Virus record (IMG/VR): IMGVR_UViG_3300046724_000152
Span: 1 to 64,000 of that record
Direction: 5' to 3' (one strand)
DNA length: 64,000 nt
Source of the DNA: a virus
Both the position numbers and the translations under genes were made by a program. Numbering within the stretch: position 1 is the stretch's first letter; every line of letters starts with the position of its first letter. The notes under the pieces were generated by a model. The model worked only from the letters and a program-made list of their open reading frames with translations. It was not told where the DNA came from and did not search any database. This document shows, in pieces, positions 1 to 64,000 of the stretch.

Positions 1-129
1 CCTCTATCGGCTGGCGGCAATGGTGGCCAAGCTCTGATCGTTATCTCCTATGTTCCCATAGTCCCGGCTTGGTTTGGGCATGAGTTAAAGAGTGTTCCGA
101 TCAAATCCAAAAGGATGATCGGATACTAG
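1..129 (+). CDS. 3' end of a glycine-rich virion/tail protein (partial)
   Basis: Frame 1 reads PLSAGGNGGQALIVISY...MIGY*. GGxGGxxxIVISY is a typical ending of phage Gly-rich domains. The next ORF starts 1 nt after the stop. Confidence 0.5.
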   Translation, partial: PLSAGGNGGQALIVISYVPIVPAWFGHELKSVPIKSKRMIGY

Positions 130-130
130 G

Positions 131-589
131 ATGCCCTTCGACACCATCCAGTATCAGATCAAGGCTGAACCACCTCCTGCTGGGTATGCTCTTTTCCCTA
201 ATCAGAATGAGAGCCTATGGCATTATGCATGGTCTGAGCCGGTTCGGATCAAGCCAGGACTCAAGCCCTACCTTCAGCAGTTCTTTGCCATTGATACGTT
301 CTGGCTTCAGCCGGTCACCAGTTACATCGGCTGGTGGGCTCCTCTGCGCGATCCCGTCCGGTTGAAGCCAGGACTCAGAGCCAGCCTTCAGCATTACTTC
401 GAAGCTCCGCCCCGGCTTCTGGCGACCCCGAACGTCACCGCTGTCATGCATGCCACTGAAATCAACAACGATATCGCCAACATCTTCCTCAATGTGTATA
501 CTGCCACACCAGTAGCAGGACCACCTATAGTATCCGTTGTTGAGGTTGGAGTCCCTAATAGCCCAACATCTCTTAGAGAAATCAAATGA
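131..589 (+). CDS. hypothetical virion protein with an internal duplicated motif
   Basis: 152 aa; W...EPVRIKPGL and W...DPVRLKPGL repeat; ATGA overlap with the next gene. Confidence 0.65.
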   Translation: MPFDTIQYQIKAEPPPAGYALFPNQNESLWHYAWSEPVRIKPGLKPYLQQFFAIDTFWLQPVTSYIGWWAPLRDPVRLKPGLRASLQHYFEAPPRLLATPNVTAVMHATEINNDIANIFLNVYTATPVAGPPIVSVVEVGVPNSPTSLREIK

Positions 590-900
590 CGGTCTTCAAT
601 AGTGGTCCGGTCAATATAGAGCAGGGTAATTCAGCTAACTTTGTTATTGAGTTTCTTGATTCTCGCGGCGCTACTACTGTTCCGTCCAGCGCAAGCATGG
701 TTGTTAACTACATCAATACATCATTTGCTTCTGCTTCTGATCCTGTCAGTCTTTCAGTTGTCAATGAATTCTTCACCGGCACTTGGCCTTCCGCATCGGC
801 CAATCTGGGACTGGCTACCTGGGTGGTCAGCACTGCTCTTGGTTCGTCGGTAGGAGCTACCGGGCAGCTTCGAATCATACAGAGGGTCAGTACCTACTGA
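586..900 (+). CDS. small Ser/Thr-rich beta-sandwich-like structural protein
   Basis: 104 aa, coupled start/stop overlaps on both sides, inside the tail module. Confidence 0.65.
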   Translation: MTVFNSGPVNIEQGNSANFVIEFLDSRGATTVPSSASMVVNYINTSFASASDPVSLSVVNEFFTGTWPSASANLGLATWVVSTALGSSVGATGQLRIIQRVSTY

Positions 901-1607
901 TGTTTACCCCCCAGCAGGTGTTCTCAGGGACTTATAACTTCGCCCCGTCCAGCGGCGAAATCATCCTAAATGCCTACCAGCGGATTGCGATCCGACCGAC
1001 CGAGATACTGGTTACCCACCTTCAAACGGCGGTCATGGAGCTGAACCTGCTGCTGGCTCGAATGAGCAACATGCAGCCCAACCTCTGGACGGTTGATTTA
1101 CAGGCTCTGCCGATCACTCAGGGGATAGCAACCTACTCTCTCCCGGTCGAGACCGTGATGATCACCAATGCCTATCTCAGCACGGGATCCGGGACCAACA
1201 AGATCGACCGGCTGATCTGGCCCTTGAGCCAGACCGAGTATGCGGCGATTGCCAACAAGGAGTCTCAGGGGCCGCCGACGACCTACTGGTTCAACCGGCT
1301 GATCTCGCCGACCATCACCTTCTACCTGACCCCTGATGGCGGTGGTCCGTACACCATCTACTATTACTGTGTCCGCCAGATTCAGGATGCGACCTTGCCG
1401 GATGGGGTCAATGTCGAGATCCCATACCTATGGCTAGATGCCTTGGTGGCTGGATTGGCCCATCGTCTGGCCAGGATCTACCAGCCTCAGCTTGAACAGG
1501 TCAGGAAAATGGATGCCGACGAGGCCTGGACTATTGCTGCAACGCAGAATGTCGAGAACGTCGCTCTCAACATAACCCCAGGCCTGGGTGGGTACTTTGT
1601 CCGATGA
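900..1607 (+). CDS. head-tail adaptor / tail tubular-type protein
   Basis: ATG 900 overlaps the upstream TGA. SGTYNFAPSSGEIILNAYQR...NLWTV...LVAGLAHRLA resembles podophage adaptor proteins. Confidence 0.65.
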   Translation: MFTPQQVFSGTYNFAPSSGEIILNAYQRIAIRPTEILVTHLQTAVMELNLLLARMSNMQPNLWTVDLQALPITQGIATYSLPVETVMITNAYLSTGSGTNKIDRLIWPLSQTEYAAIANKESQGPPTTYWFNRLISPTITFYLTPDGGGPYTIYYYCVRQIQDATLPDGVNVEIPYLWLDALVAGLAHRLARIYQPQLEQVRKMDADEAWTIAATQNVENVALNITPGLGGYFVR

Positions 1608-2407
1608 GACCGCATGGCAAGGCCAATATCAGTGCCATCTACCCAAGGGCTCTTGCCGTCTGTGACAGATGTGGTGGGCTCTATAACCACACCGACCTGA
1701 GCTGGCAGCACCAGTGGCGAGGGGTCAAGCTCCAGAACGTCAGAATTCTGGTCTGCCCAAGCTGCCTGGATGTCCCGCAAGAGCAACTCCGGGTCATCAT
1801 CCTGCCGATGGATCCGGTCCCCATCATGAATGCCCGACCGGAGAACTACGTCGACGCCGACAACCCGATGTCGGCTCTTGGCTATAGCCCGATATCCCAG
1901 ACCATTGGAGGCCGGTTTGGCAATCTCCTGGGCGGCGGCGGTCTGAATGCAGCCTTCGACGGCAACCCTACCAAGCCATGGTGGCGGTCTGCCGCCAATG
2001 CCGTCTCCAATTCCAGCTACAACAACTACGTTGGCATCAACTGGAGCGGAGCCAACGCGGCTCTGTTAAGTGCCCCATCGAGCCTGCTGCCTCCAGTTCT
2101 TCGTCATTCCCTGACCAGCTTTACGCTTACTGCACCGTCAGACCGGTCGTTCCTTGGCAACAACCAGACAGATTATCTGATCCAGGCCTCGCCCAGCATG
2201 TCTCCCGTGTTTGAGACCTGGACAACCATTTCGAGCGGAACGACAGCGGGCCTGACAGGCGAGGTCATCACCGGCAACTGTGTCGCCGGATACAGTCAAT
2301 TCCATCGAGCTGCGTTTCTTGGCGATGGATTGAGCCCCGTTACAGTGGCTCAGGTATCCTTTAATGTGGCTCAGGTCGGTGAGATAGCCACGGGAGGTTC
2401 GTCTTGA
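1604..2407 (+). CDS. virion-module protein with N-terminal Zn-ribbon (CDRC...CPSC)
   Basis: AVCDRCGGLY...VCPSCLDVPQEQL N-terminus followed by a beta-rich domain. Confidence 0.65.
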   Translation: MRPHGKANISAIYPRALAVCDRCGGLYNHTDLSWQHQWRGVKLQNVRILVCPSCLDVPQEQLRVIILPMDPVPIMNARPENYVDADNPMSALGYSPISQTIGGRFGNLLGGGGLNAAFDGNPTKPWWRSAANAVSNSSYNNYVGINWSGANAALLSAPSSLLPPVLRHSLTSFTLTAPSDRSFLGNNQTDYLIQASPSMSPVFETWTTISSGTTAGLTGEVITGNCVAGYSQFHRAAFLGDGLSPVTVAQVSFNVAQVGEIATGGSS

Positions 2408-3117
2408 GCCTGAACTATACCTCATATGTCGATCAGGTCGCCAACCTGATGGTCATCGGCTCCACGGATGCCAACTTCCAGACCATGCTGCCGGGGATGA
2501 TCGACTATGCCGAGAACAGGATCTACCGGGAGCTGGACCCGCTCTATGCCCAGGTCACGGATACAACCGCCCTGACATCCTCTGGCGATAGAAACTTCAT
2601 CCCGCCAACCTCACTGGGCAACTTCATCACCATCGACAGCCTCAGCATCATCACCCCACTGGGGACGACCTCATCTAATGGTTCCAGAAGCTCACTGATG
2701 CCGGTTGCGCCAGAGGTGATAACCACTCTGTGGCCATCAAACCGGACTGTGACAGGGGTGCCGACCATGTTTGCAGTCAGGTCGCCGACAACGGTCTTGT
2801 TGGGTCCTGTACCGGATGCGGCCTATGCAACCGAGGTTGTCGGTCTGCAACGGCCAACCAGCCTGAGTACCTCGAACTCAAGCACCTTCCTGACCCAGTA
2901 TTGCCCGGATCTTTTTATCGCTGCATCGATGGTGTTTGGCTTTGGCTATATGCGTGACTTCGGCGGCCAGTCTGACAATCCGCAAGGAGCCACTTCCTGG
3001 GAGACCCAATACAAGACTCTGTTTGCCTCCGCAGCAATGGAGCAGTCCAGAGCCAAGTGGGAGTCCGATGGCTGGACTTCTCAGGCCCCGGCACCTCTGG
3101 CTGGGAAGAGGACCTGA
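2404..3117 (+). CDS. tail adaptor / tubular protein
   Basis: LNYTSYV...IDYAENRIYREL...LGPVPDAAY...PDLFIAAS, family-typical motifs; lies just before the nozzle gene. Confidence 0.6.
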   Translation: MSLNYTSYVDQVANLMVIGSTDANFQTMLPGMIDYAENRIYRELDPLYAQVTDTTALTSSGDRNFIPPTSLGNFITIDSLSIITPLGTTSSNGSRSSLMPVAPEVITTLWPSNRTVTGVPTMFAVRSPTTVLLGPVPDAAYATEVVGLQRPTSLSTSNSSTFLTQYCPDLFIAASMVFGFGYMRDFGGQSDNPQGATSWETQYKTLFASAAMEQSRAKWESDGWTSQAPAPLAGKRT

Positions 3118-3120
3118 TTC

Positions 3121-5142
3121 ATGCCAATGGCCTCAGTCACACTTCGACCTACCGTCGATGTGGAGCGGACTCTTTCGTTGAATGAGGCCGGAATTTCCGT
3201 CTCTCAGTTGATCCGGTTCAGGAACGACCTGATCGAAACGCTTGGCGGATGGCAACAGTATATACCGACACTGATTCCATCTACAGTGCGCGACTTGCAT
3301 CCCTGGCAGGACGTTGCCGGAGTCAAGCATCTCGGCATTGCCGCGACTCAGAACCTGATCGTCGCCAGCAGCGCCGGGGCTATGACAGACATCACCCCGC
3401 AGATATTGATTACCAATCCATCGGTTGATGTCAGCGTTACTCTTGGCAGTTGTGTCGTTCGCATCAACGATCCGAACAGTGGTCCGGCACCATATAATTC
3501 TGTCTACTTCAACACTCCGATTTCTATCGCCGGTCTATATCTGAATGGCTCGTATAAGATACAGACAGTTCTAAGCACTGGCCGATATGAAATTTTCTCT
3601 AGTATCGCATCGACAGCCACTATCGGGTCGAGTGGAATATTACCGACATTCACGGTCTCGTCCGGCTCGCCAACGATTGTCGTTACGTCTCCTAACAATG
3701 GATATCTGGCTATCTCTGGAATCCAGCAGCAATTCTTAGCGCCGACCACAATAGGCAGCAATCTCATTGTTGGTCACTACAGCATCGCCAGTGTCATCGA
3801 TAGCACTCAATATACGATTGTCGATAATACACTCGCCAGCACCACACTTACCTCCACGATGAATGGCGGGCTTGCTCAGTTTCAGTATTACATTACCCAA
3901 GGTGTGCAAACGACCGGCGCTGGATTCGGTATTGGCGGCTTTAGCAGCGGTGGATTTGGTGGAACGGGAATCACCTTTGCCGGAGCCACCGGCACTCCGA
4001 TCATGGCCCTGGATTGGAGCCAGGATAACTGGGGTGCAACGCTTCTGGCATGTCCCACCGATGGAGCAATCTACGCCTACTCGCCGGAAAGTGGATTCTT
4101 CACCGCTCAGGTTGTAGCAACAGCGCCGTTCTTTAATGGCGGCATCTTCATCTCTCAGCCACAACAGATCCTGGTGGCCTGGAGATCGGTGCAATCCTCC
4201 GGAGTTCAGGACAATCTAATCGTCTGCTGGTCCGATGCCCTGGATTATACCAACTGGACAATATCCAATGCGACTGCTGCCGGACGATTTAAATTCTCCG
4301 GTGGATCTATCATCATGGGTGGCCTCCAGGCTCCAAACTATGGGGTGATCTGGACCGATATCGATGCCTGGATCATGCAGTATGTCGGCGGCACCGTCAT
4401 CTTCAACTTCACCAAGGTCGGCACTGGCTGCGGACTTATTGGACAGCATGCTGCCGGTGTTATTGCCGGTAGCGTCTTTTGGTGCGGCTCCAGCAACTTC
4501 TTTACCATCAGCGCCAGTGGCGTCGAGGTCGTGCCCTGCACTGTCTGGGACTACATATTCCAGAACCTGAACCCTACCAATACCTACAAGATTCGCTGTG
4601 CCCCGAATTCATCGTTCAATGAGATCACTTGGTTTTTCCCATCATCTAATGCGACAGAGAATGACTCCTATGTAAAGTACAACATCCTCACCAAGTCGTG
4701 GGATTACGGTTTGATGCCCAGGACGGCCTGGGTGGATATCTCTGTTCTTGGTAATCCGATTGCCGCCGATACCTTAGGCACAATAGTCCAGCATGAGGTT
4801 GGAACGGTCCAGTCTGGCGTCAGCTCGACAGCATTCCAGACCGGCTGGTTCTCGATCACCGAAGGCAATGATCTGGCATTCGTTGATTATGTCTTGCCAG
4901 ACTTCATCTGGGGTCTGCTCGATGGCAGCAAGAATGCCTCGGTCGATATAACCTTCTATTCCGCCAATTATCCAGGTGACGCGCCAACCGCTTACGGGCC
5001 GTTTACGGTAACTGAATCGACTGAATATATCTCGCCGAGACTTCGCGGCAGGCTGATGTCGATTACGATCCACAGCAACAGTCAGTCATTCTGGCGGCTT
5101 GGTCGAATCAGATATCGCTTTGCTCTGGCAGGGAGACGCTAA
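3121..5142 (+). CDS. tail nozzle / DNA stabilisation protein (beta-propeller, P22 gp10-like role)
   Basis: 673 aa; WSQDNWG, WSDALDYTNW, FNEITWFFPS, RTAW and C-terminal WRLGRIRY motifs. Confidence 0.7.
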   Translation: MPMASVTLRPTVDVERTLSLNEAGISVSQLIRFRNDLIETLGGWQQYIPTLIPSTVRDLHPWQDVAGVKHLGIAATQNLIVASSAGAMTDITPQILITNPSVDVSVTLGSCVVRINDPNSGPAPYNSVYFNTPISIAGLYLNGSYKIQTVLSTGRYEIFSSIASTATIGSSGILPTFTVSSGSPTIVVTSPNNGYLAISGIQQQFLAPTTIGSNLIVGHYSIASVIDSTQYTIVDNTLASTTLTSTMNGGLAQFQYYITQGVQTTGAGFGIGGFSSGGFGGTGITFAGATGTPIMALDWSQDNWGATLLACPTDGAIYAYSPESGFFTAQVVATAPFFNGGIFISQPQQILVAWRSVQSSGVQDNLIVCWSDALDYTNWTISNATAAGRFKFSGGSIIMGGLQAPNYGVIWTDIDAWIMQYVGGTVIFNFTKVGTGCGLIGQHAAGVIAGSVFWCGSSNFFTISASGVEVVPCTVWDYIFQNLNPTNTYKIRCAPNSSFNEITWFFPSSNATENDSYVKYNILTKSWDYGLMPRTAWVDISVLGNPIAADTLGTIVQHEVGTVQSGVSSTAFQTGWFSITEGNDLAFVDYVLPDFIWGLLDGSKNASVDITFYSANYPGDAPTAYGPFTVTESTEYISPRLRGRLMSITIHSNSQSFWRLGRIRYRFALAGRR

Positions 5143-5369
5143 TGGCTGGCATCGGTGACATTCTTGCCGCGCTTCAGAATGGTGTAGCTGCCATCCAAGG
5201 TCTGAACAACAGGCTTGGTACTACATTCCTTCAGCAGGGCACATTAGTATCGTCAGCAATTAGCACGGCGAATTCGAGCATCGCTTTTACTTCTTCACAA
5301 GCTGCTGGATTCATTGCAGTTACCACAAGCTCTGGTGCTGCTGGATACATACCGTGGTACAGACCCTAG
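5142..5369 (+). CDS. small tail-associated protein
   Basis: 75 aa, start overlaps the upstream stop. Confidence 0.6.
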   Translation: MAGIGDILAALQNGVAAIQGLNNRLGTTFLQQGTLVSSAISTANSSIAFTSSQAAGFIAVTTSSGAAGYIPWYRP

Positions 5370-5378
5370 AGGGAATCA

Positions 5379-6329
5379 ATGGTCACATTCACAACAGCAA
5401 AGGGTCTCTATCAGGTTGCTAACAGCAGCTACGTCGGCACCTGGGATATTCCTACCAACTCTAACTGGAACGTGGTGGATGCGGCGCTTGGCCAGAATGT
5501 TTCAATTGCTCTTGCCGCCTCTCCGGTGATTCTTTCTCAAGCGCAGATGCAATGCTCTTACATACAATTTACCGGAACACTTACGGCAAACGTAGCAATC
5601 ACGTTTCCGCAAGTTGGCTCGCCTCTAGCGCCGATAACCGGTTCTTATACGGTTTTTAACAACTGCGCTGGCTCCAGCGTCTATACGGTTACCTTGAAGT
5701 CGACAAATCCGGCTGGCCGAGTGATCGGTTGCATACCAGGAAATGCATTCGACTGCATCACCGATGGAGCTAATTTCAGATATAAAAATCTACCTACTAT
5801 CGGCACTTATATGGATTTTGCCTCTAACTCATACCCACCATGGGTACTCGCATGCAATGTTCAGTTACCGTATCTTTATTGCGATGGATCCGGATTTTCA
5901 GCGGGTCAATATCCTATCCTGGCAGGAATGATAGGAACAACTTTGCCTGACTGTAGAGGTCGCGCAAGATTTTCAATGGATGGAGGAACCGGACGGCTGC
6001 CACTTAATGGCAGTGTACCTAACAGCCTGGACGGCAATACCCTGTTTGCCGGTGGTGGTCTTTATTACCATTACATAGCAAACAGCGAAGTTCCTGAGCT
6101 TTCAGTTTACGATCCAACCCACGCTCATACGGTCAATACTGTTCCGCATACCGCGTATTATATCGGTCGAGGTGGCGGCGGCGGCGGATTTGTGACGGAT
6201 GAAATAAATTATACTACTACCGCCTCATATACCGGCGTCAGAGTTGGTCAGATCTTTGCATCTGCCGTTCCGTTTGGTCTCCAATCACCCGGTATGACCC
6301 AAGGCTTAACCTTCATACGGTCGGCCTAG
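5379..6329 (+). CDS. tail fibre protein with tail-collar domain, copy 1
   Basis: YLYCDGSGFSAGQYPILAGMIGTTLPDCRGR collar motif; HxH motif near the C-terminus; SD GAGGGA. Confidence 0.75.
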   Translation: MVTFTTAKGLYQVANSSYVGTWDIPTNSNWNVVDAALGQNVSIALAASPVILSQAQMQCSYIQFTGTLTANVAITFPQVGSPLAPITGSYTVFNNCAGSSVYTVTLKSTNPAGRVIGCIPGNAFDCITDGANFRYKNLPTIGTYMDFASNSYPPWVLACNVQLPYLYCDGSGFSAGQYPILAGMIGTTLPDCRGRARFSMDGGTGRLPLNGSVPNSLDGNTLFAGGGLYYHYIANSEVPELSVYDPTHAHTVNTVPHTAYYIGRGGGGGGFVTDEINYTTTASYTGVRVGQIFASAVPFGLQSPGMTQGLTFIRSA

Positions 6330-6337
6330 AGGGAATC

Positions 6338-7288
6338 ATGGTCACTTTTACACTAGCAAAAAATCTTACTGAGGTCGCCCCCAGTAGTTACGTTGGCAAC
6401 TGGGATGAGCCCACCAATGCCAATTGGAGCGTGGTGGATGCAGCGCTTGGTCAAAGCGTTTCCATTGCGCTTTCTGCTGCTTCGGTGTCGTTATCTCAAG
6501 CGCAGATGCAATGCGCTTGGATAATCTTTACCGGCACTCTTACGGCAAGCGTATCGATAACTTTCCCCCAGGTAGGATCACCACCGGCATCGATAACCGG
6601 ATCTTACACAATCTTTAACAACTGTGCCGGGTCAAGCGCATACTCGGTTACTTTGAAAACTACAGTTGCCGGTTCCAGAGCGATTGGTGCCATACCGGGA
6701 AATGCATTCGACTGCGTTACGGATGGCACTCATTTTAGATACAGGAATCTGCCTCCTGTTGGCAGTTATATGGATCATGCTACTGGTGGATATCCAACAT
6801 GGGTATCGGCGTGTACCGTTCAGCTTCCGTATCTTTATTGCGATGGAAGTGCATTCAACACGACTCAATATCCTATTCTTGCTGGAATAATAGGTGGAAC
6901 TCTACCGGACTGTAGAGGCCGTGCAAGATATTCCATGGACGGAGGCACGGGCCGACTTCCGCTTAATACATTTGTTGGACCCTATACCATAGATGGCAAT
7001 ACCATTTTCGCTGGTGGCGGTATTTACTACCATTACATCGTAAATGGTGAAGTACCCGAACTCTCGGTTTATGATCCGAGCCACACCCATCTCCTTGTTA
7101 CTGTTCCGCATGGCGTGTATGCGGCTGGTGCTGGTGGTGGTGGCGGCGGCTTTGTGACTGATGAAGCAAATTATGACACCAGTTATCAAGGCACCGGCCT
7201 TCGCCCTGGCCAGCTTGGAGGCAATGTTCCGTTTAGTCTTCAGCCTCCTAGCATGACCCAAGGCTTAACCTTTATAAGGTCAGCCTGA
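6338..7288 (+). CDS. tail fibre protein with tail-collar domain, copy 2
   Basis: 316-aa paralogue of the upstream gene with the same CCTAGAGGGAATCA leader. Confidence 0.75.
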   Translation: MVTFTLAKNLTEVAPSSYVGNWDEPTNANWSVVDAALGQSVSIALSAASVSLSQAQMQCAWIIFTGTLTASVSITFPQVGSPPASITGSYTIFNNCAGSSAYSVTLKTTVAGSRAIGAIPGNAFDCVTDGTHFRYRNLPPVGSYMDHATGGYPTWVSACTVQLPYLYCDGSAFNTTQYPILAGIIGGTLPDCRGRARYSMDGGTGRLPLNTFVGPYTIDGNTIFAGGGIYYHYIVNGEVPELSVYDPSHTHLLVTVPHGVYAAGAGGGGGGFVTDEANYDTSYQGTGLRPGQLGGNVPFSLQPPSMTQGLTFIRSA

Positions 7289-10200
7289 TGCCATCCGTAT
7301 CACCAGCGCAGGCTAGATTGATGGCTGCCGTCGCCCATGGCTGGAAGAAGCCTGGAGGTGGTGGCCCATCGGTATCCGTGGCCAAGGAATTCAACGCTGC
7401 CGACAAAGGCAGATCCGCTTTGCGGGCGGCCAAGAAGTATGCCGATGGTGGTGATGTTCTACCGGCACCGGAAGCCTGGGATACAGATACGGTAGCTGAT
7501 GCCTTTACGCCCAAGGATCCCAATCCTTTCAACAAGCCAACTCGCCCTCCATTCCAGATCCAGGGTCCATTAGGGGTGGAGAATGTCGATCCTGGCGATT
7601 CTCCATTCCTGGGTTTTGGCCGACCGGAAGACAAGTCCTATGGTGCCGTCCACGACCTCTATACCAAGGCCAAAGAGGCTGTGCATCGCTATGCAGGGCC
7701 GGGATTTGATGAAGCGCTGAATAAGATTGGATCGTTTGGTTCGATGCTGGCTCCTGGCTCCGGCGAGCAAGCCGCCATGGAAGACACTGTCAGGACCAAG
7801 CAGGCTCTTGAGGAAGGCAAGATTGGAGAAGCCGCCAAGCATGGGGCCATGGGAACATTCAATGCGACTCTTGGATCGCTTCCTGGTGGTCATATGCTTT
7901 CCACGGCTGTTGCTGGCGTCATGGGGGTCGCCTCCAGGTTTGGCCGGAGCATCCCTAAGGAAGGACTCCTCGACACTTCCAAGTTCGAGACAATCTCCTC
8001 ATCAAAGGGAACGATGCCGGGAGGATTCAAGCTTGATCCGGCCACTGGCACTGAATGGTACGTCAAGCAGGCACCAAGCATCGAACAAGCCAAGAATGAG
8101 AAGCTGACGGCTGAACTTTACAAGCTGTTCAATGTTCCGGTGGCCGATGTTCGCCTGACGACCGTTAATGGCAAGCCAGGAATTGCCAGCAGGAAGATCG
8201 AGGGTGTTCAACTTAGTAACAGCGAAAGAGAATACAAAGACATAAATGGGTTGCACGAGAATTATCCGATTCATGCTCTGCTCGCCAACCATGATACTGT
8301 CGGCACCGGTCCAGAGAATCCTCTCGGCAACATCATGGTCGATCCGTCCGGCACGGCTCACGTCATCGATACCGGTGGCGGCCTTCTATACAAAGGCACC
8401 GGAAGCAAGAAAGCCAAGTTTACTCCCGAGGTCGATGAACTCAACACGATGGCCGATCCCAGCTACAGCCATCTGTCGGCTCAGGTGTTTGGCGACATAG
8501 AACACCAGTCTGAAATGATCGGGGCTCAGAAGATCGCCAATGTCGATGGCAAAGACATTGCCAGACTTGTCGAGATGTACGGTCCTGGCAACAAGATGGA
8601 CAAGTTCAAGCTGATGTCCACGCTGCTCCAGCGCAAATACAACATCGAGCAGCATTACGGCGTTAAGCCAGAGGCTAAATCGGAAGCAAAAATTCCTGAG
8701 AGTTATGAACCGACTCAGGAGCCACATATGGATCAGGTTCGCGACCCGTATCAGCAGGTTCCATTTACGGAAGAGGACTACAACAAGTTTGCCAACGAGA
8801 TTCCTCCTCCAGTCCATCCTGACTTTGTCGAGCCAGAGAAGACTCCACTGGATAAGCTCCATGAGATGTCGTTTGCTCAGGCTATCGGCCCCAAGATGAC
8901 GAACATGATTTCCGATGCGACACTCAACAAGGAAAACCTCCAGCTTATTGGCAAGTCTCTGAGCAAAGGTCCGTATGGTGCTAATCACTGGGATGCCGCT
9001 CTTCACCTGTGGCAGATTGCCGAGCATGTAAATCCGCAAGCTGCGGAGGCGGTGTTTCGTAATCTACCGCCATCGATCCAGCCCAAGGTTGGATTCGCCA
9101 TCAAGGCGCTGAAGAACAAGCTGGAATACTCGCCGTTTAATTCGGTAGCTAAGGGCAGCGGCAAGGATGGAAAATTTCCGCTGGACTATAACTATTTCTC
9201 GACCAAGACAGACAAGTTCGCCATTCCTCCGCACCTCCTAAAGGACAAGGCATTCAACGCTAACATCGATAGATATGCAGACTTGCTTGAATCCAAGCCG
9301 CATGAAGCTGCGCCTGAGTCACTCAATCCACTTGAAGGATCGCCTCAGGAGATTCATGAGTATCTCAAGAATCTGAACGATCCCGCAGCCGCTGAGGAAA
9401 TGTTCAAGGGATTGCCAGCAGAAACCCGTAAGGCCGTCGATGAATTTATCAGAGCTGATAACCCATGGACTGCCACGCCAACAGTGAAGGCCAAGCCAAA
9501 GACCCAATATGAAAAGGACGTAGCAGAGTACGAGGCCAAGCTTGATTCTGCGATTGACCCGCCTGAGCCTCTTATTGGCGGACACGACTCAGATAAGTGG
9601 TTCCAGCAAGCCACTCCATTCAAGATTGACAATCGATTCAAACAACTGGTCAAGCCGATCAAGAACTGGGCCGAATGGAAGCCGCCAGAACAAGACATCA
9701 AGCCGCTGAATTTAGTTCATAAATCAAAGAGCGAAATCAAGAAGCTTGGTTTCAACCCATACCTTTCGGTTCATCACGGATCTCATTATCCCATTCCCGA
9801 CACTCTGGAAGATCCGTTTACCCATAAGACCGTTCAGCAGGAAAGAGGGTTTTTCTCTTCTACTATTCCGGGCTTGGTAGCCGAGAACTACGGACACAAT
9901 GTCACAAGTTATGTCGCCAGAGCATTAAAGCCGATGGAGGTGGATTGGAAGCAGTGGTCCGGCATGAACCGTTATAGTCCGAAGCAAATGGAATCTCTCA
10001 TCGAGGCTGGCCACCGCCAAGGCGCTGATATGATTGCCGCTCACAATATGAGGGATATGGGCAGCAGCAAATATGGCCTTCATACTCAGTATATCTTTCT
10101 GAAGACCAGCGCTTTGCGCCAAGCCATGGCAAAGTTCGATCCAACCAAGCTGCACCTCAGAAACACTCTAGCCGGTGTTGCTGGCGTGGCTGGTGGCGGC

Positions 10201-10992
10201 ACTTTCGTTTATGGGAATCCTCAAAAGGAGAACGATAAAATGAATCGTGGTGGTGTTCCTAATCTGGCCAGGGGTGGCTACTCCAACCCCAGCAAGAATT
10301 ACTACTACCATCCGCCGCATCCGCCAGGGATGATCAGGTCGGCGGTCCCCGGCAGAACCGACAAGCTACCGATGAGTGTTCCTCCTGGGTCCTACATCCT
10401 GCCAGCCGACATCCCATCGGCTCTAGGCCAAGGCAACACCATGGCCGGAGAGAAAATCCTGGGGACGATGTTCAAGACCGGACCCTATAGCCCTCAATCA
10501 ACCGCGCAGCTTTCTGGCAAACTACCGAAGAGTCCAAGGCCGCCCAGGATGCCTCGTCTTCAGATGATACGACCAATACGCATGGGCAAATTTGCCGATG
10601 GTGGCCAGCCGAAGCTCGACTATAGAACCCAAGACTTCCCGAGCATCACCAAGCACGAGGTTACCGGCAGCTATCCACTCACCAGTGATTTAGAGGTGAC
10701 GGGCAAAGCTCATACGTTTTCCAACGACATACCGCTGCGTCGGAAGCCAGAGGACTGGGGTGCTTCTGTCGGTCTGCGTAGGACCTTCCAGGAAGGTGGC
10801 GCGGCAGAGTCAGAACAGGGCGATATTCCAATCATTGCGGCTGGCGGAGAATACGTCATTCATCCTGACCAAGTCAGGGAGGTCGGTCATGGCGATCTTG
10901 AGGCCGGTCACAAGGTGCTGGATCGGTTCGTGATTCATACCCGCAAGAAGCACATCGAAACCCTGAAGAAGCTAAAACCACCGAAGAAATGA
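7288..10992 (+). CDS. multidomain ejection/internal virion protein with PI3K/HipA-like kinase and ADP-ribosyltransferase-like domains
   Basis: Kinase-like motifs WYVK, NE, LLANHD..GNIM, IDTG; ART-like HHGS...GFFSS...YG; five aromatic/aliphatic-x-x-G-G motifs. Confidence 0.65.
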   Translation: MPSVSPAQARLMAAVAHGWKKPGGGGPSVSVAKEFNAADKGRSALRAAKKYADGGDVLPAPEAWDTDTVADAFTPKDPNPFNKPTRPPFQIQGPLGVENVDPGDSPFLGFGRPEDKSYGAVHDLYTKAKEAVHRYAGPGFDEALNKIGSFGSMLAPGSGEQAAMEDTVRTKQALEEGKIGEAAKHGAMGTFNATLGSLPGGHMLSTAVAGVMGVASRFGRSIPKEGLLDTSKFETISSSKGTMPGGFKLDPATGTEWYVKQAPSIEQAKNEKLTAELYKLFNVPVADVRLTTVNGKPGIASRKIEGVQLSNSEREYKDINGLHENYPIHALLANHDTVGTGPENPLGNIMVDPSGTAHVIDTGGGLLYKGTGSKKAKFTPEVDELNTMADPSYSHLSAQVFGDIEHQSEMIGAQKIANVDGKDIARLVEMYGPGNKMDKFKLMSTLLQRKYNIEQHYGVKPEAKSEAKIPESYEPTQEPHMDQVRDPYQQVPFTEEDYNKFANEIPPPVHPDFVEPEKTPLDKLHEMSFAQAIGPKMTNMISDATLNKENLQLIGKSLSKGPYGANHWDAALHLWQIAEHVNPQAAEAVFRNLPPSIQPKVGFAIKALKNKLEYSPFNSVAKGSGKDGKFPLDYNYFSTKTDKFAIPPHLLKDKAFNANIDRYADLLESKPHEAAPESLNPLEGSPQEIHEYLKNLNDPAAAEEMFKGLPAETRKAVDEFIRADNPWTATPTVKAKPKTQYEKDVAEYEAKLDSAIDPPEPLIGGHDSDKWFQQATPFKIDNRFKQLVKPIKNWAEWKPPEQDIKPLNLVHKSKSEIKKLGFNPYLSVHHGSHYPIPDTLEDPFTHKTVQQERGFFSSTIPGLVAENYGHNVTSYVARALKPMEVDWKQWSGMNRYSPKQMESLIEAGHRQGADMIAAHNMRDMGSSKYGLHTQYIFLKTSALRQAMAKFDPTKLHLRNTLAGVAGVAGGGTFVYGNPQKENDKMNRGGVPNLARGGYSNPSKNYYYHPPHPPGMIRSAVPGRTDKLPMSVPPGSYILPADIPSALGQGNTMAGEKILGTMFKTGPYSPQSTAQLSGKLPKSPRPPRMPRLQMIRPIRMGKFADGGQPKLDYRTQDFPSITKHEVTGSYPLTSDLEVTGKAHTFSNDIPLRRKPEDWGASVGLRRTFQEGGAAESEQGDIPIIAAGGEYVIHPDQVREVGHGDLEAGHKVLDRFVIHTRKKHIETLKKLKPPKK

Positions 10993-10993
10993 T

Positions 10994-11503
10994 ATGGAAA
11001 TTGTCCGTGCCGCCACCATGCGTGACTACCAGGAGTGCCTCAGGCTGTTCCTGCAAGCCCACAATGAGAACGATCAGTTCTCCCTGGCTCCGGACAAGCT
11101 GCACTGGATGCTGACCAGATTCCTCAATCCGGATGCAATCCCTGAGGACGACCCCGGCCTCAGAGGCATCATCGGTGTGATCGGCAGGGAAGGGGGCCTG
11201 GAGGCTATCTGCGGCCTCTGTATCTCTGATCTGTGGTACACTTACGACAAGCACCTGACGGATTTCCTGGTGTTTGTCGATCCGGAATACCGAACGACCG
11301 GCCACGCCAAGACACTCACCGGCTGGATGAAGACCCAAGCCGATATCATCGGGATGCCCTTAATGTCTGCGGTGGTTACCAATCACAGAACCGAAGCCAA
11401 GTGCAGGCTGTTCCGCCGCATGTTCCCAAAAATAGGCGAGCTATTCCTCTATTATCCCGGCTCGTTAACAGCCGGATCGAGCCTGTCGCGAACGGCTCAT
11501 TAA
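10994..11503 (+). CDS. GNAT-family acetyltransferase
   Basis: VRAATMRDY N-terminus and FVDPEYRTTGHAKTL acetyl-CoA motif A. Confidence 0.75.
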   Translation: MEIVRAATMRDYQECLRLFLQAHNENDQFSLAPDKLHWMLTRFLNPDAIPEDDPGLRGIIGVIGREGGLEAICGLCISDLWYTYDKHLTDFLVFVDPEYRTTGHAKTLTGWMKTQADIIGMPLMSAVVTNHRTEAKCRLFRRMFPKIGELFLYYPGSLTAGSSLSRTAH

Positions 11504-11512
11504 GGGCATCAA

Positions 11513-14239
11513 ATGGGCGGTCTTTGTCAACCCAAGCCACAAGTTACCGCTACTAACCAAACGCAGACCTATACGCCAGCCCCGCAGATAGGAGCCGCTG
11601 GCACTCAAGCCCTCAATATGGCGCAGGGGGCGGCGCAGCAGCCGTTCCAGATGCCAGCAGCGCCGGTCGCTGGCTTCAATCCATTCCAGACTCAATCGTT
11701 CAATCAGATCCTGGGCATGCAGGGCAGCCTGAATAACACCGCCGGAGCCAATCTCCAGACGGCACAGGCTCCGATTACGCAGGACGACATCAACCAGAAT
11801 ATGAATCCGTATGCGGATCAGACCGAAGCCGACATCAAGAAGTACATCTTCGATCCGCAGCGGGTTCAGACCATGGGGCAGTCCACCGCCATGGCCGGTG
11901 GTGTCGGTGCTGATCGTCTTGGCTTGGTCAGCGGCAACCTAGACAAGACACAAGGCGATATCCTGGCCCAGGCCCGATCCGGCTTCTATGGACAAGCGCT
12001 GTCGGCGGCTCAGCAAGCCAAGCAGCAGGCTCTTCAATCCGCTCAAGGCTGGCAGAACCTGCAAACCGGCAATCTGCAAGCCACCAACGCCCTGGGCATG
12101 GTTGGCACTCAGCAACAGCAGCAGACCCAAGCCGAGCTGATGAGCCCGTATCAGCAGATCCTGGCTCAGATCGCCTATCCCTATCAGCAAGCTCAGTTCC
12201 TGGCTGGCATTACCGGAGGTCTGGCCGGTGCCATGGGTGGCACCACAACGGGTGTTGGAAACACGTCCACAACACCAGCCCAACCCAGCCTGTTTAATCA
12301 GATTACCGGTCTAGGTGTCGCCGGGGCTGGTATTGCCGGTGCAGCCGGTGCCTTTGACGGCAGTGGCGGTTCGACCAGCACACCAAACAGCCCTAATGCC
12401 TCGATGTATACCGGCCCTGCAAACGAAGCCGGATTTGGTCCGACCTATTACCGATCCGGTGGTCCTGTTCATTATGCCAGCGGTGGGAGTGACGATGAAG
12501 AACCATCACTGTCGCCTTACGGGGATCTGAATCCCATCCCCCGCATCCCGCTGCACATGACATCGGGGCAATCGCACAACAATCTCAACCTGAATCCGCC
12601 GAGCCAGAGCGGTGGGTCTAGCTCCTCCGGCGGCATTGGCGATATAGCAAAGATGGCCTCCGCCGTCATACCGTTTCTCCTCAAACGAGGCGGTACGGTT
12701 GCCGGTGGTGGCGCTGTCAGTCCCTATGATGCTGGTATGGGTTTTGCCGGAGGCGGTGAGACTGAGGGATTGAGCCCTATTCCGTACATCCCGATGCAAG
12801 ACACGTCAGGCCAGTCTCATAACAATCTCAATCTGAACCCTCCCACTAGTAGCGGAGGATCAAGCTCAAGCGGCATGGGCGACATGGCGAAGATGGCATC
12901 AGCCGTGCTGCCGCTCCTTATGATGAAGCGAGGCGGCAAGGCTCCTCATGGCTATGCCACAGACGGCGGCGTGGACGTAGAGGAATACTCGCCTGATGAC
13001 TTCAATCCGATAGATGCCGCTGCCCCAGCAGAGCCAGATTACAGCCGTCCTATAGAGCGCGAAGCCCCGAACCTTGGCATGTGGCCATTCAATCGCGGCC
13101 AAGCTGACTACAAGGGCGATGTGACGATGTTTCCGCATACTGCGGCTCCGGCAACGGCTGGAGCAGCCCAAGCCACGCCTTCACCGGCAAACGCGCCGGT
13201 TGGTGACCAAGCCGAGATACTGCGTCAGGCTGGTCTTCTCCGTGATCCGCTGAGAAGGGAAGAGGCCGCTAATGCTCCAGGACCGTTCGATACTTCAGCT
13301 CTCAAGGGGCCATACAATCAGGCCGCGTTAGGCTCTCCAGCACGGGGTCCTGTATCCACGGATACAACCCCGAGAACGGCTCCGCCTCCGGCCCCATCTC
13401 AGCCCGACGTTCAGGTGGCCAGCGGCGCAGACCGCACTGGCGGCTATCCCAATCGCAGCCGATTGGCTGGACTCAATTCCGATATGAAGCTCAGCGATTT
13501 CAGTATGCCAAGAAGTGCCCAGCCCTATCCGGATGCCTTGAGCCGTGACTTTGGCCAGCGAGCAACGCGGTCGCCATGGATGGCATTGGTTCAGGCCGGT
13601 TTGAAGATGGCGCAAAGCACCAAGCCCGGTGTTGCTGGCTTGGCTGAGGGTGCCGAGTCCGGTGTTGCCTATCTCGACAAGCAGCGTGGCGAGCTTCGCA
13701 GCGAGCAGCAGATCAACCAGAAGGCGGAAGAGCTATTCCGTCATGCCCAGGGTGAACTGAACAAATACACTCGCACGACTCCGCACGAAGCGAGGATGGA
13801 GGCTTACCAGAGTCGTCTTCTTGATCAGGGCAAGTATCAGTTTCTGAACTACACCGACCCAGTAACTAACGAGGTAAAGGTTGGTCGCGCCAATACCAAG
13901 ACCGGAGTCATTACCGATCCTGCAACTGGTGAACCAGTAAAGACTGGCCGATTGCTGGGCCGCGCATCCAGCCAGGGCGGCCTGCCTCCGAGCAGCATCG
14001 TGTCTATCCAGAATGCGGTTAACAACGATCCGACTATTCCAAGAGACAAGAAAATTGCGGAGGTCAACAGGCGAGTGCAGGAAGCCACTTCGTTCGTTGA
14101 AGCGCAACGTCAGCGTGGTGTAGCGCCGCCTCCAGACGGAGCCCTTGAGTTTCTCAAAAACAACAAGGATAACCCAGCCATAAGGGCTCAGTTCGAGGCA
14201 AAATACCCAGGATGGGCGGCCAAGCTGCTTGGTGAGTAA
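11513..14239 (+). CDS. ejection / DNA pilot protein
   Basis: 908 aa, Gln/Ala/Gly-rich, MNPY motif, hydrophobic Gly-rich helices, position after the tail genes. Confidence 0.65.
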   Translation: MGGLCQPKPQVTATNQTQTYTPAPQIGAAGTQALNMAQGAAQQPFQMPAAPVAGFNPFQTQSFNQILGMQGSLNNTAGANLQTAQAPITQDDINQNMNPYADQTEADIKKYIFDPQRVQTMGQSTAMAGGVGADRLGLVSGNLDKTQGDILAQARSGFYGQALSAAQQAKQQALQSAQGWQNLQTGNLQATNALGMVGTQQQQQTQAELMSPYQQILAQIAYPYQQAQFLAGITGGLAGAMGGTTTGVGNTSTTPAQPSLFNQITGLGVAGAGIAGAAGAFDGSGGSTSTPNSPNASMYTGPANEAGFGPTYYRSGGPVHYASGGSDDEEPSLSPYGDLNPIPRIPLHMTSGQSHNNLNLNPPSQSGGSSSSGGIGDIAKMASAVIPFLLKRGGTVAGGGAVSPYDAGMGFAGGGETEGLSPIPYIPMQDTSGQSHNNLNLNPPTSSGGSSSSGMGDMAKMASAVLPLLMMKRGGKAPHGYATDGGVDVEEYSPDDFNPIDAAAPAEPDYSRPIEREAPNLGMWPFNRGQADYKGDVTMFPHTAAPATAGAAQATPSPANAPVGDQAEILRQAGLLRDPLRREEAANAPGPFDTSALKGPYNQAALGSPARGPVSTDTTPRTAPPPAPSQPDVQVASGADRTGGYPNRSRLAGLNSDMKLSDFSMPRSAQPYPDALSRDFGQRATRSPWMALVQAGLKMAQSTKPGVAGLAEGAESGVAYLDKQRGELRSEQQINQKAEELFRHAQGELNKYTRTTPHEARMEAYQSRLLDQGKYQFLNYTDPVTNEVKVGRANTKTGVITDPATGEPVKTGRLLGRASSQGGLPPSSIVSIQNAVNNDPTIPRDKKIAEVNRRVQEATSFVEAQRQRGVAPPPDGALEFLKNNKDNPAIRAQFEAKYPGWAAKLLGE

Positions 14240-17200
14240 TGGCCAACGTCTTCGACCAGTTCGATTCGCCAGCACCTCAGCCCGCACCTGTGGCAGCAGC
14301 ACCTACCGGTGCCGCGCAGTCTAAGAATATCTTCGATCAGTTCGATAAGACTCCAGCCCCAGAGGCTCCAGCTACGCCAGAGCCGGAACCCATCATGCCA
14401 GGAATTCTGGAGGCGGGAGCCCAAGGTCTTGGTCATGCCTTTACCGGCCTGGGACAGGGTGCCGGGATGGTGGCCGGTGTTACTCCGGAGGCCGAGAAGC
14501 CCAGTCCAGCAGCCGCTCCATTGAAATGGAGCGATGTGCTGTCGCCACAGGCCAAGCTTGCTCCAAAACTGGCCTATCAGTTTGCCGAAGGAGCCCCGGT
14601 TATTGCCGGTGGGTTGCTTGGTGCTGGCGCTGGAGCCCTGACCCCGGTGCCGGGTGGAGCTATCATGGGCGGCATGGGTGGCGCTGCCTTGGCCGAAGCC
14701 GCCAAGACCATCGGCCCTGCCTACGCCGAGGAGCTTAAGGCTCATCCTGGCGACAAGGAGGGGGCCTGGACCAGGGCTTTGCAAAAGACCGGGGTTTCTA
14801 GCGCTGCTTCTGGCCTAGGCTGGGGCCTGTTTGGCTTGGGATCCAAGGCCCTGGAGCCGCTCAAGCATCTGCTGTTTCAGTCCGTGGCTGTCCAGCCTGG
14901 AGTCTCGGTGGGTGCCAAAGCCGCAACCAATGTCATAGAAGGCAAGCCTGTCACCGAGGATCTCGGCCAAGCCTATGCCCAAGGTGTGGTTGGCACTGCC
15001 ATTCCGGCGGCAGGGCACAAGCTGGCCAAGGGGGTCCTGGCCGATAACCGGGTCTCACCAACCGGCCTCAATGCCGAGCAGATGCGGAATGTCGTGGAGA
15101 TGAACGATGGCATGCTGCCTCGCCTTGAGGCTAACGCTAACGATCCATGGCATCCGGAAGAAACCAGAGCCCACTATGCGGAACAAGCCCGCTTGATGCG
15201 GGATCAGAATGCCGAATACACCCAGATCCTTGCAGGACCACGCAGTCCGGTGGTGGCCAAGCTCAAGCAATGGATGGATGGCTCTCTGGGCGACATCGTC
15301 AACGACGCCCAGATGAAGCTGACGCCGATGGCGGCCAGGAGCGGCTCCAACGAAGCCAGAGCCATTGCCAGGGACTTTGCCGACAGCAAGCGGTCATCGC
15401 GCTGGCAGTGGGCCAGAGTCGATACGATCATCAAGAAGAACTTCACCGAAGAGCAGCAAAAGCGGATGTGGGAGGCTGGCGACGAGGAAAGCGTCATCCA
15501 GGAGATGGGCAATGCCGACTTTGTTGCACAGCAACATGCCGAAGGCCGGGGGCTGGCTCAGCTTACCCCTGCCGAAAGATCGGCTATGGAGGGACTTCAG
15601 GCAGAGTCTCGTCAGTCCTGGGATGCTGCCGTCGACGCCGGGATCGTCAGTGGCGAGGGCCGGAAATACTATGCCCCGAGAGAGTTTCTGCGGGTTGCCT
15701 CCGGCTCTGAAGGCCCTCCCACGCCCCGCCCCAAGGTCTCCAGTGGCACCGATGCACCACCCAATTCCTTAACGAAGATCGGCACTAATCTCAGGACCAC
15801 CTCGCCAAGCACTAAGCGCAGAAAATACCTGTTTGCCGAGGAAACCGAAGCGGCTGGCAAGAAGATCCTGGGCGAGGATGCCGAGCTTGCCAGGAATATC
15901 CGTGCCCTGCCATTGGCTTCAGCCCGCCTGAGAGATGCCGTGGCGGGCCGGACTCTGATCAACAAGATCAAGGAGGCTGGTGCCAGGACCGGCGAGGAAA
16001 CCGTTCACGAGGGGGCGGTGCCATCCGACAGTCCCTACAAGTGGTTCACCGTCGATCATCCCGCCTTCACGACCTGGAAGCCCAAGCTTGCTCCTGATCC
16101 GGCAACCGGCAGACTCTCTGCGGTCAAGGACGAGAACGGCAACGTCGTCTTCGAGAAGAAGCCGCTCTATGTCAGGTCCGATTTCGAGGGTCCGCTGCGG
16201 TCGGTCTTAGCCAAGGATCAGGGGCAAATCTACAATGGCCTGATGAATCTCAAGGCCAAGACCATGTCGGTCATCATGTACTCGCCGCTGATCCATAACG
16301 CGGTGGAGTGGGGCCGTGCCTTACCGGCGATGCCGGGTAAGGTTCTGACCTTCAGGATCTATTTCGATGGCGACCGGGCTCTGAAGAACATCCCGCTCAT
16401 GCAGGATGCCGTCAGGAATGGCCTTGTTCCGATTGGAGGCCGCGCTGGCAGGCAAGACATCACCTCGATGATGGAAGCGCCAACCTTGGGACCACGCAAA
16501 TCCTGGACCGGTGAGACCCTGGCGGCAATTCCCGACCTGTTCAGCAAGGCGGCTGGCAATACAGTCAGGCGCAGGATCGAGACCCTTGGCGACTTCTGGC
16601 ACAACACCCTGCTGTGGGATCAGGTCGCCCGCCTTCAGATGGGTCTCTACACGAACTTCAGGGAGAGCCTGATTGCCAAGGGGCATGACGAGCAGACCGC
16701 TGGCCGTGCTGCGGCGCACCTAGCTAACCGCTATGCCGGTGCCTTGCCAGCGGAGTCGATGTCTGAGAATGCCAGGAAGTTCGCCAATCTGGCCCTGTTC
16801 TCCAGGACCTTCACGCTTGGCAACATCGGTGCCATGAAGGATATGTTTGTCGGTCTGCCGAGGGATGTTCAGGCTCAGATCGGCAGAGACGCCGGTCCAG
16901 AAGCCCTGAAGAAGATCCGGAGCTATGCCAAGCGCAAGGCAACGATGACCGTCGCTCTCGATCTTGGCCTTATGTATGCCGGTAACTCTTTGCTTCAGGA
17001 TATTTCTGACAGGTTACGCGGCGATAAGTCCCTTGGCGAGATCGGCATGGGCTATGTCGATAGGATTGCAGCCCTGTTGAAGAAGACCAAGGAGCATCCG
17101 TTCGAGGTTCTGGCTCATCCGTTTGACTCCGTCGAGAGTCTTACGTCCACATCGGAGAACGAACCGGGCAAGAAGGATCGTGTCCTGGTCGGCTATCAGC

Positions 17201-17844
17201 AGGATGGCTCCGCCATCTATATGCGGAACCCGACCGGCAAGATCGGTGAAGAAGTCCTTGGCTGGTCTACATCGCCATTCGACATGGTGAAGCGCAAGCT
17301 TGGCACTATGGTCAGACCGGCATGGCAACTGGCCTCAAACGACATCGGCTTTGGCCGCAAGCTCTACAATCCAGATCCGCATTCCACCACGGAAATGGTG
17401 CAGAATGCTGGCAACATCGCCACGGCCTTCATGTCGGCCCAGGTGCCGGTTTCTCAGTTCGAATCCATGGGAGAACTGGCCAGAGGCGAGGGTGAGACCA
17501 AGACCAACCTGCTTAAGCTGTTTGGCCCTCTGATGGGTCTGACGTTCTCCAAGGGGGCCCCTGGCGGCCCTGCCATGGGCGAGCTTTACAAGTTCGAGGA
17601 ACGTCAGAAATACAAACTATCTCAGGCACTTCCGGAGATCCGCAAGCAGATCCAGAGGGGCAATATCGATGGTGCCGTGGACAAGATGACGGAGATTGGA
17701 GTGCCTAAGGGGCTCCAGACTTACTACATCAAGACCACGCTCAATCCATCGGCGCGTCTAACCAAGCGGAAAGAGGCAAACTTTAATGCCTCGGCAACCG
17801 AAGAAGAGAAAGAGCGTTTCTACCGGCTGCTGAACCACCCCTAA
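14239..17844 (+). CDS. large ejection / internal virion protein
   Basis: 1201 aa; duplicated NxFDQFD N-terminus, Gly-zipper hydrophobic segment; last gene of the late operon. Confidence 0.7.
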   Translation: MANVFDQFDSPAPQPAPVAAAPTGAAQSKNIFDQFDKTPAPEAPATPEPEPIMPGILEAGAQGLGHAFTGLGQGAGMVAGVTPEAEKPSPAAAPLKWSDVLSPQAKLAPKLAYQFAEGAPVIAGGLLGAGAGALTPVPGGAIMGGMGGAALAEAAKTIGPAYAEELKAHPGDKEGAWTRALQKTGVSSAASGLGWGLFGLGSKALEPLKHLLFQSVAVQPGVSVGAKAATNVIEGKPVTEDLGQAYAQGVVGTAIPAAGHKLAKGVLADNRVSPTGLNAEQMRNVVEMNDGMLPRLEANANDPWHPEETRAHYAEQARLMRDQNAEYTQILAGPRSPVVAKLKQWMDGSLGDIVNDAQMKLTPMAARSGSNEARAIARDFADSKRSSRWQWARVDTIIKKNFTEEQQKRMWEAGDEESVIQEMGNADFVAQQHAEGRGLAQLTPAERSAMEGLQAESRQSWDAAVDAGIVSGEGRKYYAPREFLRVASGSEGPPTPRPKVSSGTDAPPNSLTKIGTNLRTTSPSTKRRKYLFAEETEAAGKKILGEDAELARNIRALPLASARLRDAVAGRTLINKIKEAGARTGEETVHEGAVPSDSPYKWFTVDHPAFTTWKPKLAPDPATGRLSAVKDENGNVVFEKKPLYVRSDFEGPLRSVLAKDQGQIYNGLMNLKAKTMSVIMYSPLIHNAVEWGRALPAMPGKVLTFRIYFDGDRALKNIPLMQDAVRNGLVPIGGRAGRQDITSMMEAPTLGPRKSWTGETLAAIPDLFSKAAGNTVRRRIETLGDFWHNTLLWDQVARLQMGLYTNFRESLIAKGHDEQTAGRAAAHLANRYAGALPAESMSENARKFANLALFSRTFTLGNIGAMKDMFVGLPRDVQAQIGRDAGPEALKKIRSYAKRKATMTVALDLGLMYAGNSLLQDISDRLRGDKSLGEIGMGYVDRIAALLKKTKEHPFEVLAHPFDSVESLTSTSENEPGKKDRVLVGYQQDGSAIYMRNPTGKIGEEVLGWSTSPFDMVKRKLGTMVRPAWQLASNDIGFGRKLYNPDPHSTTEMVQNAGNIATAFMSAQVPVSQFESMGELARGEGETKTNLLKLFGPLMGLTFSKGAPGGPAMGELYKFEERQKYKLSQALPEIRKQIQRGNIDGAVDKMTEIGVPKGLQTYYIKTTLNPSARLTKRKEANFNASATEEEKERFYRLLNHP

Positions 17845-18104
17845 TGCTCGACTCCAAGCAAGCGTATGATGCCGTGATTGGAAACGATCTTGTTCGGCTC
17901 AATGTCCTTGTTGATGCCGTGGATCGCAGTCCGCAGCGATGCCTCCGCCTTGGATCCCGGGAATAGCTTGGCGAAGGCTTCCTTTCTGGAAACACCCTTG
18001 AGTCCGGCATCGGCGATGAAATTGTAGATTGCCCTGCGCTTTGGCGATAAGACCTCGTCCGGTCCAGGACCTTCCATCCTGGATCCGCAGTATGGACACT
18101 TCAT
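17841..18104 (-). CDS. small winged-helix DNA-binding protein with N-terminal CxxC
   Basis: CPYCG then LSPKRRAIYNFI...SLRTAIHGINK. Confidence 0.55.
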   Translation of the reverse strand: MKCPYCGSRMEGPGPDEVLSPKRRAIYNFIADAGLKGVSRKEAFAKLFPGSKAEASLRTAIHGINKDIEPNKIVSNHGIIRLLGVEH

Positions 18105-18421
18105 TAGAGTTTCATCTCCGCTCTGACGTTAGCTTCTCTGGACTGATTCTCATAGAACCGCATTTTTTTATGCTCCGCTCTGACTTTGGCTAGGTTGGCA
18201 TCTCTCCTGGCATCGACAATGGATACGACATAGTCCCACCAGCCAGGAGAGGCCTTGATGGTTTGCTCTGCCTTGTTGACAGCCATTTCGCCAAGCGCAG
18301 CCTGACGCTGTGCCATGACAAGCGTCTTGGTGTCCTCAAGGAGCTGGGCGGCATACTCCTTATCCACCCACTCCTCGTTGGCCTTCAGACACTCGTCGCT
18401 GAATGAAAACTCATTGCTCAT
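18104..18421 (-). CDS. helical phage protein, possibly a recombination mediator
   Basis: 105 aa coiled-coil, translationally coupled in the operon; function inferred from context only. Confidence 0.5.
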   Translation of the reverse strand: MSNEFSFSDECLKANEEWVDKEYAAQLLEDTKTLVMAQRQAALGEMAVNKAEQTIKASPGWWDYVVSIVDARRDANLAKVRAEHKKMRFYENQSREANVRAEMKL

Positions 18422-18963
18422 TGAGCAAGATCCGGTAACTCATCGTTCATATCGTCGGCTTGTTGAAACTTTCCGAACGTGTTTCGCCAAGCCTGCTTGG
18501 CCTTGTTGACCATGGCAATCATCTCAACGAGGGTAAGCTCGACAGGATTGACGTTGGCATTAGCCATTGAATTGTTCATGATGCCGCAGACGAAGATCAT
18601 CTCGTCCTTGACTGTCAGTTGCACCTTTGGTGTAGGACCGGGCCAAGCCTGTGGCGCTTGGCTTGGCATGGTCTGATGCCCTGGCTGATTAGGAACGTAT
18701 TGTGCGTTAGGTGGCCGCTGCAATGGCAGTGTCGACTGCTGCGATAATGAGTTCGTTGGATTGGCGGTGCTGATGAGATTAAAGTTATGATTGTTGAACT
18801 CTTTGATTTCGTACTGAATTTCATAGGAAACCCCCATGCGGTAGTTCTGGAGCTTGTCGCCCCAGACATTCCATGAGCCTCCATTGGTATCGATGATCTT
18901 GCCCTGTTTCTTGCCAGGGGCCGGAGGCGTAATGCCAGCAACGGTGATGACTGTCTGTTCCAT
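18418..18963 (-). CDS. putative single-stranded DNA-binding protein
   Basis: OB-like N-terminus, Pro/Gln linker, acidic tail DDMNDELPD. Confidence 0.5.
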   Translation of the reverse strand: MEQTVITVAGITPPAPGKKQGKIIDTNGGSWNVWGDKLQNYRMGVSYEIQYEIKEFNNHNFNLISTANPTNSLSQQSTLPLQRPPNAQYVPNQPGHQTMPSQAPQAWPGPTPKVQLTVKDEMIFVCGIMNNSMANANVNPVELTLVEMIAMVNKAKQAWRNTFGKFQQADDMNDELPDLAQ

Positions 18964-19268
18964 TAGTCTTTCCTTGGATTAACGATTGGCGGGACTGCTT
19001 TATTCAGGCTGAAGTATTTGCATGATGGCGTGTCGAACGGAATTTTAGATCCATCCTTCTCCATCATGGTCGCGTATTTCTCACACTTACCGTTCTTCAG
19101 TGTACCTCCTCGATGAGTGCCCCGATTGCTCTTGTAGCCATTGAATTCGTAATGCTCGCACTCACGACAGGTTGTCCTCTTCGGCCCTGTTCCAGCCCAG
19201 AAGGCCATTCCAGGCGGAGTCTTGTCGCGTAAGTCATCGACTGATTTATCGACTACCGTTAGTTTCAT
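18963..19268 (-). CDS. Cys-rich hypothetical protein
   Basis: CRECEHY...C...SCKYF. Confidence 0.6.
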   Translation of the reverse strand: MKLTVVDKSVDDLRDKTPPGMAFWAGTGPKRTTCRECEHYEFNGYKSNRGTHRGGTLKNGKCEKYATMMEKDGSKIPFDTPSCKYFSLNKAVPPIVNPRKD

Positions 19269-20002
19269 ATTTCTTCCCTGTATGACGCTTCGACTCCAGG
19301 AGGAAGGTCTCCGGTTGCACGGCGATACTCTCGTGCCAGCTTCAGGATGGCTTCCTTGATTTCGTCGTTGGCTCCCATTTCTTGGAGTGCGGCTTGTGCG
19401 TCAACGACAACGAGCGTTTCTTTGGTCTTGAGGCTGACCGCTCGTGAGAAGCCGCCGGTAATTTTGACGTGGGTTTCTTTCTCCGTGAGGGCTGCTGCTC
19501 TTTGGGATTTCTCGAAGTCACGGAAGGCAATATCGGCATCTGCGACATGAGCCGCAACATCAACTCCAAGTTCTCCGTGATTAGCTGACTCAATTGCTTC
19601 ACGTTCGAGACGCTCAGCTTCACGCGCTTTGATCTCGGCTTCTCTAGCAAGTCCAGCAGCAACTCGATTTGCTTCTTCTCTAATGCGTCTTTCTTCTTTA
19701 ATAAAAGCCGTGAGTCGATCCGATAGCGTATCAACGACTTTAGAAATTCTTGCGGCGACTGGTCGGTATGAATTGTTGATTTCTTTGACTTCGTCATTAA
19801 GTGGTCCAACTCTTTTTTTGCGCTCATCTTCCATATCCTGGATAGCTAATTTTCCTCTATCGAGGAAAAGCTTGGCTTCTTTAGAAGATTCACTATTGAT
19901 AACTGGATTTTCTGCCATCCAAGCAGAAATATCTTTCATCGTTTGATCAGTAATTTCGATCATTCCTGGTGGAGAATTATGCCCGATAGCTGCATCGTTC
20001 AT
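19265..20002 (-). CDS. coiled-coil phage protein (Gam/Gp157-like recombination-module type)
   Basis: IGHNSPP start, long coiled coil, LPPGVE C-terminal motif; its SD GAGGT comes from the last array pentamer. Confidence 0.55.
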   Translation of the reverse strand: MNDAAIGHNSPPGMIEITDQTMKDISAWMAENPVINSESSKEAKLFLDRGKLAIQDMEDERKKRVGPLNDEVKEINNSYRPVAARISKVVDTLSDRLTAFIKEERRIREEANRVAAGLAREAEIKAREAERLEREAIESANHGELGVDVAAHVADADIAFRDFEKSQRAAALTEKETHVKITGGFSRAVSLKTKETLVVVDAQAALQEMGANDEIKEAILKLAREYRRATGDLPPGVEASYREEI

Positions 20003-20009
20003 TTATTGG

Positions 20010-20641
20010 ACCTCACCATGCCATGCCATGCCTAGCCCCGCCCAACCGGGCCTCTCCATTCCGCACCCTGTATCGCCGCGCCATGCCTCTCCTGGCCGGA
20101 CCACACCTCACCCAGCCATGCCTCGCCCCAGATCGCCATGCCTTGCCACACCGCACCCGACCCGGCCTTGCCCTACCTTGCCAGATGTCGCCTCACCCAA
20201 CCATTCCACGCCTGACCTGACCTCACCCAGCCATGCCGCTCCTCGCCACAGATCGCCAGACCTAGCCGTGCCTCACCGCACCTAACCATCCCAGACCACG
20301 CCAGACCACGCCCTGCCCGAGGCCAAGCCACACCTCACCACACCTCGCCTGTCCCTACCCAACCTAGCCCTATGCAGACATGCCTCGCCCAACCTCGCCA
20401 TGCCTTACCTAGCCAAGCCTTGCCAGATATCGCCATGCCGCACCCTTCCAAAGATCGCCATGCCTCACCAATCCGCACCTCACCAAGCCAATCCCAGCCT
20501 TGCCTTGCCGAACCAAATATCGCCATGCCCTACCTAACCCCGCCATGCCTTGCCGCGCCGCACCTTGCCCGATGTCGCCATGCCATGCCCAACCTTGCCA
20601 AAACAAGCCAGTCCTAACCCTACCGCGCCAGAACATGCCAG
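20010..20641 (-). repeat. pentameric GGY-NN array (about 126 pentamers), candidate guide ncRNA array
   Basis: The + strand parses as RCC-NN in strict 5-nt register: 62 pentamers (20010-20319), a 2-nt slip, then 64 pentamers (20322-20641). About 114 keep CC; the NN positions vary. Confidence 0.9.
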
Positions 20642-20648
20642 AGCCTTA

Positions 20649-20682
20649 ACCTAGACCGCTCCATTTCTGGAACGGTCTAGGT
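20649..20682 (-). ncRNA. 15-bp RNA hairpin with GAAA tetraloop at the 5' end of the array
   Basis: Minus-strand RNA ACCUAGACCGUUCCA-GAAA-UGGAGCGGUCUAGGU. The G-U pair and GNRA loop work only on the minus strand. Confidence 0.75.
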
Positions 20683-20694
20683 AAAGCATTGAGA

Positions 20695-21312
20695 TTACTC
20701 GTAATTAACGATGCCAAATCGGCCAAATGTTGGTCGATGATCACCGATTCCCACTAATCTACCAGCACTTTCAATAGTTTCTCGCAAAATATTTCGATCA
20801 ATATATTCCGGCAACAAAACCATCAGCTCGATAGTCGCCTTCCAGCCAGCCCTGAAGGCTGGACGGACTCTGTTGATGCCCTGACGTTGGACAGTGACCC
20901 GGCACTTATCGAGGTAATCCCACTCCTTGGTACCCATGCTGGCAAGGTGTGTGGTTGCGACGATACCGGCCTTGTAGAGATCCATCGCACTCTTTCGTGG
21001 CGAGCGTGGATCCTGCCGGAATTTTGCAGCGTTGATGATCGAGCCGCGAAGATACAAACCAGGAAGGCAGATGTAGCCTTCCTCATTACGGTAGACATAG
21101 CTCTCGACGTTGTCGGTTTTCTTCGCCTTGGAGTTCTTGGCTGCTGCGCCTTTTGCATCAACCTCTTCGGCATTCCAGCGATGGAAGATCAGATCCGCTG
21201 CTCCCTCGATGGTCACCTCTACCGAGTATGGCTCGCTGAAGGAAATCGGCTCCTCGCCGCCATTGGTCGGCTCCTTGATAACAATAACCTTAGCTGTGCC
21301 TTGTTTAGCCAT
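20695..21312 (-). CDS. stand-alone Cas7/RAMP-like RNA-binding protein
   Basis: VEVTIEGAADLIFH (beta1), ICLPGLYLRGSIINAA (cf. IPGSSLKG), RVRPAF..GWKATIEL, and a C-terminal Gly-rich loop GIGDHRPTFGRF; SD ACGGAG. Confidence 0.75.
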   Translation of the reverse strand: MAKQGTAKVIVIKEPTNGGEEPISFSEPYSVEVTIEGAADLIFHRWNAEEVDAKGAAAKNSKAKKTDNVESYVYRNEEGYICLPGLYLRGSIINAAKFRQDPRSPRKSAMDLYKAGIVATTHLASMGTKEWDYLDKCRVTVQRQGINRVRPAFRAGWKATIELMVLLPEYIDRNILRETIESAGRLVGIGDHRPTFGRFGIVNYE

Positions 21313-21331
21313 AAGACTTCAATCTCCGTTG

Positions 21332-21583
21332 TTAAGTTACTTTCTCTTTCTCAGCATAGTTTCTCAGTGCTTTTCTTATTGCATCAGCAGCTTCTTGTAC
21401 CTCCTTCTGAGCTTGCTCAAGTTGACCGATAGCTTCTGTTGGAAAGTCAGGAGCTACAGGCATCATAGTGACCCAACTGACAATCTGTTTTGCGTCACTC
21501 TGAATGTGCTTGGCACGAATGCCGATGACCGAGAGATACGGTGCAACAAGCCGATCCCATTCCGTCAATGTTTGATGTTTCAC
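21332..21583 (-). CDS. hypothetical protein
   Basis: 83 aa, coupled to the upstream gene, same operon as the RAMP-like gene. Confidence 0.6.
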   Translation of the reverse strand: MKHQTLTEWDRLVAPYLSVIGIRAKHIQSDAKQIVSWVTMMPVAPDFPTEAIGQLEQAQKEVQEAADAIRKALRNYAEKEKVT

Positions 21584-21834
21584 TTAACCCTCCAGCAACG
21601 AAAGCCTTCAGGGGTCTTGCGGATTGAGAATTTGGTGCCTTCATTGCGACGGCAGAAGTAAGAAGCAGCGCCTCGGCAACGAGCGGTCAACCTCATATCT
21701 TCGCCAACCAGGAAACTGTCACCAACCTTCATGTTAGCAAACGGCCAACTAAGCCAACTGGCCAAGCCAGGAGGTGGTGTAGGAACGTCGCTCTCGATCT
21801 TAAAAGCCTGCTTGATCAGTCGCGGTCGTTTCAT
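21580..21834 (-). CDS. small phage DNA-binding-type protein
   Basis: WPFANMKVGDSFLV...FSIRK...RCWRVK; SD GGAGA before ATG 21834. Confidence 0.65.
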   Translation of the reverse strand: MKRPRLIKQAFKIESDVPTPPPGLASWLSWPFANMKVGDSFLVGEDMRLTARCRGAASYFCRRNEGTKFSIRKTPEGFRCWRVK

Positions 21835-21862
21835 GTGGTCTCCGTTGTTGAATTGTTCATAT

Positions 21863-21898
21863 CCCAAATTGGGTGTTGCAGTCAAGCCCGGAATGGGC
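21863..21898. promoter_or_regulatory. two CCC-N5-GGG operator-like palindromes in a divergent intergenic region
   Basis: CCCAAATTGGG 21863-21873 and GCCCGGAATGGGC 21886-21898. Confidence 0.55.
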
Positions 21899-21911
21899 TA
21901 CCAGGAAGTCC

Positions 21912-22097
21912 ATGACACTTGAAACATTTCTGATAATACGCGGGATCAGCACAGCGCAGTTTGCCAAAACGTCAGGCTATCCCTTCGCCACCGTGGCCAA
22001 GTGGCGGCAACGGATCAGGATTCCACGTCCTGCCGCCATGCTGAAGATTCAGAAACTCACAAAAGGAAAAGTGAAGCCTCATGACTGGTACCGGTGA
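21912..22097 (+). CDS. Cro-like HTH regulator
   Basis: 61 aa; STAQFAKTSGYPFATVAKWR...IQKLTKGKVKPHDW. Confidence 0.8.
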   Translation: MTLETFLIIRGISTAQFAKTSGYPFATVAKWRQRIRIPRPAAMLKIQKLTKGKVKPHDWYR

Positions 22098-22506
22098 ATG
22101 GCGGTTCTGGACCGCTGATAAAGTCGAGAAAGTTAAGACGATGTGGGCGGACGGGTATTCCGCCTCACGGATTTCCGAGGAGATCCCCGGTTCGACTAAG
22201 AACTCCATTATTGGTAAGGTGCATAGGCTGCACCTGCCGGAGCGAAAGAAGCGAAAAAATCCAAGTCACTTCAAGCGGGAGAAGGTCAGGGCCATGGTCA
22301 TGGTCAAGCCCAAGCCAAAGCCAGCCCCGAAACCCAGGCCCAAGGATGGCATCCCATTCCTGGAGGCCGATTCCACCACCTGCCGGTCGGTCCAAGGGCG
22401 GGATCCCAACGGAATCCTGGTTTGGTTCTGTCCCAAGCCCAAGGCGGCCAATCAGTCGTTCTGCCCCCACCATCTGGGCATCTATTACACCGGGAGCCGC
22501 CGATGA
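22081..22506 (+). CDS. gcrA: GcrA-like cell-cycle regulator
   Basis: WTADKVEKVKTMWADGYSASRI...TKNSIIGKVHRL and C-terminal TCR...FC...FCPHH. Confidence 0.85.
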   Translation: MTGTGEWRFWTADKVEKVKTMWADGYSASRISEEIPGSTKNSIIGKVHRLHLPERKKRKNPSHFKREKVRAMVMVKPKPKPAPKPRPKDGIPFLEADSTTCRSVQGRDPNGILVWFCPKPKAANQSFCPHHLGIYYTGSRR

Positions 22507-23057
22507 CGATCAAGGAGATCACCGAGAATGCCAAGCAGATCAGGGACCGGCTCAGACACCCGCCGAATGCGGTTCATGACACTGGTATTGACCTAACCAA
22601 GAAATCCAGCTCGCATCGTGGTGACGAGCCCAATCCGGATCCACCGATCAAGAAGATGCTTGAGATGCTTCCGGAGCCACCCAGAAAGCGCTATCAGTTC
22701 GCGCCTTCCAGGAAGTGCCTGATCTTTGATGATATTCTAGAGGCCGTCTCGACGCACTATGGAGTCTCGATAGAGGCCATCAGGGGTCCAAGCAGGCGGA
22801 CCCACACTGGTTTTGCCCGCTTTGTCGTGGTTCACCTTGCCATCAAGCTGTCCAAGAAGCCCTCGCTCTCCGCCATAGGCAGGAACCTGAACAAGGACCA
22901 TACTTCGATCCTTCATGCCAGGAACCGCATCAAAGCAATCATTGCTGGCAATGCCCAGGTAGCAGCCGAGGTCAAGATGCTGGAGACGTACCTTGAAAGA
23001 CTCCATCACTATCGATCTTCCATTCCCTCCGAGCGTCAATTCTATTTGGAGGGGTAG
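22503..23057 (+). CDS. DnaA C-terminal (domain IV) HTH protein
   Basis: ILEAVSTHYGVS...ARFVVVHL...SLSAIGRNLNKDHTSILHA. Confidence 0.85.
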   Translation: MTIKEITENAKQIRDRLRHPPNAVHDTGIDLTKKSSSHRGDEPNPDPPIKKMLEMLPEPPRKRYQFAPSRKCLIFDDILEAVSTHYGVSIEAIRGPSRRTHTGFARFVVVHLAIKLSKKPSLSAIGRNLNKDHTSILHARNRIKAIIAGNAQVAAEVKMLETYLERLHHYRSSIPSERQFYLEG

Positions 23058-23379
23058 TGGCAAGAGGGTCTACCGGACCAAGGAGTACATCTCCTGGCTC
23101 ACCAACGCCAATGGCCACTGGCTGCTCCAGCGAAGCTCCATGCCGGTCAGATCCATCCCAGAGCATTATTCGCTCAAACTGATCTTGCATGCCCCTGACA
23201 AGCTGATCAGGGATGTCGGCAACTACGAGAAGGTGTCATCCGACTTCCTGCAAATGGCGAGGATCGTCCGAAACGACTGTCTGTGCCTCGATCTTCATGT
23301 CGTCTGGGGCAGCTCCGCAGATGCCCCTCACGGGGCCAGAATGATCGTAAGTCCGATGGAATTGGAGGGTACCTACTAG
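22993..23379 (+). CDS. rusA: RusA-family Holliday junction resolvase
   Basis: LPFPPSVNSIWR...RDVGNYEKVSSDFL...NDC. Confidence 0.8.
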   Translation: MKDSITIDLPFPPSVNSIWRGSGKRVYRTKEYISWLTNANGHWLLQRSSMPVRSIPEHYSLKLILHAPDKLIRDVGNYEKVSSDFLQMARIVRNDCLCLDLHVVWGSSADAPHGARMIVSPMELEGTY

Positions 23380-23420
23380 ATGTAGTAGGTCGAGGACTCG
23401 AATATGCTTCTGGCAGCGCA

Positions 23421-23449
23421 TTGACGAAGGAATAGGACAAGCCTACAAA
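23421..23449 (+). promoter_or_regulatory. candidate sigma70 promoter
   Basis: TTGACG-17 nt-TACAAA at the start of a 430-nt non-coding stretch. Confidence 0.4.
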
Positions 23450-23853
23450 AGAAAGACCCCCCGCGAGGTGGAGACCTCCGGGGGGCGTGATCGGTGTACT
23501 TGGAATGTTGGAGCACCCAAACCGATGGGCCTTACTTACCCATCTCTTTAGCCCCCGGCAACCCCAAAAACACCGCTCACTCGGAAAATCCTGTGCTTTC
23601 CACAGAAAGCATTGGTCGATTTACGGTTGAGCTGTTGGGTGTCGCCCGGTGGTCCCGCCCCATAGAAGCCAATCGTAGGCGTAATCCCCCTCCGCTGGGA
23701 AAGTGGCTGCGTGGCCATGCGCGTTGTCCCCATTTAGCGCGCGGATTAAACCCTTGAAGGTTACTTCCCTCTGAGCTGCTCCACACCAAGGGAGCTGCAT
23801 CGGTATCAAGGGAAGGAAAGGGGAAAGTATGACTTTTTGAGGAGATACAGAGA

Positions 23854-24045
23854 ATGTCGAAAATAGATTGGAATAAAGCCCGAAAATTCAAAGAATCTGA
23901 GGAAAAATATACACCAGGAGCGGTGTTGAGTAATGGGAGAGTGATCAGGGATGCTCCGCGAGATGGCCTCGATGCAAGAGCGAGGCTTGCAGAACAGAGG
24001 TGGATGGCAACGCTTAGTGAGAGAGCTAAAAAATGCCTGAAATAG
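23854..24045 (+). CDS. hypothetical protein
   Basis: 63 aa with SD GAGGAG. Confidence 0.5.
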   Translation: MSKIDWNKARKFKESEEKYTPGAVLSNGRVIRDAPRDGLDARARLAEQRWMATLSERAKKCLK

Positions 24046-24446
24046 ACGATTTTGAGCTTTTCTGGAATTCCTACCCTCCACGCAAAGGTGACAAAGCCAA
24101 GCAACCGGCAAAGGTTCTATTCGAGAAGGCAGTGAAGTCAGGAATTCCGCCTAAGGATCTCATCGAGGCTGCAAAAAAATACGCGGCCTCCGAGACTGCA
24201 AACCACAACACCCCGTTCATCATGCAAGCCCAGCGCTGGCTCAGAAACAAACGCTGGCTGGACTATCAGTATGAGCCCACCCAGGCCGCCAGGGATGGCG
24301 TGACCCAGATCTTCATCAGCGAGGAGACACCGAACTGGACCGCTTGGCAGGAGTACCTCCGCAGGACAACGGGGAAGGGGTCGCCATGCGTTAATTTCGG
24401 CTGGTGGTTCCCATCCTCCTGGCCACCCGTGGAATCGCACCCATGA
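24033..24446 (+). CDS. phage replication protein (initiator C-terminal-type domain)
   Basis: FELFWNSYPPRK..K..AK..F...QAQRWLRNKRWLDY. Confidence 0.7.
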   Translation: MPEIDDFELFWNSYPPRKGDKAKQPAKVLFEKAVKSGIPPKDLIEAAKKYAASETANHNTPFIMQAQRWLRNKRWLDYQYEPTQAARDGVTQIFISEETPNWTAWQEYLRRTTGKGSPCVNFGWWFPSSWPPVESHP

Positions 24447-24634
24447 CGACCACCAAGGTTTTCCGCGCCGAGACCTGGGGTAAGCGCCGGGGTCGGCTCT
24501 GGACCCAGGAGGAGGAGGCCAGGGCGGTCCTTATGCGGTTCTTCAAGCAGAGCGACGAGGAGATCGCCAAGGCTCTTGGCCGGACCCGGAAGGCCATCGA
24601 AGGCAAGATCGGCTACTGGAAGAAAAGACGGTAA
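24443..24634 (+). CDS. small Myb/HTH-like protein
   Basis: WTQEEE...DEEIAKALGRTRKAIEGKI. Confidence 0.65.
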   Translation: MTTTKVFRAETWGKRRGRLWTQEEEARAVLMRFFKQSDEEIAKALGRTRKAIEGKIGYWKKRR

Positions 24635-24679
24635 CTTTTAGGCAGCCACTGTGTTATGAGTGACACATAGGAGGCCAAC

Positions 24680-24898
24680 ATGGTTGCGATGGCAATTTCA
24701 GTGCTTTGGTTTCTAATAGGCCTGATTGTTCTGTGTGGCATCATCTATCTGGCAATATGGGTCATTGAGAGCTTCGTTACTGCAATCCCGGAGCAAGTCA
24801 AAAAGGGCGTCTGGGTGATCGTCTTGCTGCTTGCATTGATTGCACTGCTATCAGTGCTGGTAGGAGGCGGCAGCTTTCACTTTCCCTCGGTCCGATGA
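24680..24898 (+). CDS. two-TM membrane protein
   Basis: Two long hydrophobic segments; SD AGGAGG. Confidence 0.7.
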   Translation: MVAMAISVLWFLIGLIVLCGIIYLAIWVIESFVTAIPEQVKKGVWVIVLLLALIALLSVLVGGGSFHFPSVR

Positions 24899-24973
24899 AA
24901 GCTCGGTGCCGCCATTACCGCCATATCCGCCCAGGCCACCCGACATCTGCCGGAACTGCTGAGGAGTTATTCC

Positions 24974-25432
24974 ATGTATGACAAGGCCAAGCCTCCAGCA
25001 GGAGAACATAGCCCACTGGACCGGGAAGTGGTGACTGAGACCGTCCACGATTGGATCAACACTGATTGCCCGCTGGCCGGTAAGGATGCAATTCACGACG
25101 CTCTGGTGACTTGTCTGGTCGATAGGATCATGGCCATCAAGCCAGGGAACGTCCCAGACAACGATATTTTTCCCATCAAGAAACCTGAACCGCCGATTGA
25201 GAAGCCAGAGCCACCGAAGCCTCCGGATCTGATACAACCTAAACCGCCAGATCTGATCAAACCCCCGGAGAAACCACCGGAGAGGCCCATCGTGAAGCCC
25301 CCGGATCTTCCCATTGCCAAGCCCACACCTAAACGAGGTATGGAGTCTAAGACCAATCATGCAATCAAACGATCAAAGCCAAAAGCCAAAGCAGCTAAAC
25401 CCACTCACAAGAAACCAAGCAAGCACAAGTGA
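24974..25432 (+). CDS. Pro/Lys-rich protein with one WINxDCP module
   Basis: SD GAGGAG; KPPD/KPPE repeats; basic tail. Confidence 0.65.
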   Translation: MYDKAKPPAGEHSPLDREVVTETVHDWINTDCPLAGKDAIHDALVTCLVDRIMAIKPGNVPDNDIFPIKKPEPPIEKPEPPKPPDLIQPKPPDLIKPPEKPPERPIVKPPDLPIAKPTPKRGMESKTNHAIKRSKPKAKAAKPTHKKPSKHK

Positions 25433-25724
25433 CGCTCCGGAAACTAAAGTCCGGATTAAAAGGTCTGACGTATTCCTGGCTGTAGAGCTTTGGCTCAATT
25501 ACGATTGTCCTATCGCCGGACGAAAGCAGATCGCCGATCAGCTCGAAAGCAGCTTGGTCGACCGGGTGGCAGCCCTTGGCTCAAGCCCGGTTATTGATTC
25601 TGATGTCTACAACGCAATAGATCTCTGGATAAATTATGACTGTCCTCCTGTAGGAAAAACAGCAGTAACTCAAAGTCTGAAGACTCTTCTTCTCGGTCGT
25701 ATATCGACGGCTATCAATGGCTAA
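25359..25724 (+). CDS. protein with two WxNYDCP modules (start uncertain)
   Basis: ELWLNYDCPIAG and DLWINYDCPPVG repeats. Confidence 0.55.
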   Translation: MQSNDQSQKPKQLNPLTRNQASTSDAPETKVRIKRSDVFLAVELWLNYDCPIAGRKQIADQLESSLVDRVAALGSSPVIDSDVYNAIDLWINYDCPPVGKTAVTQSLKTLLLGRISTAING

Positions 25725-25926
25725 CATCGAGGAGATTTCTTGCATCCTCGATGACTTCTATCCTCGGAACATTAAGGTCATCATAGTTGTCTATGATGGC
25801 TATGAGTGCGGATCGTAGCCGCTCGATCTCGGTAATGGCTTCGGGAATGACTGTAGTTTTTGGTTCTGTTATAGCTCGATCCCAATAATTCCAAAGCCAT
25901 GCAAGCCGCTCAACGATGTCGGTCAT
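25714..25926 (-). CDS. MTDIVERL-family small protein 1
   Basis: MTDIVERL...EAITEIERLR. Confidence 0.7.
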   Translation of the reverse strand: MTDIVERLAWLWNYWDRAITEPKTTVIPEAITEIERLRSALIAIIDNYDDLNVPRIEVIEDARNLLDVSH

Positions 25927-26102
25927 GTCTTATCCACGCTTGAAAGATCAGCTTCAATTTGCAGCAAGATCGACGAAAGCTCGTGGTCACGCTGTGCGAG
26001 ATCGGCCCGCAGTCGCTCGATAACGTCGGCGGCGTCGGCAAAGATCGGAACTCCGTTAGCTGTAGTTGCAAGCTTGCGCAGCCGTTCAACGATGTCGGTC
26101 AT
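25923..26102 (-). CDS. MTDIVERL-family small protein 2 (59 aa, not in the ORF track)
   Basis: Hand translation MTDIVERLRKLATTANGVPIFADAADVIERLR...VDKT*; ATGA overlaps on both sides. Confidence 0.7.
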   Translation of the reverse strand: MTDIVERLRKLATTANGVPIFADAADVIERLRADLAQRDHELSSILLQIEADLSSVDKT

Positions 26103-26368
26103 GATCCCCTCACCATAGCAACTGCCTCGGCATGTTCTATCTCAGCCTCGTCCCAGGTCGAGCATCGCCTCTGGTATCCATTGTATTTGCCACCGAAGAT
26201 CATTGTCTCAAAGAAAACTTGGTTCACTCCGACAAAAACTGTGCTGACCTGGACCTTGCCAATATCGGTTTTAGCCAAGATCCGGTTAGCGTCATGAAGC
26301 CATTCCCCCCAAGTGTCCATATCTACACGAACCGGGGTCCTATTCTCAAGAATGTACGTTTCAATCAT
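26099..26368 (-). CDS. hypothetical phage protein
   Basis: VSTVF...FETMIFGG...RRCSTWDEAEIEH; SD AAGGA. Confidence 0.7.
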   Translation of the reverse strand: MIETYILENRTPVRVDMDTWGEWLHDANRILAKTDIGKVQVSTVFVGVNQVFFETMIFGGKYNGYQRRCSTWDEAEIEHAEAVAMVRGS

Positions 26369-26390
26369 GTTTCCTTCTTAGCTTTGTGCT

Positions 26391-26684
26391 ATGTTCGATA
26401 CCATGATGACGATGGCCCAGTCATGGATCAAAGAGAACTCGACTCTGGTCTATTTCCTGATCGCCCAAGCCATTGCGCTGTCAACCGGTGCGGCTTATGG
26501 CCTGTCTTACATGGTTAGGCTTGAAACACGCGTGAACACCCTGGAGGTGCGTGGCTCGCCGCATCTAGGCGATATCAACAACCGCCTGACAGTGCTGGAA
26601 TCGACCACCAAGGACAACAAGCAACGGTTGGATAACGTCATCAGCATCATGACAAAGGAACTTCATATTTCACCAGCGAGGTAG
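26391..26684 (+). CDS. one-TM plus coiled-coil protein, possible holin/lysis accessory
   Basis: TM segment followed by a coiled coil, directly upstream of the lysozyme. Confidence 0.5.
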   Translation: MFDTMMTMAQSWIKENSTLVYFLIAQAIALSTGAAYGLSYMVRLETRVNTLEVRGSPHLGDINNRLTVLESTTKDNKQRLDNVISIMTKELHISPAR

Positions 26685-26686
26685 CC

Positions 26687-27244
26687 ATGAACGAGGAACT
26701 GTCGCTATCAAAGGCTGGAGCAAATCTCGTCAAGCATTTCGAGTCCTGTCTGCATCCTTGTGGCCCTGACCGCTTCGAATCCTACCTATGCCCAGCCCAT
26801 GTCTGGACTATCGGGTGGGGAACAACGACCGAAAATGGGCACAAGATCAAACCAGGAATGGTCTGGTCACAACGTCAGTGCGATGCAGCATTCCTGGTCG
26901 ACATGAAGAAATTCGAAGGCGACGTTAGACGTTCAGTCAAGGTGCAGCTAACCCAGTGGCAGTTCGATGCACTGACAAGTTTCACCTACAACTGTGGCTC
27001 AGGGGCCCTGGCAAGCTCGACTCTGCTGAAGAAGGTCAATGCCAAGGATTTCGACGGTGCTGCCTTGGAATTCCACAAATGGAATCGTGGCGGCGGCAAG
27101 GTGTTACCAGGACTGGTGCGTCGTAGAGCAAGCGAGAGTTTGTTGTTTCAGAATATTGCCGACAATAATTATGATGGACGAGCAGACGTTATCCAGCCGC
27201 TTGGTGATGCTATGCCGCAAGACGTTGACGCACCGAAGGCCTAG
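26687..27244 (+). CDS. endolysin, GH24 phage lysozyme
   Basis: KHFE...YLCPAHVWTIGWGTT...QFDALTSFTYNCG...LPGLVRRRASE. Confidence 0.92.
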   Translation: MNEELSLSKAGANLVKHFESCLHPCGPDRFESYLCPAHVWTIGWGTTTENGHKIKPGMVWSQRQCDAAFLVDMKKFEGDVRRSVKVQLTQWQFDALTSFTYNCGSGALASSTLLKKVNAKDFDGAALEFHKWNRGGGKVLPGLVRRRASESLLFQNIADNNYDGRADVIQPLGDAMPQDVDAPKA

Positions 27245-27902
27245 CCAGCCCCCACCAAGCCAACAGCCCCAGGAGCAATCCTGGCAAGCCGCTTCCTACA
27301 ATCGGACCTGGGACAGCAACGCTGTCATTGGTGATGACAAGTGTATCGGGATGAAGATAACCAGAGACTCCGCCATAGCTGAAATACCCGCCAGTGTTGA
27401 CGGTATTGATGAGATTACCAGGCAGCATGTTGTAGGTATGAGTCCCAGGAGCATTAAGATCCCCAGGACCATTTCCATTGAAGGTATAGATGAGCCCACC
27501 CATGGCTACATTGCCGGGTGAGACGGTCGTATCGATGCTAAAGTAATCAAAGGGCACAGCAATGGATTTATCGATCAATCCATGTCCTCCACCTATAGCA
27601 TTGTAGTTATTGCCGCTGCTGATGGTGACGGTCGTATTGTTGATTGTCAGAAGAGCCAAAGAGACAAGATCGTATCTCCCTGCGAATGTATTGACCGTCC
27701 ATACCTGACTGTAGGAATCGCCAAACAGATTCTGGCCTGGAGTGCCAAAGGTGCCATTGTCGATCAATGGATTTGAGGTGTAGTGGCTGCCATCCCAAGT
27801 GTAAGGCGCAACCGTTCCGGTGAATGTGAGGGTAACTATATCGGCAGATGCTGATGTAACAAGACATATCAATGCGGCAGCACCCAGTAGCTTTGCTTTC
27901 AT
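27210..27902 (-). CDS. secreted protein with PEP-CTERM-like (VPGP) sorting tail, copy A
   Basis: Signal peptide ending ASA-D; C-terminal VPGPIVGSGLPG + TM + basic residues. Confidence 0.75.
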   Translation of the reverse strand: MKAKLLGAAALICLVTSASADIVTLTFTGTVAPYTWDGSHYTSNPLIDNGTFGTPGQNLFGDSYSQVWTVNTFAGRYDLVSLALLTINNTTVTISSGNNYNAIGGGHGLIDKSIAVPFDYFSIDTTVSPGNVAMGGLIYTFNGNGPGDLNAPGTHTYNMLPGNLINTVNTGGYFSYGGVSGYLHPDTLVITNDSVAVPGPIVGSGLPGLLLGLLAWWGLARPSVRQRLAA

Positions 27903-28166
27903 TCATTTCTCCATTGTTGAACTGCTGTCAGTAAGGGCGACTCTAGCCATTTCTCTAGCGTGTCCCAGTAGCGCAGAGCGTAGCCGCTCATCTTGCTCGC
28001 GAGTAATCGCAATCTCCTGGCCCTGTTCCTTGGCAAGCTTCCGCAGCCGCTCAATCTCGTCGGCGGCTTCATGCATAATTGGCCGCGCCGTATTGGCGTC
28101 AAGCCAATACCCGGCCACATCAACTTTAGTATGCTGATAACGCAGCCGCTCAACGATGTCGGTCAT
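27903..28166 (-). CDS. MTDIVERL-family small protein 3
   Basis: MTDIVERLR...EAADEIERLR. Confidence 0.7.
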   Translation of the reverse strand: MTDIVERLRYQHTKVDVAGYWLDANTARPIMHEAADEIERLRKLAKEQGQEIAITREQDERLRSALLGHAREMARVALTDSSSTMEK

Positions 28167-28393
28167 GTCTTGATACCAAGCAGCTTGCGAAAATAATCAT
28201 CGATGCAGGTCTCGCAGGCCTCATAACCGAAGGCACCGTGTGGACACTTGTCGCCCTTACTCACGGCTGGGCCATAGTCGCCGTTCAGATAATCTTGGAT
28301 ACCCTTTTGCAGCCGCTCGATTTCGTCGGCGGCCTCACGACACAGGTCAACCGAGAATGAACCATCGCGCAGCCGCTCAACGATGTCGGTCAT
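28163..28393 (-). CDS. MTDIVERL-family small protein 4 with Cys-rich C-terminus
   Basis: MTDIVERLR...EAADEIERLQ...CPHG...CETC. Confidence 0.7.
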   Translation of the reverse strand: MTDIVERLRDGSFSVDLCREAADEIERLQKGIQDYLNGDYGPAVSKGDKCPHGAFGYEACETCIDDYFRKLLGIKT

Positions 28394-28411
28394 GGCTTCT
28401 CCTAGTGCGGG

Positions 28412-28693
28412 CTAGTGTTTCGGGATTGCTTTAACGATGTCGCGCAGCAAGTCCACCGTTTGCGCGTTATCGTTGCCCCGACGATTGAAGTCATCCATCA
28501 GATCATTTAGTAGCGCGTGGAGGCGAGGATACCGGCCATTCGAGCCTATATCGCTGATAAGGTCACGCATAGCGGCTCCCGCTGAGCGGCCCGGATAATA
28601 CGCACGTCGCGCCCACCACTCGACTGGCGGTTCTGTCTGCTCAGGTTCCACGGGCTCTATATCGTGCGCCGTCTCTTCTGCATCAGTGTTCAT
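28412..28693 (-). CDS. hypothetical protein; relic MTDIVERL-family member
   Basis: In-frame upstream codons read ADIVERLRS but lack a start codon. Confidence 0.55.
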   Translation of the reverse strand: MNTDAEETAHDIEPVEPEQTEPPVEWWARRAYYPGRSAGAAMRDLISDIGSNGRYPRLHALLNDLMDDFNRRGNDNAQTVDLLRDIVKAIPKH

Positions 28694-28696
28694 GGA

Positions 28697-28740
28697 GCGC
28701 AGCCGTTCAACGATGTCAGCCGCTCAACGATGTCGGTCAT
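28697..28740 (-). repeat. tandem out-of-frame duplication of the MTDIVERL 5' module
   Basis: GCAGCCGTTCAACGATGTCAGCCGCTCAACGATGTCGGTCAT on the + strand. Confidence 0.8.
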
Positions 28741-28873
28741 GAAACCACAACTCGATTGCTTCTTGGATGGCCCCCGCCAACTCGTTACAATTAGCGGGGC
28801 TGTCTAGTTCTGGCTCATCGGACAGGAAATGAACCGCTAAGTCCCAGCATTTCTTGTCGTAGGTCTTGGCCAT
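28724..28873 (-). CDS. hypothetical protein
   Basis: MAKTYDKKCWDLAVHFLSD...LAGAIQEAIELW. Confidence 0.55.
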   Translation of the reverse strand: MAKTYDKKCWDLAVHFLSDEPELDSPANCNELAGAIQEAIELWFHDRHR

Positions 28874-29151
28874 CTGTCTCACTTTCGACGCGCGTTGATA
28901 ATCAGACACTTGTCTCTCCTTCGGAGTGCTGTGTAGCAACCTGAAATCGTAATACGGATCCATTAGTGCCACGGCTGTCCACATGATGGACAACGCGGGC
29001 GACGATCAGCGCAGTCCAGAAGGAATGCCAGCGCAACCAAACATCCTGCCAATACGAATGGTGCAAAGCCCGCAGCAATGATTAGCCAATGGAAGAAGTC
29101 CCAGACCCAATCCGGTGGAAGATCGTTGTAGCCCGGTCCCATGCTCTCTCC

Positions 29152-29460
29152 TCAATAATGCTTGATGGGTCGATTAAAGTGACTACCTCTAACACTATCA
29201 ATGCATCCGTTCGGATTATGGATCCCGTAGCATAATGCTCTTTGGTCTTTTTCAAATTGCTCGCAGACGATGCCTTGCATCCACGAGCATTGCGTCGGAC
29301 TACTGACAAAAAATCCGCCCCGGCAATCGTCATCCTTGCTAGGGACACAGACGCCCCAGCCGCCGATCTCACCTCCAGCTCCTGCTGGCAGCCTCAAAAT
29401 GAGAGTTATGAGGCTCACCAGAATGAGTACGAACAGGAACCAGAAGATCTTGATGATCAT
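29152..29460 (-). CDS. membrane-anchored Cys-rich protein
   Basis: N-terminal TM, six Cys, ATGA overlap. Confidence 0.5.
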   Translation of the reverse strand: MIIKIFWFLFVLILVSLITLILRLPAGAGGEIGGWGVCVPSKDDDCRGGFFVSSPTQCSWMQGIVCEQFEKDQRALCYGIHNPNGCIDSVRGSHFNRPIKHY

Positions 29461-29810
29461 CCCTTGAACTCGATTTGATGGTGCCACTCATCGAGTGTTT
29501 TGTTCAGGGTTACAGCCGCCTGGAAGGCTCCATTGGAGATATGAACATGACGATCAATCTCAGCGTGGAGACGCTCTTCGTTGTCGGCTAGATAGCCGTC
29601 CATCTTGGTCAGGGCCTCGAACAGGCTATGCAATTTCGAGCGGCTATCGGTTGTAGTACGGCTGATGATGGCCTTGGTATGCACGGCAATGGCATGAGCG
29701 ACACGATCCGGCGTTACGTCATTGTTGACGCGAGTCACTAGCTCGGTGACTGCCGCCTCGACGTTCTTGATAAGCTCATCGGTCTTGAGTTCTTCAATCT
29801 TTTCCATCAC
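29457..29810 (-). CDS. hypothetical helical protein
   Basis: 117 aa in a coupled operon. Confidence 0.6.
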   Translation of the reverse strand: MMEKIEELKTDELIKNVEAAVTELVTRVNNDVTPDRVAHAIAVHTKAIISRTTTDSRSKLHSLFEALTKMDGYLADNEERLHAEIDRHVHISNGAFQAAVTLNKTLDEWHHQIEFKG

Positions 29811-30029
29811 TCAGTTCTCCATGGGTTCGAAGTTGTCATCGAAATACTTCTTTGCGATCAGCCACTTATCGTCGTGGTTTTTTGGATTCCTGGCGATCAT
29901 ATCCCCTTCCACGGGAGATCCAGCCAATCTATCGACAACGGACACGTTGACGCCGGTCATGTCGTCACCCTTCTGCCATGGCCTTAGCTCAGCGATCTGC
30001 TTGCGGCGATAGAGTTTGAATTTGCTCAT
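29811..30029 (-). CDS. hypothetical phage protein
   Basis: GDMIARNPKNHDDKWLIAKKYFDDNF. Confidence 0.7.
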   Translation of the reverse strand: MSKFKLYRRKQIAELRPWQKGDDMTGVNVSVVDRLAGSPVEGDMIARNPKNHDDKWLIAKKYFDDNFEPMEN

Positions 30030-30057
30030 ATTCTTATCTCATCCACTTGCATGAAGT

Positions 30058-30081
30058 GGCCGGGGCTTTTACACCCCGGCC
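30058..30081 (-). terminator. GC-rich hairpin after the VPGP gene
   Basis: GGCCGGGG...CCCCGGCC, 7 nt past the stop; weak U-tract. Confidence 0.45.
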
Positions 30082-30087
30082 TATTGC

Positions 30088-30864
30088 TTAGGCCGCTAAC
30101 TGCTTACGCCGACGCTTGGCGAAACCAATCAACATGCCACACGCTGCAATCAAGCCAGGGATACCGGCACCGGCAATTGGGCCGGGGACGGCAACGGCTT
30201 GACCCGGCTCGATGAAGAAGCTGTCCGGCCCATCGTTCAATCCCGACATGCGGGCGGCGAACAGGATCTCGTCGCCGGGATTGATGCCATTCAGCGTCAG
30301 GCCAGTCAGCGTGTAGTCCGGAAAGCCGGTGCCGTTGTTGAGTGACGGCACGTTGCCGGTCGTCCCGCCGGTAAACGATGCGAGCAGAGTATGCGTTGTC
30401 AGGTCCAGTAGGAAGAAACTGTTCAACGTCTGTGCCACGTTGGTGTCGTTAACATCGACGCCAATGGTGAAGCTTAGGTTAGCGTTGCTGCCGCCGTTGG
30501 CGAGCAGGAAAGCCTTGAGCAGCGAGCCATCGCCGATCTGATAGCCACCGGTTGTAGTATTGTTGAACGTGTTGTCGAGCAGCGAATTCCTGCCACCGTT
30601 GCCTTGGTCGGAGAAGGCGGTGATCGAAGTCACGTTGCCGTTGTTGGAGTAGTCATTATAACCGAAGCCTGAAGGCTGCCCCGGCTGGTTCTCGCCGCAG
30701 ATGACGCACGGTGCGTTGTTCGGCTGGTTGCCACCTGGAACGACGGCGTTGAGCTGGAGAGTGGTGCCGGTGCCGGTCCAGGTCTGGCCACCGAGAATGA
30801 CATCGGCCTGGGCTGGTAGGGACAGGGCAGCTAGCATTGTCCCTGCCATTAAAAGTTTTCTCAT
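30088..30864 (-). CDS. secreted protein with PEP-CTERM-like (VPGP) sorting tail, copy B
   Basis: SD AGAGGAG; signal peptide MRKLLMAGTMLAALSLPAQA; tail VPGPIAGAGIPG-TM-KRRRK. Confidence 0.8.
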   Translation of the reverse strand: MRKLLMAGTMLAALSLPAQADVILGGQTWTGTGTTLQLNAVVPGGNQPNNAPCVICGENQPGQPSGFGYNDYSNNGNVTSITAFSDQGNGGRNSLLDNTFNNTTTGGYQIGDGSLLKAFLLANGGSNANLSFTIGVDVNDTNVAQTLNSFFLLDLTTHTLLASFTGGTTGNVPSLNNGTGFPDYTLTGLTLNGINPGDEILFAARMSGLNDGPDSFFIEPGQAVAVPGPIAGAGIPGLIAACGMLIGFAKRRRKQLAA

Positions 30865-30931
30865 ATTTACTCCTCTGAGTCCCCGATAGAATGACCATCC
30901 GGTGCTGGGGCGGATCACCGGCTGGTAGAAA

Positions 30932-31279
30932 TTAACAACCAAATTTTCTCTTAGGCCATCGATATTTTTTAGATTGCGATATTGGCTTGGAATGCAGCTT
31001 AGCACTGAATTCTGCCCATTTCTTCTCGATCCTTCGGGACTTAGCAACAATGGCCGTGTCTTTCTTGGATTTCTGCCGATGCTCATGGATCAGCCTTGGC
31101 GTTAAATTCCAAGGCTCATCAATGGGTTCGGTGGCATGAAGAATTCCGTGGTCAAACTGATAAAGCGAGATGATTTGCTCAGCGGACATCCCTTTCGATT
31201 CCTCGTAAGGGATGTCCTTGAGCATAAGCAAAGCGGATGCCAGCTTGGTCTTAAGACCGATGTGTTTCCTGGATGGCAT
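30932..31279 (-). CDS. HNH-like nuclease-domain protein
   Basis: FDHGILHA...PWNLTP...HRQKSKKD. Confidence 0.6.
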   Translation of the reverse strand: MPSRKHIGLKTKLASALLMLKDIPYEESKGMSAEQIISLYQFDHGILHATEPIDEPWNLTPRLIHEHRQKSKKDTAIVAKSRRIEKKWAEFSAKLHSKPISQSKKYRWPKRKFGC

Positions 31280-31595
31280 AGAGATCGTCCCAGACATTGA
31301 GATACGTTCCGGCTCGTTCTGGGAATTTCTCGGTGATGGCTGGTTTCGTTTTACCGTAATCTATTTCACTGACAAGGTGGCCAATCAACTTCATAACATC
31401 GGCTCTATAAGCCTTTATGCGGAATCTGTAGTCAGCCTTGTCAGATTCTTCTATTGCATTAGAGATGACGGGGATTCGTCCCATGACATATTCAAGGTCA
31501 GCTCTTGATCGTGCTTTGATGGTAAGAATTTCATCGTTTTCATCACTGTCTTGTTGGATGATATTAAAAAATCCGATCTTGGTAACAATCCACAT
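31251..31595 (-). CDS. hypothetical protein
   Basis: MWIVTKIGFFNII...IKARSRADLE...DYRFRI...IDY; SD GGAGG. Confidence 0.7.
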   Translation of the reverse strand: MWIVTKIGFFNIIQQDSDENDEILTIKARSRADLEYVMGRIPVISNAIEESDKADYRFRIKAYRADVMKLIGHLVSEIDYGKTKPAITEKFPERAGTYLNVWDDLYAIQETHRS

Positions 31596-31763
31596 TATTT
31601 GGCAACCTCCATTACGGTTAAGTCATTGGAATATATGACGGAACTAAGATATCTGCCATCAGGTGCAAGCTCCGGAATTGTCGCGCTGACATGGTGGAAT
31701 TGACGCTGGAGGCCTTCTATGACCTCCAGCACACCATCCCTAGTGGATGCTTCGATAAGGGCT

Positions 31764-32234
31764 CTACCGCTTGTCATCGTCGCTCTTATCCGGCGGACCA
31801 AAGACCGGAGTGTTCGAGATCCTGAATCCCTTGATCCCAGGCATGATCTCGACGTTATCCTCTTCCTTGGTCGTAAAGCCCTGGACACTCAATTCGGTGA
31901 AGCTGACCTTTCGCTTCACCTCATCCATGTCGAGGGTGCAGCTAACGGTATCGCCCTCTTCGTTGAAGCCAAGGATCAACCCACGGTTCGCCAAGGGCTG
32001 TGCATAACCCTCCCACACAAAGAAATAGCGGGGATGGTTCAGCAGCCCTTCGTCGTCAACGTAGATGCAGTTTCTACGGTCCACGTTGACTGCGGTGAAG
32101 GTGCTGGCCTTGATGAACTCATAGATCTGCTTGAAGTTGCCGTTGTGCCAGACCTCCTCGATGGTTCTGGCTTCCGGATCAATCAGAATCCCTCTGATGA
32201 CGGGGACGTTCTCTCTGATGTTTTTGGGTCTCAT
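31764..32234 (-). CDS. DUF3846-like protein
   Basis: ILIDP...IYVDDEGLLN motif. Confidence 0.7.
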   Translation of the reverse strand: MRPKNIRENVPVIRGILIDPEARTIEEVWHNGNFKQIYEFIKASTFTAVNVDRRNCIYVDDEGLLNHPRYFFVWEGYAQPLANRGLILGFNEEGDTVSCTLDMDEVKRKVSFTELSVQGFTTKEEDNVEIMPGIKGFRISNTPVFGPPDKSDDDKR

Positions 32235-32452
32235 CAGCTCACCGTGACTTCGAAGGTCAGATTGCTGATAGCATCTGATACGAGACTATCGATCCCATCA
32301 ATGCTGTCGGCTGATACCGTAAAGTCTCCAAGCCTTTCGTCAACGATATCGCCAACAACGTCACGGATCTTGGCCTCGATATACTCCTCCAGCTTCTCCT
32401 TGAAGTCGGCAGCCAGTGGGTCCATGGACTCTAGAATTCTTGATGCATTCAT
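32234..32452 (-). CDS. acidic hypothetical protein
   Basis: SD ACGGAG, 72 aa. Confidence 0.6.
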   Translation of the reverse strand: MNASRILESMDPLAADFKEKLEEYIEAKIRDVVGDIVDERLGDFTVSADSIDGIDSLVSDAISNLTFEVTVS

Positions 32453-32682
32453 TGCAGTTCTCCGTTGCTCTTGAGGATGGCATACTCGATACAGTAAGCG
32501 AGATATTTAGGGTCATTTTCTTGTCCGGATATCTTATTGATCCGATCCAGCACCGGGCTGATGATCTCATCGGCACAGCGTTTGGCAAATTGGTACGACT
32601 CGCAGTGCTTGTAGAGCCTTATGGCCTTCGTCATTTCAGCCGGTGTCAAGATCTGACCGATAGACAGTGTCTTAACCTGCAT
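32449..32682 (-). CDS. hypothetical protein
   Basis: SD GGAGGG before MQVKT; ATGA overlap. Confidence 0.6.
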   Translation of the reverse strand: MQVKTLSIGQILTPAEMTKAIRLYKHCESYQFAKRCADEIISPVLDRINKISGQENDPKYLAYCIEYAILKSNGELQ

Positions 32683-32743
32683 TGTCCCTCCAGTTAAATG
32701 GACAAATGAAAAAGCGGGAAGCATTTGCGCTTCCCGAAGCTAA

Positions 32744-33166
32744 TTATTTACGCCCCATCGGACGAACACCCAAGGTTAAATGATACTGGGCTCGTTTCTT
32801 GCCTCTTGGCTTGTTGCGTTTATCCCTCGATGGATCGTTCTTTCTGGAGGGCTGCATTTTATCCAGGAGATATTCCCCAGGCATGAAAGTTCCGCCACGG
32901 TCGAAGGCAACAACCTCGGATCGAAGCGGCTTGGACGTTAGATAACGCTCCCAATGATTGTTGTAGCGTAAATAGGTCCGCCCGAGATGAACCCTGGCTT
33001 CGGTTGCTCCCAGCATTCGTCTACAGGCTACCGCAGCAGCACACTCTGACGGGCTCTTGATCTTGGATTTCTTGATATCGCCAGTCGTTATCACGATCAT
33101 AATCGACTTGCTGCCGTCTTTAACCGGCAAGCCCTCGATCTTCATATCTTTGTTAGGATGTCTCAT
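32744..33166 (-). CDS. basic hypothetical protein
   Basis: 140 aa, SD GGAGA, upstream hairpin. Confidence 0.65.
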   Translation of the reverse strand: MRHPNKDMKIEGLPVKDGSKSIMIVITTGDIKKSKIKSPSECAAAVACRRMLGATEARVHLGRTYLRYNNHWERYLTSKPLRSEVVAFDRGGTFMPGEYLLDKMQPSRKNDPSRDKRNKPRGKKRAQYHLTLGVRPMGRK

Positions 33167-33265
33167 GTTTTCTCCATGGTTACGCTCCGCCCTTATCGCC
33201 CCTGGGGTTATTTCCCCAGGGGCTTAAGGGGAATGGACGGTGACAAGCCATCCACTCCACGGAGA

Positions 33266-34768
33266 CTAGTTGACGGTGTTGTTGATCTCGTTGACGGTTT
33301 CCTTGATATCGAGGGTGCGATCATTCACAATATCGACCATGGCATAAACGCTATTGACCTTCTCGGCCAAAACGCTGCCGCCCCTTTGACCAACAACCTC
33401 TTGCAGACTGGTCGCCAGCCGTTCAGCGGCAGTCGTTTTCTTGTTGTCCCGATTGAGCAGATTCAGATGATTCTTCATCGTCTTGGCTGCTATCACGAGA
33501 TCGATTTCCAGCAAGGTCTTGTCGCCACGGCTGACCATACCAAGCTTGGCCCGTTCCACACATTCACGAATGGAAGCTGGGATTTGACCGGCAAGCTCCT
33601 GGCCAGCCCTGGTTACCGATTGCATGTCGGTCAGCAGATAACCGGCATAATATCGGATCAGACGCTCAGCAGTTTCGGCGCTTGGAGCCCGCAGCGAAAT
33701 CACGGCATCGAGACGGCCAGGACGGAGGATCACTTGATCGAGCTTCTCCGCAAAGTTGGTCGTCAAGATCGTCATGATCTCGGCTCGCTTGGACAAAACG
33801 CCATCGATGGTATTGATCAGATCGTTGGCGCTTTCATCACGGTTCTCGGCAATCCGGTCGATATCCTCGGCAAACACTACTGCCGGGGAATAACGATTGG
33901 CGAACTCCAGAGCGGCTCGAAGGCCCTGGACCTTATCCAGCAACACAAAGGTCCAGCCGTTCTGGGCGCAGACCGCTGCGGTCATCCTTGAAGTCAACGA
34001 CTTGCCGGTTCCGTAGGGGCCTTCCAGTAAAATCCCGCGCTTCAGCGGAATCTTGTGAGCCCTGCATTCGTCGGTCTTTCTGATCGGGGTCAGGATCGAA
34101 GTCTCGATCTGCTCCATGATATCGGCATCGAGCAACACCGAGTCGGTGGTGGTGTCGGAGGCATCAAAGAATCCCGGAGGGTTATCCAGGTCCAGGTTGC
34201 CTTCCATATCGACGCCAAGCCGGATCGACTTGCCGCGATAGATCGACTCATCCTTCACAATGCGACGGGCTTCGGTCACAAGCTCAAGGATGACGTGGCG
34301 ATCCTTTTTCTTGATCACACCATGAACCAGGAAGCGGATCTTGCCTTTCTCCGAATAGAACATGGTGTTGATCGGGCTTTCGATACCCGGCAGAGCAAAC
34401 GATCCAAGCGGACACTGGATCACGTCGTCGTCCCGAATGCCGGTCTTGACCGAGACCATCTGCGGCGGCTTTGGACCAAACATGGTCATCACCGATTGGG
34501 GCGAGGCCCAGCCATAGAGCTTGGTCATGGCCTTGACGAAAGCCACGGCAGCATCGTGGGGATAACCCTCGATAAACTCCCTGACCTGGAAGTCCTGGTC
34601 TTCGTCTCGAACCAGACGAGTCAGGGCTTCGATGGCCTTGCGTGGCGGCATCTTGCCGGGATCGCCAGGAAGCGTAATGGCGCGGCCCTCATACTTGATC
34701 TCGGGATTGAGGGAGTCCCAGTTCAGCTTCTTGCTGGCAATCGCCACGTTAATGTCTTCTGTAGGCAT
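33266..34768 (-). CDS. AAA+ ATPase (classical AAA clade)
   Basis: Walker A GPYGTGKS, Walker B VVFAEDID, sensor TTN, SRH LRPGRLD; SD ACGGAG. Confidence 0.9.
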   Translation of the reverse strand: MPTEDINVAIASKKLNWDSLNPEIKYEGRAITLPGDPGKMPPRKAIEALTRLVRDEDQDFQVREFIEGYPHDAAVAFVKAMTKLYGWASPQSVMTMFGPKPPQMVSVKTGIRDDDVIQCPLGSFALPGIESPINTMFYSEKGKIRFLVHGVIKKKDRHVILELVTEARRIVKDESIYRGKSIRLGVDMEGNLDLDNPPGFFDASDTTTDSVLLDADIMEQIETSILTPIRKTDECRAHKIPLKRGILLEGPYGTGKSLTSRMTAAVCAQNGWTFVLLDKVQGLRAALEFANRYSPAVVFAEDIDRIAENRDESANDLINTIDGVLSKRAEIMTILTTNFAEKLDQVILRPGRLDAVISLRAPSAETAERLIRYYAGYLLTDMQSVTRAGQELAGQIPASIRECVERAKLGMVSRGDKTLLEIDLVIAAKTMKNHLNLLNRDNKKTTAAERLATSLQEVVGQRGGSVLAEKVNSVYAMVDIVNDRTLDIKETVNEINNTVN

Positions 34769-34867
34769 ATGTTTCTCCGTGTTAGCGGATAGATTTCCGC
34801 TCCATTGCCCCACTGGAGTTAACCAATGGGGCAACAGGCCGAAAACCTAGGTACAGGGGACCAGAAC

Positions 34868-35401
34868 CTAGTTCAGCGAACTCGATGACGGCGGAGCCGT
34901 CTTGCGCCGCTCGATAAAGGCTTCGAGAACCTCTTTGCCCATGACGCTGGCAACTCGGCCAGCCTCGGCAATTCCAGGCATGATGAAGTCATCGGCCTGT
35001 TTGCCGGTCAGCTTCTCGAAGGCTTCCATCGCCTCCCAGTAGGTGATGGCACTCATGGCCGAGTCGGACGACTCGTTCTTGTGGTTATAATCCGGCGTGA
35101 TCTTGTTGGTGAGCAACGCCGAAAACAACAAGGTGTCGGCTGTAATGCCAAGGCAGGGATCGAAATCCTCGATGTTCTGCGTCTTGGTGGCCTTGGGATT
35201 GTATTTCTTCTGGTCGGCCACGCACATCGCTATGGTCTTCATGATGCCAGCTACATAGGCCGACAGCACATAGATGGTATCCGGCATGCTGCCACCTAAA
35301 TTCTTGGCTGCAATCGTCAGTTTCTGGGCGGTTCGCTCGCCGTGACCATAAGCATCGCCGCCGAGATCTTCCAGTTTCTTGTCGGCTCTACGAAATTCCA
35401 T
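34868..35401 (-). CDS. hypothetical protein
   Basis: 177 aa; leader CGGAGACTGACA. Confidence 0.7.
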   Translation of the reverse strand: MEFRRADKKLEDLGGDAYGHGERTAQKLTIAAKNLGGSMPDTIYVLSAYVAGIMKTIAMCVADQKKYNPKATKTQNIEDFDPCLGITADTLLFSALLTNKITPDYNHKNESSDSAMSAITYWEAMEAFEKLTGKQADDFIMPGIAEAGRVASVMGKEVLEAFIERRKTAPPSSSSLN

Positions 35402-35493
35402 TTGTCAGTCTCCGTGTTGGTGGGGTCGTTTAGTTTCTCTTCTCTTCCTCCCTCGAAGAGGGAGGGAGGAAGAGAAGAGGTTTTGCGGTGTTG

Positions 35494-35748
35494 TTATTCG
35501 TCGTTCTTTGCCATGACGGCAAAGGCCTTTCGCGAGGTATGGCTGGCAACGTAACGGTCGATATCCTCTCTTGAGAGTTGCTGGGTGCCTCTGATCTTGG
35601 CCATGAATAAGCCGATTCCGGCTCCCATCCTGAAGGCCAGCTCCATCAGGGCCATAGGCTTGAACATGGTGAATAGCTCTGGATGCTGAACAAACGGACT
35701 GGTTTCCCAGGCCCTGTCGACTTGATTAGCAAAATCTTCCATATCCAT
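35494..35748 (-). CDS. hypothetical protein
   Basis: Leader CGGAGACTGAC directly before ATG 35748. Confidence 0.65.
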   Translation of the reverse strand: MDMEDFANQVDRAWETSPFVQHPELFTMFKPMALMELAFRMGAGIGLFMAKIRGTQQLSREDIDRYVASHTSRKAFAVMAKNDE

Positions 35749-35807
35749 GTCAGTCTCCGCGCGTTGAAACGAAAAAGGCGGGAGCATTGCTGCCCCCGCC
35801 CTGTAGC

Positions 35808-36170
35808 TTAGTTGACCTTGGTCAGACTCTCGGTCTGCGCCAGATGGAACAACGCCATGCCCTTCGGGGTCCGCAGCGCCTTCTGACCCTTCATGACCCG
35901 GCGGCCAGCCTCGATCCACTTATCGTAGGTCCGGATGGTCTCATGAGCCACGCAGTTCTCGTAGCCAGCCTCCTGGAAGAGCTTAACCGCGACATCGGCA
36001 TTGACCAGAGCATTGGCCGCCTTTTGCTCATCGGTGAGCTTCTGGCGGGGTTGGCTCTTGGCTTTGCCTTTGCCACGGCCCTTACGAACCGGCTGAGCTG
36101 CTGAAGCGGCAACTGCACTGGCAACCAACTGAGCAAGCTGTTCGGCAGAGAAGTTCATTGTAGTCTCCAT
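35808..36170 (-). CDS. ArdC N-terminal-like ssDNA-binding / antirestriction protein, copy 1
   Basis: TYDKWIEAGRRVMKGQKAL...LFHLAQTE matches the ArdC T(Y/F)xxW...GxxVxKGEK and VFxxxQT motifs. Confidence 0.65.
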   Translation of the reverse strand: METTMNFSAEQLAQLVASAVAASAAQPVRKGRGKGKAKSQPRQKLTDEQKAANALVNADVAVKLFQEAGYENCVAHETIRTYDKWIEAGRRVMKGQKALRTPKGMALFHLAQTESLTKVN

Positions 36171-36247
36171 GGTTGGTGGTGGGGTGGTTTGTGGTGTGTC
36201 TCTCTCTTCTTACGAAAGTAAGAAGAAGAGAGAGACACAAGAGAAGG

Positions 36248-36502
36248 TTAACGGGACTGCGGATGGTCTGGGCCATAAGTAGCGGCACAGCTTTTCTTGG
36301 TTATCTCGTCAATTTTCTTTTTGACGATTTTTACATAAGCTTCGACGCCGTATTTCTTTATTCGGTTTCTAACTCCACTTAATTGCAGGGGATACGGTGC
36401 ATCTTGCAGAAGCTTCTTAAGTTCCGGTGGCAGCCTGTCGTAATAATTCCAGGACAGGGGTTTTTTGGCTCTGGCTTTGATTTTGCCATTCTGGTTTTTC
36501 AC
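36248..36502 (-). CDS. hypothetical protein
   Basis: YDRLPPELKKLLQDAP...YGPDHPQ; SD AGGAGG. Confidence 0.6.
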   Translation of the reverse strand: MKNQNGKIKARAKKPLSWNYYDRLPPELKKLLQDAPYPLQLSGVRNRIKKYGVEAYVKIVKKKIDEITKKSCAATYGPDHPQSR

Positions 36503-36755
36503 CCAGCGGCCTCCTTCTCAAGATTAACCTCGATGATTTCCATGCCACTGGAAACCAGGGTTAATTCATAGGCTCGCTTGCTGGTGGGACGGCACTGAAT
36601 GGCCGCTTCGCATTCGGCAATAGTTTCCATCATGGACTCTATGATTTCATCGTGAGTCATTCTGGATTTTGTCATGTCGTTCTCCGTGGTGGCAGCGATG
36701 AGAGGGGCTTTCGAAGCCTCTCAAGCGAAGCAAGAGGCAGAGAAGGGAGAGAAGA

Positions 36756-36953
36756 TTAGATGCGTGGGACTCCGCCGGTCGTGTTCTTCAAAGTGTTCTG
36801 GGCAGCGGTGATAACCTCGATTATTCCGCTGATTTCCGATGCATCGATCTTGGTTGGGTCCAAGGCATCGACCATGGTCTCCATGACTGCGCTTAATTCC
36901 TTGACGACCCTGATCAGCTCCAGGATCTCGCCTTGCAGCTTGTAGGTTTCCAT
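36756..36953 (-). CDS. hypothetical protein
   Basis: 65 aa, coupled to the upstream stop. Confidence 0.55.
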   Translation of the reverse strand: METYKLQGEILELIRVVKELSAVMETMVDALDPTKIDASEISGIIEVITAAQNTLKNTTGGVPRI

Positions 36954-37144
36954 TATTTCTCCTCTCGGTTCCGGTAAATCAGCGCCAGTCTGGCAGGAAT
37001 TACCTTGGTGCCGTTGCAGTTATCGCAGCAGCGATCCTCTGCTATCTTGGTTACCGGCCAAGGATTATTGCCAAATCCCAGGAATGTGTCAGAGCAAATT
37101 GAGCATACGAACAGCTTTCTTAGCTCGGGGCTTTTTGTATTCAT
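36953..37144 (-). CDS. small Zn-finger protein
   Basis: CSIC...GFGNNPWPV...RCCDNCN..VIPARL. Confidence 0.7.
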   Translation of the reverse strand: MNTKSPELRKLFVCSICSDTFLGFGNNPWPVTKIAEDRCCDNCNGTKVIPARLALIYRNREEK

Positions 37145-37322
37145 AATTGTCGTCCTTTCGAAGCGTGTCCCAGGTTTCTCGTTTGATCCTGACGCCACGC
37201 TCAGCGCCAGGAGTCTTGATGCGAACCCATTTGTAACCGATCTGGGCTAGAACGGGCCGCCAGCCAGCACCGATCCTTGGTGCCTCGTCTTGGAAATAAA
37301 CGTGGAGTCGTTGGGTCTTCAT
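37089..37322 (-). CDS. hypothetical protein
   Basis: 77 aa, start overlaps the upstream stop. Confidence 0.55.
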   Translation of the reverse strand: MKTQRLHVYFQDEAPRIGAGWRPVLAQIGYKWVRIKTPGAERGVRIKRETWDTLRKDDNYEYKKPRAKKAVRMLNLL

Positions 37323-37666
37323 TTAAAAACCTTTCCTGGGATGTTTGCCTTCTTGAGCCTCCTGACCATATCGGCGGTGCCTGGACCGCCAGGAAAGGCG
37401 ACGTAGTAATCCGGCTTGCCTTCATCGATCATTCGCTGATTGCGAATGGGACCGGCCATTTTGCCCCAGTTGTCCCAGTCCGCTTCGAAGCTGGCGTGGT
37501 CTTTAAGGCCGCGCTGACGAGACCAGCAGCCGGACAAATAGTCAGCGCCGCCAGCGCCGCCTTCGATGATGCAAGTAATTGGAAAAATCTCGTGGATTTT
37601 ATCCAACTCCTGCCGCAGGAACTTGATGTCCGCAAACTTGCGGCCTCCGCAGACTAAAACTCTCAT
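37319..37666 (-). CDS. DUF2493 / YspA-type SLOG family protein
   Basis: MRVLVCGGR...IIEGGAGGAD...AGPIRNQRM...VAFPGGPGTADM. Confidence 0.85.
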   Translation of the reverse strand: MRVLVCGGRKFADIKFLRQELDKIHEIFPITCIIEGGAGGADYLSGCWSRQRGLKDHASFEADWDNWGKMAGPIRNQRMIDEGKPDYYVAFPGGPGTADMVRRLKKANIPGKVFK

Positions 37667-37723
37667 GGTGGCTCCTTCCTTCTCTACTTCTGTCCTCGAA
37701 GAGGACGGACAGAAGTAGAGAGT

Positions 37724-37751
37724 TTGCAGTGCATTTTCAGTGTGATAGAAT
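37724..37751 (+). promoter_or_regulatory. candidate promoter for terS (near-leaderless)
   Basis: TTGCAG-16 nt-TAGAAT with ATG 5 nt downstream and no SD. Confidence 0.45.
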
Positions 37752-37756
37752 GGGCT

Positions 37757-38317
37757 ATGGGACGAATGCTGAAGAATCCGCGCCAAGAGCGTTTCGTAAA
37801 GCTGTACCTGATGGAAATGGCCAACGGTGGCAGTGCCACGGCGGCCTATCGCAAGGTTTATACCAATGCCACGGGCTTCAATTGTGCTTCTGCTTCAGCA
37901 CATCAGTTGCTGAAGCTGCCGCACATCAAAAGCCGGATCATGGAAATGCGAATGGACATCAAGCGCAAGGCCGACATCACTTACGAGAAGATCCTGACTA
38001 ACTATGAGGAAGCTCTCAAGCTGGCCAAGGAAAAGGGCGATCCAGCCAATATTATTGCTGCGGCCAGAGAACAGGCCAAGCTCGTTGGCCTGATCATTGA
38101 TCGCAAGGAGGTTGGTGGTGCCGGTGATTTCGAGAACATGGAGAATATCTCGGAAATCCTCGAAGCGGTTGCCCAGCAGGTTGGTCCGGAGGCCGCTTTG
38201 GCTTTGTCCCAAGCCTTCAAACTGGTAAGCCCGACTGTGGTAACGGTAAAAGCCCCCGCTTCTGATGAAGCGGAGGCTCTATTCAAGGCCGAGACGCCAA
38301 CAGACTCGGTTAATTAG
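37757..38317 (+). CDS. terS: terminase small subunit
   Basis: LKNPRQERFVKLY...ATAAYRKVY...SAHQLLKLPHIKSRI...AKLVGL. Confidence 0.8.
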   Translation: MGRMLKNPRQERFVKLYLMEMANGGSATAAYRKVYTNATGFNCASASAHQLLKLPHIKSRIMEMRMDIKRKADITYEKILTNYEEALKLAKEKGDPANIIAAAREQAKLVGLIIDRKEVGGAGDFENMENISEILEAVAQQVGPEAALALSQAFKLVSPTVVTVKAPASDEAEALFKAETPTDSVN

Positions 38318-38319
38318 AT

Positions 38320-38523
38320 TTACTCGTCCTCCTCTGGAAACGTCGCATCCCATTCCTCCGGACTAATGCCGGTTAGAATGAACTCACGCTGGCTTGGGGT
38401 TAAATGCGGAAAGGCATCCTGGATCATGGCTCCCCGGTTGTAATTGCCGATTTGCTCGGCGGTGATCGGCAAGTCCATTTCATGGGACTTGCCGGTGAGC
38501 GGTGATTTGCGTTTGACCTTCAT
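38320..38523 (-). CDS. hypothetical phage protein
   Basis: IQDAFPHLTPSQREFILTGISPEEW motif. Confidence 0.75.
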   Translation of the reverse strand: MKVKRKSPLTGKSHEMDLPITAEQIGNYNRGAMIQDAFPHLTPSQREFILTGISPEEWDATFPEEDE

Positions 38524-38620
38524 GTGATTATCCCCAGAGGAAAGCCGCTATGAAGATCACAGCGGCTATATTGAAGGTGGTGGCGACGATGAACAGCATG
38601 TTGTCGTATTTCGATGGCAT

Positions 38621-38872
38621 TTAATCCTCCCCGTCTTTGATTTTGGTACGTTCCAGCATGGCCCAAGCCATAGCGATAACTCCATCGACATGGGCCATTT
38701 GCTTATTGGATAAGATCATTGGATGGGTATCCGCAGCTATTGCCAGAGCCGTCAGCATAACCACGAGTTCATCGTAGGTTGGTTTCATGCTAGCCTCCTG
38801 TTTTGCTGGATACTTGCGATTGAACTCTCGAACAAACGCTTGGATTTCAGGACCGCTTGGTTTTAAGGCCAT
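38621..38872 (-). CDS. hypothetical protein
   Basis: SD TGGAGA before MALKPSG. Confidence 0.5.
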   Translation of the reverse strand: MALKPSGPEIQAFVREFNRKYPAKQEASMKPTYDELVVMLTALAIAADTHPMILSNKQMAHVDGVIAMAWAMLERTKIKDGED

Positions 38873-39391
38873 CGTTGTTCTCCATTTGGTGGTGGTGGTG
38901 AGTTCGTAAGAACTCACTCACCAACACCACCAGTTTGTGGTGGATTGAGAGTTGTTTGAACTGGTGATTTGTGTTATCCCTCAATGGGATAGGCCTTCAG
39001 AAGTAGTAGGACAGCACCAGGATGAGGATGAACACCATCAGGGTGTAAGTGACGAAGTAGATCATGCGGGTCTCCATTGGTTACCAAACGGCAAAAGGCC
39101 CCGGAGCAAAAGCTCCGAGGCCTACGGTTGACAGTCTGATTAAGCCGCGAAGCGGCGATCCGCCCAGCGGTCAAGAGCAAGGAGGCCACTAGCCTCCTCA
39201 TCGTCCCAACAGTCTGGCTCAATGGCAGCCCGCCTTTGGGCCTTCAGATCGTTCAAGAAGGAGTAAACTTGGTCGGACAATAGTTCACCAATCTCAGCTT
39301 GTGTCATGATCGCGTCTTTCTTAGTGAATGAAGATCGTCTGATGGATGGAGAAGAAGCGAGGAGCTTTCGCTCCCCGCCATTTAGTTGCCC

Positions 39392-39787
39392 TTAGGCAAC
39401 AGCTTGGACAACGGGCTGTCCAGTAACGAGGCTGATGGGCTGATCTTTCTTAACCTGACCACTGTGAAACAGTGTGCCAACACCCTTAACGAAGATGCCA
39501 CGCTGTCCAGCTTGGACTCGCATACCCTTCGACAACCAGCCCTTGTAGGTAAGGCAATCAACCCGAGGAGTGACCAGAAAGCCCTGCTTTTTAAAGGCTT
39601 TCGCAACAGCAACGTCATTCTTAAGCTGACGATCACTGAAGCCACTGGTATTGCCCTTGGCAATGAACTTGGAAGCTGGCTTGTAGGTCGATACTGCCTT
39701 GTGAGTGGTCTGCTTCTTTGAGTTCAAAGCAGTAGCAACTGCGATTGCAATGGCAGTGGAAAGGGCTTGGATTTGGGCGTTTGTCAT
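39392..39787 (-). CDS. ArdC N-terminal-like protein, copy 2
   Basis: TYKGWLSKGMRVQAGQRGI...LFHSGQV; paralogue of 35808-36170. Confidence 0.65.
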   Translation of the reverse strand: MTNAQIQALSTAIAIAVATALNSKKQTTHKAVSTYKPASKFIAKGNTSGFSDRQLKNDVAVAKAFKKQGFLVTPRVDCLTYKGWLSKGMRVQAGQRGIFVKGVGTLFHSGQVKKDQPISLVTGQPVVQAVA

Positions 39788-40219
39788 TGTCAGTCTCCGT
39801 TTCGGTTGGCGAGCAGCTTAGCTCTCTGAGTAAGCTCTCAAAGCGAAGCAGAACGGAACGAAGTGAAGTGTAGAGCTTACGAAGAGAGCGAAGCGAGATG
39901 AGTGAAGACTAGATGCGCGAGGCATTTCAATCACTTAGCTCAACACCTCTGGTGTTGCACACTTGCCACACTGGGGGCTGCTGCCTCGCATCTCTCTTCA
40001 TTGATTGAGTTTAAGACGCGACCTGCCAAGCCATTGTAATCACTAGGCTACTTAGCCTAGTGAGGGCTGGCAGCGGCTGTTGGTCCTTAGCTTCTTTGTA
40101 AGGCAAAGCCTTACTGTAAGGGGAGCCGTACTAGGGGGTAGGGGGCTATTAGGAGGGGCGGCGGGTGCGATTTATATTTGTGTGCAGACAATCTTATGAG
40201 CAAAAAATCCATAGAAACA

Positions 40220-40264
40220 GTTAGACTAACAGACGGCCTCATGTTAGACTAACGCCATGTTAGA
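40220..40264. promoter_or_regulatory. repeated palindrome GTTAGACTAAC
   Basis: Exact copies at 40220-40230 and 40243-40253, half-site at 40259-40264. Confidence 0.65.
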
Positions 40265-40577
40265 TCCGCTTTGCAGGGACTGTAAGACTCGGCACCGATT
40301 GGGGGCTGAGTATTGTCCTTTGTATAAGGCTGAGAAGAAAACTGCGGAGAAAAAAATCAAGGAGAAGGCATGCTTGCCGAGTACGGCTTCTGTTTCAGGT
40401 TCCCCTGTCCTTGGTGCCAGGGAGAGCGATTCAGGATCAAGCGACCCGGTCTCCTCGTCCTTGTCAAGTGTCTTGAGTGCGGTGCGGTCCAAACGTGCTT
40501 CTACGGAGAGTTTCGACCGCAATGCATATCAGAGGGAGTACATGAGGAAGTACCGCAAACGTCAGAAGCAACCCTAG
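40257..40577 (+). CDS. small basic putative DNA-binding protein
   Basis: CRDC..RH...C N-terminus and FDRNAYQREYMRKYRKR C-terminus. Confidence 0.6.
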   Translation: MLDPLCRDCKTRHRLGAEYCPLYKAEKKTAEKKIKEKACLPSTASVSGSPVLGARESDSGSSDPVSSSLSSVLSAVRSKRASTESFDRNAYQREYMRKYRKRQKQP

Positions 40578-40587
40578 GAAGGCAATC

Positions 40588-40794
40588 ATGTCCAGCGAAG
40601 AAGAAGAGGCCGGAGCTACCCCTCATGAAAAACTTGGAGAGGATTTCTTCTATGCCGCCTGTGTCTGTGGCGGCACCACGTTCAGGATCAAGCTCTACCC
40701 ACCCCACAACAACAAGTACAGAGCCCACTGTATCACCTGCGGCAACGACTGGTCACAGTCGCCCGAGGCTGGAAGACCGTCTCAGAGCCACTAG
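40588..40794 (+). CDS. Zn-ribbon protein
   Basis: CVCG...CITCG; SD AGGAAGG. Confidence 0.5.
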   Translation: MSSEEEEAGATPHEKLGEDFFYAACVCGGTTFRIKLYPPHNNKYRAHCITCGNDWSQSPEAGRPSQSH

Positions 40795-41540
40795 GAGCGG
40801 TCATGAACCTTGAGGGAAGGCCTTATTTTTATGGCATTGGAATGCTGCCGGATGAAGGCTTTGGGTATGCCGCTGTGATTATAGCGGTGCTTTGTTATGC
40901 TCTGTTGGAGGCAGCCAGGGGAGCCATTGGCAAGCCTCCGCTCTGGTATCCGGTCTATCTCTGGTGGCGGAGCAGGCGTCGTGTCTAGGCCTTCGGTTCC
41001 CGAGGTGATCCAGTTCTATCTGCCCCGGACCCCGGAGGAGCGGTCGAGGTGGTCCGATCCCGGCAGGAAGGCCGAGGCCACCCTGCTGACCTGGATCCAC
41101 CGGATGCCCGACAACTTTGTCCTGGGTGCCGATGGCTACTGGTACTTCTATCCCGACATCGGGTTTCACATGAAACATCGAGCTGGAAAGAAAGGGTCCC
41201 ATCCCAATGGAGAAAAGGACGGGACCCCAGGCTGCTGAACTTAGGAGAATCAGCCCGCCTAATGTAGCAAAACCCGTGGCTGCTGGCTAGGCCGTTGTTC
41301 CCACAGGCCGAATTGTCTCCGACCTTGTAGTCGCTGATTCGCCCGAGGGTCTCCGAATGCACGGGATTGCACGGTGTCACCGTGCATTCCCGGTGATTGC
41401 AGGAAGCCGCATAACATGGGCCTTGCAGCGATTTCCGTGGATGGCGGTTTATGTTCGCTTGACCGCGATGTCTTTTCGGGACAGCTTCCATGGTGCTGCC
41501 GAATCAGAGCAGCGGACATGAACTTAGGAGACGTGGTAAA

Positions 41541-41990
41541 ATGGATATTATTGAGAAGGCTCAGGCGTTGCAGAATCTGGTGGCGGTTTATCGTGACCTT
41601 GGCGACATGGAGGCTTTGGATGCCATGTTGGCTGCGGTCAGGAAGGCCACCAGTGCAGAGCAGGAGGAGCAGGAGGAGCAGGCGGTTTCACGCGGGAGGC
41701 GGACTGGCATCAAGCGTGGACCTTACAAGACCAGCGGGATGCGGATGGCGCTGATGGGTTCCGGCGTGATCACGCTGGAGGACTTGGTGCCGCTGGTCGA
41801 GCAGCATCAGCATGTCCCGGGCCGCACTGTGGAGGCCAAGGGCGGCTGGCTGGCTGGCCAGATGCGCAAGAGCAAGCATGTCTACCGGGAGTGGCCGGAT
41901 GGCCGCTGGAGTCTGCGCAACGACAACTCTCCAGGACCGAAGGAAGTCCAGAAGGACGGACCCAACGGTTCGGCCCCGACCGGGAAGTAA
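41541..41990 (+). CDS. hypothetical protein, possible C-terminal winged helix
   Basis: SD AGGAG; ends DGRWSL. Confidence 0.55.
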   Translation: MDIIEKAQALQNLVAVYRDLGDMEALDAMLAAVRKATSAEQEEQEEQAVSRGRRTGIKRGPYKTSGMRMALMGSGVITLEDLVPLVEQHQHVPGRTVEAKGGWLAGQMRKSKHVYREWPDGRWSLRNDNSPGPKEVQKDGPNGSAPTGK

Positions 41991-42001
41991 CTGACAAAAA
42001 A

Positions 42002-42038
42002 CAGGGTCCCTGCCCACGGAGACAAGCAGGGACCCTGA
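42002..42038. terminator. hairpin between convergent transcription units
   Basis: CAGGGTCCCTGC...GCAGGGACCCTG preceded by an A-run (U-tract for the minus strand). Confidence 0.65.
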
Positions 42039-42086
42039 TGAGGATGCGTAGAGGGACGTTCAATCCAGCGAAGAGTCCGGATCGTA

Positions 42087-42392
42087 TCAGCACTCGGACT
42101 TGTTGGATACCCCCTGGGTCAGAACCCGGTTGATAACCTGACCGCCCTCGAAGCTGTCGAGATAGACGAACTTCTCGCCGTCATAGATCTTTCTGACAAC
42201 TCTGGTGTCAGTCATTGGATTGGCGTTATTCCGGTAGAGGTCCAGGGCGGTTTCCAAGGTGTCCATAATCTGCCCCAGGATGAACTTTGGCGGAGCCTCC
42301 GCTAGGGTAGTAGCTGCCACTTGTGCAGGTTTGGCAGCACTGGCGGCGACCGGAGCCCCGAGGATCAGGCCCAGCAGAGATCTGCGGTTCAT
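42087..42392 (-). CDS. small protein with twin-arginine-like signal peptide
   Basis: MNRRSLLGLILGAPVAASAA. Confidence 0.6.
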   Translation of the reverse strand: MNRRSLLGLILGAPVAASAAKPAQVAATTLAEAPPKFILGQIMDTLETALDLYRNNANPMTDTRVVRKIYDGEKFVYLDSFEGGQVINRVLTQGVSNKSEC

Positions 42393-42700
42393 GACGGCGT
42401 CACCGTTGTGACCGGCTTGTCCGGTGGCGGTAAGGGATAGGCCGCCGCTCGCTGAGCGAGGGCATCGACCTGGATCATGAACTGCTGGTCCATGTAGGCG
42501 CTGCTTTGCAGCGAGACCCTGGGAACCCAGGCCGTCATCGGTGCTTGTTTGTTTCTCCAGACTTTCAGCATCAGCGTGTCGAATGGATTGTCGACCTTGA
42601 TATCGGCAAGGAGGCTGAACTTGGCCGCCTCGGCGGTGACAATGGGCAGCAGGATCGCTTGGATCTGTTCGAGGCTCTGGCCTGGATCGAATGGGTTCAT
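42389..42700 (-). CDS. hypothetical protein
   Basis: ATGA-coupled to pseI. Confidence 0.6.
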   Translation of the reverse strand: MNPFDPGQSLEQIQAILLPIVTAEAAKFSLLADIKVDNPFDTLMLKVWRNKQAPMTAWVPRVSLQSSAYMDQQFMIQVDALAQRAAAYPLPPPDKPVTTVTPS

Positions 42701-43701
42701 TTCAGTGCATCTCCCCTGCGGTACTTCATCCCGGCCTTGCGGCCTATCAAGCTGGGCAACAGCTTGCATGGTAACCCATAGCCCGGTCGGATCGAACCGA
42801 TATTCTCCAGCGAGAACTTCTCGCCCTTCTTGATGTCCTGGATGGCATAGAGACTCCGCCTGACCTGCCGGGTCGGATTGCTGTCCATCTTGGTCGGCTG
42901 CATGGCGGCATAGGTCTGCCTGACCTGATTAACCATGTGGGCAAAATCCCGTGGTCCCATCGAGAACTCGTCGTCCTCGGACACCACGTCCGGCAGATGG
43001 CCGAAGTGCTTCTCGATGATGCAGGCCCCGACCGCTACTGCTGCAATTGGCGCAAGGCTTCCTTCAGAATGGTCCGACAGTCCGACAACAGATCGTGGAA
43101 GCAGTCGCTGCAAGTGTCGGATCCCGCCAAGGTTAGATGTTTCGATGGTTCCAGGATATTCCGACATACAGTGCAGAAACGCGGCTTTGCCTCCGGAAGC
43201 CTGATCCGCGTCTTTGATCTCCTGGTCATTGCCCATCCCTGTAGAAATGATCATCGGTTTGCCGGTCGAGGCGGCATATTCAATCAATGGAATATCCACC
43301 AGTTCCATCGAGGCGATCTTGTAAGCCGGACAGTTCAACTTTTCCAAATGATCGATAGCCGACATATCGAACACCGAACTGAAGATGGTAATCCCGGAAT
43401 CCTTGGCCACCCGGTACAGATCCGGATGCCAGTCGAATGGGGTATGCGCCTTCTTGTATAGCTCCCACAGGGTCCGGCCCTTCCACAGCCCCTCCTGCAC
43501 GATGAAGTCAGGCTTGTTCAGTTCGAGCGTAATGGTCTGCGGCTCATAGCACTGGGTCTTGATCGCCGAGGCCTTGGCTAATTTGGCCATCCGGATGATC
43601 TTCTTGGCGTTATCCAATGAGCCGCCATGGTTGCAGCTCATCTCGGCAATCACATAGGGCGGAAACTTCGGCCCGATATTGACCTTGTCGATCTTCATCA
43701 A
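42697..43701 (-). CDS. pseI: pseudaminic acid synthase (NeuB family with C-terminal SAF domain)
   Basis: IAEMSCNHGG, AHTPFDWH, YKIASME, IISTGM, GLSDHS, IEKH, RRSLY, IRPGYGL. Confidence 0.9.
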   Translation of the reverse strand: MMKIDKVNIGPKFPPYVIAEMSCNHGGSLDNAKKIIRMAKLAKASAIKTQCYEPQTITLELNKPDFIVQEGLWKGRTLWELYKKAHTPFDWHPDLYRVAKDSGITIFSSVFDMSAIDHLEKLNCPAYKIASMELVDIPLIEYAASTGKPMIISTGMGNDQEIKDADQASGGKAAFLHCMSEYPGTIETSNLGGIRHLQRLLPRSVVGLSDHSEGSLAPIAAVAVGACIIEKHFGHLPDVVSEDDEFSMGPRDFAHMVNQVRQTYAAMQPTKMDSNPTRQVRRSLYAIQDIKKGEKFSLENIGSIRPGYGLPCKLLPSLIGRKAGMKYRRGDALK

Positions 43702-43886
43702 TTCCCCTTCGGGTCATCTCTGAGCTTTATCAACTCGGCGATCACCGTATCGAGACTGCCTCGTGGAAGGACAATCTGTTTGACGAAGCAGTCGTCCTCG
43801 TCATAGGCGGCAAAGTGAATGCCGTCGCACTCATCGCAGGTGAAAATCTGGACACGAACACAGTCCTCATCGATTTGCAGGATCAT
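43698..43886 (-). CDS. small CxxC...H protein, paralogue A
   Basis: VQIFTCDECDGIHFAAYD. Confidence 0.6.
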   Translation of the reverse strand: MILQIDEDCVRVQIFTCDECDGIHFAAYDEDDCFVKQIVLPRGSLDTVIAELIKLRDDPKGN

Positions 43887-44087
43887 TCAATCCTCCTTTA
43901 GATTCAATTGATCCCGGATCTTCATCATCTCGACAATGACAGCGTTAAGATCGTCCCGTCGAATCAAGGCCTGTCCTCGCAGGGTCTCATCCGGTGCATA
44001 CATGGCGACGTGGATATCGGCGCAACTGTCGCACAGGAATACCGTGATATGACAGTCGTTGGCTTTAGCTTTGAATGGAATGTCCAT
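43887..44087 (-). CDS. small CxxC...H protein, paralogue B
   Basis: ITVFLCDSCADIHVAMYA. Confidence 0.6.
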   Translation of the reverse strand: MDIPFKAKANDCHITVFLCDSCADIHVAMYAPDETLRGQALIRRDDLNAVIVEMMKIRDQLNLKED

Positions 44088-44362
44088 CAGCCCTCCTTCA
44101 GCGCGGCATCGATCATGTCCATCCACCGCTCCGCCGTCATGTCATGCTCGTAGGTGTCGTTGCCCGCCAGCAGCATCTCTTCGGTTGGCACCCGCATCTC
44201 GAACAGGCAGGCCCTGGCGATCATCTTGACCCGGCCCTGGTCCAGGAAGTCCAGTTCTTCGTATCTGGGTGCCCCCTCCGGAGCGTTGACCTTCCAGATG
44301 GCCATTGCCACCCGCTCGATCATGGTCGGTTCCACTGGTTCGTCCATCTTTCCTCCAGTCAT
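44087..44362 (-). CDS. hypothetical phage protein
   Basis: MIERVAMAI...MRVPTEEMLLAG...WMDMIDAAL. Confidence 0.65.
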   Translation of the reverse strand: MTGGKMDEPVEPTMIERVAMAIWKVNAPEGAPRYEELDFLDQGRVKMIARACLFEMRVPTEEMLLAGNDTYEHDMTAERWMDMIDAALKEG

Positions 44363-44828
44363 CGATGTTGAACTTGCTCATGCCGATCAGCCGTTCCTGC
44401 GGCACCCACCAGCCCGACGAGTCGTTCTTCTTGTCGTAGGTCCAGAACTCGTGGCGCATGGTATCCTTCAGCATCATCCACCCGGCGATGACGAAGGTAA
44501 AACCGCGCCGTGGCGTGATCACCAGGACATAGGGCCGCTCCATGTCGGTATCGCTGGGATTGGTGATCAGATGGCCGCTTGCCACGGGCGTCGAGCGGAT
44601 CTGCACCCCGAGAACATCCGGAGCCTTGTAGCTGCCGTTGGTCGGCTGCCAATAGACGCCATACTGCTTGGCCAGCATCTGCTCGGCATTAGCTCCGTCG
44701 ATGTCACAGGACCAGTCGGACTTGGCGGCTTCGAGCCGGTTTGGCGAGCCACGCTCCAGCGAAGCGATACGGCGGTCAACACCACAGATGGCTCCGATCC
44801 GCAGTTCTGTCGGTGTGGCATCGATCAT
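44142..44828 (-). CDS. hypothetical protein, possible PD-(D/E)xK-like fold
   Basis: GANAEQMLAK...PDVLGVQIRST...YVLV. Confidence 0.5.
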   Translation of the reverse strand: MIDATPTELRIGAICGVDRRIASLERGSPNRLEAAKSDWSCDIDGANAEQMLAKQYGVYWQPTNGSYKAPDVLGVQIRSTPVASGHLITNPSDTDMERPYVLVITPRRGFTFVIAGWMMLKDTMRHEFWTYDKKNDSSGWWVPQERLIGMSKFNIDDWRKDGRTSGTDHDRAGGNGHLEGQRSGGGTQIRRTGLPGPGPGQDDRQGLPVRDAGANRRDAAGGQRHLRA

Positions 44829-44842
44829 GATCCTGTCTTCGG

Positions 44843-45973
44843 TCACTGGAGCGAGTCCCCTACTTCCTTGAAGATCTGACGCATGATCTTTCGCTGCTTC
44901 CTGTTGGGCGAATACGAGCAGACCTCGAAGGTCATCAGGTCGCAATCCTCCAGCGTTTCCGCTATTGGATGCACATCTGGCATGTTGAACACCCGATGTA
45001 GTGGCGGTGCGTAGCCCTCACGCAACGGCAGACCGAAGCTGTTGATGCGGGCAACGAACTGCCGACGATCCCAATGCCAGATCTTGGCGGCCCAGATGTA
45101 ATAGACATGATGGCAACCGTCCCGCTCGACCGGCGGATGGATGTTCGGATAGTCGAACACCATGTCGGTCAGCTCTAACGCCAGCTCCCTGCGATTCTCG
45201 ATGATACCCGGACCTTTGCTCAACTGCGCCGAGGCCAGAGCCGCAATCGGCTCCGTCATTCTGAGGTTCAGACCCATGATCCCAGGCCGCAGCTCGCCGT
45301 GATTGACGGCATCTCTTACCTTGAGGGCGAGGTCGTCGTCGTCGCTGACGACGATTCCTCCTTCCCCAGTCTGGAGATGTTTATGAATGTTAAGGCTAAA
45401 CACACCAAGATGGCCGACAGTGCCAGCGTAATGATCACCGACTTTGGCAAACGGACTCTGCGCATTGTCTTCGATCATCCAGACTTTGTTGTGGTCACAC
45501 CAACGTCTTATCTCTTCGAGATAAGCCGGATGACCGAACAGGTTGGTGACGATAACAGCTTTTGGCTTTCCCTTCGAACCGCCGATCTGCTTAAGATCCA
45601 TGGAGAATGTAACAGGCTCGATATCGATGAATTCTACATTTGCTCCAAGGATTTTAGCGCAGGATGCCGTGGCACTCATGGTGGTGGCAGGGCACCAGAC
45701 CCTATCTCCGGGCCCAATGCCGACCGCCATGCATGCCGCCATCAACCCCGATGTGGCAGAATTACAGGGCACGGCATGTCGTACACCGAACGTAGATTGC
45801 CACTCGTCTGCGAGGCGCTGAACCCAATAGCCACCAGCATGATGACCACCAAGATAACCACTAAAAGGACGGCCCAAGGTCGATAGTACATAGCTCCTCT
45901 CCAGCCAGTTGCGGGTCTCGAACGGCTTCAGCACCCCAAGCTTGCTCTTCAACTTCGGCCCTAGTTTGTGCAT
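44843..45973 (-). CDS. DegT/DnrJ/EryC1/StrS aminotransferase (PseC-like)
   Basis: NSATSGL, IEDNAQS, FSLNIHKHLQTGEGG (PLP lysine), GLNLRMTE. Confidence 0.88.
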   Translation of the reverse strand: MHKLGPKLKSKLGVLKPFETRNWLERSYVLSTLGRPFSGYLGGHHAGGYWVQRLADEWQSTFGVRHAVPCNSATSGLMAACMAVGIGPGDRVWCPATTMSATASCAKILGANVEFIDIEPVTFSMDLKQIGGSKGKPKAVIVTNLFGHPAYLEEIRRWCDHNKVWMIEDNAQSPFAKVGDHYAGTVGHLGVFSLNIHKHLQTGEGGIVVSDDDDLALKVRDAVNHGELRPGIMGLNLRMTEPIAALASAQLSKGPGIIENRRELALELTDMVFDYPNIHPPVERDGCHHVYYIWAAKIWHWDRRQFVARINSFGLPLREGYAPPLHRVFNMPDVHPIAETLEDCDLMTFEVCSYSPNRKQRKIMRQIFKEVGDSLQ

Positions 45974-46812
45974 CGTATGCTCTGGCACATCCTGGCGATG
46001 TCCTGCTCCATGTTCGGCAGGGTAAAGCCGAACTTGCTCTCGACCCTGGTCAGGTCCAGCCTTGTGTCGAGCGGACGTGGAATCCGCCCTGGGATACCGA
46101 CCGACTCCACCGGTCGCAGCCCCTTCAGGCTGTGGCCGAGGCCGTTGGCCAACAGCGCGGCAAACTTGGCTTTCGACATGCCGCTGGAAGAACCGAGATT
46201 GAAGGTGCCGGTTCGTGGCGTGTTGGCCATGGCCACCAGCCGTTCCGCCAAGGTCTGAGCCCACAGCGGACTGAACATGGCATCGGTATAGACATTGAAC
46301 TCGACGCCTGACTTCAGCTTGCCGATCATGAAATCGGCCAGACTGCTCCTGGCCGGTGATCGCGCTGACCCATAGAAATTGGTCCGCACGATCAGGTGGT
46401 TCTGCACCTTGGCGGCGGCAAACTCGCCCATGAACTTGCTCATGCCGTACATATTGATGGGATTCTCGCTCTTGGAATGCTCGCGGTGCGGGCCGTTGCC
46501 GGAGTACACCATGTCGGTTGATATATAAATCAACCGGCAGTTCCCCGGCATGTGAGCAGCGATGTTCTCCACCATGCCGCAGTTGTAGAGTACCGCCTTG
46601 TTCGGATCCTTCTCGCACTCATCGATGTCGGTCAGCGCCGCAGCATGAACGATCATCTGCGGCGCTGTTTTTGCCATCCACGTCCTGACGCTGTCCCAGT
46701 CGGTCAGATCGCAACTGCTTCTGGCCAAGCCCTCGACAGTGCCAAGCCTGGAGAATGCCATCTTCAGGTACGGCCCCAGCAGCCCGGTGTCGCCCGTGAC
46801 CAGGATCCTCAT
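45961..46812 (-). CDS. RmlD-like NAD(P)-dependent sugar-nucleotide reductase
   Basis: ILVTGDTGLLG, HAAALTDID.CE, YISTDMVY, YGMSK. Confidence 0.85.
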   Translation of the reverse strand: MRILVTGDTGLLGPYLKMAFSRLGTVEGLARSSCDLTDWDSVRTWMAKTAPQMIVHAAALTDIDECEKDPNKAVLYNCGMVENIAAHMPGNCRLIYISTDMVYSGNGPHREHSKSENPINMYGMSKFMGEFAAAKVQNHLIVRTNFYGSARSPARSSLADFMIGKLKSGVEFNVYTDAMFSPLWAQTLAERLVAMANTPRTGTFNLGSSSGMSKAKFAALLANGLGHSLKGLRPVESVGIPGRIPRPLDTRLDLTRVESKFGFTLPNMEQDIARMCQSIRCTN

Positions 46813-46829
46813 GTCCGTGTCAGCTCCTG

Positions 46830-47036
46830 TTACTTGGCGAGGTGGGTCCAGATCTTGCCGATCCGGTTGTCGTACTTCTGGATGTGGTTGATGACGCGAC
46901 CGGATTCCCTGGGTGCCTCGCGAACGGCGATGGCCAACAGCTCCATCCACTTGTCGTTGTTCCTGACCCTGATCTTGGCCATCCGGTCGATCAGGCTGCG
47001 CTTGGTCTTCGGTAACTCTTTGCGCTTCGTTCTCAT
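46830..47036 (-). CDS. small basic hypothetical protein
   Basis: IRVRNNDKWMELLAIA...; ATGA overlap with pseB. Confidence 0.55.
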   Translation of the reverse strand: MRTKRKELPKTKRSLIDRMAKIRVRNNDKWMELLAIAVREAPRESGRVINHIQKYDNRIGKIWTHLAK

Positions 47037-47986
47037 AACATCCCTCTCAGTTGTTCGATGGTTAACCAATCGACATTAGTGTCGCTGGTGTAGCGCCATC
47101 CTGGAGGCACACGATTCTCGTAGTCTCTTTTTTTATGTCCAGGCTGGTCGATGCAGTAGAAGTTTGCGAAATCGGTTGTGTTCAGGCTTTCGTCTTCGGT
47201 GATCAGTGTCTCGTGGATTTTTTCTCCAGGTCTGATGCCGGTGTTGAATTCCAGAAATCCGTAATCGTCGCAAACAGCAACTGCAAGATCTCTGATTCTA
47301 ATCGATGGAATCTTCGGTATGAGAATCTTCGAGTGAATTCCGACACTAGCCAACTCCTCTGCGTAGAGGACCAGCTTAACGCTCTGATCCATGGTGATCC
47401 AGAACCGCGTCATTCTTTCATCGGTAACCTTGAGGACTTTGCCCTCCGCCTTTCGCTTCTTAAATAATGGAAGAACAGAACCCCGCGAACCGGCAACATT
47501 GCCATATCGCACAACATTGTAATGGCACCCGCCAGCGGCCAAGGCATTCGCTGCGACAAATATCTTTTCCGCTGCAAGCTTCGATGCACCATAAAGGTTG
47601 ATTGGATTAACGGCCTTATCTGTCGATAGTGCGACAACTCGCTGGACCTTAGCTCTGAGCGAAGCCTTAACCACATTCTCAGCCCCTGTGACATTGGTGG
47701 CGATGCATTCGGTTGGATTGTACTCGGCGGTCGGCACGATCTTCAGCGCGGCGGCATGGATCACGGTATCGATGCCACGCATTGCCATCTCCAGACGGTC
47801 GAGGTCGCGGACATCGCCAATGAAGAAGCGCAATCGCTCGTCGTTGAAGCTATGCGCCATCTCCTCCTGGGTATGTTCGCCCCTGGAGTAGATTGCGATT
47901 CGCTCGACACTCGGATCCTTGAGTATCCGACTGGCGAAGGCTTGGCCGAACGAGCCTGAGCCGCCAGTGATCAGGACGGATTTCAT
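47033..47986 (-). CDS. pseB: UDP-N-acetylglucosamine 4,6-dehydratase (inverting)
   Basis: ITGGSGSFG, FFIGDVRD, HAAALKIVPTAEYNP, STDKAVNPINLYGASK, RYGNVAGSRGSV, MTRFWIT, GIRPGEK. Confidence 0.92.
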   Translation of the reverse strand: MKSVLITGGSGSFGQAFASRILKDPSVERIAIYSRGEHTQEEMAHSFNDERLRFFIGDVRDLDRLEMAMRGIDTVIHAAALKIVPTAEYNPTECIATNVTGAENVVKASLRAKVQRVVALSTDKAVNPINLYGASKLAAEKIFVAANALAAGGCHYNVVRYGNVAGSRGSVLPLFKKRKAEGKVLKVTDERMTRFWITMDQSVKLVLYAEELASVGIHSKILIPKIPSIRIRDLAVAVCDDYGFLEFNTGIRPGEKIHETLITEDESLNTTDFANFYCIDQPGHKKRDYENRVPPGWRYTSDTNVDWLTIEQLRGML

Positions 47987-50019
47987 GCGGACTTTCTTAA
48001 GGATTGACCGGCGATAGTACCTTTGAGGCGACTCGACATGATGCCTTGCTGCAAGACATCATTGATTACATCCATGGTATGTTTATAGGCTCGACGGATG
48101 ATCTCGATCTCTGGATCTTTAATGGCGTAAGATACGCAATTAGCATTCAGGATCAGCACACCCATCCGCGCCATTTCCTGGGTGAACAGAGCCTGGATCT
48201 GTTCCTTGGTTGCGCCAAGGAAATCATGAACGTCCAGTTTCAGGAGCGGTGGCGAGCCACGAAACGCAATTGGACCAGAATAGTGTGATGTTCTTTCAAG
48301 TAGCGGTGCTTCAGATCGGATCTTCAATCCAACAGAGTATAGATGATCAAGGACGTTCTCCCGTTCCATCTTCTTGATAGTGGCGAGTGCAGCAGCCATC
48401 GACAGAGTGTCACCAAAGAAGGTGCCGGAGAAGAACACGCCGAGGTGGCCGTTCAGCATCTTCATGATCCCGGCATCACCGACCAGAGCCGAGATCGGCA
48501 TTCCGTTGGCCATCGACTTGCCGAAGCAAGCAAGATCGGGTGTGACACCAAAATACTCCTGACCACCGCCCATGGCGTAACGGAAGCCAGTCTGGATCTC
48601 ATCGAAGATCAGAATGATTTCGTTCCTGGTACACCATGACCGTAATGCCTGGAGGTATTCCCTGTCGTGGGTTGGCTCGACAATGACGGCGGCGACATCG
48701 CTCCAGTCTTCGCCCCAGTCTCTTAATTCATCGAGATCACCGTATTCGATCTTGTGTGACAGATTGGTTACGGATTCTGGAATTCCTTTGTTCTTTCCTT
48801 CCAGTGTTGAGGCTGACCAATCAGCCCAGCCATGGTAGGATCCGATTAGAATATGATCCCGTTCGGTGTAGGCCCTGGCCAGCCTGACTGCCGCCGATGT
48901 CACATCGGTACCGGACTTGCCGAACTGGACCTTATCGGCACAAGGAATCAGGTCGCACAGCTTCTCGCTTAACTCACATTCAAGCTTGGTGGCCAGACTG
49001 AAGCTCATGCCGCAGTTCAGTTGCCGCCGCACCGCCTCATCAACGTCAGGATCGCGGTAACCTAGGACAACAGGAAGTAGAGCATTAACAAGATCAACAT
49101 AGTCGTTCCCATCAACATCAAAAATCCTCGCACCATCGCCATGAGAGGCGAATAGTGGAGCCCCGCCCCTGGGATACCAAAGAGCAGACTTCGAGTATGT
49201 TTGGGACCCAAGGGGAATTGTCCTGGTGGCTCGTACCAGCAGCTCATCTGACCGTTGATATGTTCGTTCTGGTAATCGTTCTCCAGCGAGGTCCTGGTAG
49301 AACCGCTCATTTCGAATGGCTCCAGCATTGATTTGCCTCAGGTGTGGGTTGTCATCGAGGATCCGCATGATATGCATGCATGTCGGCGGGAAAGCCAGCG
49401 GCAGTTGCTTGGCGATTTCCTTGCACAGCTCGTAGTCTTCCTTGGTGTCGAGGACCCATCGCTCCTTGTGTGCCCCAGGAAACGGGCAAATCAGGTATTC
49501 CTGGGAGAACCGATCCCGGTTGCGGATGATCCACTGTGTCACACAGTCCCGATCTGTCTTCCTGGTGGTCTCTCTCCAGGCTGTTTCCAGCGCATCGAAG
49601 GTGAGACACTCGACATCCAATCCGTCTGGCCATGTCGGCTGGTTGGAACAGTACGAAGCACCCGTCGTCTTTTGTAGTTGGACGACCTGTCCGACCACAT
49701 AAGGGTCGAGGAACGGACAATCACAGGTGATTCGCAGGATAATGTCGGCTTTATAGTCTTTCGCACATTGATAATAGCGGTTCAGCACATCCTTTTCTGA
49801 GCCACGGAAGCAATCGATGCGGTTCTGTCTGCAATCCTTGGCTAGAACATCATCGGATTCCAGCGTGGTGGTGGCGATCACCACCTGATTGACTCCTGGA
49901 GAGTTGACTAACGCCCGCCAGACCCAGCGATACACCGGCATGCCTCCGAGTGGAGCCATCACCTTGCCAGGGAACCGCGTCGAGCCCATCCTAGCCTGGG
50001 CAATCGCAACGACTTTCAT
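47983..50019 (-). CDS. fusion: SpsF/PseF-type cytidylyltransferase plus class III aminotransferase
   Basis: QARMGSTRFPGKV, FRGSEKDVLNRY, RITCDCP; then DVDGNDYVD, FDEIQTGFR, PDLACFGKSMANGMP. Confidence 0.9.
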   Translation of the reverse strand: MKVVAIAQARMGSTRFPGKVMAPLGGMPVYRWVWRALVNSPGVNQVVIATTTLESDDVLAKDCRQNRIDCFRGSEKDVLNRYYQCAKDYKADIILRITCDCPFLDPYVVGQVVQLQKTTGASYCSNQPTWPDGLDVECLTFDALETAWRETTRKTDRDCVTQWIIRNRDRFSQEYLICPFPGAHKERWVLDTKEDYELCKEIAKQLPLAFPPTCMHIMRILDDNPHLRQINAGAIRNERFYQDLAGERLPERTYQRSDELLVRATRTIPLGSQTYSKSALWYPRGGAPLFASHGDGARIFDVDGNDYVDLVNALLPVVLGYRDPDVDEAVRRQLNCGMSFSLATKLECELSEKLCDLIPCADKVQFGKSGTDVTSAAVRLARAYTERDHILIGSYHGWADWSASTLEGKNKGIPESVTNLSHKIEYGDLDELRDWGEDWSDVAAVIVEPTHDREYLQALRSWCTRNEIILIFDEIQTGFRYAMGGGQEYFGVTPDLACFGKSMANGMPISALVGDAGIMKMLNGHLGVFFSGTFFGDTLSMAAALATIKKMERENVLDHLYSVGLKIRSEAPLLERTSHYSGPIAFRGSPPLLKLDVHDFLGATKEQIQALFTQEMARMGVLILNANCVSYAIKDPEIEIIRRAYKHTMDVINDVLQQGIMSSRLKGTIAGQSLRKSA

Positions 50020-50915
50020 TCCAGTCCCGCCTGTTTACGAACCTCAAGACAGATTTTGAGAACCTCAAGACCTTCTTCACCGGTACAGCCGATGGTTTCT
50101 TTGCCATCGATGCGGTCCAGGAATGCCTGCATTTCTTCAACATAATTTTCGTTCCAGGTGTCGAAGCCTTGATAACTATCAATAGGTCGCTCAATACCGA
50201 AGACGGCACCATTCCTATTCACAAGGTCACAGGAGATGCGACCATTATCACCAATGATGGTGAAGAACCTTAATTCCGGTCTTGTAACGTAATCCAGATG
50301 AACCGTAGTTCGACATCCTATGTCATGCGTTAAGAGAATATCCGATATATCGTCCTTGCCATTAGTGAGGCAAGTCGATGAGCCAGCAACGATAGCAGGG
50401 CCAAGAAGGTAAAGAGCAAGATCCAACTCATGGCTCCAATTGAGAATAACACCATCGCGTAGATAATGAGGTCGGTCGTTGTATTGACCGAGTGTAAAAT
50501 TGGCCCAGATTGGCTTTCCAATAATCCCAGCACCTAACCACTCCTTGGCTTTCTTGACGCAGCTATGGTAGCGGAGATTGTAGCCAACCATTGCTCTTTG
50601 GTTAAACGAGCTTGGCTCAACTATCGCCGGTAGAAGTATGTCGTATTCTTGTTGTGTGGTGGCGATTGGTTTCTCAATTAATATCGGTTTTGGATGTGTC
50701 ACTATAATATGTTTATAGTGCTGATCTGTCGGGCTGGCGATGACGAATGCATCCAAATTTATCAGCCTTGATTCCGGCCATAGCCTCCAGAAGGAAGGGA
50801 AATCCTCTGCGGCCACCTCGGGATCAAAACCAACAACATTATGGCCCATAGCCATGAGATTCTTGGCATGCCTCATGCCGATACTGCCAAGCCCAATCAC
50901 ACCGACTGTTTTCAT
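50016..50915 (-). CDS. Gfo/Idh/MocA oxidoreductase
   Basis: GLGSIGMRH, IEKP, VGYNLRY, SHELD. Confidence 0.88.
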   Translation of the reverse strand: MKTVGVIGLGSIGMRHAKNLMAMGHNVVGFDPEVAAEDFPSFWRLWPESRLINLDAFVIASPTDQHYKHIIVTHPKPILIEKPIATTQQEYDILLPAIVEPSSFNQRAMVGYNLRYHSCVKKAKEWLGAGIIGKPIWANFTLGQYNDRPHYLRDGVILNWSHELDLALYLLGPAIVAGSSTCLTNGKDDISDILLTHDIGCRTTVHLDYVTRPELRFFTIIGDNGRISCDLVNRNGAVFGIERPIDSYQGFDTWNENYVEEMQAFLDRIDGKETIGCTGEEGLEVLKICLEVRKQAGLE

Positions 50916-51064
50916 TTAGGCACACAATAGAGGTATTTCCATTTATCTTTATGAAGAGTCTCCATTGCGGCGCGACATGATTGCTCCGAATTAAACTCAA
51001 TAGAGTAAGGTACATATCCGCTATAAACAGCAACAAACATTATCAAGATCCATGGTGTCATCAT
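50912..51064 (-). CDS. small secreted/membrane peptide
   Basis: WILIMFVAV...EFNSEQSCRAA...CVPK; coupled overlaps. Confidence 0.55.
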   Translation of the reverse strand: MMTPWILIMFVAVYSGYVPYSIEFNSEQSCRAAMETLHKDKWKYLYCVPK

Positions 51065-51666
51065 TTCTTCTCCGGGAATGCGTTTTTGAGATCCTTCTTG
51101 AGGATCGTAACGCTGGTTTCGTTTTGAATGGTTCGCCCATAGAGCGAATAGCCGGGATGGCTGAGCCACAGATTGGCAAAGTCGTAGTGATACGAGAACA
51201 GCCCAGGCTTATGCTTGTAGGGGACTCGGTGTGCAGCGGCTGGCGTGAAGTCATGGACGATGAGAAATCCACCATCCTGTAGAACCTGATCTCCCTCGAA
51301 TGCGATTTCGAAATAGTCCTCGGGGTCACAGAGATAGAGACACCATCCGTAGATCAGAAGATCTGCCAAGTTTGGTGAGAAATGATGCGAGAGCTTGTCT
51401 GCGGTGCCAGCCCAGACCTGGACCTTGGATTGTCCTCTGGTCGAGATATAACACGGATCAATCCCCTCGACCTCACAGTCGTATCTCTGTTCGATGATGG
51501 CGAGCCGCCAGCCATTGGAACAGCCAATCTCAACCGCTCTCTTTGGTTTGATGTTGTATACCTCAAGCGCTTGCAGGACCGGATCGTTCTTTCCGGTCAG
51601 CTTGGCTTCATTGCGCTTCAGCCATTCGGCTCCCTCGCCAAGGGCGAAGACTCTAGATTGCTTCAT
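51061..51666 (-). CDS. class I SAM-dependent methyltransferase
   Basis: VEIGCSNGWRL, GIDP, GWCLYLCD, GGFLIVHDF. Confidence 0.85.
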   Translation of the reverse strand: MKQSRVFALGEGAEWLKRNEAKLTGKNDPVLQALEVYNIKPKRAVEIGCSNGWRLAIIEQRYDCEVEGIDPCYISTRGQSKVQVWAGTADKLSHHFSPNLADLLIYGWCLYLCDPEDYFEIAFEGDQVLQDGGFLIVHDFTPAAAHRVPYKHKPGLFSYHYDFANLWLSHPGYSLYGRTIQNETSVTILKKDLKNAFPEKK

Positions 51667-52178
51667 GGTGCGAATTTTCCAAAGGTCCACATGCTCATCG
51701 GCTGACCGTCAAACAGGAAATGACCGGGAACGACTGCCTCTTGGCTCATTCCATACTCGGTGCAAATTTTGATCATTTTGACGTTTGCTACCATGCAGCC
51801 CGCCTCGATTTTTCTGATTTGCTTTCTGGCAAACAGATAATCACAGACCGCCTTCCAGGCTTCGTAGCCATAGCCGTTGCCCCACTGGGTCCTGTCTCCG
51901 ATCATGATGGCGACATTGGCGAGGTTGTTTTTGTCGTCCACATTGACTGATATCGATCCAATCGCGGCATAGGATGTCAGCAACCGAATCGTATTGGTGC
52001 TGTTAGGTTCCACGGTCGCGGCGGAGTACCAATAATCAAGTTGGGTGTCCGCTGAGTGGGTGTAGTGCCGGTGTTCCGAGTATTTGACGACCTCTGGATC
52101 GTTCAGCCATTCCGCAAATTGCGGTGCATCCGAAGTGTGGACCGGACCAATCTCTAGACGTGGAGATTTCAGAATCAT
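51663..52178 (-). CDS. RimJ/RimL-type GNAT N-acetyltransferase (PseH-like)
   Basis: WLNDPEVVKY, IMIGDRTQWGNGYGYEAW, RKIEAG. Confidence 0.8.
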   Translation of the reverse strand: MILKSPRLEIGPVHTSDAPQFAEWLNDPEVVKYSEHRHYTHSADTQLDYWYSAATVEPNSTNTIRLLTSYAAIGSISVNVDDKNNLANVAIMIGDRTQWGNGYGYEAWKAVCDYLFARKQIRKIEAGCMVANVKMIKICTEYGMSQEAVVPGHFLFDGQPMSMWTFGKFAP

Positions 52179-52339
52179 TTCTTTTTTACCGTTGCTTTGA
52201 TGTGTCTGACCACCTCCAGAAGCTGCTGTGCCAGGAACAGGATCTCCGGAGACTCGGCGGAGCGGCCACCCCAGCGGGTGAGGTAATCCACCTTGTTTGT
52301 TAGTTGTCTCTCAAGCTCGATGGCCTCGTCCTTGGTCAT
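52175..52339 (-). CDS. small hypothetical protein, first gene of the leftward sugar operon
   Basis: SD GAGGAGG, MTKDEAIELE..., ATGA overlap. Confidence 0.6.
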   Translation of the reverse strand: MTKDEAIELERQLTNKVDYLTRWGGRSAESPEILFLAQQLLEVVRHIKATVKKK

Positions 52340-52362
52340 GGTACCTCCTCGATCATGGGTAG

Positions 52363-52373
52363 CCCAATTTGGG
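52363..52373. promoter_or_regulatory. CCC-N5-GGG operator-like site between the sugar operon and terL
   Basis: CCCAATTTGGG is the exact reverse complement of 21863-21873. Confidence 0.5.
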
Positions 52374-52432
52374 TTTGATTGCCCACAACTATCTCGCACC
52401 CTATAGTTCGCTATCCACAGGTCCGTGCTTTC

Positions 52433-54025
52433 ATGATCCTCAACAAGATGGCCAAGGCTGCTACGCAGATTGCCAAGTTGAAGGAGCGTGATGTCTATGA
52501 AGGCACCCTGATCGAGTTTGCCGAATACGTCTGGCCGGTGGTGGAACCTGCGATTCCCTTCATCCGTGGCTGGGCCATCGAGGCGATTGCCGAGCATCTC
52601 CAGGCTGTTACCGATGGCTACATCAAGCGGCTGTTGATGAACGTGCCGCCGGGATTCACCAAGTCCCTGATGACCGATGTGTTCTGGCCCGCCTACGAGT
52701 GGGGTCCCAAGAACATGCCGTGGCTGCGGTATGTCTGCGCTTCCTACTCCAACCACCTGACCGAACGAGACAACATGCGATGCCGCAACATCGTGATCTC
52801 GGATCGCTATCAGCGGATGTGGGGCTCCCGGTTCAAGATCTCCAACGAGCAGTTCACCAAGATCAAGTTCGCCAACGACCATACCGGGTGGAAGCTGGCG
52901 ACCTCGGTGGGCGGCATCGGCGTCGGCGAGCGGGGGGATCGGTTCATCATTGACGACCCGAACAACACCATGGACATGGAGTCCGAACAGGTCCGGGACA
53001 CCACCAACCTGTGGTTTACCGAGGTCGTTCCCGACCGCCTGAACAACCCCCAGGAAAGCGCAATTGTCATTATACAACAAAGGCTTCATGAGGATGATGT
53101 GAGCGGAATCGCGCTGTCTCGGGAGATGGGATACACCCACCTGATGATCCCGATGGAGCATGACACATCAAGGCATTGTGTGACTGTTTTGGGGCTAAAT
53201 GATGATAATAGCCCCAAGACCTGGGAGGATCCACGGAAAGAAGACGGCGAGCTGGCTTGGCCGGAGCGGTTTACCCAGAAGGTTTGCGAAGATCTGGAGC
53301 GGGATAAGGGTCCCCACGCCTGGGCCGGTCAGTACATGCAGAGCCCGGAACCCCGTGGCGGGTCGATCATCAAGCGGGATTTCTGGCAGTTGTGGGAGGA
53401 AGACAAGTTTCCGGAGTTTGAGTACATCCTGGGGTCGGTGGACACCGCCTATACGGACAAAGAAGAGAACGATCCCAGTGCCTTGACCATCTGGGGTGTG
53501 TTCCGCGACATCAACAAGAACCCCAAGATGATGCTGATGTATGCTTGGCAGGAAAGATTACAGTTTCACGAGCTGCTTCAGAAGCTTATCGCCACCTGCA
53601 CCATCGGCATCGGACCCAAGAAGGGCCCCCAGTTCCGGGTGGACCGGCTGCTGATCGAGTCCAAGGCCAGCGGGCTGTCGGTTGTCCAGGAACTGCATCG
53701 CCTGATCCAGGCCACCGGCAAGATGGGTGTCGAGTCGAATTCTGTCAAAGGCGACAAATACGCCCGACTGCAATCGGTTCAGCATCTATTCTCCGATGGC
53801 ATGATCTATGCGCCTGACCGCTCCTTTGCCGACATGGTGATCGATCAGTGTGCGGTGTTTCCCAAGGGATCACGCGACGACTTGGTCGACTCGACCTCTC
53901 AGGCGCTGAAGTATCTGCGTGACACCGGCTTTGCATTGCGGCGCGAGGAATACTCTGTAGAAGCTCATGAGGAAATGCTGTACCGTGGTCCATCTTATAA
54001 CGCTCCGATTTACGGTAATTATTGA
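52433..54025 (+). CDS. terL: terminase large subunit
   Basis: NVPPGFTKS (Walker A), IIDDP (Walker B), QRLHEDD, nuclease SVDTAY, IESKASG, DDLVDSTSQAL. Confidence 0.95.
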   Translation: MILNKMAKAATQIAKLKERDVYEGTLIEFAEYVWPVVEPAIPFIRGWAIEAIAEHLQAVTDGYIKRLLMNVPPGFTKSLMTDVFWPAYEWGPKNMPWLRYVCASYSNHLTERDNMRCRNIVISDRYQRMWGSRFKISNEQFTKIKFANDHTGWKLATSVGGIGVGERGDRFIIDDPNNTMDMESEQVRDTTNLWFTEVVPDRLNNPQESAIVIIQQRLHEDDVSGIALSREMGYTHLMIPMEHDTSRHCVTVLGLNDDNSPKTWEDPRKEDGELAWPERFTQKVCEDLERDKGPHAWAGQYMQSPEPRGGSIIKRDFWQLWEEDKFPEFEYILGSVDTAYTDKEENDPSALTIWGVFRDINKNPKMMLMYAWQERLQFHELLQKLIATCTIGIGPKKGPQFRVDRLLIESKASGLSVVQELHRLIQATGKMGVESNSVKGDKYARLQSVQHLFSDGMIYAPDRSFADMVIDQCAVFPKGSRDDLVDSTSQALKYLRDTGFALRREEYSVEAHEEMLYRGPSYNAPIYGNY

Positions 54026-56562
54026 TGGCTCCTCGCACCAACTCGATGCGGTTGGACGATCCCTATCCTGAGGTTGTGCCGCCAGCATTGACCTTGGTGA
54101 AAGGCGAGAGCGATGAGATGGGGCCGGACTCCACCTCGTTCGAGGACGGTGCCCTCAAGATCGAGCATCCTGATGGATCGGTCACCATCGATCTGAATCC
54201 TCCGGATGAGAAGGATGATGGCCCAGAGACCACCGAGTTCGACCGCAATCTCGCGCTTAAGATGTCCGATGATGAACTCAGCAGCATCGCCTCGACGCTG
54301 ATCGAAGGCATCGACAGAGACAATCAATCCCGCTCGAAATGGTTAGAGACCAGGGCTCTTGGCATCAGTCTGTTGGGGCTGGAGCTTGAAAAGCCGAGAG
54401 CCGGAGCCGGATCCGAGTCGGCCCCCATCGAGGGCATATCAACAGTCCGCCATCCTATTCTTCTGGAGGCCACTGTTTCCTTCCAGGCCACCGCCAGGGC
54501 CGAGCTTCTCCCCGCATCTGGGCCGGTTAAGGTCCGCAACGATGCTCCATCTCCGCCAAAGGAAGTCGTTCAGCAAACCTCCGCCCAGCAACAGCTCATC
54601 GAGAGCATGCAGTCGCAGGATGAATTGGCTCAGGCGCTGGAGAAAGATCTCAATCACTATCTGACTGTGACAGCCACCGAGTATGTCCCCGACACCGACC
54701 GCATGCTGTTCTACGTTGGCTTCGGCGGCGACGGATTCAAGAAGGTCTACAACTGTCCACTGAGACGAAGGCCGGTATCCGAGTCCATCGATGCGGAAGA
54801 CCTGATCATCTCTAACACCACGACGGATATCCAGAACTCAGGCCGCATTACCCATCGCATCAAGATGCGGCCTTCGGTTCTGAAGCGCATGCAGATCATG
54901 GGGGTTTACCGGGATGTGGACCTAAGTCCCCCGGCAATAACAACGACAAGCCCCGTCGACAAGAAGATGGAGGCGATCTCCGGTGTGACCGAGGCCAACA
55001 AGCTGCCGGAAGATCGTGACTATGAAGTCTACGAGACCTACTGCGAACTTGATCTCGATGAGTTCGCCCCGAAGGGACTCAAGGGCAAGGGGCTTCCCCT
55101 GCCATACCGCGTAACTATCGAGAAAGACTCCAGGAAGATCCTCGATCTTCGTCGCAACTGGCAGGAAGACGATGAGCAGGCGCTTGCCAAGCAATTCTTC
55201 GTACAGTTTCCGTTCATTCGCGGACTGGGCTTCTACGGTATCGGCTTCATCCACCTCCTCGGCAACACCGCCAACGCCCTTACCGCCGGATGGCGCGAAG
55301 CCCTCGACGCTGGAATGTTCGCCAACTTCCCTGGCTTTATCTACAGCAAAGGCCTTGGCCGACAACTCTCCAATCAATTCCGTATCCCTCCTGGCGGCGG
55401 GATAGGTCTCGATGTCGGGCCGGGTCAGAGAATCCAGGATTCGGTCATGCCGGTCCCTTATAAAGAAGCCGGTGCTGGCTTCATCAGTCTTCTTACTCAC
55501 ATCGAAGAGACCGGCAGACGCCTTGCCTCCACCGCCGAAGTCAGTGTTGGCGAGGGCAAGCAAGACGCCCCCGTGGGCACGACCTTGGCTCTTATCGAGC
55601 AGGCATCGAAGGTCATGGATTCGGCCCACAAGCGTTTACACGCCTCCCAGGCCGAAGAGTTCAAGCTCCTGAAGTGCCGGTTCAAGGAAGATCCAGAAGC
55701 ACTCTGGCGGCATAACAAGAAGACCACCATCAAGTGGAAGAAGGATCAGTTCATCCAGGCCCTGGACGACTGCGAGCTGGTCCCGGTGGCCGATCCGAAC
55801 AACCCGACCAGCCTGCATCGCTTGGCCAAGGGTGCCATCATCAAGCAGCTTCAGGCCGCCAATCCGGCGCTTTATGACGAAGTTGCCGTCGATATGCGGG
55901 TGATGCGGATCTCCGACATCGATCCTGCTGGCCTGTTCAAGGCCTCCCCGACTCCACCCCCGCCAGATCCACGCATGGTAGCGATCCAGGAGAAGGCCAA
56001 GGCGCAAGGCCAGATGAGCCAGATCCAGCTTCTGGAGACCAGGATCAAGGCCGCGACGGCGGCTCAGGCCATCCAGGACAAGGCCCAGGATCGCGCCTCC
56101 CGCGAGAAGATCGAGGGGATGAAAATCCAGCTTGAGGGTCTCAAGATCAAGGAAGAGCAACTCATTCATGCCCATGACGCCGAGAAGGACATCATCTCCA
56201 AGATGCATGAGATGAACATGGAGCATCAGGCCCATCAGCTAGAGCTTCATAAGGGTGTGGTTGAGAAGGCTCAGGAACTACAGCACAGCGATCTGGATAA
56301 ATCCCAGGAGCTGCATCACAACGATATGGCCAAGGCCCAGGAGTTGCGTCACAGCCAGATCGATACGATGCACAGTGCTGCAACCAACCAAGCCCAGTCC
56401 GATCATGACCGCCAACTGTCCAGACAGAAGCATGATGCCGAGATGTCTCGTGCCAATGCCAAGCACGAACAGGATATGGCCCACGCCAGGGAGATGCATG
56501 CTGCGAAGCTTGAAGCTGCCAAGCAGATGGCGAAAGTTAAACCCAAAGCCAAGAAGACATGA
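54025..56562 (+). CDS. portal protein
   Basis: Follows terL; HPILLEA, FKKVY, GFYGIG, DAGMFAN, APVGTTLALIE; long coiled-coil C-terminus. Confidence 0.88.
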   Translation: MAPRTNSMRLDDPYPEVVPPALTLVKGESDEMGPDSTSFEDGALKIEHPDGSVTIDLNPPDEKDDGPETTEFDRNLALKMSDDELSSIASTLIEGIDRDNQSRSKWLETRALGISLLGLELEKPRAGAGSESAPIEGISTVRHPILLEATVSFQATARAELLPASGPVKVRNDAPSPPKEVVQQTSAQQQLIESMQSQDELAQALEKDLNHYLTVTATEYVPDTDRMLFYVGFGGDGFKKVYNCPLRRRPVSESIDAEDLIISNTTTDIQNSGRITHRIKMRPSVLKRMQIMGVYRDVDLSPPAITTTSPVDKKMEAISGVTEANKLPEDRDYEVYETYCELDLDEFAPKGLKGKGLPLPYRVTIEKDSRKILDLRRNWQEDDEQALAKQFFVQFPFIRGLGFYGIGFIHLLGNTANALTAGWREALDAGMFANFPGFIYSKGLGRQLSNQFRIPPGGGIGLDVGPGQRIQDSVMPVPYKEAGAGFISLLTHIEETGRRLASTAEVSVGEGKQDAPVGTTLALIEQASKVMDSAHKRLHASQAEEFKLLKCRFKEDPEALWRHNKKTTIKWKKDQFIQALDDCELVPVADPNNPTSLHRLAKGAIIKQLQAANPALYDEVAVDMRVMRISDIDPAGLFKASPTPPPPDPRMVAIQEKAKAQGQMSQIQLLETRIKAATAAQAIQDKAQDRASREKIEGMKIQLEGLKIKEEQLIHAHDAEKDIISKMHEMNMEHQAHQLELHKGVVEKAQELQHSDLDKSQELHHNDMAKAQELRHSQIDTMHSAATNQAQSDHDRQLSRQKHDAEMSRANAKHEQDMAHAREMHAAKLEAAKQMAKVKPKAKKT

Positions 56563-56747
56563 CCATGGCTCAGAACACATCTAAGTGGGGTAGAGACACC
56601 GCGCAAAAGAGATATGCCGCTGGTGGCACTGTTGATCGAGACGAACCCAAGCAGGCTGAGCAGGCTAGAGAGGCTGCTGCTAAAAGAGTGAGAAATACCA
56701 GAGCGATGCCAGATGCCTTCCCAGTCGGCGGCGAACCAAAGGAATAA
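56559..56747 (+). CDS. small head-module protein with YAAGG motif
   Basis: ATGA overlap with the portal gene. Confidence 0.6.
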   Translation: MTMAQNTSKWGRDTAQKRYAAGGTVDRDEPKQAEQAREAAAKRVRNTRAMPDAFPVGGEPKE

Positions 56748-56749
56748 CC

Positions 56750-56962
56750 ATGGCCAAGGAACCAGAAGAAGGTCTCATCGAGCAAGCCAATGTCCCACAG
56801 ACGAGTCCTGAGTATCAGAAGCCTCAGGCCCAGGAGGACAGACACGAATCCAACTACGACAATGATGTGCCAAACAACTGGCTTCGTGGTATGGGGAAGG
56901 GCGAAGCTTGCGGTAAACCCGGCTTCGATCACGGCCCCTCAGGGAGCAGGTACGGAAAATAG
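56750..56962 (+). CDS. small head-module protein
   Basis: SD AAGGA, 70 aa. Confidence 0.55.
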   Translation: MAKEPEEGLIEQANVPQTSPEYQKPQAQEDRHESNYDNDVPNNWLRGMGKGEACGKPGFDHGPSGSRYGK

Positions 56963-56964
56963 CC

Positions 56965-57507
56965 ATGGCAAATCCATTTGGATCTAAGGTTAGAAGCTCC
57001 AGCGCCGCCAAGTACAAGGCAATCACCGGCAAGCCCTCGGGCGGCCAGACCTTTGCCGGTGGCTCCCAGGACTCCAGGGCCAAGGCCGCCGCCAGCGGCA
57101 AGGAGTCGAGGGAGTATAAGGTCGGGGGCAAGGTATCGCCGCCGAGCTTTGCCCGTGGTGGCCGATCCAAAGGCAAGGGCAAGGGTGGCCACAAGACTCA
57201 CATCAATATCGCCGTGGTCGCACCCCATAAGGGTGACGATGCCGGTGCTGCTGGACTGCCTCCAGGACTTCCACCGGGAGGGCCTCCAGGTTTGCCCCCA
57301 GGAGGCCCGCCCATGGCACCACCTCCTGGAATGGGACCACCGGGCATGCCTCCGCCTCCACCCGGACCGCCGGGTATGCCCCCCATGAAGCGGGGTGGTG
57401 CCGCCTATGCCAAGGGCGGCAAAGTTGGAATGAAGTCAGGTGCTGAGTCTGGCCCAGGGAGGCTTGAGAAGATTCGTGCCTATGGAGGCAATGCCAGGAA
57501 GGGCTGA
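56965..57507 (+). CDS. basic Gly/Pro-rich internal head protein with four xxxGG motifs
   Basis: YKVGG, FARGG, MKRGG, YAKGG; poly-Pro block. Confidence 0.65.
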   Translation: MANPFGSKVRSSSAAKYKAITGKPSGGQTFAGGSQDSRAKAAASGKESREYKVGGKVSPPSFARGGRSKGKGKGGHKTHINIAVVAPHKGDDAGAAGLPPGLPPGGPPGLPPGGPPMAPPPGMGPPGMPPPPPGPPGMPPMKRGGAAYAKGGKVGMKSGAESGPGRLEKIRAYGGNARKG

Positions 57508-57692
57508 TGGTTAAAACTCGATTCCACGCTCAGCTTGAGGCGAGAATAAAGGAGGCCGTGGAAAATAGGACTGTCTCGATAGCTACTGGAGGAGCCACTG
57601 ACTATGCTCATTACCGGGAGAATGTAGGTTATATCCATGGCCTACAGGATGCTCTCAAGCTCTGTGATGACATAGAAGCGGAATCTCAATAA
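57507..57692 (+). CDS. small head-module protein
   Basis: DYAHYRENVGYIHGL; lies directly before groES. Confidence 0.7.
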   Translation: MVKTRFHAQLEARIKEAVENRTVSIATGGATDYAHYRENVGYIHGLQDALKLCDDIEAESQ

Positions 57693-58105
57693 TGCCCATC
57701 GTATCGTCTACGCGCGTCATCGAACTGATCTCGAACTCCAAGAATCCAAAGATGGATATCTTGAAGCATATCGGGGATCTCTCCGGCGCTAAGGTCCACT
57801 TCAATCTGGTCTTGGTGGCGACTTACATCCGCCCAGCCAAGACTTCCGGTGGCATTATCAGGCCAGACTCGAATGTTGGCGAGGACGAATGGCAGGGCAA
57901 GGTGGGCCTTGTTCTCAAACTTGGCTCCAGGGCATTCAAGGATGATAACGATTTTGAGTTCGGCGAGGACCGCGTTTCGGTGGGCGAGTGGGTGGTTTAC
58001 AAGGTTGGTGATGCCACGCCCGTCATCCTCAACGGCTATCCCTGCCGGTGGGTCAAGGACTCCAGTATCAAGATGACCGTCAAAGATCCAAACATGGTAT
58101 TTTGA
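57692..58105 (+). CDS. groES: GroES-like co-chaperonin
   Basis: VLV...KTSGGIIRP mobile loop, GLVLKLG, VGEWVVY. Confidence 0.8.
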   Translation: MPIVSSTRVIELISNSKNPKMDILKHIGDLSGAKVHFNLVLVATYIRPAKTSGGIIRPDSNVGEDEWQGKVGLVLKLGSRAFKDDNDFEFGEDRVSVGEWVVYKVGDATPVILNGYPCRWVKDSSIKMTVKDPNMVF

Positions 58106-58113
58106 GGAATCAC

Positions 58114-59067
58114 ATGGCTAAGGAACCAGTAGCGAAGGATCCCAAGCAGGGCGATCTGATCGACAAGATCGAGCTTACTGCTCCGTCCGATGCAGCGGAG
58201 ATTCCAACCCCACCGGAGCCGGAGACCCCAGAGGTCGATGAACCGGAGGCTGAAGATGCCTCTGCTGCACTGCAAAAGCAGATCGAGGCGCTGCGTAAGT
58301 CCGAAGGCATCCAGAAGGACCGGGCCGACCGTTACAGGCAGGAGGCCGAGCAGCATCAGCGGCTTGCCAACGAGCGTGGCCTTGAGGTCGAGAAATCCCG
58401 CAAGGAAAAGCTAGAGGCCGACCTGGGCACGGTCAGCACCGCTCTGAAGGCCGCGCAAGATGCGGCTGAGGCCGCCGAGCGAGACATCAGGACCGCCGAG
58501 AATAACGGCGATGTCGATCTCAAGATCGATGCTTTTAAGCGGCTCACCAAGGCCGAAAACGCTATTTATCAATATGAAAGCGGTAAGCTCGACATCGAGG
58601 AGAAGATCAAGAGCCCGCCGAAGACCGAACAACCCGTCCAGCAACAGCAGCCAGTGTTGCCGCAACGGGTGCAGAATTGGATAGCCAAGAACAAAGACCG
58701 GATCGATGAAGAGATCTGGAACGACATGAAGGCCTATCATCCGAAGATAATCAGGGCTGGCTATGCTTTTGATTCGGATGAGTATCTTGCGGACATGGAA
58801 GTCAGATTGGGATGGCGGGAACGGGAGTCCAAAGATGAGCCGGTTGTTCAGCAGCCCCAGCAAAGGACCTCCATTGTGAGTGCTCCAGTCAGCCGTGAAG
58901 CTCCATCGACCCCGAACAACGACAGGAGCAGCAGTCAGGTTAAGCTGACTCCGGCCCAGCGGGAATATGCCAAGATTGCCGGGGTGTCCGAGAAGGTCTA
59001 TGCCGAGCAACTGCAAAAGATCAACAAGATGAAGGCCAACGGCTCTTACGAGCTTAAGGGAGGCTGA
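58114..59067 (+). CDS. capsid scaffolding protein
   Basis: SD GAGGA; acidic N-terminus, coiled coil, C-terminal VKLTPAQREYAKIAGVSEKVYA. Confidence 0.75.
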   Translation: MAKEPVAKDPKQGDLIDKIELTAPSDAAEIPTPPEPETPEVDEPEAEDASAALQKQIEALRKSEGIQKDRADRYRQEAEQHQRLANERGLEVEKSRKEKLEADLGTVSTALKAAQDAAEAAERDIRTAENNGDVDLKIDAFKRLTKAENAIYQYESGKLDIEEKIKSPPKTEQPVQQQQPVLPQRVQNWIAKNKDRIDEEIWNDMKAYHPKIIRAGYAFDSDEYLADMEVRLGWRERESKDEPVVQQPQQRTSIVSAPVSREAPSTPNNDRSSSQVKLTPAQREYAKIAGVSEKVYAEQLQKINKMKANGSYELKGG

Positions 59068-59069
59068 CC

Positions 59070-59642
59070 ATGGATGAGACCGAAGCCCCAGCCCCGGTGG
59101 AGAAGCGCCGTCCCGGACGACCGAAGAAGCAGCCTGTTGTCGAGCGAGAGCCGCTCCGTGAGCCAACCAAGTACAAGATGAGGGCTGCTCCCAACTGGGA
59201 GTCGGTAGACCCGAATGCCTCGGATTCTCCGGATCGGCTGAAGATCGACCCATCTTTGATCCCCGAGGGCATGTCGGCCATGTGGGTCACCGATACTGTC
59301 CTAGGGCAGGGTGTCCCTCAGCATCGCTCCAAATTCGAGCAGGGCGGCTGGACTCCAATCCATCAGTCCGACTTTGATGGCCAATTCAATGGCATGTTCA
59401 TGCCCAGAGATGCCGAAGGCGAGATCAACGTCGAGGGTCTTGTCCTGATGATGCGGCCCAAAGAACTGACGGCCAGGGCCGAGAAGGCCGACAGGCGCAG
59501 GGCTCAGGAGCAGGTTGCCATCAAGGAACAGGCTCTGACTGGTGGCGACATGCCGGGTGTCAGCCTGGATGCTCGTCATCAGAGTGCGACCAATACAAAT
59601 CGTATTCGTCGCTCTGTCGAAAGAATTGAGGTCCCGGAATAG
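59070..59642 (+). CDS. head-module protein with AT-hook-like motif
   Basis: KRRPGRPKK; GMSAMWV...GWTPI...GLVLMMRPKE. Confidence 0.7.
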   Translation: MDETEAPAPVEKRRPGRPKKQPVVEREPLREPTKYKMRAAPNWESVDPNASDSPDRLKIDPSLIPEGMSAMWVTDTVLGQGVPQHRSKFEQGGWTPIHQSDFDGQFNGMFMPRDAEGEINVEGLVLMMRPKELTARAEKADRRRAQEQVAIKEQALTGGDMPGVSLDARHQSATNTNRIRRSVERIEVPE

Positions 59643-59680
59643 CGCCTCTATTGACGAGAGGCGTTATTACCCTGTAAGGC
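59643..59680 (+). promoter_or_regulatory. candidate capsid-operon promoter with an inverted repeat around the -35
   Basis: CGCCTCT-A-TTGACG-AGAGGCG, then TAAGGC. Confidence 0.4.
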
Positions 59681-59790
59681 TGTTAACTCGCCTGTATAGG
59701 CGAACGGGGGCGATCCCCAAAATCTACACCTCACGCGCTGTGTGGCTTTTCCGTAGCCGGTCGATTGTGATCGTCTTAGAGGAGGCTGCA

Positions 59791-60474
59791 TTGGCCAACA
59801 CCAACAACCCATTCGGATTCCGGCAGTACGGGCAGCGTGAAGGTTCCGCGCCAACCGCCGGTATGGAACGAGCTTGGATTTCTTCGGCTTACACCAACCC
59901 GGTGTTTACCGGAGATGCGGTGGTGCGAAGCACCACGCCGAACGGGGCTCAGTATCTGGTGTCGGGCGGCAGCTCGCAGGGTACCGGAGCCACCACCCTT
60001 GGTGCATCGGTGGCCGTCAACCAGGGCATCTTCCTGGGCTGCAAGTATTACAATTCGAACGTGGGCCGCACCGTCTGGAACAGCTATTGGCCGGGGTCTG
60101 GCGCATCGGGTGACGTAGAAGTCTACGTCTGCACCAACCCGGAACAGCTTTATACGGTGCAGAGCACTTCCGGTGCGGTTCTCGGCTCTTCCAACATTGG
60201 CATGATTCTTCCGCAGTCCACGCTGCTTTCGAGCCAAGGCAATACGCTCACCGGCATCAGCAATATGACGGTCACTTCCAGTCTCGTCACCGGCCTGTCA
60301 TCTGGCGGCCAGTGGATGATCGTGGATGTGTATTCCAACGTCGCACCTCCTGGCGTCAACGGCACCTCAACGACTGCCGAGGGCCTTCAGATCGTCGTGG
60401 TGCAGCCGAACAGTGCCATGCGCCGCACTCTGTACGGTGTCGGTGGCGGCTTGGGTGTTGCTTACTCAAGCTAA
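59791..60474 (+). CDS. capsid decoration / minor capsid protein (TTG start)
   Basis: SD GAGGAGG; MANTNNPFGFR...VFTGDAV...GIFLGCKY; directly upstream of the MCP; very Ser/Thr-rich. Confidence 0.75.
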   Translation: MANTNNPFGFRQYGQREGSAPTAGMERAWISSAYTNPVFTGDAVVRSTTPNGAQYLVSGGSSQGTGATTLGASVAVNQGIFLGCKYYNSNVGRTVWNSYWPGSGASGDVEVYVCTNPEQLYTVQSTSGAVLGSSNIGMILPQSTLLSSQGNTLTGISNMTVTSSLVTGLSSGGQWMIVDVYSNVAPPGVNGTSTTAEGLQIVVVQPNSAMRRTLYGVGGGLGVAYSS

Positions 60475-60566
60475 TAGGTTTCTTGCGACCCTTCTGGGTC
60501 TTAACGCCGGTCGGCAGGAAGCCGACCATACCCAGGAGGTGAGGTTAGGGATAAGGATGTACGGCG

Positions 60567-61481
60567 ATGCCCGTCGCACTTGGACAGATTCGTGACCTTC
60601 TGCTTCCTGGCCTCTGGGGTATCAGCGGCAAATACAACATGATCGAGCGTCAGTGGCCGAAGATCTTCCGGCAGACTGACTCCAACATGGCCCTGGAACG
60701 TCGCGCCGCGATGCGCTTCCTGGGCTTTGCTCAGCTCAAGACGGAAGGTGCCCCGACCGCATTCGACAACGGTGCCGGTCAGCGCTTCGTCTATAACGCC
60801 GAGCACTTCGAGATCGGCCTGGGTTATGCGATCACCCGCAAGGCCATTGACGACAACCTCTACAAATCAGAGTTCGGCCCGTCCAATGACGGACTCATGG
60901 AGTCCTTCAAGGAGACCGAAGAGATCTATGCCGCCAACATCTTCAACACCGGATCCACCTTCAATACTTCGGTGCAGGGTGACGGCGTGGCCTTGTTCAG
61001 CTCCTCGCATCCGACCGATGCCGGTCTGATCTCCAACCGGCCATCTCCAGATGTGGACCTGAACGAAACCTCTCTGCTCAACGCCTTGATCACCATTCGC
61101 ACCACCTGGACCGACAACGCCGGTCTGAAGATCCATGCCAGGGGCCGCAAGGTCCTGATCCCACCGAACCTGGAGCCGATTGCGCTTCGGTTGTTCCGTT
61201 CCGAGCTTCGTCCGGGGACGACCACCAACGACGTGAATGCCATCCTGGGTATGAACGATTCCTTGAAGGAAGGGTTCATGGTGTTCGACTATCTGACCTC
61301 CGGGTTTGGCTGGTTCATCCTGACTAACCATGACGGCCTGATCTTCTTCAACCGCAAGCCGTTCGAGATGGATATGTCGGTCGAGTTCACCACCGACAAC
61401 CTCCTGGTCAAGGGCTACCAGCGGTATGTGCCATCGTACTATGACTGGCGAGCCGTCTGGGGCACCTACCCGACAAGCTGA
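60567..61481 (+). CDS. major capsid protein (HK97 fold, Mu gpT-like family)
   Basis: LLLPGL, GFAQLKTEG, LGYAITRKAIDDNLY, GDGVALFSSSHP, RYVPSYYDWRAVWG. Confidence 0.9.
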   Translation: MPVALGQIRDLLLPGLWGISGKYNMIERQWPKIFRQTDSNMALERRAAMRFLGFAQLKTEGAPTAFDNGAGQRFVYNAEHFEIGLGYAITRKAIDDNLYKSEFGPSNDGLMESFKETEEIYAANIFNTGSTFNTSVQGDGVALFSSSHPTDAGLISNRPSPDVDLNETSLLNALITIRTTWTDNAGLKIHARGRKVLIPPNLEPIALRLFRSELRPGTTTNDVNAILGMNDSLKEGFMVFDYLTSGFGWFILTNHDGLIFFNRKPFEMDMSVEFTTDNLLVKGYQRYVPSYYDWRAVWGTYPTS

Positions 61482-61609
61482 GGAAGTCATGATCTACAAT
61501 ACGTTTCCGTTCAGGGTCTACAGCGCGGTTCAAGGTGTAACCTTCAATTGCATCTTTGTGCCGTTCGGGACCCAGGCAATAGTGACTCCGCTCTGAGAAG
61601 GAACAGACC

Positions 61610-61942
61610 ATGGCCCAATCCGTAACACTTGCGTCGTCAGCCGGGACGGCTGCGATAGTTCTGAACCCGGTGGCCAGGACAACCACGGTGATGTTGAGCC
61701 AGAGCGTGGCGACATCGACTGGAGTCATTCAGATCGACGTATCTCTTGACGATCCGTCGATTCCTGGCGGCCCCGCTACCACTTGGGCGTTGCTGAGTTC
61801 GGCAGCCGCGATGACTTCATCGACGGTCGGGTCTCTGATCTATACCGTCCTGACGCCGATTGCTCAGGTCAGGCTCAACTCGACGGCCAACAACACGGCC
61901 AACACCTTCACGCTCAAAGCCCTGCAATCAGTCTCGGCATAA
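61610..61942 (+). CDS. Ser/Thr-rich small virion protein
   Basis: SD AAGGA; beta-rich; VSLDD...VRLN pattern shared with 62421-62789. Confidence 0.7.
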   Translation: MAQSVTLASSAGTAAIVLNPVARTTTVMLSQSVATSTGVIQIDVSLDDPSIPGGPATTWALLSSAAAMTSSTVGSLIYTVLTPIAQVRLNSTANNTANTFTLKALQSVSA

Positions 61943-61954
61943 CAGGAGAGATTT

Positions 61955-62212
61955 ATGGCCAATCGTCACAAGGCCCAGGCTTTTGCCAGGGGCGGCAAGC
62001 CAGCCCTCTCCTATGGCAACAAGGATGTTTCCGCCGCCGCCATGAAGGGCGGCACCAATCCCGGTATCACGCCGATCCAGAAGAAGGAGGGCGGCAAGGT
62101 CGAAGGCAAGGCCTCCGGTGGCCGGTTGGACAAGCGGGCCAGGGGCGGCAAGATCGGCAAGTTCGCCCGTGGTGGCTCGCCGTTCTCATCGGCCTCCAAA
62201 GTAAAGGGGTAG
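61955..62212 (+). CDS. basic small protein built from xxxGG motifs
   Basis: SD AGGAG; FARGG, KKEGG, KASGG, RARGG, FARGG. Confidence 0.7.
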   Translation: MANRHKAQAFARGGKPALSYGNKDVSAAAMKGGTNPGITPIQKKEGGKVEGKASGGRLDKRARGGKIGKFARGGSPFSSASKVKG

Positions 62213-62412
62213 GTGGTCCCGACAGCTACGCATCCGGTGGCGGGACCGATCACTGGATGCAACATGCTGTGAAGCACAAGGGAGCCTTACGCCAAGCTGC
62301 TCATCGGGCCGGTGAAAGCACAAGCGAGTTTGCCGAGAAGCACAAGAATTCACCTGGGGTAACTGGCCGGAGGGCGAGACTGGCTCTGACCTTTGCGAAA
62401 TTCCGCCACTGA
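62203..62412 (+). CDS. basic domain in the -1 frame, probable frameshift extension of 61955-62212
   Basis: YASGG..HWMQHAVKHKGALR...GRRARLALTF; A_AAG_GGG heptamer at 62203-62209. Confidence 0.55.
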   Translation, partial: KGVGGPDSYASGGGTDHWMQHAVKHKGALRQAAHRAGESTSEFAEKHKNSPGVTGRRARLALTFAKFRH

Positions 62413-62420
62413 GGTAGCAG

Positions 62421-62789
62421 ATGCCCTACGCGACAGTCACTCTGACCTCAGCCTCGACCAACACCTCCCCGGTAGCCAACCTCAACTGGATTGGCGGCAA
62501 GCCCACAACGGCTACGGTCCTGGCGACTTCGGTGTCGAGTGGTGCATTCACTCTCCAGTATACGCTGGACGATTTACAGCGGGTTCCATCTACCTTAGTG
62601 GCTTGGTTTGGTGTCAGCAGCGCGATTGGGCAGATCGGCACGATCTTTAGCGCTTCCGGTGCTTATCCAGACGGGGTGACTTATACATTCCCCGGTCCGA
62701 TTGCTGGGCTCAGGCTTTTCTCAAGCGCGGCGAATAATGTCAACAATGGCCCGATCTCCCTGAAGGTCCTACAGGGTGAGGGCTGGTGA
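62421..62789 (+). CDS. Ser/Thr-rich small virion protein
   Basis: SD GAGGT; FTLQYTLDD...PIAGLRL. Confidence 0.7.
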   Translation: MPYATVTLTSASTNTSPVANLNWIGGKPTTATVLATSVSSGAFTLQYTLDDLQRVPSTLVAWFGVSSAIGQIGTIFSASGAYPDGVTYTFPGPIAGLRLFSSAANNVNNGPISLKVLQGEGW

Positions 62790-62793
62790 GCCG

Positions 62794-63171
62794 ATGTCGG
62801 TTATCTATAGTCCAACCATCATCGATGCGCGTCTACAAGGCGTTGTAACTGGGTTAGGGAATGCATCGCACTTACTTCTAAATGCAGGTGGAACCACGGT
62901 GTCTACGATTCAAATGGGCAATCCAGCCGGTACCGTCAGTGGCGGTGTCCTGACCTTTGGCGGAACACTGCTGGATACGTCCGCCGCTGGCACCGGCAAT
63001 GTAGACAGCGCCGTCATCAACGATTCCCTGGGAAACTTGGCTATCTCCGGTCTAACGGTGGGGATACCGGGCGGCTCCCAGGACATAATCATTAGCAATG
63101 GGCTGAATTCCACGTTAATTACTGCGGGGCAAATCGTTGCATTGCTCTCAGCACAAATAACGGGATCCTGA
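62794..63171 (+). CDS. Gly/Ser/Thr-rich virion protein
   Basis: MSVIYS...ARL...PAGTVSGGVLTF. Confidence 0.7.
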   Translation: MSVIYSPTIIDARLQGVVTGLGNASHLLLNAGGTTVSTIQMGNPAGTVSGGVLTFGGTLLDTSAAGTGNVDSAVINDSLGNLAISGLTVGIPGGSQDIIISNGLNSTLITAGQIVALLSAQITGS

Positions 63172-63174
63172 TTC

Positions 63175-64000
63175 ATGCCCAAGCTCACCGAAACCACCAA
63201 CGACCAGCTTCACAAGCGCGGCCCTGGACGGCCTCCGAAGGCCCAAGCCGAAGGCAACGGCAGCTTCCATCTGACTCCTCCACATGAGCCTCTCCCTGGA
63301 GAGTCGTTCGAGATTCCAACCGTGACCTATTCTCCACAGGTCAATTTTACTCAGATCAATACCGTACCAGTTTCATCCGAGGAACCGGCAGCCGCTCCAG
63401 CCCCGGCGCTGAAGATCGCCTTGATTGGCACCGCACCCTCCAGCCGGATGCTGGCCCCCTTCAATGATCCGACTTGGCAGATCTGGTCCTGTTCGCCTGG
63501 AAACATGGGCATCGTGCCGCGTTACGATGCATGGTTCGAGATCCATGGCAGCCTCTTATGGCCCGAGAACAAGCACTATGGCGAGCCCTACATCAAATTC
63601 CTCAGCGAGCAGAAGTGCCCGGTCTACATGCAGGACCAGCGCTATTGCAGGAATGCTTTGACCTACCCGATGCGGGAGATGGTCCAGGAGTTTGGACCGT
63701 ATTTCTTCACCTCGTCGTTTTCCTGGATGATTGCCCTGGCGATCAGCAAGGGAGCCACCGAGATTGGCCTCTACGGCATCGATATGGCGAGCCGCGACGA
63801 GTACATCCTGCAACGCCCAGGCATCTATCATTTCTTTAATGAGGCCAAGAAACGTGGTATCAAGGTCTTCGCTCCTTATGAGAGCGACATCATGCAGCCT
63901 CCGGGTCTGTATGGATATTCTGAAGTGACGCCGTATGGCCGAAAGATGATCGCCAGAGCCATGGAGTTGAAAGCAAGACGCGACGAAATGGTGAAGCAGC
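63175..64000 (+). CDS. CstII(GT42)/GT29/Maf-like nonulosonate glycosyltransferase (3' partial, not in the ORF track)
   Basis: Hand translation: KIALIGTAPSS...WSCSP...RYDAWFEIH...FTSSFSWMIALAISKGATEIGLYGIDM, paralleling the sialyltransferase GNGPS and TSG..M...AIALGYKEIYLSGIDF motifs. Confidence 0.65.
   Translation, partial: MPKLTETTNDQLHKRGPGRPPKAQAEGNGSFHLTPPHEPLPGESFEIPTVTYSPQVNFTQINTVPVSSEEPAAAPAPALKIALIGTAPSSRMLAPFNDPTWQIWSCSPGNMGIVPRYDAWFEIHGSLLWPENKHYGEPYIKFLSEQKCPVYMQDQRYCRNALTYPMREMVQEFGPYFFTSSFSWMIALAISKGATEIGLYGIDMASRDEYILQRPGIYHFFNEAKKRGIKVFAPYESDIMQPPGLYGYSEVTPYGRKMIARAMELKARRDEMVKQ

What the first reader, a model, noticed from the sequence alone, without database searches (positions are those of the whole stretch)
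20010..21312. Stand-alone Cas7/RAMP-like gene followed by a GGY-NN pentamer array: candidate phage RNA-guided system with a non-contiguous guide code
Seen: a 205-aa ORF with RAMP hallmarks (LPGxxLRG after beta1, terminal Gly-rich loop GIGDHRPTFGRF). Downstream on the same strand come a hairpin and 632 nt of strict 5-nt periodicity, in which three positions are nearly fixed (GGY on the transcript) and two vary freely. No cas1/2/3/5/6/8/10 and no repeat-spacer CRISPR array are present. Established: Cas7-family RAMPs polymerise along guide RNA with a fixed number of nucleotides per subunit. Inference: each subunit grips one GGY and displays the NN dinucleotide, so the concatenated NNs form the targeting information, possibly read with a skipped base in the target. 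With no nuclease partner, the likely output is binding/silencing of competing phages or host genes. From memory this matches the architecture reported as VIPR (viral interference programmable repeat); I cannot verify that here.
Basis: partly seen in the sequence, partly recalled or inferred. Interest (0 to 1): 0.96.

Follow-up and report, generated by a model that had tools for sequence, protein, structure and literature searches.

The report
Phage VIPR locus with long guide array
A soil phage carries a genuine example of the VIPR RNA-guided DNA-silencing system first described in 2026: a small Cas7-like protein gene followed by about 12 guide RNAs built from 126 five-letter GGY-NN repeats. 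It is a real new member of a known class, and what its guides target is still unknown.

Summary
A 205-aa minus-strand ORF (21312..20695) is followed by a stable hairpin and 632 nt of GGYNN pentamers (126 units, 114 starting with GG). The one correction is a 2-nt register shift at 20318-20319, which splits the array into two in-phase blocks.

- VIPR is published: bioRxiv 10.64898/2026.04.26.720920, .720927 and 10.64898/2026.10.15.759431.
- The protein is a sequence homologue of the solved SUSP1 Vipr protein (PDB 36pp; profile E 3.5e-17).
- It keeps the published GGY-contact residues.
- 142 of 160 loci examined (159 relatives plus this one) carry same-strand GG-pentamer arrays next to the gene.

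Specific to this locus:
- The array has no tail, ribozyme or spacer between guides.
- It is punctuated by in-phase GG-less units (Y-M-Y-N-N), usually after GGCGA (Fisher p 4e-7). This gives about 12 segments, 8 of them with 9-13 repeats.
- No conserved accessory (vap) gene was found.

No natural target was found above background, but the large collections could only be searched for exact matches. No RNA data exist. The scan has noted VIPR-like loci before on other DNA (361 notes, at least 295 genomes). Verdict: new member of a known kind, moderate-to-low interest.

The parts
20695..21312 (-). vipr gene: 205-aa Vipr-family RAMP protein (RRM core, thumb hairpin about residues 133-153, G-loop 188-198)
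20643..20687 (-). Stable hairpin between the vipr stop codon and the array, with no U-tract. Lineage-specific.
   Evidence: dG -35.7 kcal/mol, z -6.5. A relative's contig has a different hairpin sequence at the same site (loose end at 20689). Hairpins here are not a clade-wide feature: the median best hairpin in relatives is about the same as in shuffles.
20320..20639 (-). vrRNA array block A: 64 in-phase GGYNN units (56 with GG). Candidate guides S1-S7.
20318..20319 (-). 2-nt insertion (CG) that shifts the pentamer register between blocks A and B
   Evidence: Comparable register shifts occur in relatives' arrays.
20008..20317 (-). vrRNA array block B: 62 in-phase GGYNN units (58 with GG). Candidate guides S8-S12. 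It ends 5 nt before the ATG of the next gene.
20570..20574 (-). Example of a GG-less in-phase delimiter unit (CATCG). The others, given by first base on the minus strand, start at 20634, 20604, 20519, 20454, 20429, 20379, 20374, 20252, 20187, 20132 and 20072.
   Evidence: 12 units of the form Y/G-M/T-Y-N-N, with a pyrimidine at position 3 in 12 of 12. Eight follow GGCGA directly: 8/13 against 3/99 for other units, Fisher p 3.9e-7.
20455..20514 (-). Candidate guide S4 (12 repeats), an example of a segment bounded by delimiters on both sides and ending in GGCAT GGCGA
   Evidence: The other long segments are S3 20520-20569, S6 20380-20424, S7 20320-20369, S8 20253-20317, S9 20188-20247, S10 20133-20182, S11 20073-20127 and S12 20008-20067.
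21332..21885 (-). Two small upstream ORFs (83 aa and 101 aa) in the same operon, function unknown, not conserved partners of vipr
   Evidence: No Pfam, PHROG or NCBIfam family. Singletons among the 160 loci.
19265..20002 (-). Downstream 245-aa gene on the same strand, weakly 'exonuclease'-like. Probably part of the phage recombination module rather than a VIPR accessory gene.
   Evidence: PHROG 10477 'exonuclease', E 8.4e-18. Singleton among the 160 loci.

Best explanation
This is a VIPR (Viral Interference Programmable Repeat) system on a complete ~75.5-kb soil or rhizosphere phage, probably one that infects an alphaproteobacterium.

Likely mechanism:
1. The vipr gene and the downstream array are most likely transcribed together from the minus strand.
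2. Vipr protomers bind the transcript, one per pentamer. By homology with the SUSP1 structure, H44 and D191 read G1, thumb R150 and H192 hold G2, and R193 with the G-loop forms the pyrimidine pocket.
3. The NN dinucleotides are left exposed as a gapped guide.
4. The GG-less in-phase units, mostly after GGCGA, and the 2-nt register shift interrupt the filament. This probably defines about 12 separate vrRNAs of 4-13 repeats, released by host RNases, without the 3' pseudoknot tail or ribozymes seen in other VIPR types.
5. Each ribonucleoprotein would bind double-stranded DNA that matches NN-x-NN-x (one skipped base), a footprint of 3n-1 bp, and repress transcription. The likely targets are rival mobile elements.

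Shown here: homology, fold, residue conservation, array anatomy, co-occurrence across relatives, no self-targets.

Inferred: transcription, processing at the delimiters, the skip rule in this clade, silencing, and the nature of the targets.
For: Published system and mechanism.

Protein:
- homology to SUSP1 Vipr, PDB 36pp (E 1.9e-5 single sequence; E 3.5e-17 family profile over nearly the full length)
- AF2 pLDDT 94

Contact residues, mapped from the HMMER alignments and conserved across 64 family members: H44 53/64, R150 63/64, D191 58/64, aromatic or His at 192 in 50/64, R193 62/64, G197 64/64.

Array:
- 126 units with information concentrated in GGY
- unique in the genome
- in the first 81 related loci, 72 have in-phase GG arrays on the vipr strand and only 2 on the opposite strand
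- 142 of 160 loci have same-strand arrays within 1.5 kb of the gene

Delimiter grammar: p 3.9e-7. Eight of the 12 segments have 9-13 repeats, inside the published range of 9-16.

No self-target, as published for other VIPRs. No cas genes or CRISPR array. Intact and invariant in four metagenome runs.

Phage context: structural genes, terminase, portal, RusA, GcrA; CheckV completeness 100%.
Against: No expression or processing data: no RNA run holds the locus.

No natural target was found above shuffled or chance background in any of these:
- the phage's own genome
- 81 related loci
- five whole related phages
- IMG/VR (exact 9-10-unit cores of six guides)
- JGI metagenomes (two guides)
- 401 alphaproteobacterial genomes (one guide, up to 3 mismatches)

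A codon-position test of the NN composition was inconclusive.

No conserved vap gene and no 3' tail, both typical of the characterised type II systems. The delimiter grammar is not shared by most relatives, whose break units usually lose only the second G, so its role in processing is conjecture. The 1-nt skip rule has been demonstrated only for type II, a distant relative of this clade.
Confidence: 0.88

Rival explanations
1. The locus is a VIPR system, but the array is loaded as one or two very long filaments rather than about 12 discrete vrRNAs, or is cut at positions unrelated to the GG-less units. On this reading those units are ordinary repeat degeneracy.
For: Relatives have tracts of 103-147 units with few or no breaks. 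[quoted passage not shown] All delimiters are exactly 5 nt, so the register runs on across them.
Against: Breaks in this array follow GGCGA far more often than chance allows (8/13 against 3/99, p 3.9e-7). They replace both Gs while keeping the pyrimidine, unlike the single-G degeneracy in relatives. The resulting segment lengths fall in the published vrRNA range.
Confidence: 0.2
2. The system destroys its targets instead of silencing them, with the downstream 245-aa 'exonuclease'-like gene acting as a nuclease accessory (vap), as in VIPR types III-V.
For: The gene starts 5 nt after the array on the same strand and matches PHROG 10477 'exonuclease' at E 8.4e-18. Types III-V carry predicted nucleases or helicases.
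Against: No homologue of this gene lies within 2.5 kb of vipr in any of the 159 related loci. It has no Pfam or NCBIfam nuclease domain. It sits in a phage replication and recombination module with RusA and a DnaA-like gene.
Confidence: 0.07
3. The pentamer tract is a structural DNA or RNA element unrelated to the neighbouring protein, for example G2N3 repeats forming two-tetrad G-quadruplexes, an origin, or a recombination hot spot, and the adjacency is coincidental.
For: GG every 5 nt on one strand could in principle form G-quadruplexes (inference, not computed). The array RNA folds only slightly better than shuffles, z -2.6.
Against: Strand-specific co-occurrence with vipr homologues in 142 of 160 loci across many phyla. 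Conservation of exactly the residues that read G1, G2 and Y3 in the solved structure. Free variation confined to the two NN positions.
Confidence: 0.02

Closest known systems
VIPR systems (Vipr + vrRNA). Experimental exemplar: type II of Escherichia phage SUSP1 and a Pseudomonas fulva prophage (bioRxiv 10.64898/2026.04.26.720920; structures in 10.64898/2026.04.26.720927, PDB 36pp).
   Same: Small (~20 kDa) single-RRM RAMP with thumb and G-loop. Conserved G1, G2 and Y3 contact residues. Same-strand GGY/NN pentamer repeats beside the gene. Phage-borne. No cas genes or CRISPR array. No self-targeting.
   Different: A distant relative: about 35% identity, by my count, over the C-terminal 70 residues of the HMMER alignment, and detectable only at E 1.9e-5 with a single sequence. 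W178 of SUSP1 is His here and Phe or Tyr in most of the clade. No vap1-like partner. No ~100-nt vrRNAs with a pseudoknot tail: instead a continuous 632-nt tract with 5-nt GG-less delimiters. Targets unknown.
VIPR 'staggered' vrRNA arrays (fig. S18 legend of 10.64898/2026.04.26.720920)
   Same: vrRNAs lie directly end to end, with no spacer, tail or ribozyme, so that the end of one marks the start of the next.
   Different: Only the legend could be read, as figures and data tables are not held. I could not check whether those arrays use a GGCGA plus GG-less-unit boundary, or which VIPR type they belong to. This locus therefore could not be assigned to one of types I-VII.
Class 1 CRISPR backbone RAMPs: Csm3 (type III-A) and Cas7 (type VII)
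   Different: 9-15% sequence identity and no hit to Pfam RAMPs. No Cas1 and no repeat-spacer array. Period of 5 nt with three bases sequestered, against 6 nt with one base flipped. Published VIPR targets are double-stranded DNA read with a gapped code.

Membership tests
VIPR | Protein is a homologue of published Vipr proteins | tested here: met
   PDB 36pp_D 'SUSP1 Vipr protein': E 1.9e-5 with the single sequence and E 3.5e-17 with the family profile, covering chain residues 5-188 of 202.
VIPR | Residues that read G1, G2 and Y3 in the cryo-EM structure (H17, R138, D177, W178, R179 of SUSP1) | tested here: met
   They map to H44, R150, D191, H192 and R193, from the alignments and the paper text. 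Conserved in 53, 63, 58, 50 (aromatic or His) and 62 of 64 homologues. W to H at 192 is a conservative difference.
VIPR | At least 4 tandem YNNGG/GGYNN repeats next to vipr on the same strand, GGY conserved and NN hypervariable | tested here: met
   126 units, 114 with GG. Information content 1.56/1.40/0.63 bits against 0.08/0.13. 142 of 160 loci (159 relatives plus this one) have such arrays.
VIPR | Individual vrRNAs of 9-16 repeats capped by a conserved 3' tail (type II architecture) | tested here: inconclusive
   8 of 12 delimiter-bounded segments have 9-13 repeats. There is no long tail, pseudoknot or hammerhead, only a recurrent GGCAT GGCGA plus one GG-less unit. The paper describes tail-less 'staggered' arrays, so a tail is not obligatory.
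VIPR | Accessory vap gene beside vipr ('typically' present; some published seed proteins are stand-alone genes) | tested here: not met
   The immediate neighbours (83, 101 and 245 aa) have no homologues at 159 related loci. The commonest neighbour families in the clade reach only 37/160 (unnamed) and 30/160 (RusA). This is not an obligatory feature.
VIPR | Non-CRISPR context on a virus or provirus | tested here: met
   A virus record of 75.5 kb, CheckV 100% complete, with no Cas1 or Pfam RAMP hit and no repeat-spacer array. Phage structural and packaging genes are present. Other cas families were not searched individually.
VIPR | vrRNAs are expressed and co-purify with Vipr | not testable with these tools
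   No RNA run holds the locus. This needs small-RNA sequencing and a pull-down.
VIPR | Guides match natural targets by the 1-nt skip rule (at least 80% NN match, above null) | tested here: inconclusive
   There was no match above shuffled-guide or chance expectation. The large collections could only be searched for exact 9-10-unit cores, so power was limited.
VIPR | No self-targeting of the source contig | tested here: met
   Best skip-1 matches in the phage's own 75.5-kb genome equal the shuffle background.
CRISPR-Cas class 1 (type III / VII Cas7) | Repeat-spacer CRISPR array and adaptation or effector cas genes | tested here: not met
   No Cas1, no Pfam RAMPs hit, no CRISPR-like repeats in the genome.

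The most novel reading that the evidence does not exclude
The GGCGA + GG-less in-phase unit (Y-M-Y-N-N) may be a previously undescribed way of marking vrRNA boundaries. A unit that keeps the pyrimidine and the 5-nt register but lacks the two guanines would leave one protomer-sized gap in the Vipr filament. Host RNases would cut the exposed linker, so a continuous tail-less transcript would be divided into guides purely by where the protein cannot bind. This would be distinct from pseudoknot tails, hammerhead ribozymes and the 1-nt-overlap 'staggered' arrays already reported.
Probability: 0.2. Interest if true: 0.5.

Novelty: new member of a known kind. Interest (0 to 1): 0.3.

Why it matters
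VIPR is a very recent discovery, and only type II has been characterised in depth. Types III and V have small-RNA expression data only.

This locus belongs to a distant Vipr clade that is large (6,743 homologues in the 90%-clustered protein database, 360 in IMG/VR) and unusually well conserved: 50-67% identity across Proteobacteria, Planctomycetota, Actinobacteria, Firmicutes, Cyanobacteria, Patescibacteria and one archaeal MAG.

It is a compact test case for three questions:
- Does the 1-nt skip rule hold outside type II?
- How are guides cut out of a continuous tail-less tract?
- Can Vipr work without an accessory protein?

It does not change the current picture of VIPR.

Tried and rejected
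**Target search**
- Boundary-free diagonal scoring of all 126 NN units, with skips of 0-3 nt, against the phage's own genome and 81 related loci gave only background. The perfect skip-3 hits are the array itself.
- Per-guide full-length scoring against five whole related phage genomes (356 kb) plus the phage's own genome equalled the shuffled-guide null.
- Exact 9-10-unit cores of S4, S7, S8, S9, S11 and S12 in IMG/VR gave 0 hits.
- S9 in JGI metagenomes gave 0 hits. The S8 9-unit core gave 4 hits, but the flanking units match at only 2-3 of 8 positions and three hits are one conserved gene, so this is chance.
- S12 with up to 3 mismatches in 401 alphaproteobacterial genomes gave 1 hit against about 0.5 expected, by my estimate.
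- A log-likelihood test of whether NN composition resembles codon positions 1-2 separated the models by only a few bits, so it is inconclusive.

**Host**
- The best terminase match in 401 alphaproteobacterial genomes is 41% identical. One of those genomes, G050, is unpublished, and no claim here rests on it.
- The nearest GenBank phages are at most 48% identical.
- No tRNA genes.

**Expression**
- No RNA holder is listed.

**Other negative results**
- Rfam, including hammerheads: nothing.
- No sigma-70 consensus promoter.
- A conserved hairpin after the stop codon is not a clade feature.
- Pattern-based locus searches with the single protein found nothing, and alignment A1 was too diverse to use.

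**Tools and data not available**
- Assignment to VIPR types I-VII was not possible, because the figures and data tables of the paper are not held.

Full report
**What is in the sequence**

Eight nucleotides after its stop codon a 19-bp hairpin (20643-20687) folds at -35.7 kcal/mol, z -6.5 against shuffles, with no U-tract after it.

From 20639 down to 20008 the strand reads as pentamers. There are 64 units in one register, then a 2-nt insertion (CG, 20318-20319), then 62 units in a second register. Of the 126 units, 114 start with GG, and 103 of those have C or T at position 3. Information content is 1.56, 1.40 and 0.63 bits at positions 1-3, against 0.08 and 0.13 bits at positions 4-5, and all 16 dinucleotides occur.

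Nothing similar exists elsewhere. In-phase GG counts reach 19 of 20 consecutive pentamers only in this tract, against a maximum of 8 on the + strand and single digits on the rest of the minus strand. The full 75.5-kb genome has no second array.

**The system is already published**

A literature search found three 2026 preprints on VIPR.
- The first reports a Vipr RAMP protein and vrRNAs made of alternating GGY/NN motifs. These recognise double-stranded DNA through the NN bases with one skipped base per unit, repress transcription, are mostly encoded by phages, and fall into seven types with varied array architectures and vap accessory genes.
- The second gives cryo-EM structures and names the residues that read G1, G2 and Y3.
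- The third shows VIPR deciding the outcome of competition between a phage and its satellite.

**Protein membership**

Pfam and NCBIfam give no family, and PHROGs gives only family 4652 of unknown function. A phmmer search of PDB sequences returns one hit, 36pp chain D, 'SUSP1 Vipr protein', at E 1.9e-5 over the C-terminal 70 residues. A profile of 64 diverse homologues raises this to E 3.5e-17 over nearly the whole chain.

The HMMER alignments map the SUSP1 contact residues H17, R138, D177, W178 and R179 onto H44, R150, D191, H192 and R193. Across the 64 homologues these positions are H in 53, R in 63, D in 58, aromatic or His in 50, and R in 62. The protein is a Vipr, but a distant one from the type II exemplar.

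**Array membership and co-occurrence**

The family is large: 6,743 hits in the 90%-clustered database, 1,131 clusters at 50% identity, 360 relatives in IMG/VR and 79 in GTDB species genomes spread over many phyla.
- In the first 81 related loci, 72 carry in-phase GG arrays on the vipr strand and only 2 on the opposite strand.
- Across all 160 loci (159 relatives plus this one), 142 have a same-strand array within 1.5 kb: 50 upstream only, 42 downstream only, 50 both.
- This window's 627-632-nt array is the seventh longest. Relatives have continuous tracts of 103 and 147 units.
- No Rfam family, including hammerheads, matches the region.
- The genome has no Cas1, no Pfam RAMP hit and no CRISPR-like repeats.

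**Internal grammar of this array**

The 12 GG-less units all keep a pyrimidine at position 3 and all keep the 5-nt register. Eight of them directly follow the unit GGCGA, and GGCAT often precedes that. GGCGA is followed by a GG-less unit in 8 of 13 cases, against 3 of 99 for other units (Fisher p 3.9e-7).

Together with the 2-nt shift, these units cut the tract into about 12 segments of 4-13 repeats. Eight of them have 9-13 repeats, within the published vrRNA range of 9-16.

In relatives, break units mostly retain the first G (G at position 1 in 377 of 496) and GGCGA is not enriched before them (25 of 219), so this grammar is specific to the lineage.

I infer, without data, that the GG-less units are places where a protomer cannot dock, and that the exposed linker is cut by host RNases. 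The published 'staggered' arrays, where one vrRNA ends where the next begins, are the nearest described architecture, but only the figure legend could be read.

**Genomic context**

The contig is a virus record of 75.5 kb that CheckV rates as complete. It has virion, portal and terminase genes. The vipr operon lies next to a divergent module encoding GcrA-like, DnaA-C-domain and RusA proteins.
- The two small ORFs upstream of vipr and the 245-aa 'exonuclease'-like gene directly after the array have no homologues at any of the 159 related loci, so no vap-like partner is evident.
- The most frequent neighbours in the clade (an unnamed 178-aa protein, RusA, an AAA_24 ATPase and a DEAD/ResIII helicase) each occur at no more than 37 of the 160 loci.
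- The phage occurs in at least 24 soil and rhizosphere metagenome runs.
- In four of those runs the array is identical, apart from one low-depth contig with an in-register 10-nt, two-unit duplication.
- GcrA, together with the hosts of the nearest (at most 48% identical) GenBank phages, which are Roseobacter, Paracoccus, Pelagibacter and Caulobacter, points to an alphaproteobacterial host. This is not established.

**Targets**

Using the published rule (NN joined by one wildcard, both strands), I found no match above background in any of the searches below.
- the phage's own genome, consistent with the published absence of self-targeting
- 81 related loci
- five complete related phages

Exact-match scans of IMG/VR with 9-10-unit cores of six guides, and of JGI metagenomes with S9, returned nothing. 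The S8 core gave four metagenome hits whose flanking units match at chance level. One guide searched with up to 3 mismatches in 401 alphaproteobacterial genomes gave one hit, where by my estimate about 0.5 is expected. A codon-position likelihood test was inconclusive.

Because the large collections could only be searched for exact matches, this does not refute guide function. It leaves the targets unknown.

**Verdict**

The locus is a new member of the published VIPR class, from a widespread, strongly conserved and uncharacterised Vipr clade. It has a long tail-less array and a lineage-specific boundary motif. Transcription, processing, the skip rule in this clade and the targets are all inferred.

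The scan has already noted VIPR-like loci on other DNA many times (361 notes in at least 295 genomes). Interest is moderate to low, and the one element that might be new is the delimiter grammar.

Noticed in passing
window 26008-26098 and 28042-28389: Six copies of a 22-nt motif (consensus about CGCAGCCGCTCAAYNNNGTCGG) at irregular spacing (69, 99, 167 and 60 nt) in two clusters 2 kb apart. Possibly operator or iteron sites, or a repeated coding motif. Not CRISPR-like.
   Followed up: no
window 22081-23379: A phage-encoded GcrA-like cell-cycle regulator (PF07750, E 2.8e-17), a DnaA C-terminal HTH-domain protein (PF08299, E 5.7e-16) and a RusA-like resolvase, transcribed divergently from the vipr operon. 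GcrA points to an alphaproteobacterial host.
   Followed up: partly
L001 (Phage DSL-LC04, OR003939.1) 2707-3618: The Vipr homologue of this GenBank phage (58% identical) is annotated as a 'helix-turn-helix transcriptional regulator'. GG-pentamer arrays lie just upstream of it (L001:2707-2964) and are not annotated.
   Followed up: partly
G001:C1:38637-39011 (IMG/VR contig of L061, 96 kb): This related phage has a second, divergent vipr-like ORF (33% identity, E 2e-13) with one in-frame TAG, besides its main vipr gene.
   Followed up: no
proteins P0263, P0127, P0237: P0263 is a 4,382-aa predicted protein that matches the Vipr query in 22 separate stretches (best stretch at query residues 120-164). 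P0127 (336 aa, two stretches) and P0237 (553 aa) look like tandem or fused Vipr forms.
   Followed up: no
window 20290 (run X21) and loose ends at 20011, 20027: One metagenome contig carries an in-register 10-nt (two-unit) duplication in the array. Short contigs from the same soils share the array's last units but then diverge, hinting at different guide sets in related strains. Low depth, so weak evidence.
   Followed up: partly
L152 (Bathyarchaeia MAG), L146, L148: Very long same-strand GG-pentamer arrays (about 700-900 nt) flank vipr homologues in an archaeal MAG and two actinobacterial MAGs, showing how far this conserved Vipr clade reaches.
   Followed up: no
window 44843-50019: Two large aminotransferase-like genes (PHROG 3139 and 2736) lie within the sugar-pathway cluster that earlier notes read as a pseudaminic-acid pathway. 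Unrelated to VIPR.
   Followed up: no

Follow-up and report, generated by a model that had tools for sequence, protein, structure and literature searches.

The genome of the soil phage IMGVR_UViG_3300046724_000152 (75.5 kb, CheckV-100% complete) carries an operon encoding most of a pseudaminic-type nonulosonate pathway that ends in a cytidylyltransferase. We put at roughly 0.55 the probability that the phage makes a CMP-activated, tailored sugar of this type, by a pathway lacking only PseG, and glycosylates its own particle proteins. The sugar probably carries an extra (methyl)amino group and probably coats the virion. The window analyzed is the 64,000 nucleotides from position 1 of this record. 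What was computed or observed comprises gene content, catalytic motifs, operon structure, conservation across the clade and the predicted fold of a transferase-like protein, and from these we infer each chemical step, the order of the steps, the aminated position and the acceptor.

The operon (42697-52178, minus strand, as are all operon features below) is a single, tightly coupled transcription unit in which neighboring genes overlap by no more than 4 nt at nine junctions, implying translational coupling. It begins 200 bp from terL, the oppositely oriented large terminase gene (52379-54025, plus strand; phrog_38, E 6e-80) that opens the late structural operon, and the arrangement around this divergent intergenic region (52179-52378) is kept in the clade and bridged by contigs from independent runs. 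The operon end has two coupled small ORFs of 103 and 101 aa (42087-42700; 4-nt overlaps), for which clade comparison reveals no counterpart in relatives, and is closed by a strong intrinsic terminator-like hairpin (42002-42037) with a 16-bp stem, including nine G-C pairs, and then TTTTTT. A preliminary description had named five enzymes, translationally coupled, interleaved with small ORFs and divergent from terL; all of this is borne out, with each enzyme recovered by profile matches at its position, and missing from that list were an RmlD-like reductase, a Gfo/Idh/MocA oxidoreductase, a SAM methyltransferase and a fused class-III aminotransferase domain. The pathway has nine recognizable enzyme genes, seven of them clade-wide.

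Checking the enzymes against profile models gives firm assignments for PseB and PseI. PseB, an inverting UDP-GlcNAc 4,6-dehydratase of 317 aa (47033-47986), scores 409.9 bits with TIGR03589, above the NCBI equivalog cut-off of 407.75, and matches H. pylori FlaA1/PseB (2gn4; E 2.1e-89), with which its catalytic motif STDKA...YGxxK aligns. PseI, a 333-aa pseudaminic acid synthase of the NeuB family (42697-43698; Pfam NeuB, E 7e-66), also exceeds its NCBI equivalog cut-off (TIGR03586, 367.5 bits against 340.25), while its score with the NeuB model is 239 against a cut-off of 399.65. The labels 'PseC-like' and 'PseH-like' given to two other enzymes stand at the superfamily level and fail as claims of orthology. 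The 376-aa DegT/DnrJ/EryC1 sugar aminotransferase (44843-45973; Pfam DegT, E 2e-50), in which the residues around the PLP lysine (FSLNIHK) line up with those of PDB homologues, has PseC as its best NCBIfam model, but at 145.7 bits it lies far below the cut-off of 423.5. The GNAT N-acetyltransferase of 171 aa encoded by the first gene of the operon (51663-52178; Pfam Acetyltransf_3, E 5.4e-21; found at ~35 clade loci) reaches only 16.7 bits with the PseH model TIGR03585 (cut-off 93.1). Judged from sequence, these two presumably fill the PseC and PseH roles. Of the label 'SpsF/PseF-type' for the cytidylyltransferase the first half holds (CTP_transf_3); orthology with PseF is rejected, the score being 14 bits where the cut-off is 205.7. 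These three proteins score far short of the equivalog cut-offs for PseC, PseH and PseF, which counts against our preferred reading.

The cytidylyltransferase forms the first part (approximately residues 1-228; CTP_transf_3, E 9e-28; PDB 6oew, E 8e-27) of a 678-aa fusion protein (47983-50019) whose other domain (approximately residues 252-676; Aminotran_3, E 2e-48) is a class-III PLP aminotransferase. The closest solved relatives of this second domain after HemL (E 8e-60) are GenB-type C-6' sugar aminotransferases (7lld, E 4e-42). The FGK (K501) and FDE motifs show no variation in the alignment. The fusion protein has 2493 homologues and occurs on 171 IMG/VR contigs. The 299-aa Gfo/Idh/MocA NAD(P) oxidoreductase (50016-50915), with N- and C-terminal Pfam GFO_IDH_MocA domains and the Rossmann motif GVIGLGSIG, matches archaeal UDP-GlcNAc 3-dehydrogenase (NF040723) over its full length (E 1e-19), is present at 36 clade loci, and presumably oxidizes a sugar hydroxyl. 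The class-I SAM-dependent methyltransferase (201 aa, 51061-51666), which has weak Pfam Methyltransf_23/11 matches, retains SAM motif I (VLEIGCxNGW) and GIDPS in an alignment of 30 clade sequences and is kept at ~33 clade loci. The RmlD-like SDR 4-ketoreductase (283 aa, 45961-46812; TIGR01214 rmlD, 165.4 bits, below the cut-off of 224), whose nearest PDB entries are all dTDP-4-dehydrorhamnose reductases, belongs to the accessory genes of one sub-lineage; of the IMG/VR loci, just those of this phage and one relative (L003) have it at full length, and its ~35 homologues (43-67% identity) include several on contigs of 60-77 kb. Rossmann motifs are intact in PseB, the oxidoreductase and the RmlD-like reductase, as are cofactor motifs in the DegT enzyme, the class-III aminotransferase domain and the methyltransferase.

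Among the interspersed small ORFs, s50 (50 aa, 50912-51064), which overlaps both neighbors by 4 nt, and s66 (43887-44087) and s62 (43698-43886), each with AAGGAGG upstream of its ATG, have no family match and no conservation at the clade loci (by tblastn for s50). A 68-aa ORF of unknown function, s68 (46830-47036), overlaps the PseB stop by 4 nt; it too lacks a family match, and has weak tblastn matches at ~13 clade loci. The unknown protein u234 (44142-44846) has a single match, to PHROG 18407 (unknown function; E 9e-9), and none in Pfam or NCBIfam; it is missing from all related loci and is outside the conserved pathway.

The same gene order is found on ~40 IMG/VR contigs of a phage clade of 70-77 kb, in which the core GNAT-MT-GFO-CT/AT3-PseB-DegT-PseI, divergent from terL, shows 35-77% amino-acid identity across ~40 loci, indicating purifying selection. 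Relatives carry additional genes (a formyltransferase, a PIG-L deacetylase with an ATP-grasp protein, a second GNAT and an extra methyltransferase), which are classic nonulosonate N-acyl tailoring enzymes. The earlier view that the block is part of the phage rather than flanking host DNA is upheld by the completeness of the genome, by this synteny, and by contigs from independent soil runs that bridge both operon borders, spanning 41023-43038, 43713-50470 and 51299-56000; depth across these stretches is flat and the differences number 0-3. A chimeric join of host DNA to a phage contig has a negligible probability: nothing was found in its support, the terL-adjacent order repeated in ~40 independent viral contigs and the bridging contigs refute it, the exact RmlD-like protein occurs on 19 contigs, and the G+C content of the block is near the genome mean.

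A candidate for the transferase lies ~11 kb from the sugar operon in the late operon, where the major head protein (60567-61481, plus strand; phrog_371, E 2.4e-7) is 70-89% identical among clade loci. The gene (63175-64131, plus strand, running past the window end at 64000) encodes a 318-aa protein with a predicted Maf/CstII fold, a candidate CMP-nonulosonate transferase. Its AF2 model averages a pLDDT of 77.7 and exceeds 85 over most of the core (residues 81-240); the N-terminus is disordered and the C-terminus carries a long helix. It matches CstII with an E-value of 1.8e-6 (Foldseek), and by VIA-align it gives Z scores of 11.1 with Maf (5mu5) and 10.9 with CstII, aligning 146-152 residues at an rmsd of 2.7-3.1. 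Every top structural match is a CMP-sugar transferase; kinase folds of the MptE-like HPPK and thiamin pyrophosphokinase type rank below them, with Z 8-9.6. Sequence family searches gave no match, and at the sequence level the protein could not be related to Maf, GT42 or any solved sialyltransferase; the shared fold of the model does not in itself establish function. All 17 near-complete clade genomes have this gene together with the sugar operon, and it is the only glycosyltransferase-like gene in the phage genome, in which no GT2, GT1 or GT28 member was found. It is flanked by two conserved Ser/Thr-rich proteins: p131 (62776-63171, plus strand; 21% Ser/Thr), a small virion-operon protein immediately 5' of it with synteny at 43 of 59 loci, is a candidate acceptor of the sugar, and p172 gives no more than a generic beta-sandwich for which no structure matches with confidence. 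This result for p172, and the fact that Ser/Thr richness is common among phage tail proteins, weigh against the virion-glycosylation reading.

The canonical CMP-Pse5Ac7Ac pathway of Campylobacter jejuni and Helicobacter pylori uses PseB, PseC, PseH, PseG, PseI and PseF. The phage set, all of it phage-carried, resembles this in its PseB and PseI and in having enzymes for the PseC, PseH and PseF roles; it departs from the plain PseB-C-H-G-I-F route that had been proposed in using non-orthologous enzymes for those roles, in fusing the cytidylyltransferase to a class-III aminotransferase, in adding the oxidoreductase, the methyltransferase and (in this phage) the RmlD-like reductase, and in lacking PseG. 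The absence of a PseG-like hydrolase, already remarked upon, is confirmed: TIGR03590, Glyco_tran_28_C and Epimerase_2 gave no match at E <= 10 in a six-frame search of the whole genome, and this genome and five complete relatives yielded neither PseG nor another UDP-sugar hydrolase, which leaves a gap in the pathway as proposed.

In this scheme PseB would dehydrate and invert UDP-GlcNAc, the DegT enzyme would aminate C4, the GNAT would acetylate the C4 amine, and a host PseG or an unrecognized hydrolase would take off UDP, after which PseI would condense the 6-deoxy-hexose with PEP. The Gfo/Idh/MocA oxidoreductase could then oxidize a secondary hydroxyl, most likely at C8 because a methyl ketone results, the class-III aminotransferase domain would convert the ketone to an amine, the SAM methyltransferase would methylate the sugar, and the fused SpsF-type domain would add CMP. 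The additional RmlD-like reductase of this sub-lineage probably acts on a keto intermediate, reducing it to an epimer or hydroxy variant. The Maf/CstII-fold protein would move the sugar onto Ser/Thr residues of virion proteins late in infection. Because the clade-wide core includes the oxidoreductase and the methyltransferase, the phage probably makes a modified nonulosonate and not Pse5Ac7Ac. In the literature we came across neither a described triamino nonulosonate, a lack that weighs against the scheme, nor a paper on this operon.

The sugar could instead be placed on the host capsule, LPS or flagellin during infection, by the Maf/CstII-fold protein or a host transferase, so blocking superinfection or keeping progeny off debris. 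Pseudaminic acid is found on all three structures, the operon belongs to the leftward, non-structural transcription unit, and the genome encodes a tailspike with a pectate-lyase fold, suggesting a polysaccharide receptor. The Pse of the A. baumannii capsule is indeed altered by prophage EpaA and EpaB (PMC12053666). We nonetheless consider the host surface an unlikely target, in that no tyrosine integrase was found in the phage genome, making lysogenic or otherwise lasting conversion unlikely, and that genome showed no Wzy, Wzx or other genes for assembling polysaccharide. The evidence leans toward virion coating because the sole glycosyltransferase-like gene has a Maf/CstII fold and sits in the structural operon, between conserved virion-operon proteins.

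It is rather improbable that the operon only boosts the metabolism of a Pse-producing host supplying PseG and transferases, with the 318-aa protein being, for example, an MptE-like kinase-fold or structural protein. The clade-wide absence of PseG, the secondary kinase-fold matches and the lack of a sequence family would fit, but seven to nine genes retained in ~40 genomes is a high cost for boosting, the transferases outrank the kinases, and the GTAPSS and GID motifs are, we presume, reminiscent of GT42/Maf. Still less probable is that the Maf/CstII-fold protein substitutes for PseG, with water as acceptor and free hexose released, leaving the phage without its own transferase: PseG too is a hydrolase with a glycosyltransferase fold, co-occurrence with the operon is strict and the clade conserves no other candidate hydrolase, yet this fold class binds CMP-sugars, not UDP-sugars, and an intermediate step would be expected inside the coupled operon rather than in a distant late structural unit. 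Attachment of the sugar to phage DNA bases to evade restriction is very improbable, as no thymidylate-synthase-like hydroxymethylase or known DNA glycosyltransferase family was found in the genome and we know of no precedent for nonulosonate on DNA; in its favor are a diversity of tailoring genes typical of an arms race and the known glycosylation of DNA by phages (PMC5889632).

Several known systems resemble parts of this one. Maf (5mu5) and the GT42 enzymes CstII and Cst-I are the best structural matches of the 318-aa protein, and, as in flagellin glycosylation islands, its gene is genetically linked to a Pse-type pathway; unlike Maf and GT42 it lacks sequence-level similarity, is encoded amid phage head and tail genes and has a predicted activity, and it is much shorter than Maf (318 versus 632 aa). 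Mycobacteriophages that glycosylate their virions use host nucleotide sugars, whereas this phage carries its own CMP-nonulosonate pathway and a different transferase fold. They likewise have glycosyltransferases in the structural operon, as mentioned in PMC11256854, and such placement inside a virion gene block implies modification of particle proteins. In A. baumannii, prophage EpaA (a CTP_transf_3 and aldo-keto reductase fusion) and EpaB (an SDR) convert Pse5Ac7Ac to its 8-epimer, showing Pse modification at C8 (PMC12053666); this system too is phage-borne, with CTP_transf_3 fused to an enzyme handling a keto-nonulosonate and a separate oxidoreductase partner. The domain fused in EpaA serves epimerization whereas the class-III aminotransferase here presumably serves amination, and the Epa prophages act on the host capsule and depend on host psaA-F, whereas this phage has its own PseB, DegT, GNAT and PseI. 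The LPS locus of Legionella pneumophila serogroup 6 has neighboring GNAT, PseG, class III aminotransferase and acylneuraminate cytidylyltransferase genes (PMC3694923), so that, as in the phage, a GSA-aminomutase-like aminotransferase adjoins a nonulosonate cytidylyltransferase, and DegT, CapD-type dehydratase and oxidoreductase genes are also there; these cellular genes are separate and include PseG, unlike the fused phage genes without it. Among the best 80 cellular loci the fused cytidylyltransferase-aminotransferase occurs in one, a MAG contig.

The IMG/VR virus record is 75,507 bp long and is rated 100% complete by CheckV; the window covers its first 64,000 bases. Rightward transcription of the structural genes begins at terL (52379-54025, plus strand; phrog_38, E 6e-80) and proceeds through the portal, the major head protein (60567-61481, plus strand; phrog_371), a tailspike with a pectate-lyase fold and large internal proteins, wrapping around to positions 1-17844, and the whole region between 52178 and about 18000 is read leftwards. 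The leftward unit opens with the sugar genes at 42697-52178, which fill its first 9.5 kb. We found no tyrosine integrase in the genome and saw no ORF of DNA-polymerase size in the leftward unit; outside the sugar operon, a 522-aa ATPase (33266-34834, minus strand; phrog_10440, E 7e-98) is the largest of the non-structural proteins.

All of the operon genes lie on the minus strand, and in order of transcription they encode a GNAT (51663-52178), a SAM methyltransferase (51061-51666), a 50-aa ORF (s50), a Gfo/Idh/MocA oxidoreductase (50016-50915), a 678-aa fusion of an SpsF-type cytidylyltransferase with a class-III aminotransferase (47983-50019), PseB (47033-47986), a 68-aa ORF coupled to PseB (46830-47036), an RmlD-like reductase (45961-46812), a DegT aminotransferase (44843-45973), a 234-aa protein with two small ORFs (s66 and s62), and PseI (42697-43698). 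Two further small ORFs, neither of them conserved, follow PseI and precede a strong terminator-like hairpin (42002-42037, minus strand; a 16-bp stem followed by T6), giving a transcription unit about 10.2 kb long. At nine junctions neighbouring genes overlap by no more than 4 nt, and the translational coupling reported in the preliminary description is therefore real.

That description also regarded the block as part of the phage, naming a chimeric assembly with host DNA as the alternative, which can now be discarded on two grounds. The first is the recurrence of the arrangement beside terL: the nearest IMG/VR relative, a 76,041-bp contig whose terL is 81% identical, has the same set of genes in identical order with 56-77% amino acid identity, and the order from terL through the GNAT, methyltransferase, oxidoreductase, fusion, PseB, DegT and PseI genes is kept in about 40 of the 171 IMG/VR contigs that carry the fusion, at 35-77% identity. 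The fusion protein has 2493 homologues in all, many of them on contigs of 60-77 kb. The second is that positions 41023-43038, 43713-50470 and 51299-56000 are spanned, at even depth and with 0-3 differences, by contigs of four runs that carry no flag as the source. At least 24 metagenome runs from soil and rhizosphere contain near-identical DNA; most are from a single year and thus probably belong to one campaign. Among 50,697 phage records there is no megablast match to the block and there are only three weak tblastn matches to PseI, so that no cultured relative is available for use.

Using the NCBI equivalog cut-offs for the Pse models as the criterion for orthology, we find that two of the five Pse enzymes proposed previously stand and that the other three assignments hold at the superfamily level only. 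PseB, the inverting UDP-GlcNAc 4,6-dehydratase, scores 409.9 bits with TIGR03589 (cut-off 407.75) and aligns with Helicobacter pylori PseB (2gn4; E 2e-89) across the catalytic motif, and PseI, the pseudaminic acid synthase, scores 367.5 bits with TIGR03586 (cut-off 340.25) and falls well under the cut-off of the NeuB model. By contrast, the DegT aminotransferase has PseC as its best model at 145.7 bits against a cut-off of 423.5; H. pylori PseC is absent from its 38 PDB matches at E <= 1e-15, and KdnA (5k8b) is matched in the same search. The GNAT is a generic RimL/AAC(6′)-like protein rather than a PseH orthologue (TIGR03585, 16.7 bits against 93.1), which could fill the PseH role by analogy, and the cytidylyltransferase is an SpsF/KdsB-like CTP_transf_3 domain rather than a PseF orthologue (TIGR03584, 14 bits against 205.7). 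Cofactor motifs are intact in all of the enzymes checked.

The absence of a recognizable PseG was noted at the outset and persists: six-frame searches of the whole genome give no match to PseG (TIGR03590), to the GT28 C-terminal family (PF04101) or to the NeuC/LegG-type epimerases (PF02350), and PseG is likewise absent from five other complete genomes of the clade (70-77 kb phages with the same operon order), four of which have terminal repeats. A search for a substitute among the small ORFs had been suggested, but no relative has s66, s62 or the 234-aa protein, and none of the three gives an informative family match, which removes them as candidates; lacking conservation, these three and s50 are not hidden steps of the pathway. 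The methyltransferase-like gene can be dismissed as a disguised hydrolase in view of its conserved SAM motifs. The hydrolase step is thus either supplied by the host or performed by an unrecognised protein.

Judged by sequence conservation, the clade-wide core consists of the GNAT, methyltransferase, oxidoreductase, fusion, PseB, DegT and PseI genes, with the oxidoreductase, the fused aminotransferase and the methyltransferase as well conserved as PseB and PseI. The 68-aa ORF is matched weakly in about 13 loci of the clade, where its position within the cluster varies. Of the IMG/VR loci, only this one and that of the nearest relative have the RmlD-like reductase at full length, although it has about 35 homologues (43-67% identity), several of them on contigs of clade size (60-77 kb), and it is best seen as a recurrent accessory of one sub-lineage. 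Other clade members have insertions of a formyltransferase, of a PIG-L deacetylase with an ATP-grasp ligase, of a second GNAT or of a second methyltransferase, and enzymes of these kinds are the usual means by which the N-acyl groups of nonulosonates are varied. Five loci (L016, L017, L019, L026 and L032) encode a shortened PseI-like synthase, 212-230 aa long, whose match to the PseI model stops after the first ∼140 positions, and in another (L009) a NeuB-like synthase takes the place of PseI, suggesting that within the clade the synthase has been exchanged or has decayed. The operon is a conserved scaffold with diversified tailoring, and the variability of the tailoring genes suggests diversifying selection on the glycan.

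Two of the core components without a counterpart in the pseudaminic acid pathway, the oxidoreductase and the aminotransferase half of the fusion, have a parallel in Acinetobacter baumannii prophages, where EpaA, a CTP_transf_3 domain joined to an aldo-keto reductase, acts with the SDR EpaB to turn Pse5Ac7Ac into its 8-epimer, as is experimentally supported (PMC12053666). The domain architecture of the phage genes resembles that pattern, with CTP_transf_3 N-terminal to an enzyme that may handle a keto-nonulosonate and with a separate oxidoreductase, but the phage has Aminotran_3 where EpaA has Aldo_ket_red, and its oxidoreductase belongs to Gfo/Idh/MocA and not to the SDRs. After HemL, the closest solved relatives of the class-III domain are GenB-type C-6′ sugar aminotransferases, and KdnA (5k8b) is not among its best 60 matches. 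By analogy, the oxidoreductase might oxidise a secondary hydroxyl of the nonulosonate; at C8 this would yield a methyl ketone, a typical substrate for class-III aminotransferases, and transamination, methylation and CMP activation could follow. We found no report of a triamino nonulosonate in the literature.

The fusion appears to be rare in cells, and in viruses it extends beyond a single phage clade. At least 600 cellular loci were matched, and of the best 80 one has the fused form, a 39.6 kb contig of an Alphaproteobacteria MAG (L081) in which it adjoins PseI-like and DegT-like genes; this may be a binned phage or prophage, and gives a weak hint of an alphaproteobacterial host. The other 79 match the aminotransferase domain alone at 29-39% identity and are not accompanied by the rest of the pathway; ordinary hemL is probably among them, and rarer cellular fusions may exist beyond these 80. 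In the LPS locus of Legionella pneumophila serogroup 6 the aminotransferase and cytidylyltransferase genes are separate and adjacent and PseG is present (PMC3694923), whereas the phage genes are fused and are not accompanied by PseG. A second, unrelated viral group in IMG/VR (L039-L080, many of 32-40 kb) has a cytidylyltransferase-class III aminotransferase fusion at 27-36% identity, usually with a PseB-like gene ∼2 kb upstream and sometimes with a NeuB-family gene.

A candidate for attaching the sugar is a 318-aa protein encoded in the late operon (63175-64131, plus strand), whose AlphaFold model has a predicted sialyltransferase-like (DUF115/GT42) fold. The pLDDT averages 77.7 and exceeds 85 across most of the core (residues 81-240), and the best structural matches are to Maf of Magnetospirillum (5mu5; Z 11.1, rmsd 2.7 over 152 residues by VIA-align) and to the CstII/Cst-I sialyltransferases (Z 10.6-10.9, up to 21% identity by VIA-align; Foldseek E 1.8e-6 and probability 1.0 for CstII), with thiamin and pterin pyrophosphokinases ranking below these. 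The relationship to Maf and GT42 enzymes is one of modelled fold without membership at the sequence level: the protein has no Pfam or PHROG match, a profile search against PDB sequences returned nothing relevant, and MptE-like PF01973 has no match anywhere in the genome. Since the genome contains no GT2, GT1 or GT28 gene, this is the only candidate transferase. It has 914 homologues (55-72% identity), is present in all 17 near-complete records carrying the sugar operon, and lies downstream of the major head gene between the same two small Ser/Thr-rich proteins (for one of these, p131, synteny holds in 43 of 59 loci). The model of the other, p172, is a beta-sandwich that matches nothing in the PDB with confidence (best E 1.3e-3).

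We consider it somewhat better than an even chance (about 0.55) that a modified pseudaminic-type sugar in CMP-activated form is made by the phage early in infection and is placed on virion proteins late. Production of some CMP-nonulosonate is quite probable, and more secure than the target. Sialic-acid-like sugars are regarded as cell products, found on flagella, capsules and LPS. A rival to virion attachment is that the phage-made sugar remodels the host surface; alternatively, the operon merely boosts a host that already produces pseudaminic acid, in which case the hydrolase could be the host's own. A further rival is that the fold-matched 318-aa protein is itself the missing hydrolase. Modification of DNA with the sugar is disfavoured because no hydroxymethylase was found in the genome.

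Returning to synthesis followed by virion attachment, a more specific version is distinctly tentative: that this large clade of soil phages, without PseG, makes an undescribed pseudaminic-type acid bearing a (methyl)amino group in place of the hydroxyl at C8 (or C4), introduced through the oxidoreductase and a fusion found almost only in phages, and O-links it to its own virion proteins with a new sequence family of Maf/CstII-fold transferases. Our literature searches found no paper on phage-encoded nonulosonate pathways coupled to virion genes and nothing directly relevant on glycosylation of phage virions. A whole lineage of abundant soil and rhizosphere phages spends ∼10 kb, 13% of the genome, on predicted nonulosonate synthesis. 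Should the sugar end up on the particle, no earlier phage would be known to construct a nonulosonate coat of its own and attach it, which has a bearing on stability, adsorption, immune and lectin recognition, and host range. For glycobiology, the module offers a possible PseG-free route, a fusion that may yield a new amino-nonulosonate, and a candidate new transferase family.

Two minor features complete the description. A 328-aa ORF at 52175-53161 (minus strand) was considered as a hidden enzyme, but it overlaps terL in antisense, has no family match and is probably spurious. The tail module contains a 946-aa pectate-lyase-fold tailspike (66472-69312 of the genome; 4472-7312 of L002) and a 259-aa lectin-like Laminin_G_3 protein (73169-73948; L002 11169-11948), which together hint at a polysaccharide receptor on the host.

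Follow-up and report, generated by a model that had tools for sequence, protein, structure and literature searches.

A sialyltransferase-fold gene in the virion operon of an uncultured phage is tied to pseudaminic-type sugar genes and may act in virion glycosylation

The window analysed here is a stretch of 64,000 nucleotides from an uncultured soil phage whose full record is 75,507 bp (~75.5 kb) long. At its right-hand edge lies an open reading frame that begins with an ATG at 63175 on the plus strand and stays open through the window end; in the full record it stops at 64131, giving a protein of 318 aa. The preliminary description had picked out this unlisted frame by its motifs, and all of them are present: KRGPGRPPK at residues 14-22, GTAPSS at residues 85-90 and TSSFSWMIALAISKGATEIGLYGIDM at residues 179-204. 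Because the N-terminal peptide MPKLTxTTND is kept in 100 of 120 close homologs, we consider the ATG at 63175 to be the correct start. It lies 4 nt past the stop of the preceding gene (62794-63171), and the intergenic gaps on the two sides of the gene are 4 nt and 10 nt. The gene and the parts of its product are:

63175..64000, on to 64131 of the record, plus strand: sialyltransferase-fold gene, 318 aa
63175..63408, plus strand: N-terminal extension, residues 1-78, predicted to be disordered (low pLDDT)
63409..63900, plus strand: predicted catalytic core, residues 79-242, from conservation and from profile and structural alignment
63931 to 64074 of the record, plus strand: long C-terminal helix, residues 253-300 (DSSP)

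The N-terminal extension contains the clade-specific peptide MPKLTETTND, the AT-hook-like KRGPGRPPK (63214-63240) and a HEPL motif. In the predicted model its pLDDT is 43-57 over most of its length and rises to 74 near its end. The whole extension is absent from most family members, and in 79% of distant representatives the core is reached by residue 15. We rejected the idea that the N-terminal peptide and HEPL form a shared tag, as no other ORF of the genome has either. The core carries the nucleotide loop IALIGTAPSS, followed by WxIWxCSPGN, WFEIH with the invariant H124, FTSS...A.AI..G..EIGLYGIDM and DEY..QRPG. An LxGAL(E/D)D block, including G288, is nearly invariant family-wide and belongs to the C-terminal helix, which in the model is likely to be a coiled coil for oligomerisation or docking. 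The protein has no hydrophobic or membrane segment (maximum Kyte-Doolittle value in a 19-residue window, 1.13).

The gene belongs to the virion operon by translational coupling; the relevant members of the operon are:

52379-54025, plus strand: terminase large subunit (Pfam Terminase_6C), start of the late operon
54022-56562, plus strand: SU10-type portal (Pfam SU10_portal), start of the late operon
59791..60474, plus strand: clade-conserved protein of 227 aa upstream of the capsid gene, 23% Ser+Thr, no PHROG match
60567..61481, plus strand: major capsid protein (phrog_371 'major head protein', E 2.4e-7)
61610..61942, plus strand: protein of 110 aa just past the capsid gene, 30% Ser+Thr (the genome maximum), no PHROG match
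62421..62789, plus strand: Ser/Thr-rich (24%) protein of 122 aa, paralog of 61610-61942
62794..63171, plus strand: protein of 125 aa directly upstream of the 318-aa gene (4-nt gap), 22% Ser+Thr, predicted fibre/neck fold

The major capsid protein is 75-90% identical throughout the clade, and in 8 of 10 related genomes a block made up of the 62794-63171 ORF, the family gene and the ORFs that begin at 64142 and 64664 lies between the capsid and adaptor genes. The preliminary description had called the neighbours of the 318-aa gene conspicuously rich in Ser and Thr, and their composition bears this out: five neighbours reach 22-30% against a genome median of 11.8%. These five (61610-61942, 62421-62789, 59791-60474, 62794-63171 and, at 23%, the ORF at 64142-64660 of the genome) all rank within the top seven of 74 scored ORFs for Ser+Thr content, a richness that is common in exposed phage proteins, glycosylated or not. 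The products of 61610-61942 and 62421-62789 are paralogous (33% identity, E 1e-3), and the former is a candidate glycosylation acceptor. The ORF at 62794..63171 was found by tblastn upstream of the family gene in 8 of 10 related genomes. The model of its product (pLDDT 86) has as its best PDB match a tail-fibre chain of Agrobacterium phage 7-7-1 (9rkv_A; E 4.8e-4, TM 0.70), followed by the neck proteins of Sf14 and Bas63; by this predicted fold it would be a virion protein, and it is a candidate for the role of acceptor or docking partner. In 36 of 53 and 50 of 73 related loci, the ORF immediately upstream of the family gene is small and Ser/Thr-rich. These upstream ORFs fall into four families without detectable mutual homology and, because hhalign probabilities between them are below 5%, they are analogous rather than demonstrably related.

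Equivalogs of PseB and PseI and a CMP-sugar synthetase are encoded 13-20 kb upstream of the transferase-candidate gene, in a cluster on the opposite strand:

42697..43701, minus strand: PseI, pseudaminic acid synthase (TIGR03586, 367.5 bits, cut-off 340.25; Pfam NeuB, E 7e-66)
44843..46618, minus strand: PseC/LegC-like aminotransferase domain, residues 263-542 (Pfam DegT_DnrJ_EryC1, E 2e-50)
47033..47986, minus strand: PseB, UDP-GlcNAc 4,6-dehydratase (inverting) (TIGR03589, 409.9 bits, cut-off 407.75)
47983..50019, minus strand: CMP-sugar synthetase (CTP_transf_3) fused to a class-III aminotransferase (Pfam)
50016-50915, minus strand: GFO/IDH/MocA oxidoreductase (Pfam)
51061-51690, minus strand: methyltransferase-like gene (Pfam)
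51663-52178, minus strand: GNAT acetyltransferase (Pfam)

The preliminary description had read these genes as a complete system for a pseudaminic-like sugar. The pseudaminic-type character of the cluster holds, with PseB and PseI above their NCBIfam equivalog cut-offs; its completeness is less certain, as no PseG was identified among the ORFs scanned and the PseC-like and GNAT genes fall below equivalog cut-offs. The PseC model TIGR03588 scores 143 bits on the product of 44843..46618, well under its cut-off, and the GNAT and CTP_transf_3 genes match at the Pfam level only. Compared with the bacterial route to CMP-pseudaminic acid (PseB, PseC, PseH, PseG, PseI and PseF), the phage shares PseB, PseI, a PseC-like aminotransferase, a GNAT protein and a CTP_transf_3 cytidylyltransferase, but both its aminotransferase and its cytidylyltransferase are fusion proteins and PseG was not found. 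The aminotransferase domain is fused to a 260-residue N-terminal domain that lacks identification, and the long cytidylyltransferase frame (673-715 aa) recurs in all 12 clade genomes searched. The oxidoreductase, methyltransferase-like and GNAT genes probably supply tailoring and N-acetylation steps, and the extra phage genes (the class-III aminotransferase, the GFO-family oxidoreductase and the methyltransferase-like gene) suggest a modified derivative of the sugar.

The 318-aa protein belongs to a family of ~3,270 cluster representatives, nearly all from uncultured phages. Residues G85, T86, A87, P88, S89, S90, T179, S180, S181, G201, I202 and D203 are invariant among 30 homologs of 55-69% identity, and G85, H124, G201, E209 and Y246 are invariant over 124 cluster representatives reaching down to 30% identity; given this invariance across homologs, the motifs are not a product of chance. 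Scans of the protein against Pfam, PHROG and NCBIfam gave zero matches, hmmscan against Pfam-A placed it in no family at E up to 10, and the 124 members scanned singly against Pfam shared no common family. A PDB search with a profile of close homologs returned chance matches only. The ESM Atlas yielded unnamed viral clusters only, the nearest named cluster (MptE-like) being a weak lead. The models of Pfam, NCBIfam and PHROGs fail to see the family, and its sole homolog in the phage database carries the label 'type 11 methyltransferase', so genome annotation misses the whole system. In cellular genomes (185,579 species) the family has nine loci, every one of them from a MAG and most of them on a short contig; around the one on an alphaproteobacterial contig of 1.7 Mb, no sugar genes could be recognised. 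A search for longer fused forms of 558-2,000 aa found none, which is weak evidence. Some phages (L128, G252) carry tandem paralogs.

Foldseek against the PDB places CstII at the top (E 4e-6, probability 1.0), followed by the Pasteurella sialyltransferase, Cst-I, ST6GalNAc2, Maf and ST8SiaIII, and the structural alignment spans residues 78-242 of the model. The predicted model thus has the single-domain sialyltransferase (modified GT-A) fold of GT42, which is also that of the central catalytic domain of Maf and is common to kinases of the MptE/thiamin pyrophosphokinase superfamily. With the profile of 124 members, the best PDB sequence matches are again sialyltransferases, 9c08 and CstII, at sub-threshold values (E 0.2-0.7) and exactly on the TS..A.AI..G..EI.L.G.D block, which corresponds to CstII residues 131-159; against CstII itself the profile gives only E 0.65-0.75 over 30 residues. 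The CMP-binding motifs of GT42 are an N-terminal G-N-G-P-S loop and a T-S-G ... G-I-D block, and both have counterparts here in the G85-T-A-P-S-S90 loop and the T179-S-S ... G201-I-D203 block. The preliminary description had proposed a sialyltransferase- or Maf-like protein; the fold stands, with CstII as the top match and Maf among the others, and an unrelated fold, which would have counted against the proposal, is not what the model shows. Membership of the known families, in contrast, finds no support in sequence models. The protein leaves unmatched the Pfam models of GT42 (PF06002) and of GT29 (PF00777, together with sialyl motifs L, S, III and VS), and PF01973 (Maf/MptE-like), searched genome-wide at E up to 10, has zero matches. 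Lacking any Pfam match, the protein falls outside the GT42, GT29 and Maf HMMs. Comparison by hhalign with 15 Maf domains, drawn from 201 alphaproteobacterial genomes, gave a probability of 58% over a motif of 25 columns only.

Members of CAZy GT42 include CstII and Cst-I of C. jejuni and the Pasteurella multocida LOS sialyltransferase (PDB 1ro7, 2p2v and 9c08). Relative to these, the phage protein appears by sequence to have a much shorter lid region past G-I-D. The position that we take to be that of the catalytic His188 of CstII seems to have no conserved counterpart in the family: sequence comparison shows no conserved His past the G-I-D block, and the invariant H124 lies in another strand. 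The phage protein also adds the long C-terminal helix and, in its clade, the 78-residue disordered N-terminus. Its donor is likely to be a pseudaminic-type sugar rather than Neu5Ac, and its gene sits among virion genes rather than in an LOS locus. Maf proteins (PF01973 MptE-like central domain; PDB 5mu5) are flagellin nonulosonate O-glycosyltransferases and, like the phage family, are linked to a Pse/Leg biosynthesis cluster. They are ~600-1,200 aa long with flanking helical domains (the Maf-like reading frames sampled here were mostly 680-1,219 aa), whereas the phage protein has 318 aa comprising a disordered N-terminus, a core and one long helix; and their acceptor is flagellin, which the phage lacks.

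The link that the preliminary description had drawn from the sugar genes to the transferase is borne out across phages. Of 26 near-complete genomes with the family, which come from phage sets with two portal types, 24 carry NeuB, against a baseline of 3 in 50,697 database phage records. The SU10-portal 75-kb clade contributes 11 of 12, and a second set of ~41-57-kb and 82-94-kb records, in which both portals tested were T7-type, contributes 13 of 14. CTP_transf_3 is found in 25 of 26 near-complete virus genomes searched. Conversely, the family is present in 13 of 18 contigs (>=40 kb) selected for NeuB, and in 7 of the 9 near-complete ones among them. Exceptions include two complete NeuB-bearing phages without the family, a complete 75-kb family carrier without NeuB (G004), and three carriers with neither NeuB nor CTP_transf_3, namely Microcystis phage Mvi-Yong1342-1, whose homolog is XAN61349.1, and two ~50-kb records (G015 and G017). 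In the second set, 12 of 16 loci checked have the family gene ~2-6 kb downstream of NeuB in the same orientation, and several also have PseB and a cytidylyltransferase; at the loci examined a terminase-sized ORF follows the family gene directly, identified by Pfam as TerL in L097. In one homolog, P0270, a cytidylyltransferase (CTP_transf_3, KdsB/PseF-like) is joined to the family domain; P0270 is absent from IMG/VR, and its cluster consists of contigs of ~2.4-2.6 kb only. Two-way co-occurrence across phage lineages, neighbourhood and fusion to a cytidylyltransferase together tie the family gene to the sugar cluster.

The best explanation of these observations is that the 318-aa protein, as modelled, is a soluble cytoplasmic glycosyltransferase with the CstII (GT42)/Maf fold. 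Quite probably it is a CMP-ulosonate transferase, its donor and catalytic residues being predictions, and our best reading is that it belongs to a new, almost purely phage-borne family of CMP-nonulosonate transferases. Because a transferase-shaped enzyme travels with sugar-making genes, it is probable that the phage decorates something with this sugar, the most plausible target being the particle itself. Early in infection, the phage pathway would make a CMP-activated pseudaminic-acid-type sugar by means of PseB, the PseC-like aminotransferase, the GNAT protein, PseI, the cytidylyltransferase and the tailoring enzymes. The transferase, synthesised late through its translational coupling to virion genes, would bind the CMP-sugar via the G-T-A-P-S-S loop and the T-S-S...G-I-D...E-Y block and would attach the sugar to particle proteins, on their Ser/Thr hydroxyls or on a glycan, before or during assembly. 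Maf, for comparison, glycosylates flagellin in the cytoplasm. We infer virion proteins as the acceptor from gene position and composition, and the likeliest among them would be the small Ser/Thr-rich proteins encoded around the transferase gene. For the whole model, a CMP-nonulosonate transferase with a virion acceptor, we see about an even chance.

The same chemistry could instead be directed at the host, with lipopolysaccharide core, capsule, flagellin, pilin or an S-layer protein as acceptor, so that the surface of the infected cell is remodelled, for example to block adsorption of progeny or rival phages to cells or debris. CstII and the Pasteurella enzyme, the closest matches, do act on lipooligosaccharide and Maf on flagellin, and carriers without their own sugar genes would depend on a CMP-ulosonate of host origin. 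We nevertheless regard a host acceptor as unlikely: translational coupling puts the gene within the late virion operon and not with early or lysogeny functions; other lineages have it right beside the terminase gene; the protein is free of membrane segments; and the annotated ORFs include no recognised flippase, polymerase or export gene. It is very improbable that the product is a free or lipid-linked sugar oligomer or polymer, of the kind made by a polysialyltransferase, or that a small molecule rather than protein is the acceptor. CstII is bifunctional and links sialic acid onto sialic acid (as PDB entry titles state), and the tandem paralogs could split initiation from extension; yet lipid-carrier and initiating-transferase genes are, like export genes, not seen among the annotated ORFs, and the persistent pairing with small Ser/Thr-rich ORFs better suits a protein acceptor.

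The preliminary description had left DNA association or DNA modification as an alternative. On this reading, a nonulosonate would be put on a modified base of phage DNA while the AT-hook-like segment holds the enzyme on DNA. Besides that segment, the direct adjacency of the family gene to terminase genes in several lineages speaks for this, and phage glycosyltransferases that hypermodify DNA exist (bioRxiv 10.1101/2023.12.21.572611). The alternative is weakened, to the point of seeming remote, by the occurrence of the motif (counted as GRP in the close set) in only 31 of 120 close and 4 of 150 distant homologs, most members having no N-terminal extension, and by the genome, where searches with Thymidylat_synt and Tet_JBP gave no match and so no sign of a thymidylate-synthase-like hydroxymethylase or TET/JBP dioxygenase that could supply a hydroxymethylated acceptor base. 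We know of no description of nonulosonate-modified DNA. Finally, the shared fold could mean that the protein is no glycosyltransferase but a pyrophosphokinase or nucleotide binder of the MptE/thiamin-pyrophosphokinase type, or a catalytically dead assembly scaffold. This we consider improbable. Structural-alignment identity is 20-21% to CstII against 8-15% to kinases, the profile finds sialyltransferases on the sugar-nucleotide motif, and a kinase would explain neither the two-way link with NeuB and CMP-synthetase genes nor the cytidylyltransferase fusion. The strictly invariant polar residues H124, E209 and Y246 would, by sequence, argue for catalysis, and the surrounding genes serve virions and the making of nonulosonate, the annotated ORFs showing no folate or thiamin gene.

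Phage-encoded glycosyltransferases modify the capsids and tail tubes of mycobacteriophages, as stated in PMC10877033 (Freeman et al. 2023, Cell Host Microbe, as cited there and in PMC11256854). Mycobacteriophage capsid and tail glycosylation is the only precedent that we traced in the literature. The mycobacteriophage enzymes are of ordinary GT-A/GT-B types and use common host nucleotide sugars, whereas the present case, known from genes alone, joins phage-borne genes for a nine-carbon acidic sugar to an enzyme with a sialyltransferase fold. Literature searches turned up neither a phage nonulosonate transferase nor virions that bear nonulosonates; in one review, pseI appears only in the abbreviation legend of a table.

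Taken broadly, we are as ready to believe as to doubt that many uncultured phages, from two or more lineages whose structural modules differ, make a pseudaminic-type sugar themselves and coat their own particles with it through this family. Nonulosonic acids (sialic, pseudaminic and legionaminic) are surface sugars of cells and, to our knowledge, only a handful of transferases have been assigned to the bacterial ones. The family would supply thousands of small, soluble candidate pseudaminyl transferases, useful in glycoengineering and in tracing where nonulosonic sugars go. If the acceptor is the virion, an acidic sugar coat that costs ~12% of the genome would cover the particles, which bears on adsorption, on particle persistence in soil or mucus and on antibody recognition of therapeutic phages. 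Such 'sialylated' virions would mean that a phage sets its own surface charge, stickiness, host recognition or visibility to immunity and defence.

The transferase-like gene, a candidate sialic-like sugar transferase, is indeed open at the window edge, and the full source record (75,507 bp, IMG/VR, completeness rated 100%), of which the window covers bases 1-64000, closes it: the frame opens with an ATG at 63175, separated by 4 nt from the stop codon of the gene before it, ends at 64131, 10 nt before the next gene, and encodes 318 residues with no membrane segment. All of the motifs initially quoted occur in this protein: KRGPGRPPK at residues 14-22, GTAPSS at 85-90 and TSSFSWMIALAISKGATEIGLYGIDM at 179-204. 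The conserved unit of the family spans residues ~79-300, and because 79% of distant representatives have its start among their first 15 residues, the N-terminal 78 residues are clade-specific. Their MPKLTxTTND peptide is shared by 100 of 120 close homologues. The AT-hook-like segment is present as described but is not conserved, its GRP recurring in no more than 31 of 120 close homologues and 4 of 150 distant ones. Within this genome, the pattern K/R-R-x-P-G-R-P-x-K occurs in only two real ORFs, the transferase-like gene (63214-63240) and ORF 59070-59642 (59103-59129), both in the head module and both ~13 residues from the N terminus; the two proteins may thus have a tag in common for docking or for contact with DNA.

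The protein has no match in Pfam (E up to 10), PHROGs or NCBIfam. A word-indexed search returned 914 homologues, none with a Pfam domain or an informative name, and exhaustive phmmer against 1.84 billion cluster representatives returned 3,274 at E ≤0.001 and 1,875 at E ≤1e-10. Thirty homologues with 55-69% identity share the invariant stretches G85-T-A-P-S-S-R91, C106-S-P-G-N110, W120-F-E122, H124, F178-T-S-S-F182, G201-I-D-M-A-S-R207, E209-Y210, Q213-R-P-G216 and E236-S-D238, and G85, H124, G201, E209 and Y246 are invariant over 124 representatives with identity down to 30%. The family is essentially confined to uncultured phages: among 50,697 database phages the sole match, at 35% identity, is in Microcystis phage Mvi-Yong1342-1, and the genomes of 185,579 prokaryote species contain only nine family loci, each of them in a MAG and the majority on short contigs. 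The Microcystis phage homologue (XAN61349.1; L002:5902-6705, PP496355.1) lies directly upstream of terS and is labelled 'type 11 methyltransferase' in the phage database, probably a misannotation. In some phages the gene is present as two or more copies in tandem (L128:10004-11616, with a 455-aa ORF as the second, and G252, the record behind L243), which could reflect two sugars or a division of labour between initiation and extension.

An AlphaFold2 model built from a 30-sequence alignment has a pLDDT of ~85-96 for the greater part of residues 80-240, falling to 65 at 201-210, and shows a disordered N terminus and a long helix at 253-300. A sialyltransferase/Maf-like fold had been proposed from motifs, and structural comparison bears this out, placing the model in the sialyltransferase/Maf/MptE superfamily. 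Foldseek against the PDB ranks CstII top (E 4e-6, probability 1.0), followed by a Pasteurella sialyltransferase, Cst-I, thiamin pyrophosphokinases, ST6GalNAc2, an archaeal HPPK, Maf and ST8SiaIII. Structural alignment gives Z scores of 11.4 for Maf 5mu5 (rmsd 2.6 Å over 150 residues), 11.2 for CstII (20-21% identity), 10.9 for Cst-I, 10.7 for Pasteurella 9c08, 10.2 for thiamin pyrophosphokinase, 10.1 for MptE HPPK, 9.2 for SteA and about 7 for GT29 enzymes; as kinases fall within about one Z unit of transferases, the activity does not follow from the fold alone. Sequence evidence leans towards transferases over kinases. The best PDB matches of a 124-member profile are 9c08 and CstII, both sub-threshold (E 0.2-0.75), with exact alignment at TS..A.AI..G..EI.L.G.D, CstII residues 131-159, and the family E-Y aligned with Pasteurella N-Y-A. 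Against 15 Maf domains cut from alphaproteobacterial genomes, profile-profile comparison aligned only the same 25-column block (TS...G.D; probability 58%). The protein thus belongs to a distinct family within the superfamily, with no detectable membership of GT42, GT29 or PF01973.

The sugar cluster comprises seven genes on the minus strand.

Genes of the sugar cluster
42.7-52.2 kb cluster, minus strand: PseI (TIGR03586, above cut-off)
42.7-52.2 kb cluster, minus strand: PseC/LegC-like aminotransferase with a fused 260-residue domain of unidentified family
42.7-52.2 kb cluster, minus strand: PseB (TIGR03589, above cut-off)
47983-50019, minus strand: CTP_transf_3 cytidylyltransferase with a fused class-III aminotransferase
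42.7-52.2 kb cluster, minus strand: GFO-family oxidoreductase
42.7-52.2 kb cluster, minus strand: methyltransferase-like gene
42.7-52.2 kb cluster, minus strand: GNAT

PseB and PseI uphold the proposal of a pseudaminic-like sugar; that the system is complete is unsupported, as PseG was not found among the ORFs scanned of this genome. In the cytidylyltransferase fusion the class-III aminotransferase part is glutamate-1-semialdehyde-aminomutase-like, and such a fusion is unusual in a nonulosonate pathway. The long fused frame, of 673-715 aa, is present in each of the 12 genomes searched of the 75-kb clade, the relatives with an SU10-type portal.

Four independent lines of evidence support a link of the transferase-like gene to sugar biosynthesis genes, and the co-occurrence that the preliminary description proposed to check holds across phages. 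In the 75-kb clade, NeuB is present in 11 of 12 near-complete genomes with the gene, and CTP_transf_3 in 12 of 12 searched. A second set of records (~41-57 kb and 82-94 kb) was reached via homologues only 35-45% identical; the portals tested (L097 and L121) gave matches to the T7-type Head-tail_con model, which means that the two sets differ in their structural modules. Here NeuB is found in 13 of 14 near-complete genomes, against a baseline of 3 matches in 50,697 phage records. Conversely, the family is present in 13 of 18 viral contigs of at least 40 kb selected for NeuB alone, and in 7 of the 9 near-complete ones. In 12 of 16 second-set loci checked, NeuB lies ~2-6 kb upstream of the transferase-like gene on the same strand; PseB and a cytidylyltransferase are likewise nearby in several, and a terminase-sized ORF lies directly 3' in those examined (TerL by Pfam in L097). 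One homologue, P0270, is a cytidylyltransferase fused to a transferase-like domain. There are exceptions: NeuB and CTP_transf_3 are both absent from Mvi-Yong1342-1 and two ~50 kb records, NeuB is absent from one complete 75-kb genome with terminal repeats (G004, the record behind L015), and the family is missing from two complete phages that have NeuB. The enzyme can evidently draw on a donor made by the host, and there are other transferases. G004 retains the transferase-like gene together with the cytidylyltransferase fusion, without the flanking o62794, o64142 and o64664.

As first placed, the gene lies well inside the virion operon, in the order terminase, portal, scaffold-like, capsid, small proteins, transferase-like gene, fibres, adaptors, nozzle-like and ejection proteins. 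Eight of 10 related genomes retain the block that it forms with ORFs 62794-63171 (o62794), 64142-64660 (o64142) and 64664-64966 (o64664). Its neighbours are Ser/Thr-rich, as first described, with 22-30% Ser+Thr, among the highest in a genome with a median of 11.8%; two of them, ORFs 61610 and 62421, are paralogues. A small Ser/Thr-rich ORF (at least 20%) lies directly upstream in 36 of 53 loci of the 75-kb clade and 50 of 73 of other lineages. These fall into four families with median Ser+Thr of 21-32% and undetectable mutual homology, and since kin share synteny, the 86 loci amount to about four independent observations. The confident model of o62794 (pLDDT 86) resembles an Agrobacterium phage 7-7-1 tail-fibre chain and the Sf14 and Bas63 neck proteins, which makes its product, by fold, a particle component.

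Other features of this region deserve mention. Two genes downstream, o64664 (L003:2665-2967) encodes a 100-aa Cys-rich, zinc-ribbon-like protein with CxxC-type pairs, likewise retained by 8 of 10 relatives. The fibre region includes an 805-aa ORF (70742-73159; L003:8743-11160) with many repeats around W-x-x-P-W-S-x-P-x-R-x-K-P, similar to ORFs in related genomes, and two extremely glycine-rich ORFs with GGGGG runs and G-x-G repeats (69742-70740 and 74288-75505; L003:7743-8741 and L003:12289-13506). ORFs 131-589 and 73949-74284 (L003:11950-12285) are paralogues (37% identity, E 4e-17) flanking the record ends, consistent with a circularly permuted structural operon.

What the enzyme might modify, and whether it is an enzyme of this kind, can be weighed from these data. 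A kinase or a non-catalytic role is compatible with the fold but leaves the sugar-gene link and the cytidylyltransferase fusion unexplained, and we consider it probable that the gene represents a new phage family of CMP-ulosonate transferases. The main rival to virion proteins as acceptor is the host surface, against which stand the position in a late operon and a lack of export genes in the annotated ORF set. DNA, raised earlier because of the AT-hook, is a weak candidate given the poor conservation of that motif and a genome with no hydroxymethylase and no TET/JBP gene. Operon position, the lack of a membrane segment, the Ser/Thr-rich neighbours and the fold of the o62794 product all fit a possible Maf-like cytoplasmic O-glycosylation of particle proteins.

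In the literature searched, neither a phage nonulosonate transferase nor virions bearing a nonulosonate turned up; the nearest precedent is the reported glycosylation of mycobacteriophage virions. The full model, in which this family of CMP-ulosonate transferases acts on virion proteins, seems to us evenly balanced, and Microcystis phage Mvi-Yong1342-1 looks to be the most accessible phage for experiments.
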